Source of the DNA: a bacterium | Lineage (GTDB): Bacteria; Patescibacteriota; Minisyncoccia; UBA6257; 2-01-FULL-56-20 | Reading direction: 5' to 3' | Length of the DNA stretch: 48,128 nt | NCBI GenBank assembly: GCA_021813155.1 | Contig: JAKALK010000001.1 | Span: 1-48,128 of the forward strand | Part shown: positions 1-48,128 of the stretch, piece by piece | Position numbering within the stretch: position 1 is the stretch's first letter | Layout: each line of letters starts with the position of its first letter | Program-made: the position numbers and the translations under genes | Notes under the pieces: model-generated | What the model saw: only the letters and a program-made list of their open reading frames with translations | Database searches by the model: none | What the model was told of the DNA's origin: nothing

Positions 1-401
1 GCAAACCCATTCCCAATCGAAGCCAACTGCTTATAAAACCTCTTCTCTGAAATTTTTGACTGCTTCGCCGGATGCGTCCCGATTTTCAATGCATAGTTTT
101 CGGAATGAATTCCAAACCCGTCCAGTCCAATCGGTTCAAACACATCATATCCCTGCATCCGCTTAAACCGCCCATAAATATCCGCTCCGGTAAAAGCGTA
201 CATATTCCCGACGTGCAACCCCTCCGCCGACGGATACGGAAACATCATTAAGTTATAAAAATGCTTTCGAGCATTTTTACCCTGAGCCCGCCGAAGGGTA
301 AAAGGGCTTCCCTTGGCGAAGGAGGGCTCATAGGTTTTTTCCTTGAGCCATCGCCCCTGCCATTTTTTTTCTATCTGTTTAAAATCGTACTTTTTAGACA
401 T
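1..401 (-). CDS. leuS: leucyl-tRNA synthetase, N-terminal fragment (gene runs off the window start)
   Basis: Manual minus-strand translation from the ATG (complement of 399-401) gives MSKKYDFKQIEKKWQGRWLKEKTY...HFYNLMMFPYPSAEGLHVGNMYAFTGADIYGRFKRMQGYDVFEPIGLDGFGIHSENYA. The KQIEKKWQ..W opening and the FPYPS..LHVG (HIGH-region) block are typical of LeuRS. It is absent from the ORF track because it is truncated by the window edge. Confidence 0.8.
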   Translation of the reverse strand, partial: MSKKYDFKQIEKKWQGRWLKEKTYEPSFAKGSPFTLRRAQGKNARKHFYNLMMFPYPSAEGLHVGNMYAFTGADIYGRFKRMQGYDVFEPIGLDGFGIHSENYALKIGTHPAKQSKISEKRFYKQLASIGNGF

Positions 402-452
402 AAAAACTGAATATTGTTAGAATTTTAGCGTAAAAAATCAGCTAAAACAAAC

Positions 453-1031
453 ATGAACCCCAAAATCATTCTTGCCTCAACTTCGCCTCGCCGCAAGGAA
501 TTGCTCCAAAAAATTGGAGTTAAATTTAAAATTAAAGACAGCGACTACGAAGAAAATATGAAAGAAAATCTCCCGCCTCACGCCCTCGCCAAGAAACTCT
601 CCCGAGGCAAAGCTGAAGCGGTAGCAAAGAGACATAAAAACGCTATTATCATCGCCGCCGACACGATTGTCGTCCTCGACCAAGAAGTTATGGGCAAACC
701 CCACTCTCCAAAAGAAGCGAAAGCAATGCTCAAAAAACTTAGCGGCAAAACCAATCTTGTCATTACTGGTTTTACGGTCATTAACACCAAAACCAATAAA
801 ATCATCTCGAAGTCAATCGAAACCAAAGTCCACATGAAAAAATTAAATCCTAAAATAATAAATGCGTATGTAAAATCCAAAGAACCTCTCGACAAAGCCG
901 GCGCTTACGCCATTCAAGGCCTCGGCTCCATCTTAATCGATAAAATCGAAGGCGATTATTCAAATATTGTCGGCCTTCCCTTAGCACCCCTTGTTGTTGC
1001 TCTAAAAAAATTCGGCGTGAAAGTTCTGTAG
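453..1031 (+). CDS. maf: Maf-like nucleoside triphosphate pyrophosphatase (septum formation protein Maf)
   Basis: 192 aa. ILASTSPRRKELL, AADTIV, the GKP motif, and a C-terminal AGAYAIQG...GDYSNIVGLP block are characteristic of the Maf family. Confidence 0.9.
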   Translation: MNPKIILASTSPRRKELLQKIGVKFKIKDSDYEENMKENLPPHALAKKLSRGKAEAVAKRHKNAIIIAADTIVVLDQEVMGKPHSPKEAKAMLKKLSGKTNLVITGFTVINTKTNKIISKSIETKVHMKKLNPKIINAYVKSKEPLDKAGAYAIQGLGSILIDKIEGDYSNIVGLPLAPLVVALKKFGVKVL

Positions 1032-1033
1032 AC

Positions 1034-1099
1034 AAAAAAAGCCCACCCGAGACAAGCCCGGGCGGGTATTGAACTACCTTGCGTGATTGTTCCACGCAA
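1034..1099 (-). terminator. two hairpins downstream of the 287-aa gene (rho-independent terminator candidate)
   Basis: Hairpin 1 pairs 1042-1049 (CCCACCCG) with 1059-1066 (CGGGCGGG), 8 bp with one mismatch. On the minus strand it is followed by a T7 run (A-run 1034-1040 on plus). Hairpin 2 is TTGCGTG (1079-1085) / CACGCAA (1093-1099), a perfect 7 bp, lying 4 nt after the stop codon. Confidence 0.5.
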
Positions 1100-1103
1100 A
1101 ACT

Positions 1104-1967
1104 TCACACTAACCTTATCTCAAGCTTTTTGGAAGGCAGAGGAACCACGGTCGGCCACAGAATCGACAGAAGTCGCAGCCGGAAGTCACCAACCAACCCG
1201 GCCTGACTAAGGTTAAGCGGCCAAGGAGACACACTTGTAGTGAGGTAAGGGCCATCGAAAGATAGTCGCATTGTAACCTCTTCCTCGCCCTTAGGGGAAA
1301 ACCGAATCTCCCCGGAATCCGGTATTTCAATCTCAGGAAGAGTACCGAGAGTAGAAAGGTTTTCGAGTCGAAAGCTGGGCAACAAGAATCTCTGAATCCT
1401 GCTCAGCACAACCGTCCTGTCAAGAAAGCATTCTGCGGAGACAAAGCCGCAGAAACCAGCCGGCTCAAAACCATTGCGAGTGAAAGCTCCGTAGACAATC
1501 TTCAAAACACCAATAACATCAGGATTGTCCCCGGAACTAGCGGCAACAGCAACCTCCCTTTTCTCTTCCTCCTCTGTCGGAAACATAAACATCCGCAACC
1601 CATACCCCGACCCCGCCTCCTCCGCAAGATCCCGGAGAGGCGAGAGTAGCCCGCAGGCATCCGGATACAGGTCAATCAGCTTCTTGAGAGAATTGAAAAA
1701 ATCCTCAAAGGAAACCTCTCCTGTATTAAGAATCAGACTTGGAGAGGTCCTCATAAAAAGGCCGTCAGCTCCAAGAAATCCATTCAATTGAGCTACTAGG
1801 GCCACCTGTCTCTTGGCAAGAGGGTTAACCTGGTACAACCTGAGGTTGAACTGGCCTGCAGCTTCTCTGCCCGAAAAACCTGGCACGTCCGAAGCTGTGT
1901 AGTATGCAGCTACCTGTGCCGCAGGTTCATCTATCGGGCTTCTCCAGATCTGCCAAATTAACGCCAT
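1104..1967 (-). CDS. hypothetical protein, 287 aa, no recognisable domain; compositionally atypical
   Basis: Long ORF with a canonical SD (AGGAGGAtcacgATG, complement of 1968-1979). G+C is visibly higher than in the neighbours (hand count 37/60 for 1141-1200). It has its own hairpin terminators. I recognise no family motif. Confidence 0.6.
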   Translation of the reverse strand: MALIWQIWRSPIDEPAAQVAAYYTASDVPGFSGREAAGQFNLRLYQVNPLAKRQVALVAQLNGFLGADGLFMRTSPSLILNTGEVSFEDFFNSLKKLIDLYPDACGLLSPLRDLAEEAGSGYGLRMFMFPTEEEEKREVAVAASSGDNPDVIGVLKIVYGAFTRNGFEPAGFCGFVSAECFLDRTVVLSRIQRFLLPSFRLENLSTLGTLPEIEIPDSGEIRFSPKGEEEVTMRLSFDGPYLTTSVSPWPLNLSQAGLVGDFRLRLLSILWPTVVPLPSKKLEIRLV

Positions 1968-2051
1968 CGTGATCCTCCTAACAAGTTAGTCCGTTTCTGA
2001 CAAAGATCGGATTCCCCGATCAACTGCGCATACTCTAAAATAAAAAATGGA

Positions 2052-2945
2052 TTAAGTCAATTTAAAAATCCGTTTCGCATTCTCCCAAATCTGCTCCGCC
2101 ATTTTCTCCTCTGTTATCCCCTTAATCTCTGCCAATTTTCGAACCACATAAATCACATACGCCGGTTCATTGCGCTTGCCCCTGAAAGGCGCCGGCGTCA
2201 CGTACGGCGCATCTGTCTCGCTTAAAATCCTGTCCATCGGAATCATTTTGATAATTTCATCGTAGCTCCGGGCGAACGTGATCACTCCGCCAAGGGTAAA
2301 ATAAAACCCCATATCTAAAAGCTTTTTAGCATCCTCGATTGTACCGGTAAAAAAATGCACAATTCCAGGTTTATTATTTAATTTACTTTTATTTGCTTCG
2401 AGGATTTTAATTAGGTCCACAAACGCACTGGATGGTGAGCTCGCCGAACCACGACAATGAATCATAAGTGGCTTTTTAACATCAAACGCCAATTCAATCT
2501 GTTTAATAAAAGCATCTTCTTGTTTCTCGATTTGCTCTTCGCGATTTGTGCTTTGCTCCATACGGAAATAATCCAATCCGCACTCTCCTATCGCTACTGT
2601 TTTCGGATCAAGCGCTAGTTTTTTATAATACTCAAAATCAAACTCTTCCCCTCTAGACGTGAATCCCTTAGCATCACTACTCGAACCCAACTCATCCGCA
2701 TCGTGAAATGATTTATCAGTATGAATCGGGTGCAATCCCACTGTCGCCCACACACCCCCTGGAAACTCGCTTATGGTAAGCTTGTCAAATCCATGCGCCA
2801 CCTCCACTGCTTTCGCCGAGGTGTCTTTCTGCGTCCCCACATTTACCACTGCCACTCCGGCCTCAGTCGCCCGTCCAATTACATCTTTGTAATCATCTTT
2901 AAACGCCGCAAAGTGCGCGTGCGTATGTGCGTCGATGTATTTCAT
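2052..2945 (-). CDS. TatD-family metal-dependent hydrolase/DNase
   Basis: 297 aa. Carries IDAHTHAHF, ECGLDY, IHCR, VHFFTG and SETDAPY, the TatD metal-ligand motifs. Confidence 0.9.
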   Translation of the reverse strand: MKYIDAHTHAHFAAFKDDYKDVIGRATEAGVAVVNVGTQKDTSAKAVEVAHGFDKLTISEFPGGVWATVGLHPIHTDKSFHDADELGSSSDAKGFTSRGEEFDFEYYKKLALDPKTVAIGECGLDYFRMEQSTNREEQIEKQEDAFIKQIELAFDVKKPLMIHCRGSASSPSSAFVDLIKILEANKSKLNNKPGIVHFFTGTIEDAKKLLDMGFYFTLGGVITFARSYDEIIKMIPMDRILSETDAPYVTPAPFRGKRNEPAYVIYVVRKLAEIKGITEEKMAEQIWENAKRIFKLT

Positions 2946-3052
2946 TCTTGCTAAAAAATTTATTTCATCCTAACACACCTTTAGTCATTCGAAAAATCGG
3001 CAGAAAACTACATACAACTAGGAGGTTGTTGTGACATCACTAAAACCATTAA

Positions 3053-3099
3053 CCAAAAAACAGTACACCAAATTAAGCGATCGCGTGCTTTAGTGTACT
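3053..3099 (-). terminator. possible metG terminator hairpin
   Basis: AGTACAC (3062-3068) pairs with GTGTACT (3093-3099), a 7-bp stem around a 24-nt loop that contains the palindrome GCGATCGC. A T-run follows on the minus strand (A-run 3055-3060 on plus). The large loop makes this weak. Confidence 0.35.
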
Positions 3100-3115
3100 C
3101 AAAAACATCCCTTCA

Positions 3116-4573
3116 CTACCCGAGCCGTGGGAATAAAGATTCCCCTTTCTTAACTTCTAAATTTTTCTTATCCAGCCAATTAATTGACTTGGAAATTTTC
3201 TCCGACGTCTCCGGTAAAAATGATTTCAAAAACGCCGCCACATTATCCAAAATTACTATCAAATTCAAAATCTCTTTCTTCTTGGAATTAGCATCTTTCC
3301 AAACTTCGTGATCGTTTATATACTTATCTCCAAAAGAAATCAACTCGCTTATCGCGCCAATCGCTTCGTGCAACCTAAACGCATGAATTTTTTCATCCAT
3401 CAACCCTTTCGTTATATTAATTTTATCGCTTACCGCCGGCTCTACCAAGTCAAAATCCACTGCAAATTTCCCAAATTTAGAAGCCAAACCTAAAACTCTA
3501 GCCGCAAAGTTCCCGAGTCCATTCGCTAATTCCCCATTATAAACCCGTTCCAAATTGACAACACTAAAATCCCCATCGCCATGCGACGGCACCTCTTTAA
3601 GTAAGTAATATCGCACCGCATCCGTTCCGTATTTTTTGACTAATTCAAATGGGTCAATCACATTCCCAACCGACTTTGACATCTTCGCTCCGTCAATAGA
3701 AAGAAATCCGTGTACTAAAATCCGTTTTGGTAAAGACAGTCCGACCGAAAGGAGTATCCCCGGCCAAATCGCTGCGTGAAACCTTAAAATATCTTTCCCG
3801 ATTACTTGCGCTTCCGCCGGCCACCAATTTTTCCAATCTTCATTCCGCCCGTACCCAATTGCCGACAAATAATTAGAAAGGGCATCACACCAAACATACA
3901 TCGTATGTTCTTCATCTCCAGGCACAGGAATTCCCCACGGCAAATCCTTCCTCGGCCGGGAAAAACTCACATCCTCCAATCCTTCATTAATTAAAGCCAA
4001 AATCTCATTCTCTCGTCCTTCCGGCAAGATCAATAACTCTTTACTCTTAATTTTTTTCTCGATTTCCTTTGAGTACTTAGAAAGTTTAAAAAAATAATTC
4101 TCCTCTTCCACCACCTCCGGCTCTTTTTGGTGATCCCGACATTTTCCGTCAATTAAATCCTTTTGAGTCACGAACTTCTCACACCCCACACAATAAAGCC
4201 CTTTGTAGTTTTTTTTGTAAATATCCCCTGCTTCGAAGAGCTTTCTCCAAATCAACTGTGCTCCCGGCCAATGCCTTTCCTTGTCCGTTGTTCTGATAAA
4301 ATCATCCCAACTCAAATTAAGCACACCCTTTAACATCTTAAACTTTTCGGCAATCTCGTCGGTAAAAACTCGCGGTTCTTCTCCAGATTCCTGAGCCTTC
4401 CTGAAAACTTTTACCCCATGCTCATCGGTTCCAGTAAGATAAAAAGTTTGAAAACCTTTCTGCCTGTGGTAACGCGCCAAAACATCCGCCTGCACTTTCT
4501 CAAGCGCATGTCCTATATGCGGCGCGGCATTTGCGTAATCAATCGCCGTTGTAATGTAATATTTATTCACCAT
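3116..4573 (-). CDS. metG: methionyl-tRNA synthetase (short form, no C-terminal tRNA-binding domain)
   Basis: 485 aa. YYITTAIDYANAAPHIGH (HIGH motif), KMSKS (GAKMSKSVGNVI), and an anticodon-binding helical C-terminus. Confidence 0.95.
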   Translation of the reverse strand: MVNKYYITTAIDYANAAPHIGHALEKVQADVLARYHRQKGFQTFYLTGTDEHGVKVFRKAQESGEEPRVFTDEIAEKFKMLKGVLNLSWDDFIRTTDKERHWPGAQLIWRKLFEAGDIYKKNYKGLYCVGCEKFVTQKDLIDGKCRDHQKEPEVVEEENYFFKLSKYSKEIEKKIKSKELLILPEGRENEILALINEGLEDVSFSRPRKDLPWGIPVPGDEEHTMYVWCDALSNYLSAIGYGRNEDWKNWWPAEAQVIGKDILRFHAAIWPGILLSVGLSLPKRILVHGFLSIDGAKMSKSVGNVIDPFELVKKYGTDAVRYYLLKEVPSHGDGDFSVVNLERVYNGELANGLGNFAARVLGLASKFGKFAVDFDLVEPAVSDKINITKGLMDEKIHAFRLHEAIGAISELISFGDKYINDHEVWKDANSKKKEILNLIVILDNVAAFLKSFLPETSEKISKSINWLDKKNLEVKKGESLFPRLG

Positions 4574-4616
4574 AACCTCTCTACTTTAACTTTTACCCAT
4601 GTTTATTTCAAGAAAA

Positions 4617-5171
4617 CTAAATCTTCGCCAAAATTCCAATCACTAAAATTCCCGCTCCATTTAAAACAAAAGAAAGAGGTAAAAAAATCGCTGTTTTCAT
4701 TTTGGAAAATCCCATAAGCGCGAGCCCAATCTCATCCGGCAACGGCGAGGCCACCACTATCGCCCCCAAAAACGCCGCCACCCACCGAAACGACCGAAGC
4801 TTGAAAATTTTCCGCCATCGCCCATTTTTCTCGCAAATCAAAGCCGTAATATCTTCCGAAATTCGATCGCGGATAAATCGAAAAATAAGCAAATCCCCAA
4901 GCATCGCTCCCAAACCTCCAAAAACCGCAAGTTCCCAAAGCGGCGCGCCAGATTTCGAAAACTCCCCAATCACCGCCACTGCCGGCGCTACGGTAAACAC
5001 TGAAGTAAATAAAATGCCGGACAAAAAACTTCCTAAAAATGTCGCCCCCGAAGCGCCTGAGAACAAATTGCCAATTGCTCCGCTCGAAACTAAATTTATA
5101 GCTGCAAAAACGCTCAAAGCCACAATCGCCAAGTCCCTAATCAAGCCGCCCCTATTTTTCCTAAAAACCAT
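4617..5171 (-). CDS. small multi-pass integral membrane protein (family not recognised)
   Basis: 184 aa with 4-5 hydrophobic segments rich in G/A/L/F. Co-oriented and tightly packed between the M16 peptidase gene and metG. Confidence 0.6.
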   Translation of the reverse strand: MVFRKNRGGLIRDLAIVALSVFAAINLVSSGAIGNLFSGASGATFLGSFLSGILFTSVFTVAPAVAVIGEFSKSGAPLWELAVFGGLGAMLGDLLIFRFIRDRISEDITALICEKNGRWRKIFKLRSFRWVAAFLGAIVVASPLPDEIGLALMGFSKMKTAIFLPLSFVLNGAGILVIGILAKI

Positions 5172-5186
5172 ATGCAGATAGCAAAT

Positions 5187-6452
5187 CTAAAACCTCAAAA
5201 TTTTCCTAAAACCTTCGCTCTCCTTGTAGGGCCCAATGATCGCCAAATTAAGTTTCGAATTCTGGAAAATAAACTTTGCTACTGCCATAATCTCTTCGGC
5301 TTTTACGGCTTTCACCCGTCCAATAACCTCAATTGGTTCAATTGGTTTTTTAGTAATAATCTCTTGCCCTCCGTAGTACGATGCTAGCTCGTCTGATCCC
5401 TCGAGTCCTAAAATAAAATTTCCAATCAGATGATCCTTTGATTTTTTAAGCTCGGCATCCGGCACCACTTCCTTAGTCATCTTCACCATCTCTTCTAAAA
5501 CCGCCTTGATCACTATTTGGATTTTGCTGTGATCCACCCCTGCTGCCACCGCTAGACATCCGTGATCAAGCGTCAAGTCTGACTCTGCCCGTACATAATA
5601 CGCCGCCCCCAGTTCATCTCTAACTTTATGGAATAAACGGGAGCTCATCCCGCCGCCCAACACATTAGCTAAAACTTGAAGAGAGTAACGCCTCTTATCA
5701 AAAATATCGAAAGCCCTGACTCCCAAAACCAAATGGCTTTGATCGGATTCCTTAAACTTAACCACAAGTTCCGGCTTTATTTGTTTTTCGGTCGTTATTG
5801 GCTTCTTGGGCGCCGGCAATTTCTTCAAGTGACCAAAAGCTTCTCTGATTTGTTTTAAAACTTTCTTTTCATCAAACGCGCCTGCTACCGCCACCACCGT
5901 CTTCGGTGCCACATAATGCTTCTCCCGATAGTTCGCAAACTGATCCCGCTTAAGCTCTCGAATTACTTCTTTCCTTCCCGCAATATCCCACCCCGCCGGC
6001 TGATCTCCATATAGAAGAGAAGTGAAAACTTCATGCACTCGCCTCATCGGCGTATCTTCATACATATTTATCTCCTCGATAATCACTCCTCTCTCTTTCT
6101 CGATTTCTTCCGGAATAAAAATAGGATTTAAATACAAATCCGACACTAAATCTATCGCCTTATTTATCTTTTCTTTCTGAACCTTAGCGTAATAACCGGT
6201 GTATTGCCCACCGGTAAATGCGTTATACTCAGCACCCAAACTATCGAGCTCGTTGGCAATCATTCCAGGCTTTGGCCGATTTTTCGTACCCTTGAACATA
6301 AGATGTTCTAAAAAATGAGAGAGTCCGTTTATATTTTTCGTTTCATATTCCGACCCTGCCTCCACCAAAATCAAAACAGTGGCCGCAAGCGAACCTTTCT
6401 GGGGAACCAAAATAACCCGCAGTCCATTTTTTAGTACTAGCTTATTAAACAT
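5187..6452 (-). CDS. M16 (pitrilysin/insulinase) family zinc peptidase
   Basis: 421 aa. Inverted zinc motif HxxEH in GLSHFLEHLMFKGT, with a downstream E in the EYNAFT region. Confidence 0.85.
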   Translation of the reverse strand: MFNKLVLKNGLRVILVPQKGSLAATVLILVEAGSEYETKNINGLSHFLEHLMFKGTKNRPKPGMIANELDSLGAEYNAFTGGQYTGYYAKVQKEKINKAIDLVSDLYLNPIFIPEEIEKERGVIIEEINMYEDTPMRRVHEVFTSLLYGDQPAGWDIAGRKEVIRELKRDQFANYREKHYVAPKTVVAVAGAFDEKKVLKQIREAFGHLKKLPAPKKPITTEKQIKPELVVKFKESDQSHLVLGVRAFDIFDKRRYSLQVLANVLGGGMSSRLFHKVRDELGAAYYVRAESDLTLDHGCLAVAAGVDHSKIQIVIKAVLEEMVKMTKEVVPDAELKKSKDHLIGNFILGLEGSDELASYYGGQEIITKKPIEPIEVIGRVKAVKAEEIMAVAKFIFQNSKLNLAIIGPYKESEGFRKILRF

Positions 6453-6571
6453 TGCCCCAATTCTATCAGAAAATAATAAGTCTTACTAGCTACAAAGAAA
6501 TTCTGATTTTAGAACCTAAGACGCGAAATAAGTATAAATTCTCACAAATCAAGAAAGTCGAAAATTTTTGC

Positions 6572-8020
6572 TCAACTAGTAATCGTCTCAATATCGTCCT
6601 TAAACTTATTAGCCCTTACCACGGTCGCCTCTCCGTAAGTCCAAAGATGACGTCGCCAATTACCTCCGGCGTAATACCGCGCAGCAGCGCATCTCTCCTT
6701 GCTGGTCTGATTGGTATAACTTGAACACTGACCTAGGGCGTCTTCAAGATAAAGAGCAGTCGCTACAAAAGCATCCGCATTACGCCAAGGTGAAGCAGGA
6801 TTATTCCCTGTAATCTTGGCTACTTCCTCTTTATATAAGTTCCAAGTTGAGGGAATAAACTGGGCCGGTCCCATCGCTCCTCCATAAGCTCCGTCCTTAT
6901 TCGCACAAGAAACCAAAGCCGCCGATGAATCTTGAGCAATACCGAGCTCCTCCAAAATTCCTAAGAAAATAGGCAAATCCCGTGTTGGATGCATTGCCGT
7001 TTTATAACTGCACTTCCCCACGTTCTTCCCTAGGGCAGACTCTCTATCTAAAACTGCCAAAATAAAAGCTGCGTCAACTCCTGTAGCCTGGCTAGCCAAT
7101 TTAGCAAATTTGTAAGCCTCTTCAAAACTCAGCTCTCCGCCACCCAGGAGTTTAAAAATACGACTCCTAATCTCTGCTGCTGTTTTCTTAGTTTCTTTTA
7201 GTAATGTCTGATATTTCGATTCTTGTCCCTTGGTTACCGTGAGAAGAGTATTTTTCTCGCCCTTCGTTTTCTCCGTTTCATTCTTCTGCGTTTCTTGATA
7301 GTCCTTAAGCGTAGCTTGATCAGCTCTAGAAAGTGCTAATTGATCCTTTTGATCCTCCAGCTGCCCTTTTAAATCAGAAATCTTCTGAATTACTCCCTGA
7401 AGATTATTTTGAAGAAGGGTAATATTGTTCAGATCATTAAAAAAATCCGAGATCTTTGAGCTCCTCAAAAAAACTTCCATCAAGCTGGCCTGTTCGTCTT
7501 CGTACAATTCTCTAAGAAGGCTTCCTAGGGCCTTCTTATTGGTTTCGATGTTACCTTCTGTCGTTGTAATTTGATACTCAGTCTCATCAATTTTTCTATC
7601 AAGTTGACTAATACTTAAGTTAATCGCTTTAATCTGTAAACTTAACTTATTTATCTTAGAATTAAGCTTATTAATCTCCCCTTTCAAAGTTTGCCCTTGC
7701 TTTTGATAGCTTCCAATTTGATTCTCATAATCATCAATTTGACCCTCCAGTCTCTTCAACTCATTTTCTAGAGCTTGACGCTCCTGATCGCTCACCCCAT
7801 TATCATTGGCAGCCAAGATAGAGGTTGTCGGCGCCGCCACCGAACCAAAAATCATAAAAACCAAAACCACCCCCGTTACCGCGGCTTTGAACACTGTAAT
7901 TACGGGGAATTTTTTCTGAACTCGATAACTTAAATTGATCCTACTAGAAATAGACCGAAAGGTATCTTTCTTATTAGATTTAATATCCTCGAGAACTTTT
8001 GGTTTCAAAATCACCGCCAT
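6572..8020 (-). CDS. membrane-anchored coiled-coil protein with a C-terminal lytic murein transglycosylase-like (SLT_2/MltB-like) domain
   Basis: 482 aa. One N-terminal TM segment (FPVITVFKAAVTGVVLVFMIFGSVAA). About 200 aa of heptad-like Q/E/K/L-rich sequence follows. The C-terminus carries AAFILAVLDRESALG...GGAMGPAQFIPSTW, resembling the MltB-type catalytic region. Confidence 0.65.
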   Translation of the reverse strand: MAVILKPKVLEDIKSNKKDTFRSISSRINLSYRVQKKFPVITVFKAAVTGVVLVFMIFGSVAAPTTSILAANDNGVSDQERQALENELKRLEGQIDDYENQIGSYQKQGQTLKGEINKLNSKINKLSLQIKAINLSISQLDRKIDETEYQITTTEGNIETNKKALGSLLRELYEDEQASLMEVFLRSSKISDFFNDLNNITLLQNNLQGVIQKISDLKGQLEDQKDQLALSRADQATLKDYQETQKNETEKTKGEKNTLLTVTKGQESKYQTLLKETKKTAAEIRSRIFKLLGGGELSFEEAYKFAKLASQATGVDAAFILAVLDRESALGKNVGKCSYKTAMHPTRDLPIFLGILEELGIAQDSSAALVSCANKDGAYGGAMGPAQFIPSTWNLYKEEVAKITGNNPASPWRNADAFVATALYLEDALGQCSSYTNQTSKERCAAARYYAGGNWRRHLWTYGEATVVRANKFKDDIETITS

Positions 8021-8063
8021 TTCCCTTGGACTCTATTTTACCAAAAAAGCCCTAAAAGCCTAA

Positions 8064-8720
8064 TTAGTTAGCCTTTTCGTTCGATTTTTCCTTTTCTTGA
8101 GCCCTCTCAACTTTTTTCTCTTCTGTCTCCACCTTAACCGCAGAAACATCGGCCGACGCCTGAACTTCTTCTTCCTTCTGTGGCGGCATTGCCGTCACCA
8201 CCACAGTCATCGGTTCAATCAAAAGTTTAACTTTATCAGGTATCCGAAGATCGCGAGCGTAAACACTATCATCTAAGTTTTTAAGCAACCCCAGATCTAC
8301 CTGAATACGATGCGGCAAGTCAGCCGGCAAAGCCTCCACTTCGATTTCAGTCATAGCTTTGTTAATAACCGCGCCCTGTTCTTTCACCGCCGATGCTTCA
8401 CCAAAGAACTCCAACGGCACGTGAGTTATAATCTTTTCGTCCATCTTAACGCGATAGAAATCAATGTGGGCAAACCTACCATTTAGAGGATCTCGTTGAG
8501 CCGCATAAATCAAAACCGGCCATTCCTCAGAGCCAAGAACTAGGTTAACAATGGTACTCTCCCCGGCTTCCCCGAAAATCTTAAGAAAGTCTTTCTCTAA
8601 AACAGTCACGTGTTGGTTTTTAAAACCGTGCCCATAAACCTCAGCCGGTATAAATCCACTATCTCGAAGTGCCCCAACCGATTTTCCAAATTTTTCCCTT
8701 TTTTGAACAACTAAATTCAT
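8064..8720 (-). CDS. rplY: 50S ribosomal protein L25 / general stress protein Ctc form
   Basis: 218 aa. LRDSGFIPAEVYGHG...V, IDFYRV, and an acidic/lysine-rich C-terminal tail typical of the long Ctc form. Confidence 0.85.
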   Translation of the reverse strand: MNLVVQKREKFGKSVGALRDSGFIPAEVYGHGFKNQHVTVLEKDFLKIFGEAGESTIVNLVLGSEEWPVLIYAAQRDPLNGRFAHIDFYRVKMDEKIITHVPLEFFGEASAVKEQGAVINKAMTEIEVEALPADLPHRIQVDLGLLKNLDDSVYARDLRIPDKVKLLIEPMTVVVTAMPPQKEEEVQASADVSAVKVETEEKKVERAQEKEKSNEKAN

Positions 8721-8780
8721 AGTCTTATTAGAGGGGCATCATAGCAAATCAAGAAAAAAATATCAACTGCCACTCAAAAA

Positions 8781-10037
8781 CTACACCTCAAAATACCCTT
8801 GCAGCAAATACTCCCTCGACTTCTTTTCTAATTCGTCCTTACCAAAATAGGCAACAAAAATCTTGTTCCAAAGTGCTTCTTGATGGTGATATAGATACTT
8901 AACCATCTCTTTTTCCTTAACTAAAGACATGACGGTATCTACAATATTAAAACTCACCAAAACATCGCGCCCGATTTCATCTTTAAAGAAATCGCCCACC
9001 CAATCCAAATTTTTCCAAAAAACGAGCTCTTCTGAAAAACCGTCTAAAAACGACCCGATCCTTGCCAAATTTTCCCCGGCCTTAGCCCAGTGGATACCCT
9101 CAGGATTAATATGAGGCACGAAAAGTCGCCAGTCATTTTCGTCCTCTTTGGCTAAGTACCTTTGAACTACCAGCCATAACGAGCGATCGCTATCCGGAAA
9201 ATGGCGATCTATAACATCGCCCCGAAGAAGCGAAGCTAAGCTCCTAGAAAAAGTTATCTCATTTTTTGCAATCTCTCTAAAAATATCAGAGTAAAAAGGA
9301 ATCTCATAAAGATAATGAGCAATCAAAACGAACATCCTAAGAATCTCGCCTGAAATCCCGAGCATTGTCGGAATCACAAAAACCACACCGAGTTCTTTTA
9401 GGTGACTTATGTTGTGTTTTTTCTTAATCACAAATCCCTGAGCCACCCCAGACCACTTTTCGCTCAAAGCCTTTACAATTATTTCCCTTTCTTCAAAATC
9501 ATTGGGTTTCAAATTTTCATATTGTTTGAAAAAAACGTTATTTAACCACTCGCTTCCTTCCACAAATCTTAGGGCGGAATAAACTTCATAGATATCCTCT
9601 TTCGAAAGCATATCGGAAACAGAACTGTATCCTAAAGCCGACATTACTTTTGTCGGAGGCTCTTTAGTCAAAAATTCCCTCGCTTTATCAATCTTTAAAA
9701 ACAAGCCCTTAGGGGGATCGACTGTCTTTCTCGCAATATCCGCAATATTCTGACAATCCTTAACTAAACGACAGTCAGGATTACCGAGAGCCTGAAAAAG
9801 CCTCCGGTCATCCGACTCAATTTTAGAAATAATAGCGTCGTAAATCTCCTTCGCATCCGAAGAACTAGAAACTCCAAGCGTCAGCATTCTATCCTTTACT
9901 AAATCCCCATTTTCTTCAAGCGCGGCTTCCAAGGCGCCTCTCTTGCCTGTAACCACCTCAAATCTACGCTCAATCGACGCAACGTAGTCTTTATCAGTCC
10001 TTAAAATTTTTCCAATTTTCTCATAAGCGTCCATCAT
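8781..10037 (-). CDS. hypothetical protein, 418 aa (soluble, no recognised domain)
   Basis: Long ORF with native-looking composition. It starts 4 nt after the stop of the upstream PfkB kinase gene, so it is probably co-transcribed. Confidence 0.7.
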   Translation of the reverse strand: MMDAYEKIGKILRTDKDYVASIERRFEVVTGKRGALEAALEENGDLVKDRMLTLGVSSSSDAKEIYDAIISKIESDDRRLFQALGNPDCRLVKDCQNIADIARKTVDPPKGLFLKIDKAREFLTKEPPTKVMSALGYSSVSDMLSKEDIYEVYSALRFVEGSEWLNNVFFKQYENLKPNDFEEREIIVKALSEKWSGVAQGFVIKKKHNISHLKELGVVFVIPTMLGISGEILRMFVLIAHYLYEIPFYSDIFREIAKNEITFSRSLASLLRGDVIDRHFPDSDRSLWLVVQRYLAKEDENDWRLFVPHINPEGIHWAKAGENLARIGSFLDGFSEELVFWKNLDWVGDFFKDEIGRDVLVSFNIVDTVMSLVKEKEMVKYLYHHQEALWNKIFVAYFGKDELEKKSREYLLQGYFEV

Positions 10038-10041
10038 AAAA

Positions 10042-11088
10042 CTATATACTATATGTTTTTATTAGAAGATTCTTCCATCTTTGCTGATCTTCAAACTCTC
10101 GTTTAGTCAAAATTCCCGACTGTGCTCCGACTTGCTCTACGTTAGAAGTTGCGTTAGCGCTCCCCAGTCGAATGGCCCGGCGTAAGTCGTCCGGCTTAAA
10201 TTGCCTTTTTTTAAATACTACTCGACGTAAACTCTGAAACAAACCCGCCACAAAACCAGATCCAAACGCATCTCCTGCTCCGGTTCGATCAGCCACTCTT
10301 TTTTCTCGATAAATCCCAGCTTTATAGATTATCCGCCCATCTGAAACCATAACTCCTTTTGGCCCATCCGTCATCACCGCTAGTCCTCGAACCAGAGTGT
10401 CGAACCTTTCAAAAATCCCTTTCTCATCTTCGTACTTCTTACCCGTTAGAACCGCCCCCTCTTCTCGATTTAAGATAATTAGATCGAGATTCCGTAAAAT
10501 TGATCCAAGTTTTACCGCTCCCATCTTAAGATAAAATCCTGATGGGTTCATCGCTATAAACGCACCTTTCTTTCTAAGTCGAGAGATTATTGCGCTTAGA
10601 ATCGGGAAAGGAATATGCCCCGGCGCAATATACGCCACATCAAAACTAAAATCGCTTGCCTGTAAATCTCTATTGGTTAAGTTGCGCGAAACTCCGCGAA
10701 AAACCAGAATTGTCCTCTCTCCAGTCGGCGAAAGCAAAATCACCGAAGCGTCCATCTTCGTACGCTTCTCTGGTTTAAAAACCGGCTTCACTCCCTCTTT
10801 AACCAAAATGCCAAAAATGTCTCTCCCATTCTGGTCGCCACCCAATTTTACAAACGCGCTCGTTTTAAAACCCTGTCTAGCAAAAGTTACAGCCGCATTC
10901 GCCGCATCCCCTCCCAGCGTAAACAGCAAATCCTGAACTTCGGTTTTTCCACCCAAAGCAAAACATTGAGCTTCGCCAGTTGGAAACCCAAGTTTTATAA
11001 GATGAGCTGGATCATCTACCACTCTAAAAAGATCGCTTGAAACTACAATGTCGCGTGATGCCGTCCCAATAGTAACTACTTTAATCAT
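10042..11088 (-). CDS. PfkB/ribokinase-family carbohydrate kinase
   Basis: 348 aa. N-terminal GxxxxD sheet (VVTIGTASRD), GG dipeptide region, and the C-terminal signature DRTGAGDAFGSGFVAG. Confidence 0.85.
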   Translation of the reverse strand: MIKVVTIGTASRDIVVSSDLFRVVDDPAHLIKLGFPTGEAQCFALGGKTEVQDLLFTLGGDAANAAVTFARQGFKTSAFVKLGGDQNGRDIFGILVKEGVKPVFKPEKRTKMDASVILLSPTGERTILVFRGVSRNLTNRDLQASDFSFDVAYIAPGHIPFPILSAIISRLRKKGAFIAMNPSGFYLKMGAVKLGSILRNLDLIILNREEGAVLTGKKYEDEKGIFERFDTLVRGLAVMTDGPKGVMVSDGRIIYKAGIYREKRVADRTGAGDAFGSGFVAGLFQSLRRVVFKKRQFKPDDLRRAIRLGSANATSNVEQVGAQSGILTKREFEDQQRWKNLLIKTYSI

Positions 11089-11095
11089 TAATTCA

Positions 11096-11101
11096 ATTAT
11101 A
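11096..11101 (-). promoter_or_regulatory. -10 box TATAAT ending 7 nt upstream of the kinase ATG (possible leaderless transcript)
   Basis: The minus strand reads ggcTATAATtgaattaATG. No SD is possible in the 7-nt gap. No convincing -35 was seen. Confidence 0.3.
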
Positions 11102-11220
11102 GCCTAAAACCACATTCTTCAGGAAGTGAAAAAGTATTTTTAAGTCATCTGGGTTGGCTGTAGAACCCTAGAATAAGGCTATTAAATCGAGGCGGTGGCT
11201 CAAAGACCCTTTTTCATAAT

Positions 11221-12297
11221 TCACAACTTCCCTTCTTCACCTTCGGTTTCTAAATTCGGAAAATAAGGCTGGAAAATCCCATTGATCCTAAATTTAACCG
11301 GTTCAACCTTAATCGATCTTCCACCTCCCTCCCGTATAATACCAACCTTCACCAATAACCCACTCATTGTTTCCGGCGAAAAAGCCTGATCAAATACAAA
11401 GTTTCCTAAACTATAAAAAATCCAGCCCTGCTTATACTGCTCGATCTCTTCTGGCACATGCGGATGATGGCCCACTACGATATCCGCCCCGGCTTCAATC
11501 ATCTCCCGAGCCATTTTCCTCTGTAATTCGTTCGCCCGAATTTTATACTCATCCCCCCAATGCCAGGATACCACCACAAAATCTGCTTTTTCTTTCGCAG
11601 ATTTTACTGCCTCTTTTACCGATTCAGGATCGGAATCACTAATACCAGCCCCATCGGGAGTCGCCGAAAGACTCTTCGGATAAAGATTAGTATAAGCTAG
11701 AAAAGCCACCTTCATTCCACCCACCTGAAGAATCTTTGCTTCGTTTGCCTCGCTATAATCAACTCCCGCTCCTACTGATTCAATTCTCATCTTGCGAAGA
11801 TAATCCACCGTATCTACAAGAGCTTCTGGGCCGTAATCCAAAATATGGTTGTTGGCCAGTGATAAAACGTCAAACCCTGCTGTCTGAAGGGCTTGAGACA
11901 CCTGAGGATCAAATCTAAACGAATATTCGCTTCCCTGCTTCGTACCCCTATTAGAAATCGGCCCTTCTAAATTACCGAACACTAAATCTGCTCCTTGTAA
12001 AAAACCGGCCACTTTCAAGAAAGGAAAATTAAAGTCCTTATGTTTCTCAATCTGAGAAGCCACTCCCCTCCCAACCATTACATCCCCCACAAAAACCAAA
12101 ACTCTCTCTTTTGTATTTTCCGCTTGCTGCTTGTTTAAAAAATACTGATAACGACTATTGAGCGCTGTTGAATCGGAAGCAGCCTCCTCAATCTGCTTCG
12201 CGTATGAACTCATCTCGTCGTAAAAATTCACCCACCATAACAAGCCCATAACTGACAATACGGCCGCCACTAACCCCAAAAAAACCATCCTCATCAT
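11221..12297 (-). CDS. CapA-family (PGA_cap) metallophosphatase-like protein with an N-terminal membrane anchor
   Basis: 358 aa. N-terminal TM (VFLGLVAAVLSVMGLLWWV), GDVMVGRG, LANNHILDYG, and HWGDEY...GHHPH motifs of the CapA family. Confidence 0.8.
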   Translation of the reverse strand: MMRMVFLGLVAAVLSVMGLLWWVNFYDEMSSYAKQIEEAASDSTALNSRYQYFLNKQQAENTKERVLVFVGDVMVGRGVASQIEKHKDFNFPFLKVAGFLQGADLVFGNLEGPISNRGTKQGSEYSFRFDPQVSQALQTAGFDVLSLANNHILDYGPEALVDTVDYLRKMRIESVGAGVDYSEANEAKILQVGGMKVAFLAYTNLYPKSLSATPDGAGISDSDPESVKEAVKSAKEKADFVVVSWHWGDEYKIRANELQRKMAREMIEAGADIVVGHHPHVPEEIEQYKQGWIFYSLGNFVFDQAFSPETMSGLLVKVGIIREGGGRSIKVEPVKFRINGIFQPYFPNLETEGEEGKL

Positions 12298-12440
12298 TCT
12301 TTAATAATAATCACTCAGCGCCCAAAATAAAACCACCCCGAAGGGGGGTATTTCAGAAGCACCAAAAATACCTATTCAAGTATTTAATACTATTCATTAT
12401 ACCCCGCTCAAACTACGAAATGTCGCTCTGTGGAAAACCT

Positions 12441-12470
12441 AAAAGCGGCCCCATTTAGGGAGCCGCTTTT
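12441..12470 (-). terminator. terminator hairpin after the 1043-aa surface-protein gene
   Basis: AAAAGCGGC (12441-12449) pairs with GCCGCTTTT (12462-12470), 9 bp plus inner CCC/GGG pairs, 22 nt after the stop. A second short GC hairpin with a TTTTATTTT tail (minus sense) lies at about 12331-12350. Confidence 0.6.
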
Positions 12471-12492
12471 ATATCAGCTAAAAACTCTCATT

Positions 12493-15400
12493 CTAATTCG
12501 CTCCCGCCGGCGTTCCGCCTCCGGGCACAGTACATGTCGGAGCCGGTCCGTGCGAGTAGAGATAATCATTCAAGATAATCAAGTCAAACACATCCGGCTG
12601 ACCATCTCCATTGAAATCCGTCTTCACTCCCGTTGGCACCGTTCCGCCGCTGAAAATGTAGTTCTGATACATTACCGAATCACTTGCGTTGATTAAGCCA
12701 TCGGCATTAATGTCGCCGCAAGCCGCGGATGATACAGTTGTAATCGTCATTGTCTGACCGGCTACTGAATTGCAATTGTAAGCCTCATAGCTAGATTGCC
12801 CAACAGCGCCGCAATTGGAAAAGTTGGTTGCATTAGTAGTCCCTGGTTGGCCCGAAGGAAGAACGTCGGCATAGGCATCCACTATAGCCATGCCCCCCGC
12901 TGGGATCACGAGAGTACCCGTAAAGGCATACGTCCCGTTATTTACGAGTACGGGCTGAGTAATACCAAATTGCTGTCCACCAACCATAACTCTTATATTC
13001 TGAAAACTGCTTGCGTTCTGCCCGGCACCAACAGTAATGGTATTGATCCTTATTCCTTCTGAGCTTGGAGCTTTTACGATATATGAACCGATTTTAATGT
13101 TATTAATACCTGCAAGGAAACTACCTGGCCAAAAGGCTGTATTTTGAGACACGGAAATTTGATCAGCTACAATTACAGTCAATCTGTTTTCGGCAGTCGC
13201 CCCCTTGTTATCTTTAACAGTTACTTTTAACGTATAAGTTCCCGCTTTCAGCCACTTTACATCCATACAGAGAGAATTTTGTCCCGCTGGTTTAGTTCCG
13301 CAATCAACCGGTTGCTGGTAGATAGCACCGTCAACATAGGGATCTAACATACTTGTAAAGGTAGTGCCTGCGTAATCCGCAAAATCATAATCTCCGGCAT
13401 CCCACCTTAAACGTGAAGTTTGGCCCACTGCTTGACTAAGCGAAGCAGGGAAAGACGCGAAAAACGGTGGATGATTTACTGCCGTCCCCGCAGAATCAAT
13501 CGCAAAGTAATTATCGCTCCCATCAGAGCTACCTGTGGTCGGAGAATTAGGAGTGGCATCGCCAACATAAACTTTATAGTAAGATCCTGCCGGTATACTA
13601 AGAGGTATATTCCACGCAAAGTAATCTCCATAAGTCGCATTCGAACTATCTTGAGGATTACTTCGCCAAACAGCCGAGCCATCCCGAATGACATACTGTG
13701 TTCCATATCGAGCCCCCGGAGTGTAGTCAATCAAATTAATGGCAATATTTTTACCGCTATTATTTCCCGTCCATTTTACAGACCAAACTGAACCAGCAGA
13801 CCAATTTTCTCCCCCATTAGGTGAAGTGATTGTTATCCCCTGAGACGATGTGTTTCTCAAAACATTTACATAATCGCTCCTGCTTCCCGCAGACAAAGAA
13901 CAAACCATCGAAACTGCATAATCCCAGTTATTTTTATTCTCTTTAAGAAACACTGTCCGTTCACCCGATGGCGGCAATCCGTTGATAGCATCGCCCAAAT
14001 CATTTGGCAAAAAATTACAACTGTCAGCGTTAACTGAAGTCCACGTAAGTTTAACACTCTTGCCCCCGGCGGGTATGCTTACTGAGCTGTCTGACCCATC
14101 AATCCGAAAATCAACTTTCATATAATCGGCTGGTAAAAGCGTGAATGGATTATCGCTTCGATCAGTCGCTCCGGTTTGAGTGTTGACCAACCTAATATAG
14201 TAACCGTCTCCGGCCGGAGCATAATTTGAATCTCGATCAATTTCGCCAAACCACTGTATAGAACCTTTACCAGCTTTAATGACTTTCCCAACCGTGACAA
14301 ATTGGTCTCCCTGTTTCTTTTCAAGATATGCCTCCACAAAATTAGATTCTGGATCGGGAGTCCATTTGATAAAAACATTGCCTGAATTAAGCATCCACTT
14401 CTCACCTCCATTCGGTGAGACAACGGTTATTCCTGTTGTATTGGAAGCCGAAGCAATTATATTAAAATAATCACTTTCAGCTACAACTTTATTGGGTTCG
14501 CCAAATTTTATAAGCTGAATTTTATACATACCTGGCTTAATCGTCACTTGCCCGCAACTACTGGTGCATCCTGCTTCAAGAACAACTCCGTCCCAAATCA
14601 TTGATGTCGCGCCAGCGCCAAATAAACCAACACTTCCATTAGTACTATTCCCATAAATATCCACCAAAACTGTCTTATAAGCTAGAATATGCGAATCAGA
14701 GAACATAGGTTTATTCAACTTTATCTCGATTGGTTTTCCTAATTCCACATTCTGGCGAGCCACCGGCGATATAATCTTCATCCCAGTTTGGCTAGGAACT
14801 TGACTGAATCTAACTTCAACCCTAAACTCCCCAGCCTCTCTAAAACCACTAGGATCGTTTCCGGTAAATATCAAATATCCGGTTTCAGTTTGAGGAACTG
14901 AAAAATTTATCGAACCTTCAAAGTTGAATTGAGTGACACTCGGTTCGTAACTAAAATTAGTAACTTTCAATATAGCAACTCCGAGCTTCCGGCCGCTAGA
15001 ATCAAATAAAGAAGCATTGCCAGCCTCTCCCTCAAAAACACCCCACTTACCCTTAGAAGCATAACCGCTTATCTTAAGAGGAGAAGAAACAACTTGTCCT
15101 GATTGCGGAGATACCACAACTATCGCAGAATCTGGCTTCGGCTGAACTACATTGTCCCCGCACTCATAAAGCTGATTCAGCTTTTTCCTCGTTGATGCGC
15201 CCACGTAACCTGTTCCGCTCTTAAGACCGTTCGGCGTAAGAATCTCGCTTCTATATTTTTCCTGAAAACCACTTACTGCCGAAGCAGTCATCTCGTCAAA
15301 ATTCAAAGCTGTTCGTCCGTCTTGAAAAACATCTTGACTCAAAAGACCCTCTTTAACTAAAGCTCGGTCAAGATTAGTCACGTCATCATTTTGATCGCCA

Positions 15401-15624
15401 ATTTTCAAGTTCGTGTTAAATGTGTAACACCACTGCTCACCACTTCCTTGCGCTGTCGCTAATTGACCCTGCAAAACCTTGATTTTATCCAAGAGCGCTT
15501 GAATTTGCGCCTGTAACGCCGAAACAGTCACATCGCTTGTCTGAGCCAAACCCCGCCCCGGCAATATTAATAAACCTAAAAACAAAACCCCAACTATAAA
15601 ACCGCTAACTATTTTTTTATTCAT
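12493..15624 (-). CDS. giant secreted surface protein: signal peptide, coiled-coil motif, PG_binding_1-like domain, several Ig-like modules, C-terminal type-I dockerin repeat pair
   Basis: 1043 aa. Signal peptide MNKKIVSGFIVGVLFLGLLILPGRGLAQ. Helical motif VSALQAQIQALLDKIKVLQGQLATAQ. PG-binding-like block AVSGFQEKYRSEILTPNGLKSGTGYVGASTRKKLNQLY. Repeated GIT(V/I)(V/T)SPNGGE(K/N)W modules. C-terminal GDINADGLINASD...TDFNGDGQPDVFD, two DxNxDGxxxxxD calcium loops. Confidence 0.85.
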   Translation of the reverse strand: MNKKIVSGFIVGVLFLGLLILPGRGLAQTSDVTVSALQAQIQALLDKIKVLQGQLATAQGSGEQWCYTFNTNLKIGDQNDDVTNLDRALVKEGLLSQDVFQDGRTALNFDEMTASAVSGFQEKYRSEILTPNGLKSGTGYVGASTRKKLNQLYECGDNVVQPKPDSAIVVVSPQSGQVVSSPLKISGYASKGKWGVFEGEAGNASLFDSSGRKLGVAILKVTNFSYEPSVTQFNFEGSINFSVPQTETGYLIFTGNDPSGFREAGEFRVEVRFSQVPSQTGMKIISPVARQNVELGKPIEIKLNKPMFSDSHILAYKTVLVDIYGNSTNGSVGLFGAGATSMIWDGVVLEAGCTSSCGQVTIKPGMYKIQLIKFGEPNKVVAESDYFNIIASASNTTGITVVSPNGGEKWMLNSGNVFIKWTPDPESNFVEAYLEKKQGDQFVTVGKVIKAGKGSIQWFGEIDRDSNYAPAGDGYYIRLVNTQTGATDRSDNPFTLLPADYMKVDFRIDGSDSSVSIPAGGKSVKLTWTSVNADSCNFLPNDLGDAINGLPPSGERTVFLKENKNNWDYAVSMVCSLSAGSRSDYVNVLRNTSSQGITITSPNGGENWSAGSVWSVKWTGNNSGKNIAINLIDYTPGARYGTQYVIRDGSAVWRSNPQDSSNATYGDYFAWNIPLSIPAGSYYKVYVGDATPNSPTTGSSDGSDNYFAIDSAGTAVNHPPFFASFPASLSQAVGQTSRLRWDAGDYDFADYAGTTFTSMLDPYVDGAIYQQPVDCGTKPAGQNSLCMDVKWLKAGTYTLKVTVKDNKGATAENRLTVIVADQISVSQNTAFWPGSFLAGINNIKIGSYIVKAPSSEGIRINTITVGAGQNASSFQNIRVMVGGQQFGITQPVLVNNGTYAFTGTLVIPAGGMAIVDAYADVLPSGQPGTTNATNFSNCGAVGQSSYEAYNCNSVAGQTMTITTVSSAACGDINADGLINASDSVMYQNYIFSGGTVPTGVKTDFNGDGQPDVFDLIILNDYLYSHGPAPTCTVPGGGTPAGAN

Positions 15625-15704
15625 ACGATTAGATTTTCTTAATGAAGAATGAATTTAGAAAATCAATCGTCCCGAGGAGTCTCGGCGACGAGGGATTACA
15701 TTAA
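15625..15704 (-). repeat. copy A of a ~78-bp structured palindromic element abutting a start codon
   Basis: 15627-15668 is 100% identical to 16962-17003 (42 nt). The next 31 nt match at 22/31 by hand alignment. It lies 2 nt upstream of the ATG of the 1043-aa gene. The strand is given as mRNA sense; the functional strand is unproven. Confidence 0.85.
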
Positions 15705-15772
15705 CCCCGCCTTCATTAAAATTTATTATTGCCCTCCCAATTTTTAAAGTTCTAAGGGCTCAAAACCAGCTC

Positions 15773-15816
15773 GACTTTACTATTTAAATAATATTTCTTT
15801 CTTACTCTATTTGCAA
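15773..15816 (-). promoter_or_regulatory. candidate sigma70-like promoter of the 1043-aa surface-protein gene
   Basis: The minus strand reads TTGCAA (15811-15816), 17 nt, TATTAT (15788-15793), 9 nt, AAAGTC (15773-15778). This would give a ~150-nt 5' UTR that contains repeat copy A. Confidence 0.4.
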
Positions 15817-15826
15817 CAATGCCAAA

Positions 15827-15944
15827 CTACTTTTTCCGCCTAATTACTTTAAAAACAGCGCGAACAATATCCGGAACGTCCATGTCCCAATTTTGCCTGA
15901 AACGCAGCAAAGCAGCAAAGTCGAGGATCCCGCCATCGGCGGGG
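15827..15944 (-). pseudogene. degenerate relic of a transketolase C-terminal-subunit 3' end
   Basis: An open frame (+1 relative to tktC) runs directly after the tktC stop: SPADGGILDFAALLRFRQNWDMDVPDIVRAVFKVIRRKK*. Its last 20 aa share 9 identities with the live tktC tail YGMGILNIKTAVKKVLRRKR*, and both end in KV(L/I)RRK(R/K)-stop. Confidence 0.4.
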
Positions 15945-16961
15945 CTACCTTTTTCTTCGTAGAACCTTCTTCACTGCGGTCTTAATGTTTAATATCCCCA
16001 TGCCATATTTTTCAACCAATTCACTCGCCGGCCCCGACTCTCCAAAAACATCCTGCATTCCTATAAATTCCATAGGGCAGGGAGCGTTTTTAGCCAATAT
16101 CTCCGCGACAGCTCCACCTAAACCTCCCAAAACCTGATGCTCCTCAACAGTTACCACCGCTCCTGTCTTCCGAGCTAATTCAATAATTTTTTTCTCATCC
16201 AAAGGCTTTATGGTATGAGAGTTTAAAACAATCACCCCAATCTTCTCCTTCTCCAAATCCCGTGCCGCAATTAGCGCATTATATAGAAGCTGACCACACC
16301 CGATTATTAAAACCTGCGGTTTTAATAATCGCCCCGAGCCGGAAGAGGGGCTCCATAAAACCTCCACCTTACCTGGTGTAAATGGAGTTTCGTCAGTTGT
16401 AAAAACAGGACTCTTCTCTCTACCGAGTCTTATGTAAACCGGTCCCCAAATCTTTGCAGCCGCGAGTGTCGCCTTTTTAGCTTCAATCGCATCACAGGGC
16501 ACGATAACTTTCATATTCGCCATCACTCGCATAGTTGAAATGTCTTCAATCGCCTGATGGGTCGCCCCATCCGGTCCCACTGAAACACCGGCGTGCGCAC
16601 CTACAATTTTCACATTTGAATCGTTATAAGCAATCGTTGTTCTAATTTGCTCCCAGTTTCTTCCTGGGCTAAAAGTCGCGTAAGAAGCGATAAAAGGAAT
16701 CTTTCCAGAAACCCCGAGACCCGCCGCAATTGTCGCCAAGTTCTGTTCGGCCACTCCTACTTCAAAAAATCTCTCTGGAAACTTTTTCGCAAAAGCCTCG
16801 ACTCGCGTCGATTCCGTTAAGTCGGCAGAAAGCGCCACGACATTTTCATTTTCTTCACCAGCCAAAACCAAACCCTCACCAAAACCATCGCGAGTGGCAG
16901 TCATTTTTAATTTGCTCTCATCAAACAAATCCTGATTAAGTTTTGCGTTAGGATTTAACAT
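15945..16961 (-). CDS. transketolase, C-terminal (pyrimidine-binding plus C-terminal domain) subunit
   Basis: 338 aa. FFEVGVAEQN and GPDGATHQAIEDIS motifs; paired with the N-terminal subunit gene upstream. Confidence 0.9.
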   Translation of the reverse strand: MLNPNAKLNQDLFDESKLKMTATRDGFGEGLVLAGEENENVVALSADLTESTRVEAFAKKFPERFFEVGVAEQNLATIAAGLGVSGKIPFIASYATFSPGRNWEQIRTTIAYNDSNVKIVGAHAGVSVGPDGATHQAIEDISTMRVMANMKVIVPCDAIEAKKATLAAAKIWGPVYIRLGREKSPVFTTDETPFTPGKVEVLWSPSSGSGRLLKPQVLIIGCGQLLYNALIAARDLEKEKIGVIVLNSHTIKPLDEKKIIELARKTGAVVTVEEHQVLGGLGGAVAEILAKNAPCPMEFIGMQDVFGESGPASELVEKYGMGILNIKTAVKKVLRRKR

Positions 16962-17039
16962 GATTAGATTTTCTTAATGAAGAATGAATTTAGAAAATCA
17001 ATCATCCTGAGGAGCACAAGCGACGTAGGATTACTTAAA
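16962..17039 (-). repeat. copy B of the ~78-bp structured palindromic element, filling the tktN-tktC spacer
   Basis: The identical 42-nt core is at 16962-17003, flush with the tktC ATG (16959-16961). The related 31-nt arm is at 17004-17034. The whole 85-bp spacer between the tktN stop (17047) and the tktC start is essentially this element. Confidence 0.85.
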
Positions 17040-17046
17040 TTTTTAG

Positions 17047-17904
17047 TCATATTCCTCCATGAATCTTCCGACCTATTATCTCAAGCTCTTTTAGCGCCAT
17101 CTTAGCTTGCGACTGATTCGGCGGTATGCCGTGCCATTTATAATCACTCTCCATAAAACTCACCCCTTTTCCAGGAATGGTGTGCGCTATAATCATCGTC
17201 GGCTTTTCATGAATCGCTTTTGCCTCCGCCACTGCATCAACTATGTGTTCAAAATTGTGTCCGTCAATCTCAATCACATGCCAGTTAAACGCTTCATATT
17301 TTTCCTTTAAGGGCTCAAGCGGCATCACCCCTTCAGTGTAACCATCAATTTGAATATTATTTCGATCAACTAAAGCCGTTAAATTACTCAGTCGGTTTTT
17401 CCCCGCAAACATCACCGCCTCCCAGTGGTTCCCCTCTTGGTGCTCACCGTCAGAAGTTAAGCAGTAAATTCTATATTTCTTATTATCCAAGCGGGCAGCT
17501 AAAGCCATCCCAATAGCTTGAGAAAGTCCCGAACCCAAAGGTCCCGAGGTCGTCTCAAGTCCCGGTAAAACTTTTCTGTGCGGATGCCCCTGTAGCCTCG
17601 AGTTAAGCTTTCTAAGTGTCTTTAGCTCGTCAATAGAGAAATAGCCAGCATGAGCCAAGGTCGCGTATAAGACAGGACAGATGTGGCCATTCGACAAAAT
17701 CAACCGATCCCGATCCGGCCAATGTGGTTTCCTGGCATTATGATTTAAGATGTGAAAATAAAAAGCGGTGAAAATATCGGCCATACCCAAAGAACCAGCC
17801 GAGTGACCAGAGCCCGCTTGAACAAGCATCCTAATTATATCCTGCCTGATCCGGTTAGCTAATATTTCCAAAAATCTTACTTTTTTGTCATCCAAAATAA
17901 GCAT
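17047..17904 (-). CDS. transketolase, N-terminal (thiamine-diphosphate-binding) subunit
   Basis: 285 aa. GSGHSAGSLGMADI, LSNGH, and TSDGEHQEGNHWEA (GDG-type ThDP motif). Confidence 0.9.
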   Translation of the reverse strand: MLILDDKKVRFLEILANRIRQDIIRMLVQAGSGHSAGSLGMADIFTAFYFHILNHNARKPHWPDRDRLILSNGHICPVLYATLAHAGYFSIDELKTLRKLNSRLQGHPHRKVLPGLETTSGPLGSGLSQAIGMALAARLDNKKYRIYCLTSDGEHQEGNHWEAVMFAGKNRLSNLTALVDRNNIQIDGYTEGVMPLEPLKEKYEAFNWHVIEIDGHNFEHIVDAVAEAKAIHEKPTMIIAHTIPGKGVSFMESDYKWHGIPPNQSQAKMALKELEIIGRKIHGGI

Positions 17905-17912
17905 AAAATATT

Positions 17913-18605
17913 CTACAATTCCTCAAGTTTTTCAAAAGCTCCCTTTGGATCCCCGCTTTCAAAAATATAACTCCCCGCTGCTAAAATATCCGCCCCTGCT
18001 TCTCTTGCCAGCTTTCCCGTTTCAAAATTCACCCCCCCATCTACCTCTATCTTAGCATTTGGGAACTGCGCCCTCAAAAACCGGATTTTCTCTAAAGCCA
18101 CCGTCAAAAATTTCTGGCCAGACAATCCTGGTCGCACAGAGAGAACCTGAAAAGCGTTGAATTCATCTAAGTAATCTTTAAAGTCTTCAAGTCTCGTCTC
18201 AGGATTAGTTGCGAGCATCACCTCGGCTCCAAATTCGCCGCTTTTTTTAAATATATCCTTAATCACTATCTCGGGATTTACTTTAGTCTTTCTAAACTTA
18301 TTATCCCAAATCGTCTCACCGTGAACGATCACTCTTTTCGACCCAATCTTAAGCCACTCCAAAACTTCCCGCTCCGGTTCCTCAATCATTAAATGAACCT
18401 CAATATTAAAATTAAACTCGGCGTGAGCCTTCAAAAGCTTCGCCAATTCCGAAGGATGAGACCAGGTTTTGTTAAAGGTGAACTTTGCGTCAGCTACATC
18501 AATATGTACCCAAGCCTCCCGAGGCAAGAATGAACTGAGCTGCAGAAATTTATGGGCTACACACCCAAAATCCATGCAGTTTATAGTTGGAATTACCTGA
18601 ACCAT
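17913..18605 (-). CDS. rpe: ribulose-phosphate 3-epimerase (divergent)
   Basis: 230 aa. HIDVADAKF, EVHLMIEEP, IEVDGGVN and a C-terminal GADILAAGSYIF match the Rpe TIM-barrel motifs. It sits in an operon with rpiB and tkt. Confidence 0.8.
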   Translation of the reverse strand: MVQVIPTINCMDFGCVAHKFLQLSSFLPREAWVHIDVADAKFTFNKTWSHPSELAKLLKAHAEFNFNIEVHLMIEEPEREVLEWLKIGSKRVIVHGETIWDNKFRKTKVNPEIVIKDIFKKSGEFGAEVMLATNPETRLEDFKDYLDEFNAFQVLSVRPGLSGQKFLTVALEKIRFLRAQFPNAKIEVDGGVNFETGKLAREAGADILAAGSYIFESGDPKGAFEKLEEL

Positions 18606-18622
18606 TTATATATTTTTCCGAT

Positions 18623-19087
18623 TTATTGCCTACCTTTCAGGTTTGCTTCCACGACCGCAATCTTTCCCAGCCGCCTCCTATACCTTTCTTCTCCACTAAA
18701 CGGCGTTTCTAAGAATACCTGAACCATTTTTAGAGCTTCCTCTTCTTTCGTAAAATTCGAAGCCAAACTTAAAATATTCACATCGTCATCTTTTCTCGCG
18801 TCTCTAACTTGGCCTGGAGAAATCCCTAAGACTGACCGCACTTTGGGAAATTTATTCGCCACAATATCCACCCCAGCTCCAGAACCGCAAATCAGAACTC
18901 CCCTGCTCGAGGCAGGATTAGCCGCCACATTGGTTGCCACCAAAACAGCCAAGCCAGTATAATCATCTCCCTCGTCATAACTATGACTCCCTAAGTCCGA
19001 AATTTCGTAGCTTTCATGAACTAAACGCTTCTTCAAAATCTCCTTCAAATTAAAACCCCGATGATCCGCCCCCAGATAAACCACCAT
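18623..19087 (-). CDS. rpiB: ribose-5-phosphate isomerase B (RpiB/LacAB family)
   Basis: MVVYLGADHRGF...ICGSGAGVDIVANK motifs. I start it at the internal ATG (complement of 19085-19087), because the 14 extra residues in the ORF track (MLRGGGFCLWYNLL) precede the conserved N-terminus. Confidence 0.85.
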   Translation of the reverse strand: MVVYLGADHRGFNLKEILKKRLVHESYEISDLGSHSYDEGDDYTGLAVLVATNVAANPASSRGVLICGSGAGVDIVANKFPKVRSVLGISPGQVRDARKDDDVNILSLASNFTKEEEALKMVQVFLETPFSGEERYRRRLGKIAVVEANLKGRQ

Positions 19088-19166
19088 TAACAAATTATAC
19101 CACAAACAAAAACCCCCGCCCCGAAGCATAGTTCTAGGTTGGCTTTAGAAAACTGCGATCTCGAAC

Positions 19167-21101
19167 CTACATTAACGGCGCCACTATACTAAAAGGAGCA
19201 CCACTTGAATCCGAAACGACGTTTTTACTAATCGGTTGCCCCGCAACGCTAATCTTATATTGTTTCGCTGGCACTATAGAATCACCATATACGAGCGGAG
19301 AACCCACAAGCCATTTATATTCTCCTGTATTAGGCGCATTAGTTACAATAGTCATAGGCGCTATCGGAACAACAGTTTGGCAAACATATTGACCATTAGA
19401 ATAACATTCTGGATGGTACATGTTTATTGTTATACTAACTGTTTTTATATCACTAGACGCTCTCCATCTAATAATTTGTTCGCTACCAATTGACCAAACC
19501 TCTCCTCCATTCGGCGAAAGTACTAAAATCTTAGTTTCCCGGTCGGTTTGCGTCACGTTACCCGCCACCACACTCACGCTTATACTCGTTTTAACCTTTT
19601 GCCCATTATCATCCGTCACATAAAAAACCGGAGTGTAATTCCCTAATGCACTATACGAACGTGAAAACGTTGCCGTATTTTGAGTCATCATCATCCTTGG
19701 CGCTGTTAAACCACCCAAACTAGTCGAAAGCTCATCGCCCCAAACCACCGAATAACTCAAACTGCCATTCTCGGGATCATAAGCTTTCACTGTCCAAGTT
19801 CCCATTTCGCCAGCCTTCAGCGTGGTCGGCCCGCTTATACCAGTCACGACTGGAGGTTTATTTTCTGATGTAACATTTGGTCCGATAACAAACACTCCGC
19901 TATTGCCCGAAAATCCTCCACTAATTGCATCAACCGTAATAATCATCTGCCCTTGATACTGGCTCGACAAGTCCGCCGGAATTGTCCAAGTGAAATATCC
20001 GTTATTATCAGTTTTCTCCGTAATCACATACGGCATCGGCTCCGCCATCATACATCTCACCGGTCCCACATAAAGACAAGCAATATATTTATGAAGCGTA
20101 ATCTTAACTGGTCCAATCGCCGAGAAAGTTGTAGTACCGAGAGGAGGTGGATCAATGCAAATTTGAGGTTTTCCTTCCCCCTGTGAAAAACATCCGTACT
20201 TTTCATTAGTTACTGTTGGCCAAACCTGGCTCCAGGCAATTTTATATGTCTGACCTAACTGCCAATTCTCTCCCGCCGAAGGCGAATATACCTTTATTCC
20301 CTGATTCGGAATCGGAACCGGCTTTGGTTTCGGGCAAGGATAAATCTCCTCGCTACTACCACTACCGATTAACGTCGGCGCTACTTCGCCTTCGATTTTG
20401 GTTCGAGTGCTGTCATCAATTTCTCCTGTCGCCGTGAGTCCATTTTTTTCCTGAAATCTAGTAACGGCTTTTTTAGTCAGCTGTCCGAAATAACCTGTCA
20501 CTAATCCTTCCGGATAAACTTTTTTATCCATCGCTAAATATTGCTGAACAATTTTTACATCATCTCCAGAAGCACCAATTTTTGCTTTAGCTGGAAGAAT
20601 ACATCCGTATCCTTCGGCATAAACTTTTTTAGCGATAAATCCGGTAAAACCGCCCTCAATATTCTGATATTGAAACTGCCCCCAAAGCGTCACTTCCTGC
20701 CCTTCGTATTTTTTTAAAATAGCCAAAACATTATCGTCTACCGCTTTTACCAAATAACCTACACTCTCTAAACCAATTGCATTAACTTTACTGGAATCCA
20801 GAGAATACTTAACTTGGATCATATGCGTCCCCCATTGGTTAGTACTTGGGCTAGCGACCGAAAGAACGCCCGAGAGGGTATCCCAACCCCGATCAGGAAT
20901 CGGCAGCGGAAGTGAAGTTTGTTGACTTCTGAGCGCATCAATCTGCGCTTGTAAATTTTTTATCATCTCTAAAAGCGAACTCACTTGCTTTTGAAGTGCC
21001 TGAATTGAAGAATCCGCAACCTGAGCCATAACTCGACTCCCTGGCATGATCACTAAAAAAGCAAAAACACTCAAAAATAAAACTAACAATAATTTTTTCA
21101 T
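19167..21101 (-). CDS. secreted surface protein: signal peptide, coiled-coil motif, PG_binding_1-like domain, Ig-like modules, one PKD module
   Basis: 644 aa. Signal peptide MKKLLLVLFLSVFAFLVIMPGSRVMAQ. Helical motif IQALQKQVSSLLEMIKNLQAQIDALRSQQ. PG-binding-like block GDDVKIVQQYL...GYFGQLTKKAVTRFQEKNGLTATGEID. PKD-like block PPVVTGISGPTTLKAGEMGTWTVKAYDPENGSLSYSVVWGDE...YTPVFYVTDDNGQ. Confidence 0.85.
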   Translation of the reverse strand: MKKLLLVLFLSVFAFLVIMPGSRVMAQVADSSIQALQKQVSSLLEMIKNLQAQIDALRSQQTSLPLPIPDRGWDTLSGVLSVASPSTNQWGTHMIQVKYSLDSSKVNAIGLESVGYLVKAVDDNVLAILKKYEGQEVTLWGQFQYQNIEGGFTGFIAKKVYAEGYGCILPAKAKIGASGDDVKIVQQYLAMDKKVYPEGLVTGYFGQLTKKAVTRFQEKNGLTATGEIDDSTRTKIEGEVAPTLIGSGSSEEIYPCPKPKPVPIPNQGIKVYSPSAGENWQLGQTYKIAWSQVWPTVTNEKYGCFSQGEGKPQICIDPPPLGTTTFSAIGPVKITLHKYIACLYVGPVRCMMAEPMPYVITEKTDNNGYFTWTIPADLSSQYQGQMIITVDAISGGFSGNSGVFVIGPNVTSENKPPVVTGISGPTTLKAGEMGTWTVKAYDPENGSLSYSVVWGDELSTSLGGLTAPRMMMTQNTATFSRSYSALGNYTPVFYVTDDNGQKVKTSISVSVVAGNVTQTDRETKILVLSPNGGEVWSIGSEQIIRWRASSDIKTVSITINMYHPECYSNGQYVCQTVVPIAPMTIVTNAPNTGEYKWLVGSPLVYGDSIVPAKQYKISVAGQPISKNVVSDSSGAPFSIVAPLM

Positions 21102-21168
21102 TAAATTAACAGAAATTTTTGTATGTGTGCGAAATCGACTTTTATTTATATTAAAAATATATACGAAA

Positions 21169-21186
21169 CACCTTTAATTCATTATA
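21169..21186 (-). promoter_or_regulatory. TATAAT-N5-AAAGGTG promoter/leader motif upstream of the 644-aa gene
   Basis: The minus strand reads ggggcgTATAATgaattAAAGGTGttt. The same arrangement occurs upstream of the three downstream-neighbouring giant genes. Confidence 0.35.
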
Positions 21187-21207
21187 CGCCCCAACTCTCA
21201 AAAAGCT

Positions 21208-21244
21208 ACAAAAAACCTAAGCCCCGCCTAGGACGGGGCTTAGG
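21208..21244 (-). terminator. rho-independent terminator of the 1525-aa gene
   Basis: CCTAAGCCCCG (21216-21226) pairs with CGGGGCTTAGG (21234-21244), a perfect 11-bp stem with a 7-nt loop. TTTTTTGT follows on the minus strand. Confidence 0.8.
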
Positions 21245-21268
21245 ACACAAACCTAAAAATCTACAAAG

Positions 21269-24200
21269 CTAAGGAATAAACGTAAGTTTCCATAAACCAC
21301 TCGAAGCTACCCATATCCATTTTCTCCCATCTGGTCCGGTCCAAGTAGTTAATCGATCTGGATTGTTGAGAGGCGGCAAATCCGGCGCGTTCCAAAGCGG
21401 AGCATAACCACCAAGCGGCACATAATTTGACGTATTTGCAACTGTTACGCTAGCTGTTTTACTTGCGCTTCCGCCTTTGCTATCAGTAACAGTGAGGGTC
21501 AAATTATATGTACCCGCGCTACGGAAATAATACTTGAGTTGAATCGAATTTCCGGATACTAATTTTCCGGCATACTGCGGTCCAGGATTCAAATTATCCT
21601 GCCAGAAATAAGTATCACCTCCCCAATCAATCCTATAAGTCATAGCATCTCCGTCTGGATCAGTTGCTTTAATATCCCAAGAACCGTTCACTGAAGGCGC
21701 AAGTGTGGTCGGTCCGGCAAAACTATCTATCACCGGCAATCTATTCGCAACCGGAGTCGATCCTGCTTTCTCCAGCCAATCCTGCACCGACCACCCGTCA
21801 ACTCCAGTATCGTAGTTTACGTTCCACCAAACGTATCCATCCGAATATTTTGGCCCGCCAACGATCGTTCCCAAATCTCCCGTCATTCTCGATCCCTGCG
21901 CCAATCCGGCAAGAGATCCGGCCGTCCGCACTTGCAAATAATCTCCAGTCACCCTCACCGGATCACCAATCACAAACTTAGCTGGTGGAAGAATGATAGT
22001 TGTATTGCTTGTTATATTCACCCTGATTGGTATTGCACTAACCGAATTCCCGGCCGCATCGGCCACAGTCAGTTGGACAGTTTTATAACCAGTCGTCGAG
22101 TAAGAGTGCATCTTAGCCACTGGAATTCCACTCGCCCCGCTAAAAGTCTCGGTGTTCCCATCCCCCCAAATTATTGTGTAAGACAAACTCATTCCTTCTG
22201 GGTCACTTGCCAAAATATTCCAGGACGCCGATACGCCAGCCAACAAGCTGACGGGCCCGGTGAAAGTTGTTATTATCGGCGCTCCGTTCCCACCAGTCGC
22301 ACCCGAAGTGACATTAACATTCAACGATCCTGAATCCGAACCTTGCCCATCCGACACCGTCACTCCGATCGTCTTCTGCCCCGTCGAAGTGTAAGTATGA
22401 GGCATCGAAATTACCTGACCGCTCGTGCCGGTATAAGTTGAAGTCGCGCTACCGTCTCCCCAATTCACGCTGTAAGAAAGAACAGTTGAGTCAGAATCAG
22501 TTGCGGAAACCTGCCAAGTCGCGCTTGTATTTATTGTCACACTAGCTGCTCCGGACGGGTTAGCTAAAACCGGCGGCTGATTTTGCGGATTTTGATGATC
22601 GCCAGACCCCGTATTATTTTCTCCATTATTTCCACTCGCAGAAATCGAAAACTGCTGGCTTGTCTGCTGCATAGAAATTCCAGGCTCAGCAGAATAAATT
22701 ATCACCACATAATCGTCCCGCGGCGGCAAATCAGCCGGTATATTCCAGATGTAGGAACCAGTATTAGGAGCGTTGAGTTTAATGATGCCGTAATTAGAGA
22801 GATAAATATGGACGCTACTTATGGTTGTCGGCATACTCCAACGTATTGTCAATGTTCCACCCGGTACCAATCTATCTGCTCCACTACTCTCAACATTCAC
22901 ATCTCCTTCACGAGAACCACCAACTTTCTCGAGCCAATACTGTATCGGGGCTCCTCCTCCTTCCGCCACCCAGCCACTTGGAGCTTGATCAAAATTTACC
23001 TGCCACCAACAATAACCACTTGCAGAAACAGGACCTCCATTAACCACGCCTTGATCATTATCATAGTGACCACCTAATTTATTTGCGTCAGGATTACTAC
23101 TTAACCGCTCTGGAGAAGAGCGAACATTTAGAGGATGCTCGGCATCAGTATTAATCACCTTCACCCCGTCTCCAGACTGAAATCTCGTGCTGCAAGGCGC
23201 CGTCACTGTAACCTGTTTAGTTGCCGTCGCTTTAAGTCCCGCCCCATCTGTAACCGTAAGAATTATCGTAAACGTTCCAGCTTGAGCATAAGTATGATTT
23301 ACATCTTTACTCGCCGTTGCTCCAGACAGAGAACCGGAATCCGGATTACTATTATCACCCCAATCAACAGCGTACGAAGCCAGAGCCCCCTCTGGGTCGC
23401 TTGCTGTAAATCGCCAAACTTGGCTCACGCCCACAAATACATTCCCGTCTCTATCGCCAGTAAAACTATCAATTTTCGGAGGTTGATTTCCTTTTTCGTA
23501 ACGACACACAGTATCTCCCCAAAAATTATTACCATAAACGGAAGGATTAACCGCATAAGTATTCAAGCAGTTCCACCGCCCACCCGAACCAGCTTGAGCA
23601 GCAACTCCCGCGGTAGGTAAAGAATTCTGCGCCACACTCGAAGGAATAGAAACCTGATAATTCACACTTACATAATAAGGATCGATCACTAAAACACCGT
23701 CTCCAATATTTATCTCTCGTCCCAAAATATTGTCAGCCGTAAAATCCCACTTACCTGTCGGGATTCCAATACTCTGTAAATTACCTTCAGAAGGCCAAGC
23801 ATCCCCGCCATAATCATAATGAACTTGCCACGTCCCAGATAACGGTCCGCCAATAATAACCCCTTTATCTTTTGTAAATCCTGTAAAGCCGACTCCAGCC
23901 CAAGAAGGAGTTAAACCAGCCAACGTTGTATTTCGCACTCTCGCCCCAATTGATAAACCAACTCCAGTTATTGGCGGAGTAGAAGTCGTTGCGGTTAAAG
24001 TCACCGCCACTGTTTTAGAAAACTGAGCAGTTAATCCACCTGGGTCATTCACCTTAAATACGATAGTAAAAACCCCAGTAGCACCAAAAGTGTGCGTCAG
24101 AGATAATGCAGAACCAGCAGGAGTAGTCGTATTATCTCCCCATGCCGCCTCGTAAGTTAGGGCATCGCCATTCGGATCAGTCGCCGCAACCGTCCAAGCT

Positions 24201-25846
24201 CCCATCTGCCCAACTTGAAGTGCTGTAGGACCCGACACATCAGAAATCGTCGGCGAACCGGGGTTTGCACCACCTCCCCCCGCAATCGAAAACGAAGCAC
24301 TAAACACATCTGTCCATTTCCCGTCGGTCTTATAAACAATTGCTTTTATAAAATACAACCCATCGGCCACGCCATTAGGAATAGTCCAATTATACGAACC
24401 CGACAAAAGCTGAGTTTTGGACAAATTCTCAACTATAGTTGACTGGGCCAAACCAGTCGCTTTATTAATCAAAATCAACCGTACCCCGCTAACCCCTATA
24501 GCATCCCAATCTCCCCATCTGATCGCGTACTGTTGACCCGTCTGCCAATTCTCCCCACCGCTCGGAACAGTAAACAAAAACCTATCAAAACTGCCGCCAG
24601 CATTGGGTTTCACCACACTTACAACCTGAGTGCCGCTCAAGCTCTTTCCGTTTGAATCTCTCACGGTAACCGAAACCGTGTAAGTCCCGATAGACGTATA
24701 TGTATGCCTAGCATTCACATTTTGTCCGGCTAAGGCAGTATATGTACTATTCGCGCTCCCATCCCCCCAACGAACCGTATAAGTCAAAGTCCCCTCACCT
24801 TGGGCGCTTATAGTCAAATAACTTTCTTTATTCGCTACAAGATCTGTGGGCGCGTCGATGACAAGAGAACTGGGCGGCTGGGCAGAGTGTTCAATAAACA
24901 TTTCACTCGTCCAACCCGTATATCCAGCATCAAAACTAAATTGCCACATTGTATCGTCACGGTAAGGCATTGGACCACCCACCACTGTGCCTAAAGCATT
25001 AAGTGGCAATTTACTAGGAAGAACACTGGCCGTCCCTAAATCATAGCCTGAATAAATACTCCGGTTATTCATAAAATTTTTGACCCTTTCCCCGGCAACA
25101 AACTTAACATTCGTTGGTACTTTTTCTAAAAATTTTTCTGCTGTCCACCCATCCTTCCAATAATTGTAATCAACTTTCCACCACCAGCAATCACAACCGT
25201 TGACAACCGCACGCTCGGGACCACCAATTATCTTCCCTAAATCTCCGGCATAACGCGAACCCGGATAAGAGTTGCCGCCAGCAGTCTCTCTTACATACAC
25301 CCCACTTTCAGTTACCTTCACAGAATCTCCGATTGAAAATTTAGTTGAAACCGGCGTCGGTATTGATCCAGCCGGAACGACACTAAACGCATTACTCACA
25401 TTCAAATCTATAGGATTTGCGAAATCAGACCTATAAGTTCTGGTTATTATTTTATACGGCCCAGGTTTAAGGGTAGATGGGATCGTCCAATCAAAACCCA
25501 TTTGGCCAGATCCAATCACAAAATCCTTAGAAATTTTTTGGTCAAATATAGTAACTGGAGCAGGCCAAGCAAAATCAGTCGTGACATCTACGTATAAAAC
25601 ACTTATATGTGAAAGCCATGTCGTCGGAGTCCTCTCCCAAGAACCGTCATATTGTTGATTCCAACGAATAGAAAGCTTGCTCCCTGCCTCCACAATTTCA
25701 CTCCCGTTTGGCGCCGTAAAAGTGTTGACCTCTGCTGCTCCATAGTATGGATTAATTTTAGTCTGCGCCGAAACCTTTACCGGAGAAACAACGACCCAAC
25801 TAAAACCTACCAAAGCCGCTAACGAAAAAACGATAATTTTTTTCAT
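21269..25846 (-). CDS. giant secreted mosaic surface protein (6 PKD-like, about 5 SH3b-like, about 3 Ig-like modules)
   Basis: 1525 aa. Signal peptide MKKIIVFSLAALVGFSWVVVSPVKVSAQ. Six blocks with (W/Y)x(V/I)xWG(D/G)(G/N/D)...HxY...GxYx(V/I)x(L/F)xVxDxxG. SH3b-like blocks such as FVIGDPVRVTGDYLQVRTAGSLAG...GDLGTIVGGPKYSDGYVWWNVNYDTGVDGWSVQDWLEKA. Confidence 0.85.
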   Translation of the reverse strand: MKKIIVFSLAALVGFSWVVVSPVKVSAQTKINPYYGAAEVNTFTAPNGSEIVEAGSKLSIRWNQQYDGSWERTPTTWLSHISVLYVDVTTDFAWPAPVTIFDQKISKDFVIGSGQMGFDWTIPSTLKPGPYKIITRTYRSDFANPIDLNVSNAFSVVPAGSIPTPVSTKFSIGDSVKVTESGVYVRETAGGNSYPGSRYAGDLGKIIGGPERAVVNGCDCWWWKVDYNYWKDGWTAEKFLEKVPTNVKFVAGERVKNFMNNRSIYSGYDLGTASVLPSKLPLNALGTVVGGPMPYRDDTMWQFSFDAGYTGWTSEMFIEHSAQPPSSLVIDAPTDLVANKESYLTISAQGEGTLTYTVRWGDGSANSTYTALAGQNVNARHTYTSIGTYTVSVTVRDSNGKSLSGTQVVSVVKPNAGGSFDRFLFTVPSGGENWQTGQQYAIRWGDWDAIGVSGVRLILINKATGLAQSTIVENLSKTQLLSGSYNWTIPNGVADGLYFIKAIVYKTDGKWTDVFSASFSIAGGGGANPGSPTISDVSGPTALQVGQMGAWTVAATDPNGDALTYEAAWGDNTTTPAGSALSLTHTFGATGVFTIVFKVNDPGGLTAQFSKTVAVTLTATTSTPPITGVGLSIGARVRNTTLAGLTPSWAGVGFTGFTKDKGVIIGGPLSGTWQVHYDYGGDAWPSEGNLQSIGIPTGKWDFTADNILGREINIGDGVLVIDPYYVSVNYQVSIPSSVAQNSLPTAGVAAQAGSGGRWNCLNTYAVNPSVYGNNFWGDTVCRYEKGNQPPKIDSFTGDRDGNVFVGVSQVWRFTASDPEGALASYAVDWGDNSNPDSGSLSGATASKDVNHTYAQAGTFTIILTVTDGAGLKATATKQVTVTAPCSTRFQSGDGVKVINTDAEHPLNVRSSPERLSSNPDANKLGGHYDNDQGVVNGGPVSASGYCWWQVNFDQAPSGWVAEGGGAPIQYWLEKVGGSREGDVNVESSGADRLVPGGTLTIRWSMPTTISSVHIYLSNYGIIKLNAPNTGSYIWNIPADLPPRDDYVVIIYSAEPGISMQQTSQQFSISASGNNGENNTGSGDHQNPQNQPPVLANPSGAASVTINTSATWQVSATDSDSTVLSYSVNWGDGSATSTYTGTSGQVISMPHTYTSTGQKTIGVTVSDGQGSDSGSLNVNVTSGATGGNGAPIITTFTGPVSLLAGVSASWNILASDPEGMSLSYTIIWGDGNTETFSGASGIPVAKMHSYSTTGYKTVQLTVADAAGNSVSAIPIRVNITSNTTIILPPAKFVIGDPVRVTGDYLQVRTAGSLAGLAQGSRMTGDLGTIVGGPKYSDGYVWWNVNYDTGVDGWSVQDWLEKAGSTPVANRLPVIDSFAGPTTLAPSVNGSWDIKATDPDGDAMTYRIDWGGDTYFWQDNLNPGPQYAGKLVSGNSIQLKYYFRSAGTYNLTLTVTDSKGGSASKTASVTVANTSNYVPLGGYAPLWNAPDLPPLNNPDRLTTWTGPDGRKWIWVASSGLWKLTFIP

Positions 25847-25862
25847 ATATAAAAATCAAAAA

Positions 25863-25881
25863 GACCTTTCCTATTATTATA
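25863..25881 (-). promoter_or_regulatory. TATAAT-N6-AAAGGTC promoter/leader motif upstream of the 1525-aa gene
   Basis: The minus strand reads TTGGGT-17 nt-TATAAT-aatagg-AAAGGTCtttttgatttttatatATG. Confidence 0.4.
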
Positions 25882-25947
25882 GGCAAATCAAAATCAACAC
25901 CCAAGAGATCTTATCCCCATAAACCTAACCCAAAAACTATAGAAATC

Positions 25948-28830
25948 TTAACGACAACTCCCCTTACTTACCAAAGCTAAATAGGCCTCAGCTGACCAGC
26001 CGTCTACCCCGTATTGATAATTTACTCTCCACCAGGTGTAGCCACCGGCAGTTACTGGCCCTTCCTTGATTTCTCCTTGAGATTCTGGTGGTTGTTGGCC
26101 TACTACTGTCGTCCCACCAGGAGTAGAACGAACGTTAACCATATCTGTGGGTCTCACGATGTCGCAGAGGGCGAAATTCGAAGAGCTCTCTCCGCTCTCG
26201 CCTACAATTGCAAAAGGCATACTGACTTGCTGCATCGGAACACCCTCATCGGCAGAATAGATAATGATTACATAATTATCTTTAGGCACAACGTCAGCCG
26301 GTATAGTCCAAGTATAAGAACCAGTATTAGGAGCATTCAAAACAATTAAACCAACCGTGGCTAAATAGATATGCACCTTAGTAACGTTAGCGGGGGCCGT
26401 CCAAGTAATTGTCCTCGTCTCGCCAACTCGCCAAACGTCTTGAGTCGCTGGCGAAGTAATCGTAATTCCATCTCCACTCGAACTACCGACTGGGCTAAGA
26501 TAATTTGAATTTGTCCAAATCGATGGCCAACTAGAATGATCATAAGTTACCTGCCACCAGCAAATATTATTCTGGCGTTGTGGTCCGCTTTTTACTGTGC
26601 CAAGAGAACCATTCAGTGAATTGATTCCAACAAGATTCCTACCGGGCGGTTCGCTATGGCTAAAAGGCCTCGATCCATCTGGGACCAAAACCTGAACTCT
26701 TTCACTAACTGCATATGTCGAAGCGCAAACCGTAGTCGTTGCCACCTCGCCTGTGCCAATTAAATAGCTAGGGACCTCCCCGCCAAAAAATGCTTCTTCC
26801 GGAGACCATCCCCGCCAAGCAGGATATTTTGTTGCTTCTGTTGATGGTAAATACTGCACCCTGTACCACCACCCGGTTTTGAGAAATTCTGGGTCTAGAC
26901 TAATCGTCCCAGCTGTCCCCGCCGGCCACTGCCCTAAAACCGGTCCGTTTGGAGCTACCGACTCGCCTAATACTGCCCAAGTTGGCGGCGAAAACAAAAT
27001 CTTTAAATTCTGCTGGAGCGTCACGCCGCCGCTCGTGGCCTTTGGTTTGCTCCGGTCGCTAGTTATCCAGTTGCCCGCTGACCAGCCCTGCAAACCATTT
27101 TCCCAGCTCACCTGCCACCAAACAAGATTTGCCACCTCAACTGGACCGCCCATTATTATCCCTTGTTTGTCACGATCAACTTGGCCCAAAGACTCCGGCC
27201 AAGTGAGAATGTCATTTGATATAGGTGTACTTTTTCTAACGTTTAAACCATTTATACCTTTAGGGCCGCCACCAAGCGAAACACATTCCCCTTCGGCAAA
27301 TCTTTGTTTAACCGCCAGTTGCTCGGTAGAAAGTGGCGTACACAAATCATCGAGTTGAGACACCTTCACCCACCCCACCATTCCTGTCCAATTAGTTGTC
27401 CCTCCCGCTCCTGGAGAACCAAAACCTACTCTCACCCACCAATCTCCCCCCCAAAACGTAACCGGTCCCACCATTGATCTTCCATCTACTTTCCCGATCG
27501 CGTATTTAGGCTTTGGACCAAGTTCCGGTATCGGAATATAATCCGGGGCTGGGCCCAGATAGCTCCCATTAGTTGCCGGATCTTTGCCTCCAAGCATCTG
27601 CATCACCATCACCGGCTCCTTAGTTCTCAATTTCGTGCCGGGCGCAAACCTAGCCAGCATCGCTGGATCCAAAACCCCAACCTTCATTACTGCCGTACCC
27701 TTAACCCCCGAAGCATTATCAATTGCCGTAAATTTAATACTGTATATTCCCGGCGCACTATATTTGTGAGTCGCTGTTTTCGCTGAACCTCTAGTCGTAA
27801 CATCCGGAGTATAACTGTCTTTAGAATTATCCCCCCAATCTACTGCAAAAGTGAAAGAAACCCCGCTAGCGATAACCGACAAATCCCACTGGCCATCTTG
27901 GTTAGGAGATAAAGTAGGCTGCCCATTTATTCCGGGCTTGAAAAACGCCTTTCCCCCAACCGTCACTCCCCCAGGCACATTGCCAGTTGTTGATGGAGTC
28001 ACAGTAACCATGGCCGTTGCTGTCCCAACCGCCCCCCAGGCATCTTGGCAACTGAATGTAATCGTATAACTACCCGTCTGGACGTAAAAATGGCTGTCTT
28101 CGTAATCTTCCACGCCATCGCCCCATTTTGTTTTACTACAATTGTAAGCATCTCCGTCTGGGTCCGTTATTGTCCACGTCCAAAATCCGCCTTCATATAT
28201 TTCAAGTGTTGATGGCCCCAAAATACCAGAAATTACTGGCGGCTGATTCGCCGCCGGTGGATTACTTTTTTCAATCCAAGTCCCCTCGGCCATAAAGAGC
28301 AAAATATTTGTCATGCCCGGTAAATTACACGTCACATTCCACCAGTTATATCCATCCGCTACCGTTGGGCCTTTTTTTAAATTACAACTTACCCCTGCCG
28401 GAACTGTCTTATATATAGAAGCTGAAAGATTCGGAGCAGTTCTCAAATTAACATTATCGGTAGTCACCACCCAATCCCCCACCTTATACGCGCTCGGCAC
28501 CGTGACTGGAACTTTTTCAAGACCGGTTTCGTCAGACCATCCCGTAAGTCCATCATTCCATTTAACCAACCATTTCCCGTTGTGCGGCCAATTTTGGATA
28601 ACTCCTTTATTTCCAACACTCTCACTTCCTAAAAGTGTCGGCGGTACTCCAGTCATACTTGGCCCATAAGAAGACCACACATCTAACTTCGAAACACTAT
28701 TAGCTACTTGTACTTGATCAAAAACACTAAACTTATATGTAGCTGTCTGCGCCTGCGCTTGATCGACTTTAAAACCAAAACCCGGCGCAAGCAAAACAAC
28801 TGCCACCAAAAAAACGCTAAACTTTTTCAT
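25948..28830 (-). CDS. giant secreted mosaic surface protein (about 7 SH3b-like, 2 PKD-like, 1 Ig-like module)
   Basis: 960 aa. Signal peptide MKKFSVFLVAVVLLAPGFGFKVDQAQAQ. PKD-like blocks (KTKWGDGVEDYEDSHFY...; FAVDWGDNSKD...HKYSAPGIYSIKFTAID). SH3b-like blocks ending in GWSDETGLEKV, GWSAGNWITS and GWSAEAYLALV. The Ig-like module is shared with the 1525-aa protein. Confidence 0.85.
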   Translation of the reverse strand: MKKFSVFLVAVVLLAPGFGFKVDQAQAQTATYKFSVFDQVQVANSVSKLDVWSSYGPSMTGVPPTLLGSESVGNKGVIQNWPHNGKWLVKWNDGLTGWSDETGLEKVPVTVPSAYKVGDWVVTTDNVNLRTAPNLSASIYKTVPAGVSCNLKKGPTVADGYNWWNVTCNLPGMTNILLFMAEGTWIEKSNPPAANQPPVISGILGPSTLEIYEGGFWTWTITDPDGDAYNCSKTKWGDGVEDYEDSHFYVQTGSYTITFSCQDAWGAVGTATAMVTVTPSTTGNVPGGVTVGGKAFFKPGINGQPTLSPNQDGQWDLSVIASGVSFTFAVDWGDNSKDSYTPDVTTRGSAKTATHKYSAPGIYSIKFTAIDNASGVKGTAVMKVGVLDPAMLARFAPGTKLRTKEPVMVMQMLGGKDPATNGSYLGPAPDYIPIPELGPKPKYAIGKVDGRSMVGPVTFWGGDWWVRVGFGSPGAGGTTNWTGMVGWVKVSQLDDLCTPLSTEQLAVKQRFAEGECVSLGGGPKGINGLNVRKSTPISNDILTWPESLGQVDRDKQGIIMGGPVEVANLVWWQVSWENGLQGWSAGNWITSDRSKPKATSGGVTLQQNLKILFSPPTWAVLGESVAPNGPVLGQWPAGTAGTISLDPEFLKTGWWYRVQYLPSTEATKYPAWRGWSPEEAFFGGEVPSYLIGTGEVATTTVCASTYAVSERVQVLVPDGSRPFSHSEPPGRNLVGINSLNGSLGTVKSGPQRQNNICWWQVTYDHSSWPSIWTNSNYLSPVGSSSGDGITITSPATQDVWRVGETRTITWTAPANVTKVHIYLATVGLIVLNAPNTGSYTWTIPADVVPKDNYVIIIYSADEGVPMQQVSMPFAIVGESGESSSNFALCDIVRPTDMVNVRSTPGGTTVVGQQPPESQGEIKEGPVTAGGYTWWRVNYQYGVDGWSAEAYLALVSKGSCR

Positions 28831-28849
28831 ATTATAGTTTTATTAAAAA

Positions 28850-28871
28850 GACCTTTTTATCGCTTACTATA
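28850..28871 (-). promoter_or_regulatory. TATAGT-N7-AAAAAGGTC promoter/leader motif upstream of the 960-aa gene
   Basis: The minus strand reads caatTATAGTaagcgatAAAAAGGTCtttttaataaaactataatATG. Confidence 0.35.
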
Positions 28872-28886
28872 ATTGTACGCCATACG

Positions 28887-28931
28887 CTAAAAAACAAAAA
28901 CCGCCGATTTTATCCCCAAAATCAGCGGTTT
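28887..28931 (-). terminator. rho-independent terminator of the 846-aa gene
   Basis: 28898-28911 pairs with 28918-28931 in a 14-bp stem. The single C-A mismatch on plus becomes a G-U wobble in the minus-sense RNA. The loop is 6 nt, and TTGTTTTTT follows on the minus strand. Confidence 0.75.
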
Positions 28932-28951
28932 CCCTAATTTAATATTTACCC

Positions 28952-31492
28952 TTATCTCAATTGCTCTAAAATCGCGAAGAGTTGAGCTTTTATTTGATCA
29001 AGTTGAGTCTGAATCACTTGAATTGCTAAAGCTGCATAATTTAATGGCTCTAGCCCGCTCATCGGTGTTTTTTCCAGCCAATTCTCTGCCGACCATCCGT
29101 CCGGAGCGTTCACATAGTCTATTTGCCACCACCAGTAGGTATCGGCAAATTTCGGTCCGCCGACAACCGTACCCAAATCTCCTGTATTCTTTCTCCCAAT
29201 TATAGTTCCAGTAGGAATATCTCTTACCTGCACACTTGGCGCTGTTACCCGAATCTTGTCTCCAACCGAAAACTTGTTCGAAACTTGCGGCGTCGAAGTC
29301 GGCGTATTTATCGAATCAATTTTTGCAAGCTTAACCTCTTTTGTCCAACTGGTAAAACCGAGGTCATAATTTACACGCCACGACCACTCGAAGTTGGAAA
29401 ATGTTGGCCCACCAATAACAGTACCGGCGCCCCTATCGCCAGAATATTCGACGTTTCGAACTCTGTCGCCAATTATAAATCTTGTAGAAGGTGCCAGAGT
29501 TGCTACTTGAACCGACACAGTTTTACTAGCGAGCCCTCCTCTACTATCAACTACAGTAAACGTCGGAGTATAACTTCCCGCAGTTGCATAAGTATGTTTA
29601 AAACTCGAGAAAGGTCGATTCTGGGTCTCCGTTGTACCGTCTCCCCATATCGCACTATACGACCAAGTATCGTAATCTGGGTCTGATGCCAGAACCGTCC
29701 AAGTGGCATCTTCTCTAGTGAACACACTTGCCGGACCAGTAAAATCAGAAATAACAGGAGGCCTATTAGTAATCGTTCCGCCAGAACCGGTTTTCTCAAG
29801 CCAATCCCCGGCGGACCAACCATCCACTCCAGTGTCGTAATTAATTTGCCACCACCAATAGCGGTTGTCAGACTTAGGACCTCCTACAACAACTCCTGTA
29901 TCTCCAACGCCCCTGACCCCTAATAATGGGGTATAATCGCTAAAAACATCCCTCACCTGAACATTCGGCGCCGTTACTTTAATTTTGTCTCCAGCCGCAA
30001 ACTTATTCGAAGCTTGTGGCGTCGACGTTGCCGGCATATCAGTTTGCACCGTCTGCACCACAGTCGTTTTCGTCGCCGTTAATCCTTTATCGTCAGTCGC
30101 TGTAAAAGTAATAGTATATCCCCCACTTGGGGCGTAAGCATGTGAGAAACTCTTTGAGACACCACTCGCCATTCCAGTTGCCTCCGCTTCGCTACTGCTA
30201 TCGCCCCATTTTACTTTGTAATTAAGCGCTTTCCCTTCCGGATCAGTAGCAATAAAAGTCCAAGAATTCGAAACAGCAGCCGTTACAGTTGAAGGACCAT
30301 TTACCATAAGATTTGTCGGCGCTTGATTGCCCGGCGACGTTGAAGTTGAGGTTCCATCTCCAGTAATCGAGCAGTCCTCTGTCAAACACTTTCGAAAAGC
30401 AAGACTGTAAGCGGTATACTGATCAAACGACCATCCCTCAACACCATCACTCCACTTGATCTTCCACCAAAAAATTAGAGGAGCCTCTGAGGAAAAAACT
30501 GGACCATTTGTTACAATCCCAAAATCCCCGACTGTCCTTTTCCCCAAAGGGCTCGAATCATCAGCTCCAACATAAGGATTCCTAGCAATAAAAGCAGGGG
30601 TTAAATAAACTTGTCTCTCTTCATACACCCGCACCCTATCTCCGATTCCGTATCTAAGTTTAAAATAAGAGTAATTATTATCTTCAGACCAGCCTTGTGT
30701 ATTATCATTCCACCTTATATTCCACCATACCTTTCCATCCGCATTGGTTGGCCCACCCACCACAACTCCGGAATCTCCGTTGTGTTTAGTAGCTATAGGG
30801 GTAAGAGTTATCATAGGAAAAACCCGAACATCAATACTACTATCCTGCCTAACAGCTACTTTGTCGCCAATAGAAAGTTGAGTGTAACTTCGAACCGGGC
30901 TAGATGGTTTTTTAAGATAAACTTCCATTCCATCTTGCGCTCCCTCTTTTGCCCAATTTTCCACCACACCCCCCCTGCCACCACTTGAAATCATATTTCC
31001 TCTTACCTTCCATAACGTATATCCACTAGAAAGAACAGGCCCATCAACGATAGTCACCATGCTATACGATGGTAATAAGCCTCCGTAAAAATCAATCGAG
31101 GGCGCCGAAAAAACATCCATTGATTTCTCCGACATCACATTGTCACCAATAGAAAACTTACTCGAATAAGTCCGCTCAAAACCTTTTAAATAACTCTCTG
31201 CCGACCAACCCACCATACTATCGCTTGACCAGCTAACTTTCCACCAAGTATAGCCCTCCGCTGATATCGGACCATCAATTATAGCTCCTAAATCTCCAAC
31301 CTTTCTTGTGCCCAATGCGGTTTGAGAAATCGAAGCGGTTGGCCTAACTCGCACTGCGTCGGCCGCGAAAATCTCTTCGTGAATTGAAAAACTACCAGCT
31401 CCGCTCGCCCGCGCCGTCTCATTATTTACCCCACCCCAACCCCCAACCACCGCCAAAGTCACTAATAAAAAAACAACAAATCTCTTTTCCAT
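28952..31492 (-). CDS. giant secreted mosaic surface protein (about 7 SH3b-like, 2 PKD-like modules, C-terminal coiled-coil motif)
   Basis: 846 aa. N-terminal hydrophobic signal MEKRFVVFLLVTLAVVGGWGG...ARA. PKD-like blocks (YKVKWGDSSSE...HAYAPSGGYTITFTATDDKG; YSAIWGDGTTE...HTYATAGSYTPTFTVVDSRGG). SH3b-like blocks ending in GWSAGDWLEKT and GWSAENWLEKT. C-terminal AIQVIQTQLDQIKAQLFAILEQLR. Confidence 0.85.
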   Translation of the reverse strand: MEKRFVVFLLVTLAVVGGWGGVNNETARASGAGSFSIHEEIFAADAVRVRPTASISQTALGTRKVGDLGAIIDGPISAEGYTWWKVSWSSDSMVGWSAESYLKGFERTYSSKFSIGDNVMSEKSMDVFSAPSIDFYGGLLPSYSMVTIVDGPVLSSGYTLWKVRGNMISSGGRGGVVENWAKEGAQDGMEVYLKKPSSPVRSYTQLSIGDKVAVRQDSSIDVRVFPMITLTPIATKHNGDSGVVVGGPTNADGKVWWNIRWNDNTQGWSEDNNYSYFKLRYGIGDRVRVYEERQVYLTPAFIARNPYVGADDSSPLGKRTVGDFGIVTNGPVFSSEAPLIFWWKIKWSDGVEGWSFDQYTAYSLAFRKCLTEDCSITGDGTSTSTSPGNQAPTNLMVNGPSTVTAAVSNSWTFIATDPEGKALNYKVKWGDSSSEAEATGMASGVSKSFSHAYAPSGGYTITFTATDDKGLTATKTTVVQTVQTDMPATSTPQASNKFAAGDKIKVTAPNVQVRDVFSDYTPLLGVRGVGDTGVVVGGPKSDNRYWWWQINYDTGVDGWSAGDWLEKTGSGGTITNRPPVISDFTGPASVFTREDATWTVLASDPDYDTWSYSAIWGDGTTETQNRPFSSFKHTYATAGSYTPTFTVVDSRGGLASKTVSVQVATLAPSTRFIIGDRVRNVEYSGDRGAGTVIGGPTFSNFEWSWRVNYDLGFTSWTKEVKLAKIDSINTPTSTPQVSNKFSVGDKIRVTAPSVQVRDIPTGTIIGRKNTGDLGTVVGGPKFADTYWWWQIDYVNAPDGWSAENWLEKTPMSGLEPLNYAALAIQVIQTQLDQIKAQLFAILEQLR

Positions 31493-31510
31493 TTTTTATA
31501 AATAATTTTT

Positions 31511-31526
31511 GACCTTTTGATTAATA
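31511..31526 (-). promoter_or_regulatory. TATTAAT-N1-AAAAGGTC promoter/leader motif upstream of the 846-aa gene
   Basis: The minus strand reads gaaTATTAATcAAAAGGTCaaaaattatttataaaaaATG. Confidence 0.3.
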
Positions 31527-31580
31527 TTCTTCGCCCTCCCCGCAAGGCAACCTAATCCATAAATTATCGCCTCTGCCATT

Positions 31581-31618
31581 ATTAAAAACAACTCCTTTCT
31601 CCGCAAAAACAAAAGGAG
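31581..31618 (-). terminator. terminator hairpin after the 143-aa gene
   Basis: CTCCTTT (31592-31598) pairs with AAAGGAG (31612-31618), a 7-bp stem with a 13-nt loop, immediately after the stop. TTGTTTTTAAT follows on the minus strand. Confidence 0.55.
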
Positions 31619-31619
31619 C

Positions 31620-32051
31620 CTACTCTTTTGGCTCCTCTTCTTTGCCAATAACTCCCTCTTTTTCAGCCCATTTCCTCACAATATCTCGAAAATGAGCCGT
31701 CCTTGTAACCGCCTTAATTGTCACCCCCGCTTCATGACTTATAAGATCGTCGATAACGTCAATTAATTGGTTCGGCCCATATTCCTCTCCCGTAGAACCC
31801 TTTAGTGTTATTTTGTTTACCCGAATAATATCCTTAAGATTACTAAGCGACGTTGCCTCTCTCATTCGCGCTTCATAAAATCGCTCCATGCCTTCTGCTA
31901 AATCTCTCTTAAAATCTTCCCCAAAGCGCGTCACCGGATCTTCGTCTACGTTATTTCCCTTTTCCCCGCCCTTAACTCCCCCATCTTTCTTAGCGTCATC
32001 TTTTTCTTCATTCTTTCCACTTGTTTTTCCAAACCATTTTTCAAATTTCAT
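31620..32051 (-). CDS. hypothetical protein, 143 aa (charged, low-complexity N-terminus)
   Basis: ORF downstream of gap in the same orientation, with its own terminator. No recognised motif. Confidence 0.6.
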   Translation of the reverse strand: MKFEKWFGKTSGKNEEKDDAKKDGGVKGGEKGNNVDEDPVTRFGEDFKRDLAEGMERFYEARMREATSLSNLKDIIRVNKITLKGSTGEEYGPNQLIDVIDDLISHEAGVTIKAVTRTAHFRDIVRKWAEKEGVIGKEEEPKE

Positions 32052-32071
32052 ATTAGAGTAAATTAGAATTT

Positions 32072-33088
32072 CTAAACCAACCCCGCTACCGCCGCCACAT
32101 GCTTAATCAAAGTTGAAACATACCCGGCTTCGTTGTCATACCAAGACAAAATCTTCACTAAATCCCCGTCGATTACCTTTGTAAAACTCAAGTCCACTAT
32201 CGCGCCGTAAGGTTGCCCCAAAATATCCGAAGAAACTAATTGTTCCTTTGTCACTTTCATAATCCCCTGCCACTTCGGTGAATTCGCCGCATCCGTCAAA
32301 ATCTTATTAATTTCTTCAACTGAAGTTTTTTTCTTCGAGAGAAATGTTATGTCCGCAATCGAGCCCGAAACCACCGGCACCCTAAAAGCTACACCATCAA
32401 ATTTTCCTTCTAAATCCTTAATCGCCCGCGTGACCGCAATCGCCGCTCCGGTCGTTGACGGCGTGATGTTTTGCGCCGCCGCTCGTCCCCGCCGAAAGTC
32501 GCTCCCCTTAACCGGCCCGTCTACAATCGACTGCGTCGCCGTGTATCCGTGGACCGTGCTTAAAATCGCTTTTTTGATTCCCGGTTTTTCCGAAAGAACC
32601 TGAATCACCGGCGAAGCGGAATTTGTAGTGCAAGATCCATTTGAGGTAATCAGGCATTTTTTAAGACTGTCTTCGTTCACTCCCATCAAAACTGTTTTTC
32701 CGAGTGTTCCATCCGCATCCTTTGCCGGCGCCGTAATCACCACCCGCTTCGCTCCAGCTTGAATATGCACCTGCGCTTTTTCATAAGACTCAAAAACTCC
32801 GGTTGCTTCTATTACTATATCTATTCCCAAGTCTTTCCACGGCAACTGCGTCGCATCTTTGATCTGCGAAAATTTTATTGTTTTCCCGTCGACAACCAAA
32901 CTCCCACTGCTTACGGAAACATCCTTATCCCAAATTCCGTAAACTGTATCGTATTTAAGTAAATAAGCTAAATTTTCCAGATCCCCCAAATCATTAATCG
33001 CGACTATTTCGTAATCCTTATTATTTAAAGATTGTCGCAGAAACAACCTCCCGATTCTTCCAAACCCATTAAGAGCTACTTTTTTCAT
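32072..33088 (-). CDS. gap: type I glyceraldehyde-3-phosphate dehydrogenase
   Basis: 338 aa. NGFGRIGR NAD-binding motif, catalytic SCTTN (NGSCTTNSASP), and C-terminal WYDNEAGY. Confidence 0.95.
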   Translation of the reverse strand: MKKVALNGFGRIGRLFLRQSLNNKDYEIVAINDLGDLENLAYLLKYDTVYGIWDKDVSVSSGSLVVDGKTIKFSQIKDATQLPWKDLGIDIVIEATGVFESYEKAQVHIQAGAKRVVITAPAKDADGTLGKTVLMGVNEDSLKKCLITSNGSCTTNSASPVIQVLSEKPGIKKAILSTVHGYTATQSIVDGPVKGSDFRRGRAAAQNITPSTTGAAIAVTRAIKDLEGKFDGVAFRVPVVSGSIADITFLSKKKTSVEEINKILTDAANSPKWQGIMKVTKEQLVSSDILGQPYGAIVDLSFTKVIDGDLVKILSWYDNEAGYVSTLIKHVAAVAGLV

Positions 33089-33549
33089 AATTTAAATTCT
33101 ATCATATCACCCGCCTTAATCCCATATTTTGCCACCGCGCCGGCATTAAGTTCCAAGACCTTATCCACCTTCTCCGGCGGATAATAAGTTGTCAGACCAA
33201 AAATAGTTTTCGTCGGCTCCGGCTGGGCATTCTCTTGAAACCCGACGATTTTGTCTCCTGCAATCCAAACAATATCAATCGTAAATTTCATATCCTTCAT
33301 CCAGAAACCATAATTCCCAAAGCTATTAAAAATAAAAAGCATGCCCGTACCTTCGTCTAATTTCTCCCGCCCTGAAAGTCCTCTCGAGCGCGACATCGCA
33401 TCTTTCGCCACTTCAACTTTAAAAACCTTATCACCAATTTTTATTTCATCGGTAGGCAAAACTCCCTTTTTCCCAAAACCAAAAAATATCCCGCCGGCAA
33501 CAACCAAAACCAAAATTGTAATAATCGCGAAAATCAATTTCTTATTCAT
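33085..33549 (-). CDS. DUF192-family protein with an N-terminal membrane anchor
   Basis: 154 aa. GLSGRE...L.EGTGMLFIF...FWMKDMKF.IDIVWI pattern typical of DUF192. It overlaps the gap start by 4 nt. Confidence 0.75.
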   Translation of the reverse strand: MNKKLIFAIITILVLVVAGGIFFGFGKKGVLPTDEIKIGDKVFKVEVAKDAMSRSRGLSGREKLDEGTGMLFIFNSFGNYGFWMKDMKFTIDIVWIAGDKIVGFQENAQPEPTKTIFGLTTYYPPEKVDKVLELNAGAVAKYGIKAGDMIEFKL

Positions 33550-34051
33550 TATGTCCTACCATTATATAATACACCAAAATCCCTGTCGCCACCGAAACAT
33601 TCAACGACTCTTTTTCGCCTCTCATTGGGATCTCCAAAATCTTGTCCGCTTTATTCAAAACCGATTTCGGCAAACCCTTAGTCTCCTCGCCAAGTATCAA
33701 AGCTAAATTTTTATTTTTCGTCGGGCGATATTTAAAATACGGAATTGATTTTTTATCCTGCTCCGCCGCCAAAATCTCATAGCCGCCGTTAGGTGTCCGC
33801 CCACTGGCGGACTTCCTTAATTTTTTATAAACTGCTCCAAAATTTTTAAAATACTCCCATCCAACTGTTCCTTCCGCCCCAAGCGCCACTTTGGCAAAAT
33901 CCGCTCGAAATTTCCCAAATCGATCCAGTGGCGTTGGTGTCGCTCCGACTAAATAAACTTTTAAAATCCCCGCCCCATCGGCAGTCCTAAATATAGAAGC
34001 TACATTATATACACTTCGAATATTATAAAGAACAACAATAACCTCCTTCAT
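33542..34051 (-). CDS. SpoU/TrmH-family RNA 2'-O-methyltransferase
   Basis: 169 aa. LILGEETKGLP and IPMRGEKESLNVSVATGILVY are SPOUT motifs 2 and 3. It overlaps the DUF192 start by 8 nt. Confidence 0.85.
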   Translation of the reverse strand: MKEVIVVLYNIRSVYNVASIFRTADGAGILKVYLVGATPTPLDRFGKFRADFAKVALGAEGTVGWEYFKNFGAVYKKLRKSASGRTPNGGYEILAAEQDKKSIPYFKYRPTKNKNLALILGEETKGLPKSVLNKADKILEIPMRGEKESLNVSVATGILVYYIMVGHNE

Positions 34052-34094
34052 GAGTTATGTTCCAAAGTTCTCCAGCCTGGGTGCATCAGACAAA

Positions 34095-34550
34095 CTAAAT
34101 ACAACCCGGCGGCGGAGTGGGTATATTGTTGGGAGGTATCGATTGGCTATTTTGAGATTCGATACGTTCCTTTAGTTTTAGCTTGTATTGTTCGCATTCA
34201 TCAAAATTCTTCTTTTGCTCTGCCTCCTCAACGCGTTTAAAATGTTCTAATCTCTGCCTATTGCTAATAGCGCTGCCAAAAATAACATACCAAGACATTA
34301 AAAAAGATACTCCGCCGATAACAAGAAAAATAATCTTTACTGCCAGATAGATATCCTTTTTGAAAAATCTAAATAATATCGACAGACCTAAAAATATAAG
34401 CGCCGAAATTCCTGCTCCTAACATTAAAACTCCCCATCCAATATCTACTTGCACAAAAAACAAAAGATACAAACTCGTTAGAACGTTAGTAACGAAAACC
34501 CCTAAAAATATTTTATACAGCAATCTGTTATTCATTTTAATATCTATCAA
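34095..34550 (-). CDS. hypothetical membrane protein, 151 aa (3 TM segments plus a charged helical tail)
   Basis: Hydrophobic segments followed by QRLEHFKRVEEAEQKKNFDECEQYKLKLKERIE. No family recognised. Confidence 0.55.
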   Translation of the reverse strand: MIDIKMNNRLLYKIFLGVFVTNVLTSLYLLFFVQVDIGWGVLMLGAGISALIFLGLSILFRFFKKDIYLAVKIIFLVIGGVSFLMSWYVIFGSAISNRQRLEHFKRVEEAEQKKNFDECEQYKLKLKERIESQNSQSIPPNNIPTPPPGCI

Positions 34551-34572
34551 TTATAGCATTGCTAAACTAACC

Positions 34573-36084
34573 TTACTGCGAATTTTGCGGACCGGGCGCA
34601 TCTGTCACGGCAAATCCAGCCGAAATATCAAGGCTCGAACGAGCATAAGCTTTATCTTTTGGTATTTCAGTCCAAGAAACAGCATCAATTACGGCTCCAG
34701 AAACGTTATATATAGTAATTGTGTTGTTAGTATAGGCCAAAGAATACGAAGCGGGCCATAAAACATCAGCTGCGACTGTTCCTGTATATCCCCCATCGTG
34801 AGCGAGCAAAAAGTGCTTCCCCGCTGACACGCTCTTGCCACTCAACCGACTCGCCGCCACGAGCGACGACTCCGCCCCGCTCGAGCTCTTCTTTTTTATA
34901 TACCATCCCGTCAAATCCACCGCCTCGCTTCCATAATTATAAATTTCAATAAATTCATAATCCGCCGACGCGCTCGATCCAGCCATCACCTCGCTAATCA
35001 AAATCTTAGTCTCTAACGATACACTCGAAGAACTATTAGGCGGAGTCGTACTCGCTTCCCCTAAATTTCCTTCGGTCGATCCGGTGCCACTGGGTTGCGT
35101 TTGAGCAATTCCTCCTGCGTTCGGCGGAGTGCCATTTTCCGAATTTTTGGCTTTGGGCGTTCCGCCAACATTCTCGCTCGTTTGCCAAGCATGAAAGTTT
35201 AAATTTCTCTCTAAAGTTTTTTTCGAATTATTGTCTCCACCCCACGGCTCCCAACCATAATGAGCATTCACTTCGTCCACTAGTTTACAATCCGAATCAA
35301 AAAGCTTTAACCACTCCCCCGCATTCGACAAAGCTCCCACATAAATTTTATCAGCCGTCACCCCGGGAACAGAATCATCATCAGTGCGCTCCAACAAGAA
35401 AAACCCACCAGCAGAAATTTTATCCCCTTTCGAAAAAATTATTTTAATACTTTCATCTTCATTTTTTATCTGCCACCCACCCAAATCAAAACCAATTGGG
35501 CCGCCGAGCTCCATCCATTCGTCACTCGCCGAAACTTTACCTCCCATCCACGCAATCTCATTAAAGAAAACCTTTCGATTTAAATCTCCACTCAAAGAAA
35601 AATCACAATCGTGGACCGAGTTTGAAGTTTGATCCTTAATTGGTTGATCAGAATCTGGAATTGTTTGCTGACTCCGAGTGCTAGAATTTCTCTTTTCTCC
35701 CTCGCTTTGAGGATTTTTTTCTTGAAAACCAATATTTTGAACCGCCACCTCCTTAACCGAAGCCAAACTTTTTTCCTTATTTCCTGCTACTCCAGGAAAA
35801 AGCTCGCTAATTTTTTCTTCTGATTCGACTTCATTCTTTAAAACCGAACTTCTCCCTCCTTCGTTCGACAAACTAAACTCATAGACCGGCTCTGCTCGTT
35901 TTATTCCAAAAACATCGCTTAATGTCTTTCTAAAAGAACCTGCAAAATTACTCAAAAAAGAACTCCCACTCGAAAATCCGGTGTTCGTCACCAAGACTAA
36001 GACCAAAATAAACCCAGCAATCAAAGTAATCCAAAATTTTCTCCGTTGGTAAAATTTTTTATCTGAAAAATTTTCTTCTTCCAT
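34573..36084 (-). CDS. membrane-anchored protein with two lamin-tail-domain (LTD)-like modules
   Basis: 503 aa. N-terminal TM (FWITLIAGFILVLVLV). Module 1: FFNEIAWMGGKVSASDEWMELGGP...GGWQIKNED. Module 2: ISEVMAGSSASADYEFIEIYNYGSEAVDLTGWYIKKKS. Both fit the LTD pattern I.E......EW(V/I)EL.N.....L.GW. Confidence 0.7.
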   Translation of the reverse strand: MEEENFSDKKFYQRRKFWITLIAGFILVLVLVTNTGFSSGSSFLSNFAGSFRKTLSDVFGIKRAEPVYEFSLSNEGGRSSVLKNEVESEEKISELFPGVAGNKEKSLASVKEVAVQNIGFQEKNPQSEGEKRNSSTRSQQTIPDSDQPIKDQTSNSVHDCDFSLSGDLNRKVFFNEIAWMGGKVSASDEWMELGGPIGFDLGGWQIKNEDESIKIIFSKGDKISAGGFFLLERTDDDSVPGVTADKIYVGALSNAGEWLKLFDSDCKLVDEVNAHYGWEPWGGDNNSKKTLERNLNFHAWQTSENVGGTPKAKNSENGTPPNAGGIAQTQPSGTGSTEGNLGEASTTPPNSSSSVSLETKILISEVMAGSSASADYEFIEIYNYGSEAVDLTGWYIKKKSSSGAESSLVAASRLSGKSVSAGKHFLLAHDGGYTGTVAADVLWPASYSLAYTNNTITIYNVSGAVIDAVSWTEIPKDKAYARSSLDISAGFAVTDAPGPQNSQ

Positions 36085-36296
36085 CTCTTCAAGAGTAAAT
36101 TACAAAAAAACTAGCTCCTTATCTTGTTCTCAAAAACCCTGTCAAGGGGAAAACACCTCTCCCTCTTGCCAAGAACAACTTTTTCTTTTGAACTTTAGCC
36201 CGTGCTGAACGACATTTTTAAAGGCCGGATCTGTTCGGGCGAAATTCTTAACCACCATCATACCGATTTAAGCCCAAACTCGCAAACTAAGCCAAC

Positions 36297-36305
36297 TTAT
36301 CCACA
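36297..36305 (+). promoter_or_regulatory. perfect consensus DnaA box TTATCCACA in the divergent LTD/nrdJ spacer
   Basis: Read directly: ...gccaacTTATCCACAaggct.... A 7/9 variant, TTAACCACC, lies at 36248-36256. A single box is not statistically compelling on its own. Confidence 0.3.
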
Positions 36306-36483
36306 AGGCTCACTAAAAAATCCGGGTGTAAACTTAATCGCGGAAGAAATAAAAAATCAAAAAGTCGAGCTTACCCTCCCAATTTTCTAGACTCTAAGCC
36401 AGCTAACAAATTTTCCAATAAAACTAGTAGCGTCTTAAATTCCTTAGTGCTGGAAAATTAGCAGGGCAAGCAAAAAATAAAAA

Positions 36484-38775
36484 ATGTCCCCGAAAAAGAA
36501 CCATTTTAAAGAGGTCAGGAAAAGAGACGGTCGCATCGTGCCTTTTGAACAAGATCGCATCACCGACGCCATCAAAAAAGCCATGTTAGCAGCCCAAGAG
36601 GGTAACTCCGAAAACGACGCGGAGCGCGTCTCCGATCAAGTCGTTAACGCTCTCGCTCATAAATTTGAATCCACCCATATTCCCACCATCGAACAAATCC
36701 AAGATGTAGTCGAAACCCAGCTTATGGCAACCGGTTTTACTCAAACCGCAAAGGCTTACATTCTTTACCGGAATGAACGCGCCCGCATTCGAGAACAAAA
36801 ACGCGAAGTCCCCGAGCACGTCCGTGAGCTAGCGTCTCAAAGCAAAAAATATTTCCACAACCCTTTAGGTGAATTCATTTACTACCGCACCTACTCTCGC
36901 TGGATTGAAGAAGAAAACCGCCGCGAGACTTGGATCGAAACCATCGATCGCTACGTAGACTTTATGAAAGAGAATCTCGGCGATAAACTCAGCGCCGAAG
37001 AATATCGGGAAGTCAGAGAGGGTATCCTAAACCAAGAAGCGATGCCATCAATGCGGCTCTTGCAATTTGCCGGCAAGGCAACGCGATCCACTAACGTCTG
37101 CGCTTACAATTGTTCGTTTGTTGCCCCTTCAAAAATTCAAGACTTCGCCGAAATTATGTATATCTCGATGTGCGGCACTGGCGCCGGCTTCTCCGTCGAG
37201 AGTCAAAATATCCAACAGCTTCCTCAAATTAAAAAACAGAGTGGAGAAAAACTCCCTGTTCATATTATCCCGGACTCCAAAGAAGGGTGGGCAGACGCAT
37301 TGGCCTTTGGAATGAAAACTTGGTTTGATGGCAAAGATGTCGAGTTCGACTATTCACAACTCCGGCCGGCTGGCGCCAGATTAAAAACTATGGGCGGTAA
37401 AAGTTCTGGCCCCGATCCCCTAAGAGAACTTCTAAACTTTACTCGCACCAAGATCTTAAAAAAACAAGGCCGTCGATTATCGAATATCGACGCCCACGAC
37501 ATTATCTGCAAAATCGGCGAAATCGTTGTCGCTGGCGGCGTTCGCCGAAGCGCCCTCATCTCTCTTTCCGACTTAGATGACACCGACATGCGAGATGCTA
37601 AAAAAGGCGCCTTCTACACCACCGAACCCCAAAGATCGCTGGCTAATAACTCTGCTGTTTATCTACAAAAACCGCCCGCCACCGAATTTATGGATGAATG
37701 GATCGCCCTTATGAAAAGCGGCTCCGGCGAGCGAGGAATTTTTAACCGCGGTGGTCTATCTAAAACCCTCCCCGAACGCCGCCTGAAAGCCCTAAAGGGC
37801 CATATTGGCGAATTAGGCACTAATCCCTGTGGCGAAATTATCCTCCAAAGCAAACAGTTCTGTAATCTTTCCGAAGTCGTTGCTCGCTCTGAAGACACCG
37901 AAGAATCCCTACTTAGGAAAATCCGCCTGGCGACCATTTTAGGAACCTACCAAGCCACCCTCACTCATTTCCCTTACCTTTCAAAAGAATGGAGGGAAAA
38001 TTGTGAGAAAGAGAGGCTCCTTGGAGTCTCGATTACTGGCCAATGGGACTCTTTAGTTGTTCGCCAACCAGAAACCCTTAAAAAACTGCGCGAAGAAGCC
38101 ATTAAAATCAATAAGGAATACGCTCGTCGATTCAAGGTTAACGAATCCACTTGTATCACCTGCGTGAAACCATCTGGCAATCTCTCTCAAACTGTTGACT
38201 GTGCCTCTGGTCTTCACCCTCGCCATTCAAAATATTACATCCGCCGCGTCCGCATCTCTCACACCGACGCCCTATTCAAAATGTTGAAGGATCAAAAAAT
38301 CCCCTACCATCCAGAAGTCGGCCAAGGAATAGATACCGCCACCACTTATGTCGTTGACTTCCCGATTCAGTCTCCAGAGGGCGCCGTATTTAAAAATGAT
38401 GTCTCGGCCCTTGAGCTCCTAGCGTATTGGAAAGTAGTTAAAACTAACTTCACCGAACATAACCCATCCGTAACAATCTCCGTTGGAGAAAATGAATGGA
38501 TTGCAGTAGCCAACTGGCTCTACGAAAACTGGGATATCATCGGCGGGCTTTCTTTCTTGCCTCGCTCGAACCACGTCTATCAACTTGCTCCCTACGAAGA
38601 AATCACCGAAGATAGGTACTATGAATTAGCTGACAAATTTGTTGGCTTAGACTTCTCTCAAATCATGGCTTATGAAAAACGAGATGAAACCGACATTAAA
38701 AAAGAACTGGCTTGCGTCGGCGGGGTCTGCGAGATAGAAGATATCGCCATTGAAAAAACCTCTGCCGCAGTCTAA
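36484..38775 (+). CDS. nrdJ: class II (adenosylcobalamin-dependent) ribonucleotide reductase, monomeric RTPR-like type, with an N-terminal ATP-cone
   Basis: 763 aa. ATP-cone VRKRDGRIVPFEQDRITDAIKKA...AKAYILYRNERARIRE. From memory of the sequence, several blocks match Lactobacillus leichmannii RTPR: YYRTYSRW...ETW.ETI.R, LRPAGARLKTMGGKSSGPDPL, NPCGEIILQSKQFCNLSEV, and C-terminal CVGGVCEI. Confidence 0.85.
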   Translation: MSPKKNHFKEVRKRDGRIVPFEQDRITDAIKKAMLAAQEGNSENDAERVSDQVVNALAHKFESTHIPTIEQIQDVVETQLMATGFTQTAKAYILYRNERARIREQKREVPEHVRELASQSKKYFHNPLGEFIYYRTYSRWIEEENRRETWIETIDRYVDFMKENLGDKLSAEEYREVREGILNQEAMPSMRLLQFAGKATRSTNVCAYNCSFVAPSKIQDFAEIMYISMCGTGAGFSVESQNIQQLPQIKKQSGEKLPVHIIPDSKEGWADALAFGMKTWFDGKDVEFDYSQLRPAGARLKTMGGKSSGPDPLRELLNFTRTKILKKQGRRLSNIDAHDIICKIGEIVVAGGVRRSALISLSDLDDTDMRDAKKGAFYTTEPQRSLANNSAVYLQKPPATEFMDEWIALMKSGSGERGIFNRGGLSKTLPERRLKALKGHIGELGTNPCGEIILQSKQFCNLSEVVARSEDTEESLLRKIRLATILGTYQATLTHFPYLSKEWRENCEKERLLGVSITGQWDSLVVRQPETLKKLREEAIKINKEYARRFKVNESTCITCVKPSGNLSQTVDCASGLHPRHSKYYIRRVRISHTDALFKMLKDQKIPYHPEVGQGIDTATTYVVDFPIQSPEGAVFKNDVSALELLAYWKVVKTNFTEHNPSVTISVGENEWIAVANWLYENWDIIGGLSFLPRSNHVYQLAPYEEITEDRYYELADKFVGLDFSQIMAYEKRDETDIKKELACVGGVCEIEDIAIEKTSAAV

Positions 38776-38795
38776 AAAAGTTAAATAAAAAAACC

Positions 38796-38830
38796 AGTAA
38801 AATACCCCGTATTAGGCGGGGTATTTTACT
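38796..38830 (+). terminator. nrdJ terminator hairpin
   Basis: AGTAAAATACCCCG (38796-38809) pairs with CGGGGTATTTTACT (38817-38830), a perfect 14-bp stem with a 7-nt loop, 21 nt after the stop. The T-tract lies inside the 3' arm rather than after it. Confidence 0.65.
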
Positions 38831-38966
38831 AAATTCTAGACAAAAACGTTTCTGCGAGCATGCCATTTAAATAGAAGATAGAAGGTTGAAATTTTAAGAC
38901 CCAGCTTCAAAATTCCTTATCTTCTCTTGAAATCAAAAAATATTTTATGATAAACTTGTTGAAGAT

Positions 38967-39038
38967 TCCGGCATAGCTCAACGGTAGAGCGACTCCCTGT
39001 TAAGGAGTGGGTTCCAGGTTCGAATCCTGGTGCCGGAG
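38967..39038 (+). tRNA. tRNA-Asn (anticodon GUU), CCA not encoded
   Basis: Hand-folded cloverleaf. Acceptor TCCGGCA/TGCCGGA. D-arm GCTC-AACGGTA-GAGC. Anticodon arm ACTCC-CTGTTAA-GGAGT. Variable loop GGGTT. T-arm CCAGG-TTCGAAT-CCTGG. Discriminator G. 72 nt. Confidence 0.9.
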
Positions 39039-39102
39039 CAGAGGGCGGTAGCCCCCAAATTTAATTGGGATTATAATTTTTTGCTGTATTAAAGGAAACA
39101 AT

Positions 39103-39504
39103 ATGGCAATCCACAACGAAACAACAAAAGGAAACGAATTCCACCTCGGCACTCATATCATTGCAGAGTTTTTTGGTTGCTCCAATCTTGAAGATAAACC
39201 CTTAATCCAAGAAGGCCTAAAAGAAGCGGCCAGTCGCTGCGGAGCCACTATTATTCACACCAAATTCCACGAATTTTCCCCTCACGGCCTAACCGGCTAC
39301 TTACTTCTAGCCGAATCACACATCTCTATCCATACTTGGCCGGAATATCACTACGCCGCCGTTGACATATTCACTTGCGGGAACCTTAGGCCGGAAGAAG
39401 GGTTAAAACACTTAGAAAATATCCTGAAAGCTAGCAAAGTAAAAACTAAAAAAATTCTCCGCGGGCGAGAGTGCGGCCCATCTCTCGAAAACCCCGAGGT
39501 ATGA
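39103..39504 (+). CDS. speH: S-adenosylmethionine decarboxylase proenzyme (small prokaryotic SpeH/class 1 type)
   Basis: 133 aa. GTHIIAEFFGC...GLTGYLLLAESHISIHTWPEY..AAVDIFTCG, including the Glu-Ser self-processing site (AES) that forms the pyruvoyl group. Confidence 0.9.
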   Translation: MAIHNETTKGNEFHLGTHIIAEFFGCSNLEDKPLIQEGLKEAASRCGATIIHTKFHEFSPHGLTGYLLLAESHISIHTWPEYHYAAVDIFTCGNLRPEEGLKHLENILKASKVKTKKILRGRECGPSLENPEV

Positions 39505-40466
39505 CTTTAAGTCACCTCTCCGAACGCATCTTTTTGAATCTGATCCGCGCACCCAAAAACCAACTGACTATTTGGGAGCTCTCCCGCCGCTGCGGCTATT
39601 TTAAAAACGTAATTGCTGAAGTTGAAAAACTAAAAAAACAAAACCTCCTCGACCTCCAGAATAGTTCCGTAAAACTCAAAAACAAAAAGCTTCTTCCGCA
39701 ATATCTTTTTAAGAAAAACCGGCCCCTCTCCTCGGTTATCAGCGACTTCAAAAAATACGCGACTCGAGCCCGTTTCGACTCGCTCAAATACGACCAACTC
39801 TCATTAAGTCCATCAGGCATCAAAAACAAACTCTCTTCGCTAATCCATAACGGCGACCTCTTAAATCGAAGAGTGCTTTGCCTAGGTGACGACGACCTTA
39901 TGAGTGTTGCCTGCTCACTTACTCGCCTACCCGCAAAAATCAGCGTCTTCGAAGCTGAAATGAGCGTCATTAAGTTCTTAAAATCCACCTCGCCAAGACT
40001 CCCTATACCAATCCAAGTAATTAAGTTGAACCTCCTTAACTCCATACCCAAAAATCACGGGGGTTATTACGACACTATCATTACCGAGCCGCCAGAAACC
40101 ATTGCCGGGACTCTCCTCTTCGCCAACCGAGGAATAAAATGCCTTAAAAAAGAAGGGGTGTTATATTTAGGCATAACTGAAAACACCCTCTCCAAGGAAA
40201 GTTGGAGAATCATTGAATCAACCTTAACGGATTGGGGCTTGGTAATCACCGATATTCTCCGCAATTATGAGGAGTACTCTCTGGAAAAAAACCTTAGTCG
40301 CTCATGGAAAGATGCCGAGAAATTACCCCCCTGGATCACTAAACCCTCGAAATATCCCTGGTTTGTTTCAACTCTTATTCGGGCCGAACTGATTCAGAAA
40401 AGCAAATTGCCGGTGTTTAAAATCAAAAAACCAAACCAAGATTTAAGTTCTAAGTTGCTTAATTAA
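39501..40466 (+). CDS. DUF43-family aminopropyltransferase-like protein (BpsA / branched-chain polyamine synthase-like) with an N-terminal winged-helix-like domain
   Basis: VLCLGDDDLMSVA and YDTIITEPPETIAG match the GDDDL.S ... DPP.T..G motifs of DUF43/BpsA. I prefer the ATG at 39501, which overlaps the speH stop as ATGA; the ORF track start at 39471 is in frame but overlaps speH by 34 nt. Confidence 0.7.
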   Translation: MTLSHLSERIFLNLIRAPKNQLTIWELSRRCGYFKNVIAEVEKLKKQNLLDLQNSSVKLKNKKLLPQYLFKKNRPLSSVISDFKKYATRARFDSLKYDQLSLSPSGIKNKLSSLIHNGDLLNRRVLCLGDDDLMSVACSLTRLPAKISVFEAEMSVIKFLKSTSPRLPIPIQVIKLNLLNSIPKNHGGYYDTIITEPPETIAGTLLFANRGIKCLKKEGVLYLGITENTLSKESWRIIESTLTDWGLVITDILRNYEEYSLEKNLSRSWKDAEKLPPWITKPSKYPWFVSTLIRAELIQKSKLPVFKIKKPNQDLSSKLLN

Positions 40467-40471
40467 ACAAA

Positions 40472-40765
40472 ATGACTTTCAAAATCAAAAGTGGGAGTGA
40501 AAATTTAGCTTCGACAATGCGAAAGATCGGCTACCAGCCCATCAATACTAGTGATCGAGGCGAACTAAACTGTATTCGTCCCTTCTACGGCAACGACTAT
40601 CCGCGCTTCCATATATACGTGAAAGAACAGGGCGGAGAAATTATTATTAACCTCCATCTCGATCAAAAAAAACCCTCCTATCAAGGTAGTCACGCTCACT
40701 CGGGCGACTACGACTCTGAAACCGTCCGCGACGAAGCCGCCCGAATTCGATCCACCCTTAAGTAA
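40472..40765 (+). CDS. hypothetical small protein, 97 aa
   Basis: The ORF starts 5 nt after the stop of the BpsA-like gene and has native composition. No recognised motif (YPRFHIYVKE...INLHLDQKKPSYQGSHAHSGDYDS). Confidence 0.6.
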   Translation: MTFKIKSGSENLASTMRKIGYQPINTSDRGELNCIRPFYGNDYPRFHIYVKEQGGEIIINLHLDQKKPSYQGSHAHSGDYDSETVRDEAARIRSTLK

Positions 40766-40781
40766 GCTTTTTTAAAAAATA

Positions 40782-40809
40782 AAGGGCCGTCACTCTCGCG
40801 ACAGCCCTT
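40782..40809. terminator. shared hairpin terminator between convergent genes
   Basis: AAGGGCCGTC pairs with GACAGCCCTT (one mismatch) around an 8-nt loop. On the minus strand TTATTTTTT follows, which fits the 158-aa gene best. On plus it lies 17 nt after the 97-aa gene stop but lacks a T-tract. Confidence 0.6.
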
Positions 40810-40834
40810 CAGTTGCCTGTTTTCGGTTTCAGTC

Positions 40835-41311
40835 TCACCCGCGCGACTGGGGCCGGCTAGCGTTGAGGACACCGAGCGCTTGCGGGAATCCCATACCAGT
40901 CACCTCAATAATGGTAACCATAGGCATGGTCAGTTTCCGCTTCGGGAGACTCACGATCTTCCACCCCTTCCGGTGATCGATTTCTTTGGCACCCAGGCTC
41001 AATTCGTGCCGGAGAGAAGTCCAATAGATATCTCCGACCTCGAGAGCTTGGATGTTCAACCATGCGGCCTGTGCGTGAACATCATCGCACTCACCGGATC
41101 TGAGATCCTCTGAACGCTTCTCGCCGTGCTCCCGGAGGAGCTTATCGGCTTCATCGTGAAGCTGTTGTCCCACGCCCCAGAACCTCCGGAGCGCTTCCGG
41201 CACCTCGCCGATCACTTCCTCGCCCTCCTGAATTTCATCCGATACTTCTCTTGGATATTCCGAAGGTAGAGCGTCAATCCGCCCCAGGATTAATTTCAAC
41301 CACTCTGTCAT
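40835..41311 (-). CDS. hypothetical protein, 158 aa, acidic, no recognised domain; compositionally atypical
   Basis: I start it at the internal ATG (complement of 41309-41311), which is preceded by AAGGAGAgaac. The ORF track start (41371) adds 20 residues with no SD. G+C is higher than in the neighbours (32/60 for 40861-40920). It is the only minus-strand gene right of 36.5 kb. Confidence 0.55.
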   Translation of the reverse strand: MTEWLKLILGRIDALPSEYPREVSDEIQEGEEVIGEVPEALRRFWGVGQQLHDEADKLLREHGEKRSEDLRSGECDDVHAQAAWLNIQALEVGDIYWTSLRHELSLGAKEIDHRKGWKIVSLPKRKLTMPMVTIIEVTGMGFPQALGVLNASRPQSRG

Positions 41312-41432
41312 GTTCTCTCCTTGAATAGGGTTACAACCTGCAACCGCAACAAAACTGGCTACATCATACAATTAAAATCTGAAAAGTCAATGAAATTTGC
41401 TCGCTACCAGAGACCGTGAGAAAATACACAAC

Positions 41433-42203
41433 ATGAACTTTTTTCATGCGATCGTCCTCGGAATCGTTGAAGGGATCACCGAATTTTTACCCATCTCCTC
41501 AACCGGGCATCTTATCCTCACCTCAAAAACCCTTGGCCTCTCCGAAACCGAATTCCTAAAAACTTTTGAAATCGCCATCCAGTCAGGAGCGATTTTATCT
41601 GTTATTGTTCTTTATTTTAAAACAATCACCAAAAGTTTCTCTGTTATAAAAAAAGTTACGGTCGCCTTCCTTCCCACCGCAACTATCGGTCTCGTTCTAT
41701 ATAAAATTGTTAAACACTATCTCCTCGGAAACGAAATAGTAGTTCTGATCTCACTTTTGCTAGGAGGAATTTTTATGATTATTTTCGAAAAAACTCGCCG
41801 TGAAAAACTAGACGCAACAGAAGGCCTCGAAAACATTTCTTACAAACAATCTTTCATTATCGGCCTCTTTCAATCCATCGCAGTCATCCCCGGCGTCTCT
41901 CGCGCCGCCGCCACTATCGTCGGCGGCCTCACCCAAAACATCAACCGCAAAACCATCGTTGAATTCTCATTCTTACTTGCCGTTCCCACCATGGCTGCCG
42001 CTACCGGGCTCGACCTCATAAAAACTGCCGACAGTTTTTCTTTCTCCGAAATCAAACTACTCCTTATTGGATTTTTCGTCTCCTTTTTTGTCGCCATTTT
42101 CGCCGTCAAATTTCTCCTGAAGTTCATTCAAAATCACACCTTCGTCCCCTTTGGAGTTTATCGTATAATCCTAGCCTTAATCTTTATACTTTCACTTCTG
42201 TAA
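41433..42203 (+). CDS. uppP: undecaprenyl-diphosphate phosphatase (UppP/BacA)
   Basis: MNFFHAIVLGIVEGITEFLPISSTGHL is the canonical UppP N-terminus, and PGVSRAAATI is the second conserved motif. The ORF track start at 41397 is a TTG adding 12 non-conserved residues. Confidence 0.9.
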   Translation: MNFFHAIVLGIVEGITEFLPISSTGHLILTSKTLGLSETEFLKTFEIAIQSGAILSVIVLYFKTITKSFSVIKKVTVAFLPTATIGLVLYKIVKHYLLGNEIVVLISLLLGGIFMIIFEKTRREKLDATEGLENISYKQSFIIGLFQSIAVIPGVSRAAATIVGGLTQNINRKTIVEFSFLLAVPTMAAATGLDLIKTADSFSFSEIKLLLIGFFVSFFVAIFAVKFLLKFIQNHTFVPFGVYRIILALIFILSLL

Positions 42204-42285
42204 AAACTGTGGATTGACCTTGAAGAAAAAAAGAAGAAGAATATGGCTAGCTCCCTGAAATCTAGCGGAGCAGAGAGGAGGCCTT

Positions 42286-43572
42286 ATGGCCAAAGCACCG
42301 TCTGCTACAAACGGCATTAATCGACTGGCTGAAATCCTCGGCCTCTCGGAGAGTAACGGTCAGTACCAATACCGCTATGAAGGAAGGCTGATCCCTCTTG
42401 ATGCCATTAACGTCCTACCCCAACCTCGGCGCACCTTCGAAGACATCGAACTCTTAGCCATCGACATCGCTGACAAAGGGATCTTAAATCCCCTCACAAT
42501 TGCCGAGTTCAACCCAGAGAGCGCCACCCGCTATCTTACTGCCATCAATGCCCTATGGGGAACTTCTTTCTCCATAATAAACCTGAAACTGGGCAAGAAA
42601 GGAAACGGCAGAAAAAGATATCACGTTCTCTTAGCCGGCGAAAGACGCTTTCGATCCTGCCTCCACCTTTGGGAAAGAGGATGCGCGAAATGCCAAGAGA
42701 CTCACGGAACTGAGCCGCCTGGCACTTGCTTTAGACGCCACTTCGGAGAAGAAGGAGTGAGAGCCAGCATCTGCGTCAACATCCCGCCACTATCCGCTCT
42801 CTTCCTCCAACTCTCGGAAAACACGCATATGCGCGTTCCCCCTGAAGAAGAAGCGGAAGTTTACAGTATGCTTTTCCACCTAGTCCGGAGAGCTGACCCT
42901 AAATTCTCGATGGCGAGATTTGCCGAAAGTGTCGGTCGAAGCCCGAGCGCTATCAGAAACGCCCTTCTCTTCACCGAACTACCCGAGTCAATTCGGGGAC
43001 GAGTCGGGTCAAGCAATAACAGAATCCCCTATGGCATCGCCATAGAGCTCGCTCGACTCCAGAGAGAAGGCGTGAGCGAAGAAGATCTCACCTTATGGGC
43101 TCTGCGATCCATCGCTCAAGACTCTAAAGTTGAAGACTTCCATGAGAGTGTGACGAGGTTCATCGCTAACCGCAATTCCGGCCAAGCCAGTCTTCTAGAG
43201 ATTATGGACGCAGAAAGCGAACGAGTTCTAGCCTACACTCTAGTCCGTCAAGTAGTCGAACGGAAGTCAATCCTCGCTCTTTGGGCCTGGGTTCACTACG
43301 TCCGCCGAGTTATTACTCTTTTTGAAGATGGACAACTCGGCCAAGAGGATTCTCCGTTTTCAAAAAGAAGTCCGCTCCGATTACTTCGTAATCTCTCCCT
43401 CTTAATGAGAGATAATCTCATCCCCCACTTGAAGAGTGCCGCGCCGCACTCAAGTTGGGTCGACGAAGCAAAGAACACCTTGGATGAAGCAATTCGCGTC
43501 TCCGAATCACTTGGAGCCGAAGGAGAACCGCTACTCACCGAGGACATTCCCACCCTAGGAGGCAGTTCGTGA
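42286..43572 (+). CDS. orphan ParB/Srx-fold N-terminal-domain protein with HTH and a Cys4 insertion; divergent C-terminal half
   Basis: 428 aa. Box I-like IPLDAINVLPQPRRTFEDIELLAIDIADKGILNPLTI. Box II HVLLAGERRFRS. Insert C125-x7-C-x2-C-x11-C148. HTH-like FSMARFAESVGRSPSAIRNALLFTELPESIRGRV. Strong SD GAGGAGGccttATG. No parA is adjacent. Confidence 0.7.
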   Translation: MAKAPSATNGINRLAEILGLSESNGQYQYRYEGRLIPLDAINVLPQPRRTFEDIELLAIDIADKGILNPLTIAEFNPESATRYLTAINALWGTSFSIINLKLGKKGNGRKRYHVLLAGERRFRSCLHLWERGCAKCQETHGTEPPGTCFRRHFGEEGVRASICVNIPPLSALFLQLSENTHMRVPPEEEAEVYSMLFHLVRRADPKFSMARFAESVGRSPSAIRNALLFTELPESIRGRVGSSNNRIPYGIAIELARLQREGVSEEDLTLWALRSIAQDSKVEDFHESVTRFIANRNSGQASLLEIMDAESERVLAYTLVRQVVERKSILALWAWVHYVRRVITLFEDGQLGQEDSPFSKRSPLRLLRNLSLLMRDNLIPHLKSAAPHSSWVDEAKNTLDEAIRVSESLGAEGEPLLTEDIPTLGGSS

Positions 43573-43586
43573 AAACGACTGCCTCC
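43558..43586 (+). terminator. hairpin spanning the ParB-like gene stop codon
   Basis: GGAGGCAGT (43558-43566) pairs with ACTGCCTCC (43578-43586), a perfect 9 bp. The loop contains the TGA stop. TTCCAATTTGTT follows. Confidence 0.5.
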
Positions 43587-43755
43587 TTCCAATTTGTTAT
43601 ACTTAAACAAATGTCCCGCTATCAAAAATTTCTCCCCATTAATTGGTATTATCGCAAAGATTCTTAACAAGAAATGAAGCAAAGCCCTTTATTAAGAAAA
43701 GCAACGAACCCCTCGTAGAAGCGAAACTTAGAGAGTGACTAGATAATTATAAGAA

Positions 43756-44160
43756 ATGAAAACCTCGGGAAATTTAATCCTCCTCTTCTCACGTTTCTCT
43801 TTATTTATCGTCTTCTTTTGGTTCGGACTCCTAAAAATTATCGGAACAAGTCCAGCTAACCCGCTAGTAAAAAACCTTTTTGAAAAAACCGTCCCCTTTT
43901 TTAAATTCGAAACCTTTATTCTCCTCTTCGGCGCCTACGAAATGATTCTGGGCCTTATTTTTTTAATTCCCAGATTAGAAAAGATTGCCATCATCCTTTT
44001 TATCCCCCATATGATCACCACTTTCCTACCTCTCTTTTTCCTAAAAGCCTCAACATGGCAAGGACTTCTTACGCCAACCCTTGAAGGACAATATATCATC
44101 AAAAACTTAGTCTTAATCGCTCTCGCCCTGAACCTCGCTTTCCCCAACCCCAAAAAATAG
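43756..44160 (+). CDS. small 4-TM membrane protein (DUF417/DoxX-like, tentative)
   Basis: 134 aa. FWFGLLKIIG resembles the W.GGLKF motif I recall for DUF417/YkgB-like proteins. Assignment is tentative. Confidence 0.5.
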   Translation: MKTSGNLILLFSRFSLFIVFFWFGLLKIIGTSPANPLVKNLFEKTVPFFKFETFILLFGAYEMILGLIFLIPRLEKIAIILFIPHMITTFLPLFFLKASTWQGLLTPTLEGQYIIKNLVLIALALNLAFPNPKK

Positions 44161-44240
44161 CCCTCTCTTCCAAATTACCGAGAAATTTAGTAAAATATGC
44201 GCGCCTAGTCCTCTTAGCTAGGGGTAGGCCTTAGATTAAA

Positions 44241-44993
44241 ATGCACGAGATATCCTTAAGGGCTGAAGAAATTTTTCGAATCGGAAATTGGCCAATTACG
44301 AACGCCCTCCTCCTTTCTTTTGTGAGCCTTATTACGCTTATCCTTATAGGCATTTTAATAAAAAGAGGTTTAAAAATAGTGCCGGGTAAACTCCAGAGCA
44401 TTTTTGAGCTCCTTTTAGAACAAATATTTAAATTAATGGATTCGGTCCTTGGAGAAAGAAAACTATCTGAAAAATATCTGCCTTTGGTTGCTACCATCTT
44501 CCTTTTTATAATGACCTCAAACTGGCTCGGCCTTTTCCCTGTAATCGGCCCGATCGGCTTAAACGCCGTTCATGAAGGGAAAACTTCTTTCATCCCCCTC
44601 TTCCGCTCTCCCGCCAGCGACTTGAATTTCACTATGGGCCTCGCCATCATCGCCCTAATTTCAATCAATTTGCTCGGCGTCTTTGCCATCGGTTTCAAAA
44701 AACATTTCGGTAAATTCTTTAATTTTCATAAACCCTTCCCGGTAATTTCTTTCATTGGAATTCTTGAATTTCTATCGGAATTTGTTAAAATTGTGTCGTT
44801 CTCGTTCAGGTTGTTCGGGAATGTTTTTGCGGGAGAGGTGCTTCTATTAATTGTTGGATTCCTTGTCCCATATTTAGTACCTCTACCCTTCCTCTTTTTA
44901 GAGGTTTTCGTAGGCTTCATTCAAGCCTTCATTTTTTCAATGCTCACCTTAGTTTTTATCGCTATGGCGGTAAAACATGAAGGAGAACATTAA
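44241..44993 (+). CDS. atpB: F0F1 ATP synthase subunit a
   Basis: 250 aa. FSFRLFGNVFAGEVLL contains the essential Arg motif; multi-pass membrane protein. Confidence 0.9.
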   Translation: MHEISLRAEEIFRIGNWPITNALLLSFVSLITLILIGILIKRGLKIVPGKLQSIFELLLEQIFKLMDSVLGERKLSEKYLPLVATIFLFIMTSNWLGLFPVIGPIGLNAVHEGKTSFIPLFRSPASDLNFTMGLAIIALISINLLGVFAIGFKKHFGKFFNFHKPFPVISFIGILEFLSEFVKIVSFSFRLFGNVFAGEVLLLIVGFLVPYLVPLPFLFLEVFVGFIQAFIFSMLTLVFIAMAVKHEGEH

Positions 44994-45014
44994 AATAAAG
45001 GTCGTACCTTTTAA

Positions 45015-45281
<267 letters not shown>

Positions 45282-45306
45282 TTAATATTAAAGACGAGCT
45301 AAAACA

Positions 45307-45810
45307 ATGACCGAGTTAGTCCATCAATTAGGCCTGGACTGGAAGCTCCTCTTATCTCAGGGAGTAAATTTTTTAATTCTACTCACTGTTTTAACCATGC
45401 TCGTCTATCGACCGCTCTCAAAACTCATCGAAGAGCGGCGTAAAAAAATCGAATTCGGACTGATGGGCGCCGAGGAAGCAGAAAAACGCCTCAAAGAAAT
45501 TGACAGGATTAAAAGCGAAAAAATTGGAGAGGCTGAAAAGATCGCCTTAAACATTGTTGGTGAGTCAGAAAAAAGGGGGCAAAAAAGATTTGATGAAATC
45601 GTAAAAATTGCCGAAGTTAGGGCCAACGAGGTTTTAGTCGACGCGGCTAAAGTCGCCGAACACAAGAAACAAGAAGAACTAGCTCGGCTCACCGAAAAAG
45701 CAGGGCTTCTAATCAAGCAAGCTATCATTAAAACGGTCGAATTAGATCCTAAACACATCGACGAGAAACTTGTAAGCGAAGCTGCCCGAATCATCAAAGA
45801 GCAAGCATGA
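45307..45810 (+). CDS. atpF: F0F1 ATP synthase subunit b
   Basis: 167 aa. One N-terminal TM followed by a long charged helix (LIEERRKKIE...AEE). Positioned between atpE and atpH. Confidence 0.85.
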   Translation: MTELVHQLGLDWKLLLSQGVNFLILLTVLTMLVYRPLSKLIEERRKKIEFGLMGAEEAEKRLKEIDRIKSEKIGEAEKIALNIVGESEKRGQKRFDEIVKIAEVRANEVLVDAAKVAEHKKQEELARLTEKAGLLIKQAIIKTVELDPKHIDEKLVSEAARIIKEQA

Positions 45811-46181
45811 AATATCGAGCTGAAAATTACGCCGAAAGTTTAAGCCGGGCCCTAACTAAACATCCAAACAAAAGCGACGTACTCACTAAAAACTTCGCCC
45901 GCCTTTTGAAGAAAAACGGAGACTTAAATCTCTTCCCCAAGATTGTAGAAAACCTAAGGGTTATTCTTATTAAAAAAAGAGGCGGTCATCGAGTAAAAAT
46001 TGAGTTTGCTCGCGAACCGGAAAAAGATCAATTAAAAAGAATCACTTCTGTCTTCAACTCTGAAGACGTGATTGAAACCTATCTAAATCCCGAACTTGTT
46101 GCTGGAACAAGAATTACCATCGACGGCGAGCGCGAACTCGACAATTCCCTATCTCGTAAACTTCACAAGTTATTCTGTTGA
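45807..46181 (+). CDS. atpH: F0F1 ATP synthase subunit delta (short form, 124 aa)
   Basis: Positioned between atpF and atpA. The C-terminal [29 protein letters not shown] matches the delta/OSCP C-terminal signature. It overlaps the atpF stop as ATGA. Confidence 0.75.
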
Positions 46182-46222
46182 AATATAAGCAACGCCTTGA
46201 AAAAGTATTTCTAAGCAAACTT

Positions 46223-47755
46223 ATGTCATACGACATTATCGAAAAACTAAAAAAAGAAATCGAAGGCTTTAAGGATGAAGCTGAATTTAAAAATGTAGGC
46301 CTTGTCACTGAAACCGCTGACGGCATCGCCAAAATCACCGGTCTCCCCAATACTCTCTCGCAAGAAATTCTAACCATCGAAACTAAAAGTGGCGACGTCT
46401 CCGCTTTAGCTTCTAATCTTGAGGAAGCCTCAATCGGCACGATCATCCTTGGCGACTACGAAAAAGTAAAAATCGGAGACCGCGTACGCCAAACTGGAAA
46501 AGTTTTATCCATCAAAGTTGGCGACGAATTAATCGGCCGCGTCGTAGATCCATTAGGTAACCCTTTAGATAATAAAGGTTCTATTTTCAAAAATCCTGAA
46601 AAAGCTCCGAATTACCCCCTTGAAAAAACCGCCCCCTCCGTCATCGACCGCGAATCAGTTAAAGTTCCAGTTCATACTGGTCTTAAAGCCATCGATGCAA
46701 TGATCCCCATTGGGCGCGGGCAAAGAGAACTTATCATTGGAGACCGTTCGACTGGCAAAACCGCAATTGCCCTGGATGTTATTCTAAACCAAGCCCAAGA
46801 CCCTGGCCGCCCCCAAATCATCTGCGTCTATGTAGCCATCGGCCAGAAAAATTCAAAGATTGCTAAAATTGTAAAAACCCTGGAAGATGCCGGCGCTATG
46901 AAGTATACCGTAGTTGTCTCCGCCCCCGCTTCCGCTCCAGCCTCTCTTCAGTATTTAGCGCCCTTCACTGGCTGTGCTATCGGCGAATACTTTATGGACA
47001 AAAGTAAAGATGCTCTGGTTATCTACGACGATCTTTCAAAGCACGCTCAAAGCTATCGAGAGCTATCCCTACTTCTCCGTCGCCCCCCGGGTCGCGAAGC
47101 CTATCCAGGAGACATTTTTTACCTTCACTCCCGCCTTCTTGAACGCGCCGCTAAGCTTTCTAAGGAAAAAGGTGGCGGCTCCTTAACCGCCCTTCCTATT
47201 ATCGAAACCCAGCTCGGCGATGTTTCCGCCTACATTCCTACTAATGTCATCTCCATCACTGATGGGCAAATTTATCTTGAGTCTAGTCTTTTCTATCAGG
47301 GTCTCCGTCCGGCTGTAAACGTAGGGCTGTCCGTATCTCGTGTTGGTTCTTCAGCCCAGACTAAAGCTATGAAAAAAGTGGCTGGTCGCTTAAGACTTGA
47401 GTTGGCCCAATTTAGGGAACTCCAAGCCTTTGTCCAGTTCGCCTCTGATCTAGACGAAAACACTAAAAAGAAAATAGATCGTGGAGAGAGACTCACTGAA
47501 ATCTTAAAACAAAACGATCGAGAGCCAACCTCCTTTGAAAAGCAGGTCGTAATCCTCTACGCCGGCATTAATGGTTATCTTGACGACATTCCCAAAAACC
47601 GGATTAAGGAATTCGAAACAAAATTCACCGACTACCTTGAAAAAATCCACCGAGAAAAAATCCTTTCCTTAATTGAAAAATCAAATGAGCTAACCGAAGA
47701 AGCTGAAAAAAACTTGAAAAACGCCCTCGAAGAATTTAAACGAATTTTCACTTAA
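46223..47755 (+). CDS. atpA: F0F1 ATP synthase subunit alpha
   Basis: Walker A GDRSTGKT, plus [30 protein letters not shown] start it at ATG 46223 ([14 protein letters not shown]...), which gives the usual spacing to the DGIAKITGL block. The ORF track start (46178) is a TTG. Confidence 0.92.
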
Positions 47756-47757
47756 TT

Positions 47758-48128
47758 ATGGAATCCCTTCAAAGCATCAAATCAAGACTCAGAGCTGTGA
47801 AAAATGTCGGCCAAATTACCAAAGCCATGGAGGTAGTTTCCGCTACCAAGATGCGCCGAGCCCAGGAAATTGCTTTGAATTCACGCGCCTATGCCTTTAC
47901 GGCCCTTCATTTATTAGAAAAATTAGCTAGAAACAATCCCGTCCAAAACACCCTGACTACCGAACGACCAGTTAAAAAAACTTGCCTAGTTATTGTCGCT
48001 TCTGATAAGGGTCTAACCGGCGCCTTCAATACTCAAGTCTTTCGTGCTACCGACCGATTCCTAACCAAAGAAAACTTAAAGAGCGAATCTCTCGACGTCA
48101 TCACCATCGGCAAAAAATCAACCATGTA
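47758..48128 (+). CDS. atpG: F0F1 ATP synthase subunit gamma, N-terminal part (runs off the window end)
   Basis: Manual translation gives MESLQSIKSRLRAVKNVGQITKAMEVVSATKMRRAQE..., the canonical gamma N-terminal helix. It starts 2 nt after the atpA stop. Confidence 0.9.
   Translation, partial: MESLQSIKSRLRAVKNVGQITKAMEVVSATKMRRAQEIALNSRAYAFTALHLLEKLARNNPVQNTLTTERPVKKTCLVIVASDKGLTGAFNTQVFRATDRFLTKENLKSESLDVITIGKKSTM

Follow-up and report, generated by a model that had tools for sequence, protein, structure and literature searches.

Several kinds of described sequence come close to the element analyzed here. REP/BIME sequences and co-transcribed MITEs, such as the Correia elements of Neisseria, fold in mRNA and can alter its stability, processing, and translation. 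GA-cis (RF02987) is an RNA family of unknown function. GA/GA internal loops, GA...GA terminal loops, and GNRA-like loops are likewise known as RNA motifs. The Patescibacteria (CPR) account for a large share of bacterial diversity and are almost uncultured; to our knowledge very few regulatory RNAs or repeat elements have been described from them, and we know of no Hfq-type sRNA systems in the ultra-small CPR bacteria.

The element occurs twice in a 48,128-nt stretch of DNA (hereafter the window) that carries an rpiB-rpe-tktN-tktC operon and also encodes large surface proteins. The closest homologues of its tktC carry the names Paceibacterota, Harrisonbacteria, and Liptonbacteria, and the window organism is a Paceibacteria-type Patescibacterium. 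No description of the element was found in the papers searched. Rfam scans of the window and 27 further loci returned only tRNAs at the gathering threshold, in agreement with the original prediction, which did not recognize the element as a known RNA family, and permissive scans added only weak GA-cis, K10_TLS, and snoRNA-like noise.

An identical core at two start codons

An exact search of the window found a 42-nt core twice on the + strand with no mismatches, at 15627-15668 (copy A) and 16962-17003 (copy B), and no matches among 100 shuffles. A repeat finder widened the core to an 85-nt unit (15620-15704 and 16955-17039, 84% identity, family D5). The 31-nt arms that follow the two cores are identical at 22 of 31 positions and both end in GGATTAC. 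These positions, the distances of 2 nt and 0 nt to two ATG codons, and the comparison of the arms had all been given in the original prediction, and each was reproduced by exact search, open reading frames, or recount. Copies A and B show no similarity beyond the 85-nt unit, and a large segmental duplication was rejected as their origin because the likeness ends there. Both copies are read on the + strand, and the genes around them are on the minus strand.

Copy A stands in front of ORF 12493-15624 on the minus strand, which encodes a surface protein of 1043 aa with Dockerin, Gmad2, and PKD-like domains and whose ATG (15622..15624, minus strand) is 2 nt from the core. Hairpin 1 of copy A (15625..15670, + strand) begins with basal pairs 15625:15670 (A-U) and 15626:15669 (C-G), designated -2:+44 and -1:+43 in the comparison of copies below. 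Above them come a 4-bp stem, the bulged A15631, and an 8-bp stem, and a U.U mismatch then separates this stem from a 3-bp extension that carries the 9-nt loop GAAGAAUGA. In the mRNA sense the 3' arm of this hairpin spans -1 to about -17 of the surface-protein start. Hairpin 2 of copy A (15670..15699, + strand) is of the long form and has the C-stem UCCC/GGGA, inside which GA-G-GA faces GA-C-GA, then a short stem and loop; a UUAC tail completes the copy. Two readings of the GA-G-GA / GA-C-GA arrangement are available, a pair of tandem G.A loops and a k-turn-like motif. A sigma-70-like promoter match, TTGCAA-17-TATTAT, lies at 15788..15816 on the minus strand and is a consensus match only; if it is used, copy A would lie inside a 5' UTR of ~155 nt in the surface-protein mRNA. 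Between tktC and copy A, and outside the element, sits the relic of a second tktC C-terminus (QNWDMDVPDIVRAVFKVIRRKK*, 15827..15895, minus strand; tblastn 68% identity to related tktC C-termini), which is the mark of a past rearrangement at the locus.

Copy B separates the two halves of the split transketolase. The tktC ATG (16959..16961, minus strand; ORF 15945-16961, 338 aa, Transket_pyr and Transketolase_C) is 0 nt from the core, and the TGA stop of tktN (17047..17049, minus strand; ORF 17047-17904, the transketolase N-terminal subunit) lies on the other side. Since tktN ends 85 nt upstream of the tktC ATG, copy B forms the complete spacer, and the predicted filling of this spacer holds for every base between the stop and the ATG. 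Hairpin 1 of copy B (16960..17005, + strand) shares its core with copy A, and its two basal pairs draw on A16960 and T16961, which correspond by complementarity to the U and A of the tktC AUG. Hairpin 2 (17005..17046, + strand) has the C-stem UCCU/AGGA, a G.U in place of the outer G.A, and a UUAC tail, after which an AT-rich extension, CTTAAATTTTTAG, runs to the tktN stop codon. The family consensus of AT-rich flanks of this type, in the mRNA sense, is AAAWTTAAG|GTARTCC.

Members of the family elsewhere in the Patescibacteria

Species-representative genomes were scanned with a pattern in which both stem arms were fixed and the loop was left free. Ten matches were found in six species-level MAGs, comprising three Saccharibacteria, one 'Patescibacteria group', WY3.bin51 (3 copies), and clean1859 (2 copies). 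The same pattern gave 17 loci in JGI and other metagenomes, which brought the matches outside the window to 27, spread over about 20 distinct loci in assemblies of Saccharibacteria and further Patescibacteria. The window repeats are thus members of a Patescibacteria-wide family of structured elements and not a private duplication, the case of two copies from one recent event against which the original prediction had cautioned. A covariance model built from 24 units recovered all of the pattern-scan copies together with diverged units in locus L006; in the window it returned copies A and B only, and the ~18 kb by which the sequence was extended beyond it (~10 kb and ~8 kb) contained none. Exact copies number one to three per MAG, and the window genome has two in about 66 kb. 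No true copies were found in viral contigs (IMG/VR), and a phage origin was rejected; a loose GA-module pattern gave 75 chance matches in IMG/VR, 0 of them with the hairpin.

The commonest context of the family is the region immediately after a tRNA-Gln gene, where the core begins at a distance of 2 nt from the discriminator base. Five distinct loci have this arrangement (L005, L007, L090, L093/L099, and L096), with no terminator between tRNA and element; intrinsic terminators near tRNA-Gln-linked copies occur further downstream only (L007, L105). A copy linked to tRNA-Gln would accordingly be placed in a co-transcribed tRNA trailer, on the strand that matches window +. Further copies follow a tRNA-Gln 3' fragment (L006/L014/L103, L102, and L105). 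L006 is a tandem array of fragment plus unit, and a 16-nt tRNA-like prefix, TATCGAGGCCGTKGCT, is common to five copies in two MAGs. Neither a tRNA-Gln nor a + sense transcribed copy was found in the window and its ~18 kb of flanks. A third group of copies lies in the same sense between co-directional genes (L095, L010, L101, L009, L011, and L091); at L095 the TAG within GATTAG is the stop codon of the upstream gene, and neighbours in this group include HtpX (L010) and SecA (L101). At most loci the strand equivalent to window + is co-oriented with transcription and no start codon follows the element.

The window copies belong to the rarer of the two recurrent contexts, in which the element is reversed and its left edge stands against CAT plus 0-2 nt. 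Besides the window (tktC and surface protein), this class comprises L107 (tktC), L092 and L098/L100 (NusA), and L094, a secreted protein unrelated to the window surface protein. The fixed register to the AUG described in the original prediction therefore recurs independently at NusA, L094, and the tktC of L107, but is a minority context in the family. The neighbours of the element are functionally unrelated, with no shared function among the flanking genes, and a pathway-specific leader was rejected on this ground. Replication-strand bias was absent, the GC skew of the + sense strand, a weak proxy, ranging from -0.25 to +0.31 across loci; an IS200/IS605-derived PATE was rejected because the constant orientation to replication, on the lagging-strand template, was lacking by the same weak proxy. 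An integron attC site was also rejected, as all copies have the hairpin foot YGATTAG...AATCR where attC would have its R''/R' core sites, RYYYAAC...GTTRRRY, and no GTTRRRY is present. DnaA boxes were enriched near some copies and absent in the window.

Secondary structure and covariation

The unit of about 75-85 nt consists of a bulged AU-rich hairpin of about 17-18 bp and, directly after it, a short hairpin with tandem G.A internal loops. Read on the window + strand, hairpin 1 opens with a basal Y:R pair and a 4-bp stem; a single bulged base leads into an 8-bp stem, which is topped by a U.U mismatch, a 3-bp extension, and a GA-N(3-7)-GA loop. The minimal form of hairpin 2 is UCCC-GA-GC-GNRA-GC-GA-GGGA and the long form, found in both window copies, is UCCY-GA-G-GA-...-GA-C-G(A/U/C)-RGGA. 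The element ends with an (A/C)YUAC tail, after which comes an AT-rich stretch. In the short-form copies (n=8) the GA/GA loop is symmetric and has no bulge, and in some copies the outer G.A of hairpin 2 is replaced by G.U or G-C. The 4+8-bp hairpin of the original prediction is present but was drawn too short, as it gains the 3-bp extension and one or two basal pairs with nucleotides that had been taken for spacer. With these basal pairs added, the stem reaches exactly -1 of the surface-protein gene, and at tktC the first two bases of the AUG are themselves part of it.

On either strand the window copies folded better than shuffled sequences (z between -2.6 and -4.4). Covariation is clear at the positions that the search pattern, which fixed the hairpin-1 arms, had left free. 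Of the cells, 95.8% were paired, compared with 33-52% in slid controls, and double changes were seen at 10 pairs; the observed values were reached in 0 of 500 shuffles. For helix 2 the paired share was 97.5% of cells, with double changes in four of the five pairs. The compensatory difference between the window copies, TCCC/GGGA in copy A and TCCT/AGGA in copy B, had been proposed from these two alone and is real (pair 55:85). The basal pair -1:+43 was paired in all 23 distinct loci (C-G in 7, U-A in 16), and -2:+44 in five of six distinct start-codon loci, where it mostly adds one A-U pair. One unit (L006:4101-4146) has fully flipped arms, every U-A having become A-U or C-G, with the bulge kept. 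This pattern of substitution supports both helices, including the newly found basal pair -1:+43, and bears out the proposal of a genuine structured element with covarying stems.

Watson-Crick pairs do not tell the strands apart, and a test of G.U against A.C cells ended in a tie (4 against 3). Judged from what is known of RNA motifs, the conserved non-canonical features would be meaningful solely on the window + strand, since the mRNA strand of the window genes would show UC/UC in their place.

Conservation of orthologous copies

The tktC junction of L107 comes from a different species (tktC protein 86% identical) and has the element at the same tktN-tktC position. Between the window and L107 the coding DNA is 75-78% identical and the third codon positions 49-51%, whereas the spacer with the element is identical at 81 of 85 positions (12 of 12 in the AT-rich extension and 69 of 73 in the 73-nt element). 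Two of the four differences make up one compensatory change from A-U to G-C, a third turns the hairpin-2 loop from ACAA to GCAA (+ strand), and the remaining one breaks a pair. In the NusA pair the third codon positions are 53% identical, the element 88%, and the distal upstream sequence 52%. About 130 nt upstream, the NusA loci also have in common a TTGACT/TATACT promoter and an attenuator-like signal made of a hairpin plus U7, and the conserved promoter would place the reversed element inside the nusA 5' UTR.

Because orthologous copies are 88-95% identical despite saturated synonymous sites (~50%), and differ by compensatory changes, the element appears to be under purifying selection at these sites. 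By this measure the orthologous copies are kept up either through selection or through ongoing conversion from a master copy that is itself conserved, and they are not decaying junk. The hairpin-1 arms are near-invariant across classes of the phylum, above the conservation of the adjacent tRNA-Gln, in a sample biased by a search pattern that fixed the arms; selection on structure alone would not predict such invariance. Hairpin 2 is equally conserved in the reversed copies of the L107 and NusA comparisons.

In the window lineage insertions recur at the tktN|tktC junction, a hot-spot that is occupied by the element in the window and L107 and by other sequence in L108 (an unrelated GC-rich insert of 157 nt), L109 (small ORFs), and L110/L111 (a dockerin gene encoding 409 aa); the compared relatives yielded no clean empty site. 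The tktC N-terminus MLNP... is conserved in orthologues that have no element. The junction inserts and the tktC relic fit mobility or recombination around the element.

Initiation regions of the window genes

Most window genes have no clear Shine-Dalgarno (SD) sequence, and none was found in the last 20 nt before the surface-protein or tktC ATG; the only GGAGG-like words are those on the opposite strand and, at copy B, those that precede the element. In the mRNA sense the stem stops exactly at -1 for the NusA genes, as it does for the surface protein. Over -18..+6 of 36 window genes, tktC had the lowest predicted unpaired probability, 0.26, with the next two at 0.28 and 0.30; the surface-protein gene, at 0.35, was sixth lowest of the 36, and other genes reached 0.28-0.31. 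The predicted occlusion of the initiation regions is therefore not extreme. An RNA thermometer (fourU / ROSE), the melting hairpin given as an example in the original prediction, found no support in these results, as there is no SD to mask and the occlusion is no extreme outlier. A promoter for leaderless mRNAs was rejected: no site within the element passes a sigma-70 consensus scan, and on reading of the copies no -10-like hexamer is kept across them.

Possible roles of the element

Our tentative preference is for a dispersed structured module that is retained in mRNAs as a fold-back occluding the initiation region, a reading to which we give somewhat less than even weight. The commonest home of the family is the first 70-80 nt after tRNA-Gln, and copies would have been scattered over other intergenic sites in both orientations. 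Both window copies would then lie reversed inside mRNAs, copy B between cistrons and copy A in the surface-protein leader. As the two adjacent hairpins fold back and bring the strands together, the 75-85 inserted nt would add little effective distance. The long stem would cover -1 to about -17 of an SD-less start, and the fold would be what selection keeps, setting and most likely damping initiation there. At tktC it would hold the stop and start codons spatially close for coupled translation, and the element may double as a double-strand-specific processing site. We infer that each strand is transcribed and that translation or processing is affected. The fold-back does not explain why the sequence of hairpin 2 is meaningful on the other strand, nor why the hairpin-1 arms are near-invariant.

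It is possible, if rather unlikely, that the element is a selfish, non-autonomous mobile module with no host function, MITE/REP-like or the arm of small integrative elements aimed at tRNA-Gln. Its register to start codons would then reflect a target preference together with the survival, in very compact genomes, of insertions at gene boundaries only. The occurrence in both orientations beside unrelated genes would follow from such a history, as would the tkt junction, where presence and absence differ among close relatives. The left flank reads CA[G/T]NN in about 16 of 22 loci. Displaced tRNA-Gln 3' fragments (L006, L102, L105) and the L006 arrays resemble what is left after integrase-type events; the tRNA-like prefix shared by five copies is a further point in favour. 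Hairpin 1 is near-identical in distant lineages, which suggests horizontal spread. Copies A and B have cores that are 100% identical and second hairpins that belong to different subtypes, a combination suggestive of concerted evolution. Against this, copy number is very low, at two in about 66 kb, and falls short of the tens to hundreds of copies per genome that define REP/REPIN sequences. A comparison of the flanks of all copies gave no consistent TIR or target-site duplication (TSD), L011 alone having an 8-bp inverted TATCGAGG/CCTCGATA, and no RAYT (IS200-like Y1) transposase was present among the scanned neighbour genes; no transposase, RAYT, or integrase adjoins any copy. There is no orientation bias relative to GC skew, no copy was found in viral contigs, and the conservation of orthologous copies, which far exceeds the neutral level and is accompanied by compensatory changes, is unlike that of junk DNA. 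Of the REP/MITE-like option in the original prediction, the dispersal therefore stands, but the copy number and the signatures of transposition do not.

What the preferred fold-back leaves aside, the conservation of sequence beyond structure, would be accounted for by an antisense regulon acting in trans. Here a + sense small RNA from the tRNA-Gln trailer would target the reversed start-codon copies, which would serve as portable targets with full complementarity to it. The duplex, in a step that we consider just as improbable as the regulon itself, would block initiation or trigger double-strand cleavage and so tie the output of tktC, NusA, and surface proteins to tRNA-Gln transcription. The reversed copies do lie exactly over initiation regions, and the + sense copy is within a transcribed tRNA unit with a terminator downstream. 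Frozen sequence, including hairpin 2 of the reversed copies, and the shared core and loop variant of copies A and B would be explained. The idea is entirely inferential, though, and in no single genome examined were both orientation classes seen, the window and ~18 kb being devoid of a + sense transcribed copy; co-directional + sense copies also occur within ordinary operons (L095, L010).

Slightly less probable still is a + sense RNA that is functional in every copy, a protein-binding tandem-G.A or k-turn RNA distantly related to GA-cis, the window copies being transcribed antisense or inactive. The GA...GA internal and terminal loops are invariant on the + strand, that strand is co-oriented with transcription in most loci, the change from ACAA to GCAA in L107 restores a GNRA loop on it, and weak GA-cis matches recur with strand and register unchanged (18.7 and 13.6 bits). 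These scores are far below gathering, however, and the window copies do not match. Upstream of the start-codon loci no conserved + strand promoter is present, the region being coding sequence of unrelated genes; copy B lies within an operon transcribed the opposite way, and no L7Ae/YlxQ-type gene turned up near any copy. Lastly, a 28-residue peptide gene in copy B, with a start overlapping the tktN stop (ATGA), a stop 2 nt before the tktC ATG, and a frame open in both the window and L107, is effectively refuted, since all four differences between window and L107 are non-synonymous and two of them form a compensatory base pair, while copy A has a stop just upstream with no start codon in frame and other family members are in frame with nothing.

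The element is common to Saccharibacteria and Paceibacteria-type genomes and keeps two precise registers, one 2 nt past tRNA-Gln and one at start codons. If it acts in cis, as the preferred fold-back would have it, it shows how genomes that are extremely compact and poor in SD sequences adjust initiation and cope with insertions in their operons; if the antisense reading were true, it would define a small regulon of a new type, in which transketolase, NusA, and surface proteins are linked to the transcription of tRNA-Gln. The palindrome also breaks MAG assemblies, and one NCBI contig begins within copy B. The covariance model from 24 units can be used to annotate the family.

Relation to described elements

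Among described RNAs the nearest likeness is to GA-cis. Two loci gave sub-threshold scores, 18.7 bits (L006) and 13.6 bits (L105), where the gathering score is 34.7, and both matches agree in strand and register; for the window copies there was no match at E <= 10. In the cmscan alignment, at its sub-threshold score, the two share, in the same order, a CGACGA word, a second hairpin CC-GA-gc-GNRA-gc-GA-GG with tandem G.A loops, and a (G)AUAC tail. The alignment also suggests a common layout of two hairpins on the same strand, with a CGAAG-type loop and UUAGAA on the 3' arm of hairpin 1. In contrast to GA-cis, the CGACGA word lies inside hairpin 2 and not between the hairpins, the AGGAGG 5' word is missing, and hairpin 1 is AU-rich with a fixed bulge. 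We regard the element as GA-cis-like and, by the Rfam criterion, as a non-member.

With REP/BIME sequences and MITEs the element shares its nature as a short imperfect intergenic palindrome found in either orientation and often in operons. It differs from them in very low copy number, in conservation that spans classes of the phylum, in flanks and scanned neighbour genes that gave no consistent TIR or TSD and no cognate transposase, in the fixed register to tRNA-Gln or a start codon, and in the specific G.A motif of hairpin 2. The commonest context, an immediate tRNA 3' trailer, recalls 3'ETS-leuZ of E. coli, and by analogy the tRNA-Gln trailer may be released by tRNA 3' processing as a stable small structured RNA; the window copies, unlike 3'ETS-leuZ, have no adjoining tRNA and the opposite orientation. 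In the mRNA sense the bulged hairpin, with a base that extends up to the start codon or into it, is reminiscent of the MS2 replicase operator, but here the hairpin contains no SD and the same sequence occurs where no start codon follows; we know of no protein that binds the element.

At the sequence level the long form of hairpin 2 also resembles a kink-turn, with the C-stem UCCC/GGGA, the 3-nt bulge GAG, G.A/A.G pairs, and an NC-stem. The short form departs from a kink-turn in its symmetric 2x2 GA/GA loop with no bulge, as do copies in which the outer G.A is replaced, and a search of the window and of the neighbourhoods of scanned copies, including nusA, found no L7Ae/YlxQ-type gene. What is new is a real and conserved family, a GA-cis-like RNA motif or structured intergenic repeat that keeps an unusual dual register to tRNA-Gln and to start codons.

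The transketolase junction in the window and in close relatives

The junction between the genes for the N- and C-terminal transketolase subunits (tktN and tktC), occupied in the window by copy B of the two-hairpin element, is an insertion hot-spot, as comparison of the sequences shows. Among the junctions of close relatives, one carries a GC-rich, structured 157-nt insert unrelated to the element (L108:1369-1525), another a dockerin-domain gene of 409 aa with spacers of 5 nt and 2 nt (L110:4769-5998), and a third small ORFs (L109:1-271). Surface-protein genes also shift position around the tkt operon. Three very large paralogous surface-protein genes, of 1525, 960 and 846 aa, lie on the minus strand of the window at 21269-31492 and have internal repeat families D1-D12 in common. 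In a public MAG contig (L004; NCBI DAIBYE010000003.1) base 1 falls within the long hairpin of copy B, in its loop, and the assembly appears to have been broken by this palindrome.

A second transketolase C-terminus relic, QNWDMDVPDIVRAVFKVIRRKK* (15827-15895, minus strand), was observed about 45 nt past the present tktC stop. Because this relic is closer to the C-termini of relatives (68% identity) than to the C-terminus of its own tktC, the 3' end of tktC must have been replaced or rearranged in the window lineage. On the plus strand, promoter-like and terminator-like matches, by consensus only, were placed directly past copy A (15695-15729) and directly before the tktC stop (15928-15954), and might delimit a candidate small plus-strand transcript.

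Surroundings of the element at other loci

On the 3' side of tRNA-Gln-linked copies lies a further block conserved in structure, whose hairpins covary and which contains words resembling C/D boxes (GUGAUAG...CUGA...GAUGAG...CUGA); it was found at about 160-320 in the sense of tRNA-Gln transcription in L007, L006:4940-5010, L005:4600-4670 (minus strand) and L096:8945-9020. An intrinsic terminator closes the block in L007, and no Rfam match to the block was obtained. Directly upstream of the tRNA-Gln bearing a tandem array of units are toxin-antitoxin-like genes (L006:2502-3705), called by eye from translations, without a Pfam scan, as HicB-like, RelE/HigB-like and DUF4065-like; they are consistent with an island-prone site.

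DnaA-box 9-mers (TTATNCACA) were about 11-fold denser close to the element, up to about 200 nt from a copy, than elsewhere in these loci: 4 in 11.2 kb versus 5 in the other ~159 kb. Relative to the core start, boxes lie at -29 (L009), +81 (L010), +68 (L090) and +147 (L094); none was found near window copies A and B.

At the two loci with a reverse-oriented element at the nusA start (L092 and L100), the segment about 60-130 nt 5' of the nusA ATG holds a conserved sigma-70-type promoter, TTGACT / TATACT. Directly after this promoter, and before the element, stands a GC hairpin followed by U7; the arrangement looks like a leader attenuator of nusA.

Follow-up and report, generated by a model that had tools for sequence, protein, structure and literature searches.

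The window, the entire 48,128-nt stretch of DNA analysed here, contains four adjacent open reading frames on the minus strand, A to D, which encode proteins of 644, 1525, 960 and 846 aa, respectively, and whose coordinates exactly match those of a first-pass annotation of the same DNA (Table 1). As stated there, the array takes up a quarter of the window (12.3 of 48.1 kb) and runs in the same direction as the downstream pentose-phosphate genes, rpiB-rpe-tktN-tktC. Since strong hairpins lie 3' of D and B, it is nevertheless unlikely that the array and the pentose-phosphate genes form a single operon; in the entire region, 16 terminator-like sites were found against 13.1 expected from shuffled sequence, which represents no excess. 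The GAPDH encoded upstream of the array is 60-80% identical to its counterparts in Parcubacteria/Paceibacteria MAGs, in keeping with the CPR-like organism proposed earlier, of which the sequence considered covers 48 kb of genome. The window also contains a gene for an SLT_2 lytic transglycosylase (6572-8020) and encodes Dockerin_1 proteins (12493-15624); a sortase gene was not found in it.

Table 1. Positions of the array genes, their modules and the bordering features within the window
Feature	Position	Strand	Basis or remark
rpiB	18623..19129	-	Pfam and synteny; conserved downstream border; first gene of rpiB-rpe-tktN-tktC
Gene A, 644 aa	19167..21101	-	signal peptide, coiled coil, putative OB-fold, PG_binding_1, Kre9-like, PKD, Kre9-like
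A, signal peptide, aa 1-27, VMA/Q	21021..21101	-	heuristic and 19 homologs
A, Q/L-rich helix, aa 31-60	20922..21011	-	3-4 heptad spacing of I/L/V; in all A homologs
A, putative OB-fold domain, aa ~71-162	20616..20891	-	AlphaFold2 and Foldseek
A, PG_binding_1 domain, aa 178-235	20397..20570	-	Pfam PF01471
A, second Kre9-like module	19890-20282	-	split by Cys-rich insertion
A, PKD module, aa 417-511	19569..19853	-	PKD_4 2.1e-05, local HMM; kept across family
A, C-terminal Kre9_KNH-like Ig module, aa 530-639	19185..19514	-	Pfam 0.0021, local HMM
Terminator-like hairpin, B/A intergenic	21216..21244	-	13 pairs, 9 of them G-C, and T run
Gene B, 1525 aa	21269..25846	-	ORF; Pfam PKD_4 1.4e-48, Kre9_KNH 8.3e-12
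B, module span	21440..25711	-	local HMM and foreign-module HMM
B, Kre9-like modules	25379-25711, 24284-24565, 22643-22888	-	
B, SH3b modules	25118-25345, 24884-25108, 23768-23956, 22943-23188, 21764-21982	-	
B, PKD modules	24614-24874, 23996-24253, 23204-23479, 22307-22573, 22019-22279, 21440-21736	-	
Gene C, 960 aa	25948..28830	-	ORF; Pfam PKD and Kre9_KNH
C, module span	25969..28737	-	local HMM and foreign-module HMM
C, SH3b modules	28510-28737, 28306-28494, 27058-27285, 26488-26721, 25969-26181	-	
C, degenerate SH3b modules	26788-27024, possibly 27286-27522	-	
C, PKD modules	28000-28239, 27673-27939	-	
C, Kre9-like module	26206-26451	-	
Terminator-like hairpin, D/C intergenic	28896..28933	-	17-pair stem and T run
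Gene D, 846 aa	28952..31492	-	ORF; PKD_4 1.6e-17; 7 SH3b; first gene of variable slot
D, modules other than last SH3b	29318..31396	-	local HMM and foreign-module HMM
D, SH3b modules	31178-31396, 30944-31162, 30662-30883, 30404-30658, 29789-30007, 29318-29527 (partial)	-	
D, PKD modules	30050-30319, 29504-29758	-	
D, last SH3b module, aa 739-809	29066..29278	-	contigs of other assemblies break in or beside it
D, C-terminal amphipathic heptad helix, aa 818-846, ...IQTQLDQIKAQLFAILEQLR-COOH	28955..29041	-	
GAPDH	32072..33088	-	Pfam; conserved upstream border of variable slot; synteny in ~40 relatives

All four proteins look exported and non-enzymatic. In a heuristic check, each N-terminus showed two positive charges within the first six residues, a 10-mer with a Kyte-Doolittle hydrophobicity above 3.0 and an AXA-type site, with cleavage predicted at VMA/Q27 in A and at VSA/Q28, AQA/Q28 and ARA/S30 in the other proteins, so that the Sec-type signal peptides described in the first-pass annotation are predicted on all of them. 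Past the signal peptide, A-D contain no other transmembrane segments. Sortase anchoring was considered and rejected, as the search for an LPXTG-like motif and a C-terminal hydrophobic segment in A-D gave no result. Scans with Pfam and NCBIfam detected neither a catalytic domain nor a transposase or integrase in the array, and the earlier statement that it lacks a catalytic domain, an LPXTG-type anchor and a mobile-element gene was thus upheld.

The 11 PKD modules originally counted by eye (A 1, B 6, C 2, D 2) were reproduced by a local HMM. Pfam PF18911 (PKD_4; cutoff 27 bits) identifies them in B (163.2 bits; 1.4e-48 over six stretches), D (63.7 bits; 1.6e-17 over two stretches) and C (29.5 bits; 7.7e-07), whereas A lies slightly below the cutoff (24.9 bits; 2.1e-05); relatives in its family carry precomputed PF18911. 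The several Ig-like modules noticed before correspond to six Kre9_KNH-like modules (A 2, B 3, C 1; local HMM), for which PF10342 (cutoff 24.6 bits) is significant in B (46.1 bits) and C (35.1 bits) and weak in A (19.2 bits). The PKD, Kre9_KNH and PG_binding_1 assignments all pass profile tests. Recent in-place tandem duplication of modules was rejected, since the median module-to-module identity is 32-36% and equal within and between proteins; by this measure, the modules of the array are old and mixed. We also rejected membership in the NCBIfam family NF058578 (CPR_pilus_PamR), for which B, D and C score 98.2, 33.8 and 27.7 bits against a cutoff of 300, with a match that is limited to positions ~163-240 of 297 and coincides with the PKD modules of these proteins. 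The Listeria-type GW domain (Pfam PF13457) has no match in A-D at E<=0.01, and literature searches yielded nothing specific on PamR or on SH3 in Patescibacteria.

SH3b-like modules are indeed present, although the earlier count of roughly 15 was slightly low. A self-trained HMM detects 17 clear modules (B 5, C 5, D 7, A 0), an HMM for which only other organisms supplied the modules (513, from 146 proteins) detects 18 (B 5, C 6, D 7), and one further degenerate copy is possible in C, giving an overall range of 17-19. With Pfam and NCBIfam, no SH3 domain is found on whole A-D at E<=0.01, the best single module reaches 13.2 bits with PF08239 (SH3_3; E = 0.11; gathering threshold 27 bits), and the SH3 matches of the module profile among PDB sequences are non-significant (E ~0.7-1.3). 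Because Pfam is blind to these modules, which share the signature GGP...GY.WW.V.Y..G.DGWS..WLEK, their identity rests on transitive and structural evidence. A search of 1.84 billion proteins with the module profile returned 8176 representative clusters at E<=1e-3. Pfam SH3_3 is present in 45 of the 62 best matches scanned, three of the 62 match Pfam GW, and every enzyme domain listed among them (Amidase_2 in eight, Glucosaminidase in three, NlpC/P60 in two and M23 in one) is a peptidoglycan hydrolase. In the Amidase_2 protein P0005, the profile matches five stretches (4.4e-48) that are SH3_3 according to Pfam (1.1e-43), and D aligns with this protein by BLASTP (1e-13) in register with its five repeats. 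A word-indexed search with the same profile yielded only short nameless proteins and little taxonomic information. The AlphaFold2 model of one module (B aa 1286-1363; pLDDT 95.5) comprises seven strands in an SH3-type beta-barrel, and nearly all of its 50 listed PDB matches in Foldseek are SH3/SH3b domains. The best of them belong to wall hydrolases, namely YrvJ (model 9a7d; TM 0.74), the endolysin Psm (4krt) and NlpC/P60 proteins (3npf/4r0k), with query-normalised TM values of 0.6-0.74, probabilities of ~1 and modest E-values of 6e-3 to 0.1. Judged by profile comparison and modelling, the modules are a divergent SH3_3 subfamily; the original assignment is thus right at the superfamily level, whereas a direct Pfam match is lacking. 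This subfamily comprises at least 8000 clusters at 50% identity, and since Pfam misses it in many proteins, including B, C and D, the wall-binding repertoire of CPR genomes is likely under-annotated.

Protein A is unlike B, C and D in kind. The proposal that all four proteins are PKD/SH3b mosaics fails for A, which contains no SH3b module and is a member of a conserved Paceibacteria family. Its homologs include 16 at E<1e-130, which are annotated as 'peptidoglycan-binding protein' in Liptonbacteria, Kaiserbacteria and Paceibacterota, and the 14 closest aligned ones are 44-64% identical to A, with invariant motifs throughout. The family plan consists of a signal peptide, a heptad helix, (a putative OB-fold), PG_binding_1, a Cys/Pro linker, a Kre9-like module and PKD. 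An equivalent signal peptide opens all 19 of 19 aligned homologs; other pipelines call A as a protein of 620 aa, 24 aa shorter, so that the signal peptide is lost. In the dockerin proteins of the window and of the related loci L086, L088, L090 and L091, the signal peptide is likewise followed by a helix of the Q/L-rich type seen in A. The subsequent domain, which matched no sequence family, is modelled by AlphaFold2 (14-sequence alignment) as b1-b2-b3-helix-b4-b5, with block pLDDT values of 71-91 outside one disordered loop (mean for the whole model, 71), and Foldseek relates it to the OB-folds of SSB, PriB, OBody and SilF (target-normalised TM 0.55-0.66; probability >=0.99; E ~3e-3 to 2e-2). 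The PG_binding_1 domain clearly exceeds its Pfam cutoff (56.6 versus 23 bits; E 3e-15), and its model, in agreement with a three-helix fold, resembles the N-domain of SleB (6tci; target-normalised TM 0.74), the PG-binding protein 5tv7 and CtpB.

The other three proteins interleave their modules. In B, the signal peptide is followed by Kre9, two SH3b, PKD, Kre9, PKD, SH3b and a 96-aa segment, and then by PKD, SH3b, Kre9, two PKD, SH3b, PKD and a 56-aa tail; aa 694-789 (23480-23767) and aa 1470-1525 are without a domain match. C consists of a signal peptide, two SH3b, two PKD, three to four SH3b (one or two of them degenerate, with insertions), a Kre9-like module and SH3b; a scan of the 185,579 GTDB species representatives with this protein brought up no close homolog. 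D starts with a signal peptide and four SH3b, continues with PKD, SH3b, PKD and two SH3b (one partial), and ends in a coiled-coil helix whose motif recurs at the very C-terminal end of P0018, P0020 and the L021 slot protein and, likewise, of eight dockerin, S8 or slot proteins of related loci. In 5.8 billion proteins, just 11 homologs of D were found at E<=1e-5.

Repeat-rich DNA raises the concern that the array is, wholly or in part, an assembly artefact, but we consider this very unlikely. For A, B and C it can be dismissed, because they were recovered at >=99.7% DNA identity in five independent assemblies; protein C is identical in five, the 1525-aa B follows C in ENA contigs of 22.5 and 71 kb (L001 and L002), and two ENA contigs preserve the order of C, B, A and the downstream operon over 13.2 kb, at 99.96-99.99% DNA identity. 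Collapse of repeats within the window was likewise rejected: the longest exact repeat in the array measures 17 nt and the longest diverged one 110 nt at 72%, leaving nothing there to cause it, and the four ORFs are intact with regular module boundaries. The exact structure of D, by contrast, comes from a single contig, the only one on which this protein is recorded. All five other C-bearing contigs stop within or beside its last SH3b module (in window coordinates, L001 and L004 at 29201, L002 at 29181, L005 at 29090), and in L003 the 3' part of D is built differently: the 3' half of this module occurs a second time, ~99% identical, and there is an extra PKD. The structure in L003 is better explained as an allele, and as far as these contigs indicate, D differs by whole modules between 99.7%-identical strains.

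The genomic context sets A apart from its neighbours as well. In ~40 relatives, GAPDH is directly followed by rpiB. In the A-carrying clade, A always adjoins rpiB on its upstream side (L077, L086, L088, L090, L091), and the gap between GAPDH and A harbours different large secreted proteins in each genome, among them, in some relatives, dockerin or beta-helix proteins that are constructed quite differently. Dockerin_1 proteins, some with an S8 protease, lie in the conserved neighbourhood of every related locus and share SH3b and PKD modules as well as terminal helices with the array. Synteny in relatives thus reveals a fixed A-rpiB pair and a variable GAPDH-A slot, of which D, C and B, by this comparison, are an expanded filling. 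What had been described as a tandem array of four mosaic proteins is therefore a row of four adjacent ORFs, but not a uniform one. It is tempting to speculate that the GAPDH-rpiB interval is a dedicated locus for an anchor plus exchangeable adhesins that assemble through terminal-helix docking without sortase, although we regard this as rather unlikely. Wall-fixed A would then pair its post-signal four-heptad helix with the C-terminal helix of cassette proteins, matching carriers being D and the dockerin, S8 protease and SH3b-PKD proteins of the clade. A strict pairing between slot proteins with a C-terminal helix and A homologs was rejected, as the slot proteins of L086, L088, L077 and L091 are without the helix. 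If true, docking would imply clade-specific surface-protein swapping without sortase, with terminal helices as a new docking or sorting signal.

Collectively, the domain content and context suggest, with a probability of roughly 0.6, that A-D are multivalent wall binders without enzymatic function, which a Paceibacteria (CPR) cell exports by the Sec route and carries on its surface. They would probably form a sticky, strain-variable cell-surface coat and, as such, be a further case of an established protein type and not a novel system. The dedicated attachment apparatus, on the own or a host wall, put forward in the first-pass annotation is a possible reading drawn from the behaviour of these domains in other proteins. 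Each SH3b module may weakly bind a peptidoglycan or wall-polymer epitope, and five to seven modules per chain may provide the avidity for a non-covalent hold on the murein surface, just as GW/SH3-like repeats hold InlB and Ami of Listeria. The Ig-like modules could serve as rigid spacers and possibly as additional ligand binders. A, held by PG_binding_1, would act as the constant partner, and the slot proteins as the exchangeable, fast-evolving part facing hosts, phages or neighbours. The binding repeats of classical wall anchors are clustered at one end, and the interleaved order in B, C and D, unlike this arrangement, counts against our reading. With SH3b modules scattered along the whole chain, the proteins could either follow one wall or bridge those of symbiont and host. 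SH3b ligands are diverse between subfamilies and include peptide cross-bridges, teichoic acids and other glycans, so that binding to peptidoglycan in particular is an extrapolation. In Paceibacteria, a role in host attachment has been proposed for highly expressed extracellular proteins of the PG-binding, Ig-like and PKD types (PMC10936435). The hosts to which they have so far been shown to attach are murein-free archaea (PMC10936435), which would argue for the own wall or another ligand as the target. Giant PKD-bearing surface proteins are also found in another CPR bacterium (PMC8080830).

Alternatively, A-D may constitute an S-layer or S-layer-associated coat, in which SH3b modules would anchor beta-sandwich (PKD/Kre9) lattice modules to the own wall and the slot would behave like a Firmicutes S-layer cassette, with no direct host-binding role. 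SH3 domains anchor S-layer or wall proteins in some Firmicutes, and the examples include an SH3-anchored beta-sandwich S-layer protein (bioRxiv 10.1101/2025.04.02.646754). Proteins composed almost wholly of wall-binding and beta-sandwich modules, with no catalytic domains found in them, would fit this idea, as would the variation of slot content and D allele by strain or lineage, which is reminiscent of S-layer cassettes. We nevertheless consider it unlikely, given that the locus contains three paralogs with differing module orders instead of one dominant protein, that the anchoring modules are interleaved rather than grouped and that the slots of some relatives hold proteins of quite another build.

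Another conceivable role is scavenging. A-D would then be substrate-capturing scaffolds whose SH3b, PKD and putative OB modules take up polysaccharides or wall debris from dead cells and which, together with the nearby dockerin proteins, make up a cellulosome-like feeding assembly. The PKD domains of glycoside hydrolases and proteases help these enzymes to bind their substrates, and a scavenging role would accommodate the dockerin proteins near the array and in every related locus, their shared modules and helices and the lytic transglycosylase gene in the window. Its standing is reduced to quite unlikely by the fact that a cohesin partner was not identified, that A-D are without a dockerin or enzyme domain and that the enzymes co-occurring with this SH3b subfamily among its best 62 relatives are murein hydrolases, not polysaccharide-degrading enzymes.

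Among CPR bacteria, attachment is understood mainly in the Saccharibacteria, where type IV pili matter. If the proteins are indeed multivalent wall binders, the locus supplies a concrete candidate set for the attachment of Patescibacteria to their surroundings or hosts, composed of a conserved PG-binding protein with a putative OB-fold and an adjacent hypervariable slot of multivalent SH3b/PKD proteins. The slot pattern is that expected of molecules under host- or phage-driven diversification, and the arrangement GAPDH ... A-rpiB may be usable as a marker for such cassettes in other genomes. Current concepts remain unchanged, with the locus adding one more well-delimited example.

Among known systems, the RbmA-like protein PamR of a pilus system (NF058578) resembles B, C and D only weakly and over a limited stretch. 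The SH3b domains of murein hydrolases (SH3_3/SH3_4), as in the tandem SH3_3 pair of the phage phiSM101 endolysin Psm (4krt), B. subtilis YrvJ and NlpC/P60 proteins, have the same fold and occur in tandem copies; their homology to the array modules shows both in profile searches and when the modules are aligned in register with repeats that Pfam confirms. B, C and D differ from them in lacking a catalytic domain, in carrying five to seven copies interleaved with Ig-like modules and in being too divergent for the Pfam model. The Listeria GW proteins (InlB, Ami, Auto) use SH3-like repeats for a non-covalent hold on the wall whose strength grows with repeat number, with the GW modules binding lipoteichoic acid. 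They share with the array a signal peptide, multiple SH3-like repeats and the absence of an LPXTG or transmembrane anchor, and their avidity-based, non-covalent surface retention is the mechanism we infer here; the array, in turn, is without a Pfam GW match, C-terminal clustering of repeats and an LRR or amidase effector part. In Firmicutes, SH3 domains anchor beta-sandwich surface proteins, as proposed here, and anchors and cassettes have been swapped in evolution (bioRxiv 10.1101/2025.04.02.646754); those proteins differ in having a single anchoring region each and have been shown to form lattices. Vampirococcus lugosii, a bacterium with a reduced genome from a different CPR phylum, the Absconditabacteria, likewise has giant proteins that combine PKD with adhesion-type domains and presumably give the cell a fibrous, sticky surface (Moreira et al., 2021; PMC8080830); its proteins are predicted to be membrane-located and contain WD40/integrin/DUF11 sets, with no SH3b arrays reported (PMC8080830). 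Finally, the Paceibacteria that parasitise archaea (Kuroda et al., 2024; PMC10936435) belong to the same class, and their highly expressed proteins are exported and use the same vocabulary of PG-binding, Ig-like and PKD domains. In this vocabulary, protein A has the build of these proteins; SH3 domains, which B, C and D carry, have 0 occurrences in the main text of that paper.

All four minus-strand open reading frames (A to D) lie exactly where the first-pass annotation had placed them in the window, a complete NCBI contig of 48,128 bp, and the array is indistinguishable from its flanks in GC content and skew. All four products have a predicted, canonical Sec signal: two positively charged residues precede a strongly hydrophobic core, and the AXA-type cleavage site reads VMA↓Q in A, VSA↓Q in B, AQA↓Q in C and ARA↓S in D. 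This agrees with the Sec-type signal peptides originally proposed for all four, as judged by a heuristic sequence check rather than SignalP. A sequence scan of A to D revealed neither a second hydrophobic segment nor an LPXTG-like motif, and Pfam and NCBIfam identified no catalytic domain in them, so that the previously reported lack of LPXTG-type anchors and enzymes was borne out. PKD domains were detected by Pfam in all four proteins (B, 1.4e-48, six stretches; D, 1.6e-17, two; C, 7.7e-07; A, 2.1e-05), and a local HMM returned 11 PKD modules distributed 1+6+2+2 over A to D, identical to the count made by eye. The Ig-like modules that had also been described are represented by Kre9_KNH, confirmed by Pfam in B and C and weak in A, with six Kre9-like modules in the local HMM search (A 2, B 3, C 1). 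Pfam further identified a clear PG_binding_1 domain in A (3e-15). Domain assignment covers all segments except B 694-789 and B 1470-1525. PamR, a pilus protein of CPR bacteria, was matched weakly in NCBIfam (98 bits, cutoff 300) and through its PKD-like segment alone, so that membership was rejected.

Features of the window and proteins filling the GAPDH-to-A interval (slot) in related loci
Feature	Coordinates	Strand	Description
SLT_2 protein	6572-8020	minus	482 aa
PGA_cap gene	11221-12297		between tktC and pfkB
1043-aa secreted protein	12493-15624	minus	signal peptide, heptad helix, weak PG_binding_1, Gmad2, Kre9-like, PKD-like, Dockerin_1
Helix of 1043-aa dockerin protein	~15445-15531		aa 32-60
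A	19167-21101	minus	ORF, 644 aa
A N-terminal helix	20922-21011		aa 31-60
Terminator-like hairpin, B-A gap	21244-21216	coding strand	13 pairs, 9 G-C
B	21269-25846	minus	ORF, 1525 aa
C	25948-28830	minus	ORF, 960 aa
Terminator-like hairpin, D-C gap	28933-28896	coding strand	17 pairs
D	28952-31492	minus	ORF, 846 aa
D C-terminal helix	28955-29041		aa 818-846
Charged ORF	31620-32051	minus	143 aa
LTD protein	34573-36084	minus	503 aa
AdoMet decarboxylase and BpsA-type homolog	39103-40466	plus	overlapping ORFs
L077 slot			1190 aa; 4 SH3b + 1 Kre9 + 6 PKD; closest relative, GAPDH 80%
L086 slot			1745 aa; 8 SH3b + 6 PKD + Big_7; plus AbiEii gene
L088 slot			921 aa; 3 SH3b + 3 PKD + 2 dockerins
L090 slot, protein 1			447 aa; 2 SH3b + 2 PKD + C-terminal helix
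L090 slot, protein 2			1786 aa; 7 SH3b + 3 Kre9 + 9 PKD
L091 slot			944 aa; dockerin / beta-helix-like

In direct Pfam comparisons, no SH3 family was found in the complete A to D proteins at E<=0.01, and the best single SH3b-like module reached E = 0.11. A profile built from nine modules (A1) and used for an exhaustive search of 1.84 billion representative proteins matched 8176 clusters at E<=1e-3, of which 343 reached E<=1e-30. Among the 62 top matches scanned with Pfam, 45 contained SH3_3 and 19 SH3_4, and the enzyme domains listed (Amidase_2 in 8, Glucosaminidase in 3, NlpC/P60 in 2, M23 in 1) were murein hydrolases without exception. D aligned in register with five tandem repeats of the Amidase_2 protein P0005 (BLASTP 1e-13), which Pfam recognizes as SH3_3 (1.1e-43). 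Module B 1286-1363 was modelled with AlphaFold2 (pLDDT 95.5), and nearly all of the 50 PDB fold matches listed by Foldseek for the model were SH3 domains. The best of these (TM 0.6-0.74, probability about 1, E 6e-3 to 0.1) were bacterial SH3b domains from wall hydrolases, namely those of YrvJ, endolysin Psm and NlpC/P60 enzymes and one from B. anthracis. Because profile search, in-register alignment and predicted structure agree, the modules are assigned to a divergent SH3_3-type subfamily that is under-detected by the Pfam model, which supports the SH3b identity proposed at the outset. The local HMM counted 17 such modules (B 5, C 5, D 7, A 0); to avoid circularity, a second HMM was trained on 513 modules from 146 proteins of other organisms exclusively and recovered 18 at E<1e-3 (B 5, C 6, D 7). 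We take the total as 18-19 SH3b modules, alongside the Ig-like ones. The modules are thus present in B, C and D, but the earlier estimate of roughly 15 was slightly low, and A contains none.

The notion of four similar mosaic proteins consequently holds for B, C and D, whereas A represents a separate conserved family without SH3b modules. Sixteen homologs of A were found at E<1e-130 (45-70% identity), the named ones being annotated as 'peptidoglycan-binding protein' in Liptonbacteria, Kaiserbacteria, Paceibacterota or the Parcubacteria group. D, by contrast, gave 11 matches at E<=1e-5 among 5.8 billion proteins, mostly via PKD, and no relative of C was found in the species representatives of GTDB. 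As aligned, members of the A family open with a signal peptide and a heptad helix of ~30 aa rich in Q and L; after a Pro-rich linker come a ~95-aa domain (missing from some members) and PG_binding_1, which a Cys/Pro linker connects to a Kre9-like module containing a Cys-rich insertion, then PKD and a variable tail. Other assemblies or pipelines call gene A with 620 aa from Met25, thereby losing the signal peptide; since all 19 aligned homologs have matching N-termini, each with a signal peptide, their sequences support the 644-aa start. An AlphaFold2 model of A 62-245, based on a 14-sequence alignment, predicts a barrel with the order b1-b2-b3-helix-b4-b5 and, after it, a helical bundle. At a mean pLDDT of 71 (block means 71-91 outside one disordered loop), the modelled barrel resembles the OB folds of SSB, PriB, OBody and SilF (Foldseek TM 0.55-0.66, target-normalised), and the bundle matches PG-binding domains (SleB N-domain, 5tv7, CtpB).

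The array is embedded in housekeeping genes on both sides, as previously noted, with rpiB, rpe and a split transketolase downstream and GAPDH, DUF192 and SpoU upstream; the window also encodes RNR, ATP synthase, MetRS, L25, BacA and more. GAPDH is 60-80% identical to its counterparts in Paceibacteria/Parcubacteria-type Patescibacteria MAGs, including Liptonbacteria, Colwellbacteria, Niyogibacteria, Yanofskybacteria and Kaiserbacteria, which confirms the CPR origin surmised earlier. In about 40 related genomes, SpoU-DUF192-GAPDH-rpiB-rpe-tktN-tktC-pfkB are contiguous. The window has further genes at two points of this block: the 143-aa ORF with D, C, B and A between GAPDH and rpiB, and the 1043-aa dockerin protein with the PGA_cap gene between tktC and pfkB, two genes that many relatives have side by side. 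In L086, L088, L090 and L091 the equivalent position is likewise taken by dockerin proteins, one of them with an S8 protease. A is located directly upstream of rpiB in every A-homolog locus fetched, and the GAPDH-A gap harbors a different large secreted protein in each. The largest filling among the loci compared is that of the window, where D, C and B add up to 3331 aa. Some relatives without A have unrelated large ORFs at this position (L021, L042, L064). The SH3b, PKD, Kre9-like and dockerin toolkit is common to the clade; the arrangement of modules is not. The slot also gathers small accessory genes, given the highly charged 143-aa ORF between GAPDH and D, with no Pfam match, signal peptide or counterpart in related loci, and the 85-aa ORF and AbiEii toxin-family gene at its position in L086.

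Several other genes in the window deserve mention. The Lamin-tail-domain (LTD) protein is encoded upstream of SpoU-DUF192-GAPDH, a position kept in several relatives (L007, L013, L014, L086, L088, L091), and larger LTD proteins (1398-1656 aa) are found upstream of SpoU in L019, L024 and L054. The SLT_2 protein, which combines a lytic transglycosylase domain with a weak FapA beta-solenoid match, is the sole wall-cleaving enzyme seen within the window. An AdoMet decarboxylase gene is followed by that of a BpsA-type branched-chain polyamine synthase homolog, an unusual kind of polyamine biosynthesis for a reduced genome.

Median pairwise module identity is 32% for SH3b, 36% for PKD and 30% for Kre9, and no higher within one protein than between proteins, so that the initial description of reshuffled modules is fair. 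The best pair (D 496-568 and D 739-809) reaches 61%, and an SH3b-Kre9 block is common to B 885-1070 and C 702-877 (42%). Recent tandem amplification is contradicted by these medians of 30-36% and by a longest exact DNA repeat of 17 nt; the longest diverged repeat spans 110 nt (72%). The hairpins in the D-C and B-A gaps are the two strongest terminator-like structures on the coding strand and hint at separate transcription units for D, for C and B, and for A with or without the pentose-phosphate genes; across the region, terminator-like sites are not enriched (16 found, 13.1 expected).

The concern that the array might be an assembly artefact applies to D only, and there in part, and is considered improbable even so. 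Five further assemblies (three ENA, one NCBI, one Logan) encode an identical C protein, followed by B, A and rpiB-rpe-tkt where contigs reach far enough, with 99.96-99.99% DNA identity to the window over 13.2 kb. This collinear, near-identical recovery rules out an artefact for A, B and C. The five contigs all end at window 29090-29267, inside or beside the last SH3b module of D. One of them, L003, is 99.7% identical to the window across C and encodes a D 3' end composed of SH3b, a new PKD, SH3b and the C-terminal helix, compared with PKD, partial SH3b, SH3b and helix in the window. Its two SH3b copies have a 112-nt stretch in common (about 99% identical), the duplicate corresponding to the 3' half of D's last SH3b module (window 29057-29320 versus L003 1-846). 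Near-identical populations therefore carry two or more alleles of D that differ at module level, which explains the contig breaks. The exact structure of D in the window is supported by a single contig.

SH3b and PG_binding_1 domains bring the proteins that carry them to murein or wall polymers. Weak binding that is repeated along a chain yields avidity, for which the GW/SH3-like repeats in InlB and Ami of Listeria are an example, and PKD and other Ig-like modules act as spacers and as protein or glycan binders. Given these known roles, B, C and D are most likely multivalent proteins held non-covalently on a wall surface. After export of A to D, predicted to be secreted without a detectable membrane or covalent anchor, several weak SH3b contacts per chain would add up to retention on the wall, with the PKD and other Ig-like modules serving as spacers or binding proteins or glycans, and with A as a constant wall-bound neighbor. 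The same SH3b modules could instead anchor an S-layer-type coat (cf. bioRxiv 10.1101/2025.04.02.646754), and together with the neighboring dockerin proteins the array could form a cellulosome-like scavenging scaffold; we consider the multivalent, wall-held state more likely than either. The wall concerned may be the cell's own or that of a bacterial host. In Paceibacteria, PG-binding, Ig-like and PKD proteins are highly expressed and have been proposed to mediate host attachment (PMC10936435). However, since the hosts described there are archaea without murein (PMC10936435), this analogy calls for caution. A second CPR bacterium likewise has giant surface proteins that contain PKD domains (PMC8080830).

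A Q/L-rich helix of ~25-30 aa whose heptads show regular 3-4 spacing recurs in many proteins secreted by this Paceibacteria clade; in D and A it has no Pfam or NCBIfam match. It directly follows the signal peptide in the A family and dockerin proteins and forms the extreme C-terminus (...QLxxIxxQLxxLLxQLR-COOH) of D, of protein P0018, and of dockerin and S8 proteins. Both positions are occupied in several of the dockerin proteins. A common type is a ~150-aa protein consisting of a signal peptide, one SH3b and the helix, and such helices are also found in L086, L088, L090, L091, L021 and protein P0020. It is conceivable, if rather unlikely, that the N-terminal helix of A and the C-terminal helices of D and other secreted proteins constitute a system docking exchangeable surface proteins onto wall-bound A.

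All domain families involved, as well as large modular CPR surface proteins, are already known, and an attachment hypothesis has been published for this class. The new elements are descriptive: an SH3b subfamily that is divergent and under-annotated is used here at very high copy number with no enzymes attached; a conserved PG-binding protein with a predicted OB-fold has a fixed place upstream of rpiB; and next to that protein lies a hypervariable slot in which alleles differ at the level of modules. In classical wall anchors, the binding repeats are clustered at the end of the chain, whereas the SH3b modules of the window proteins are interleaved along it, an arrangement compatible both with chains that lie along one wall and with chains that bridge two.
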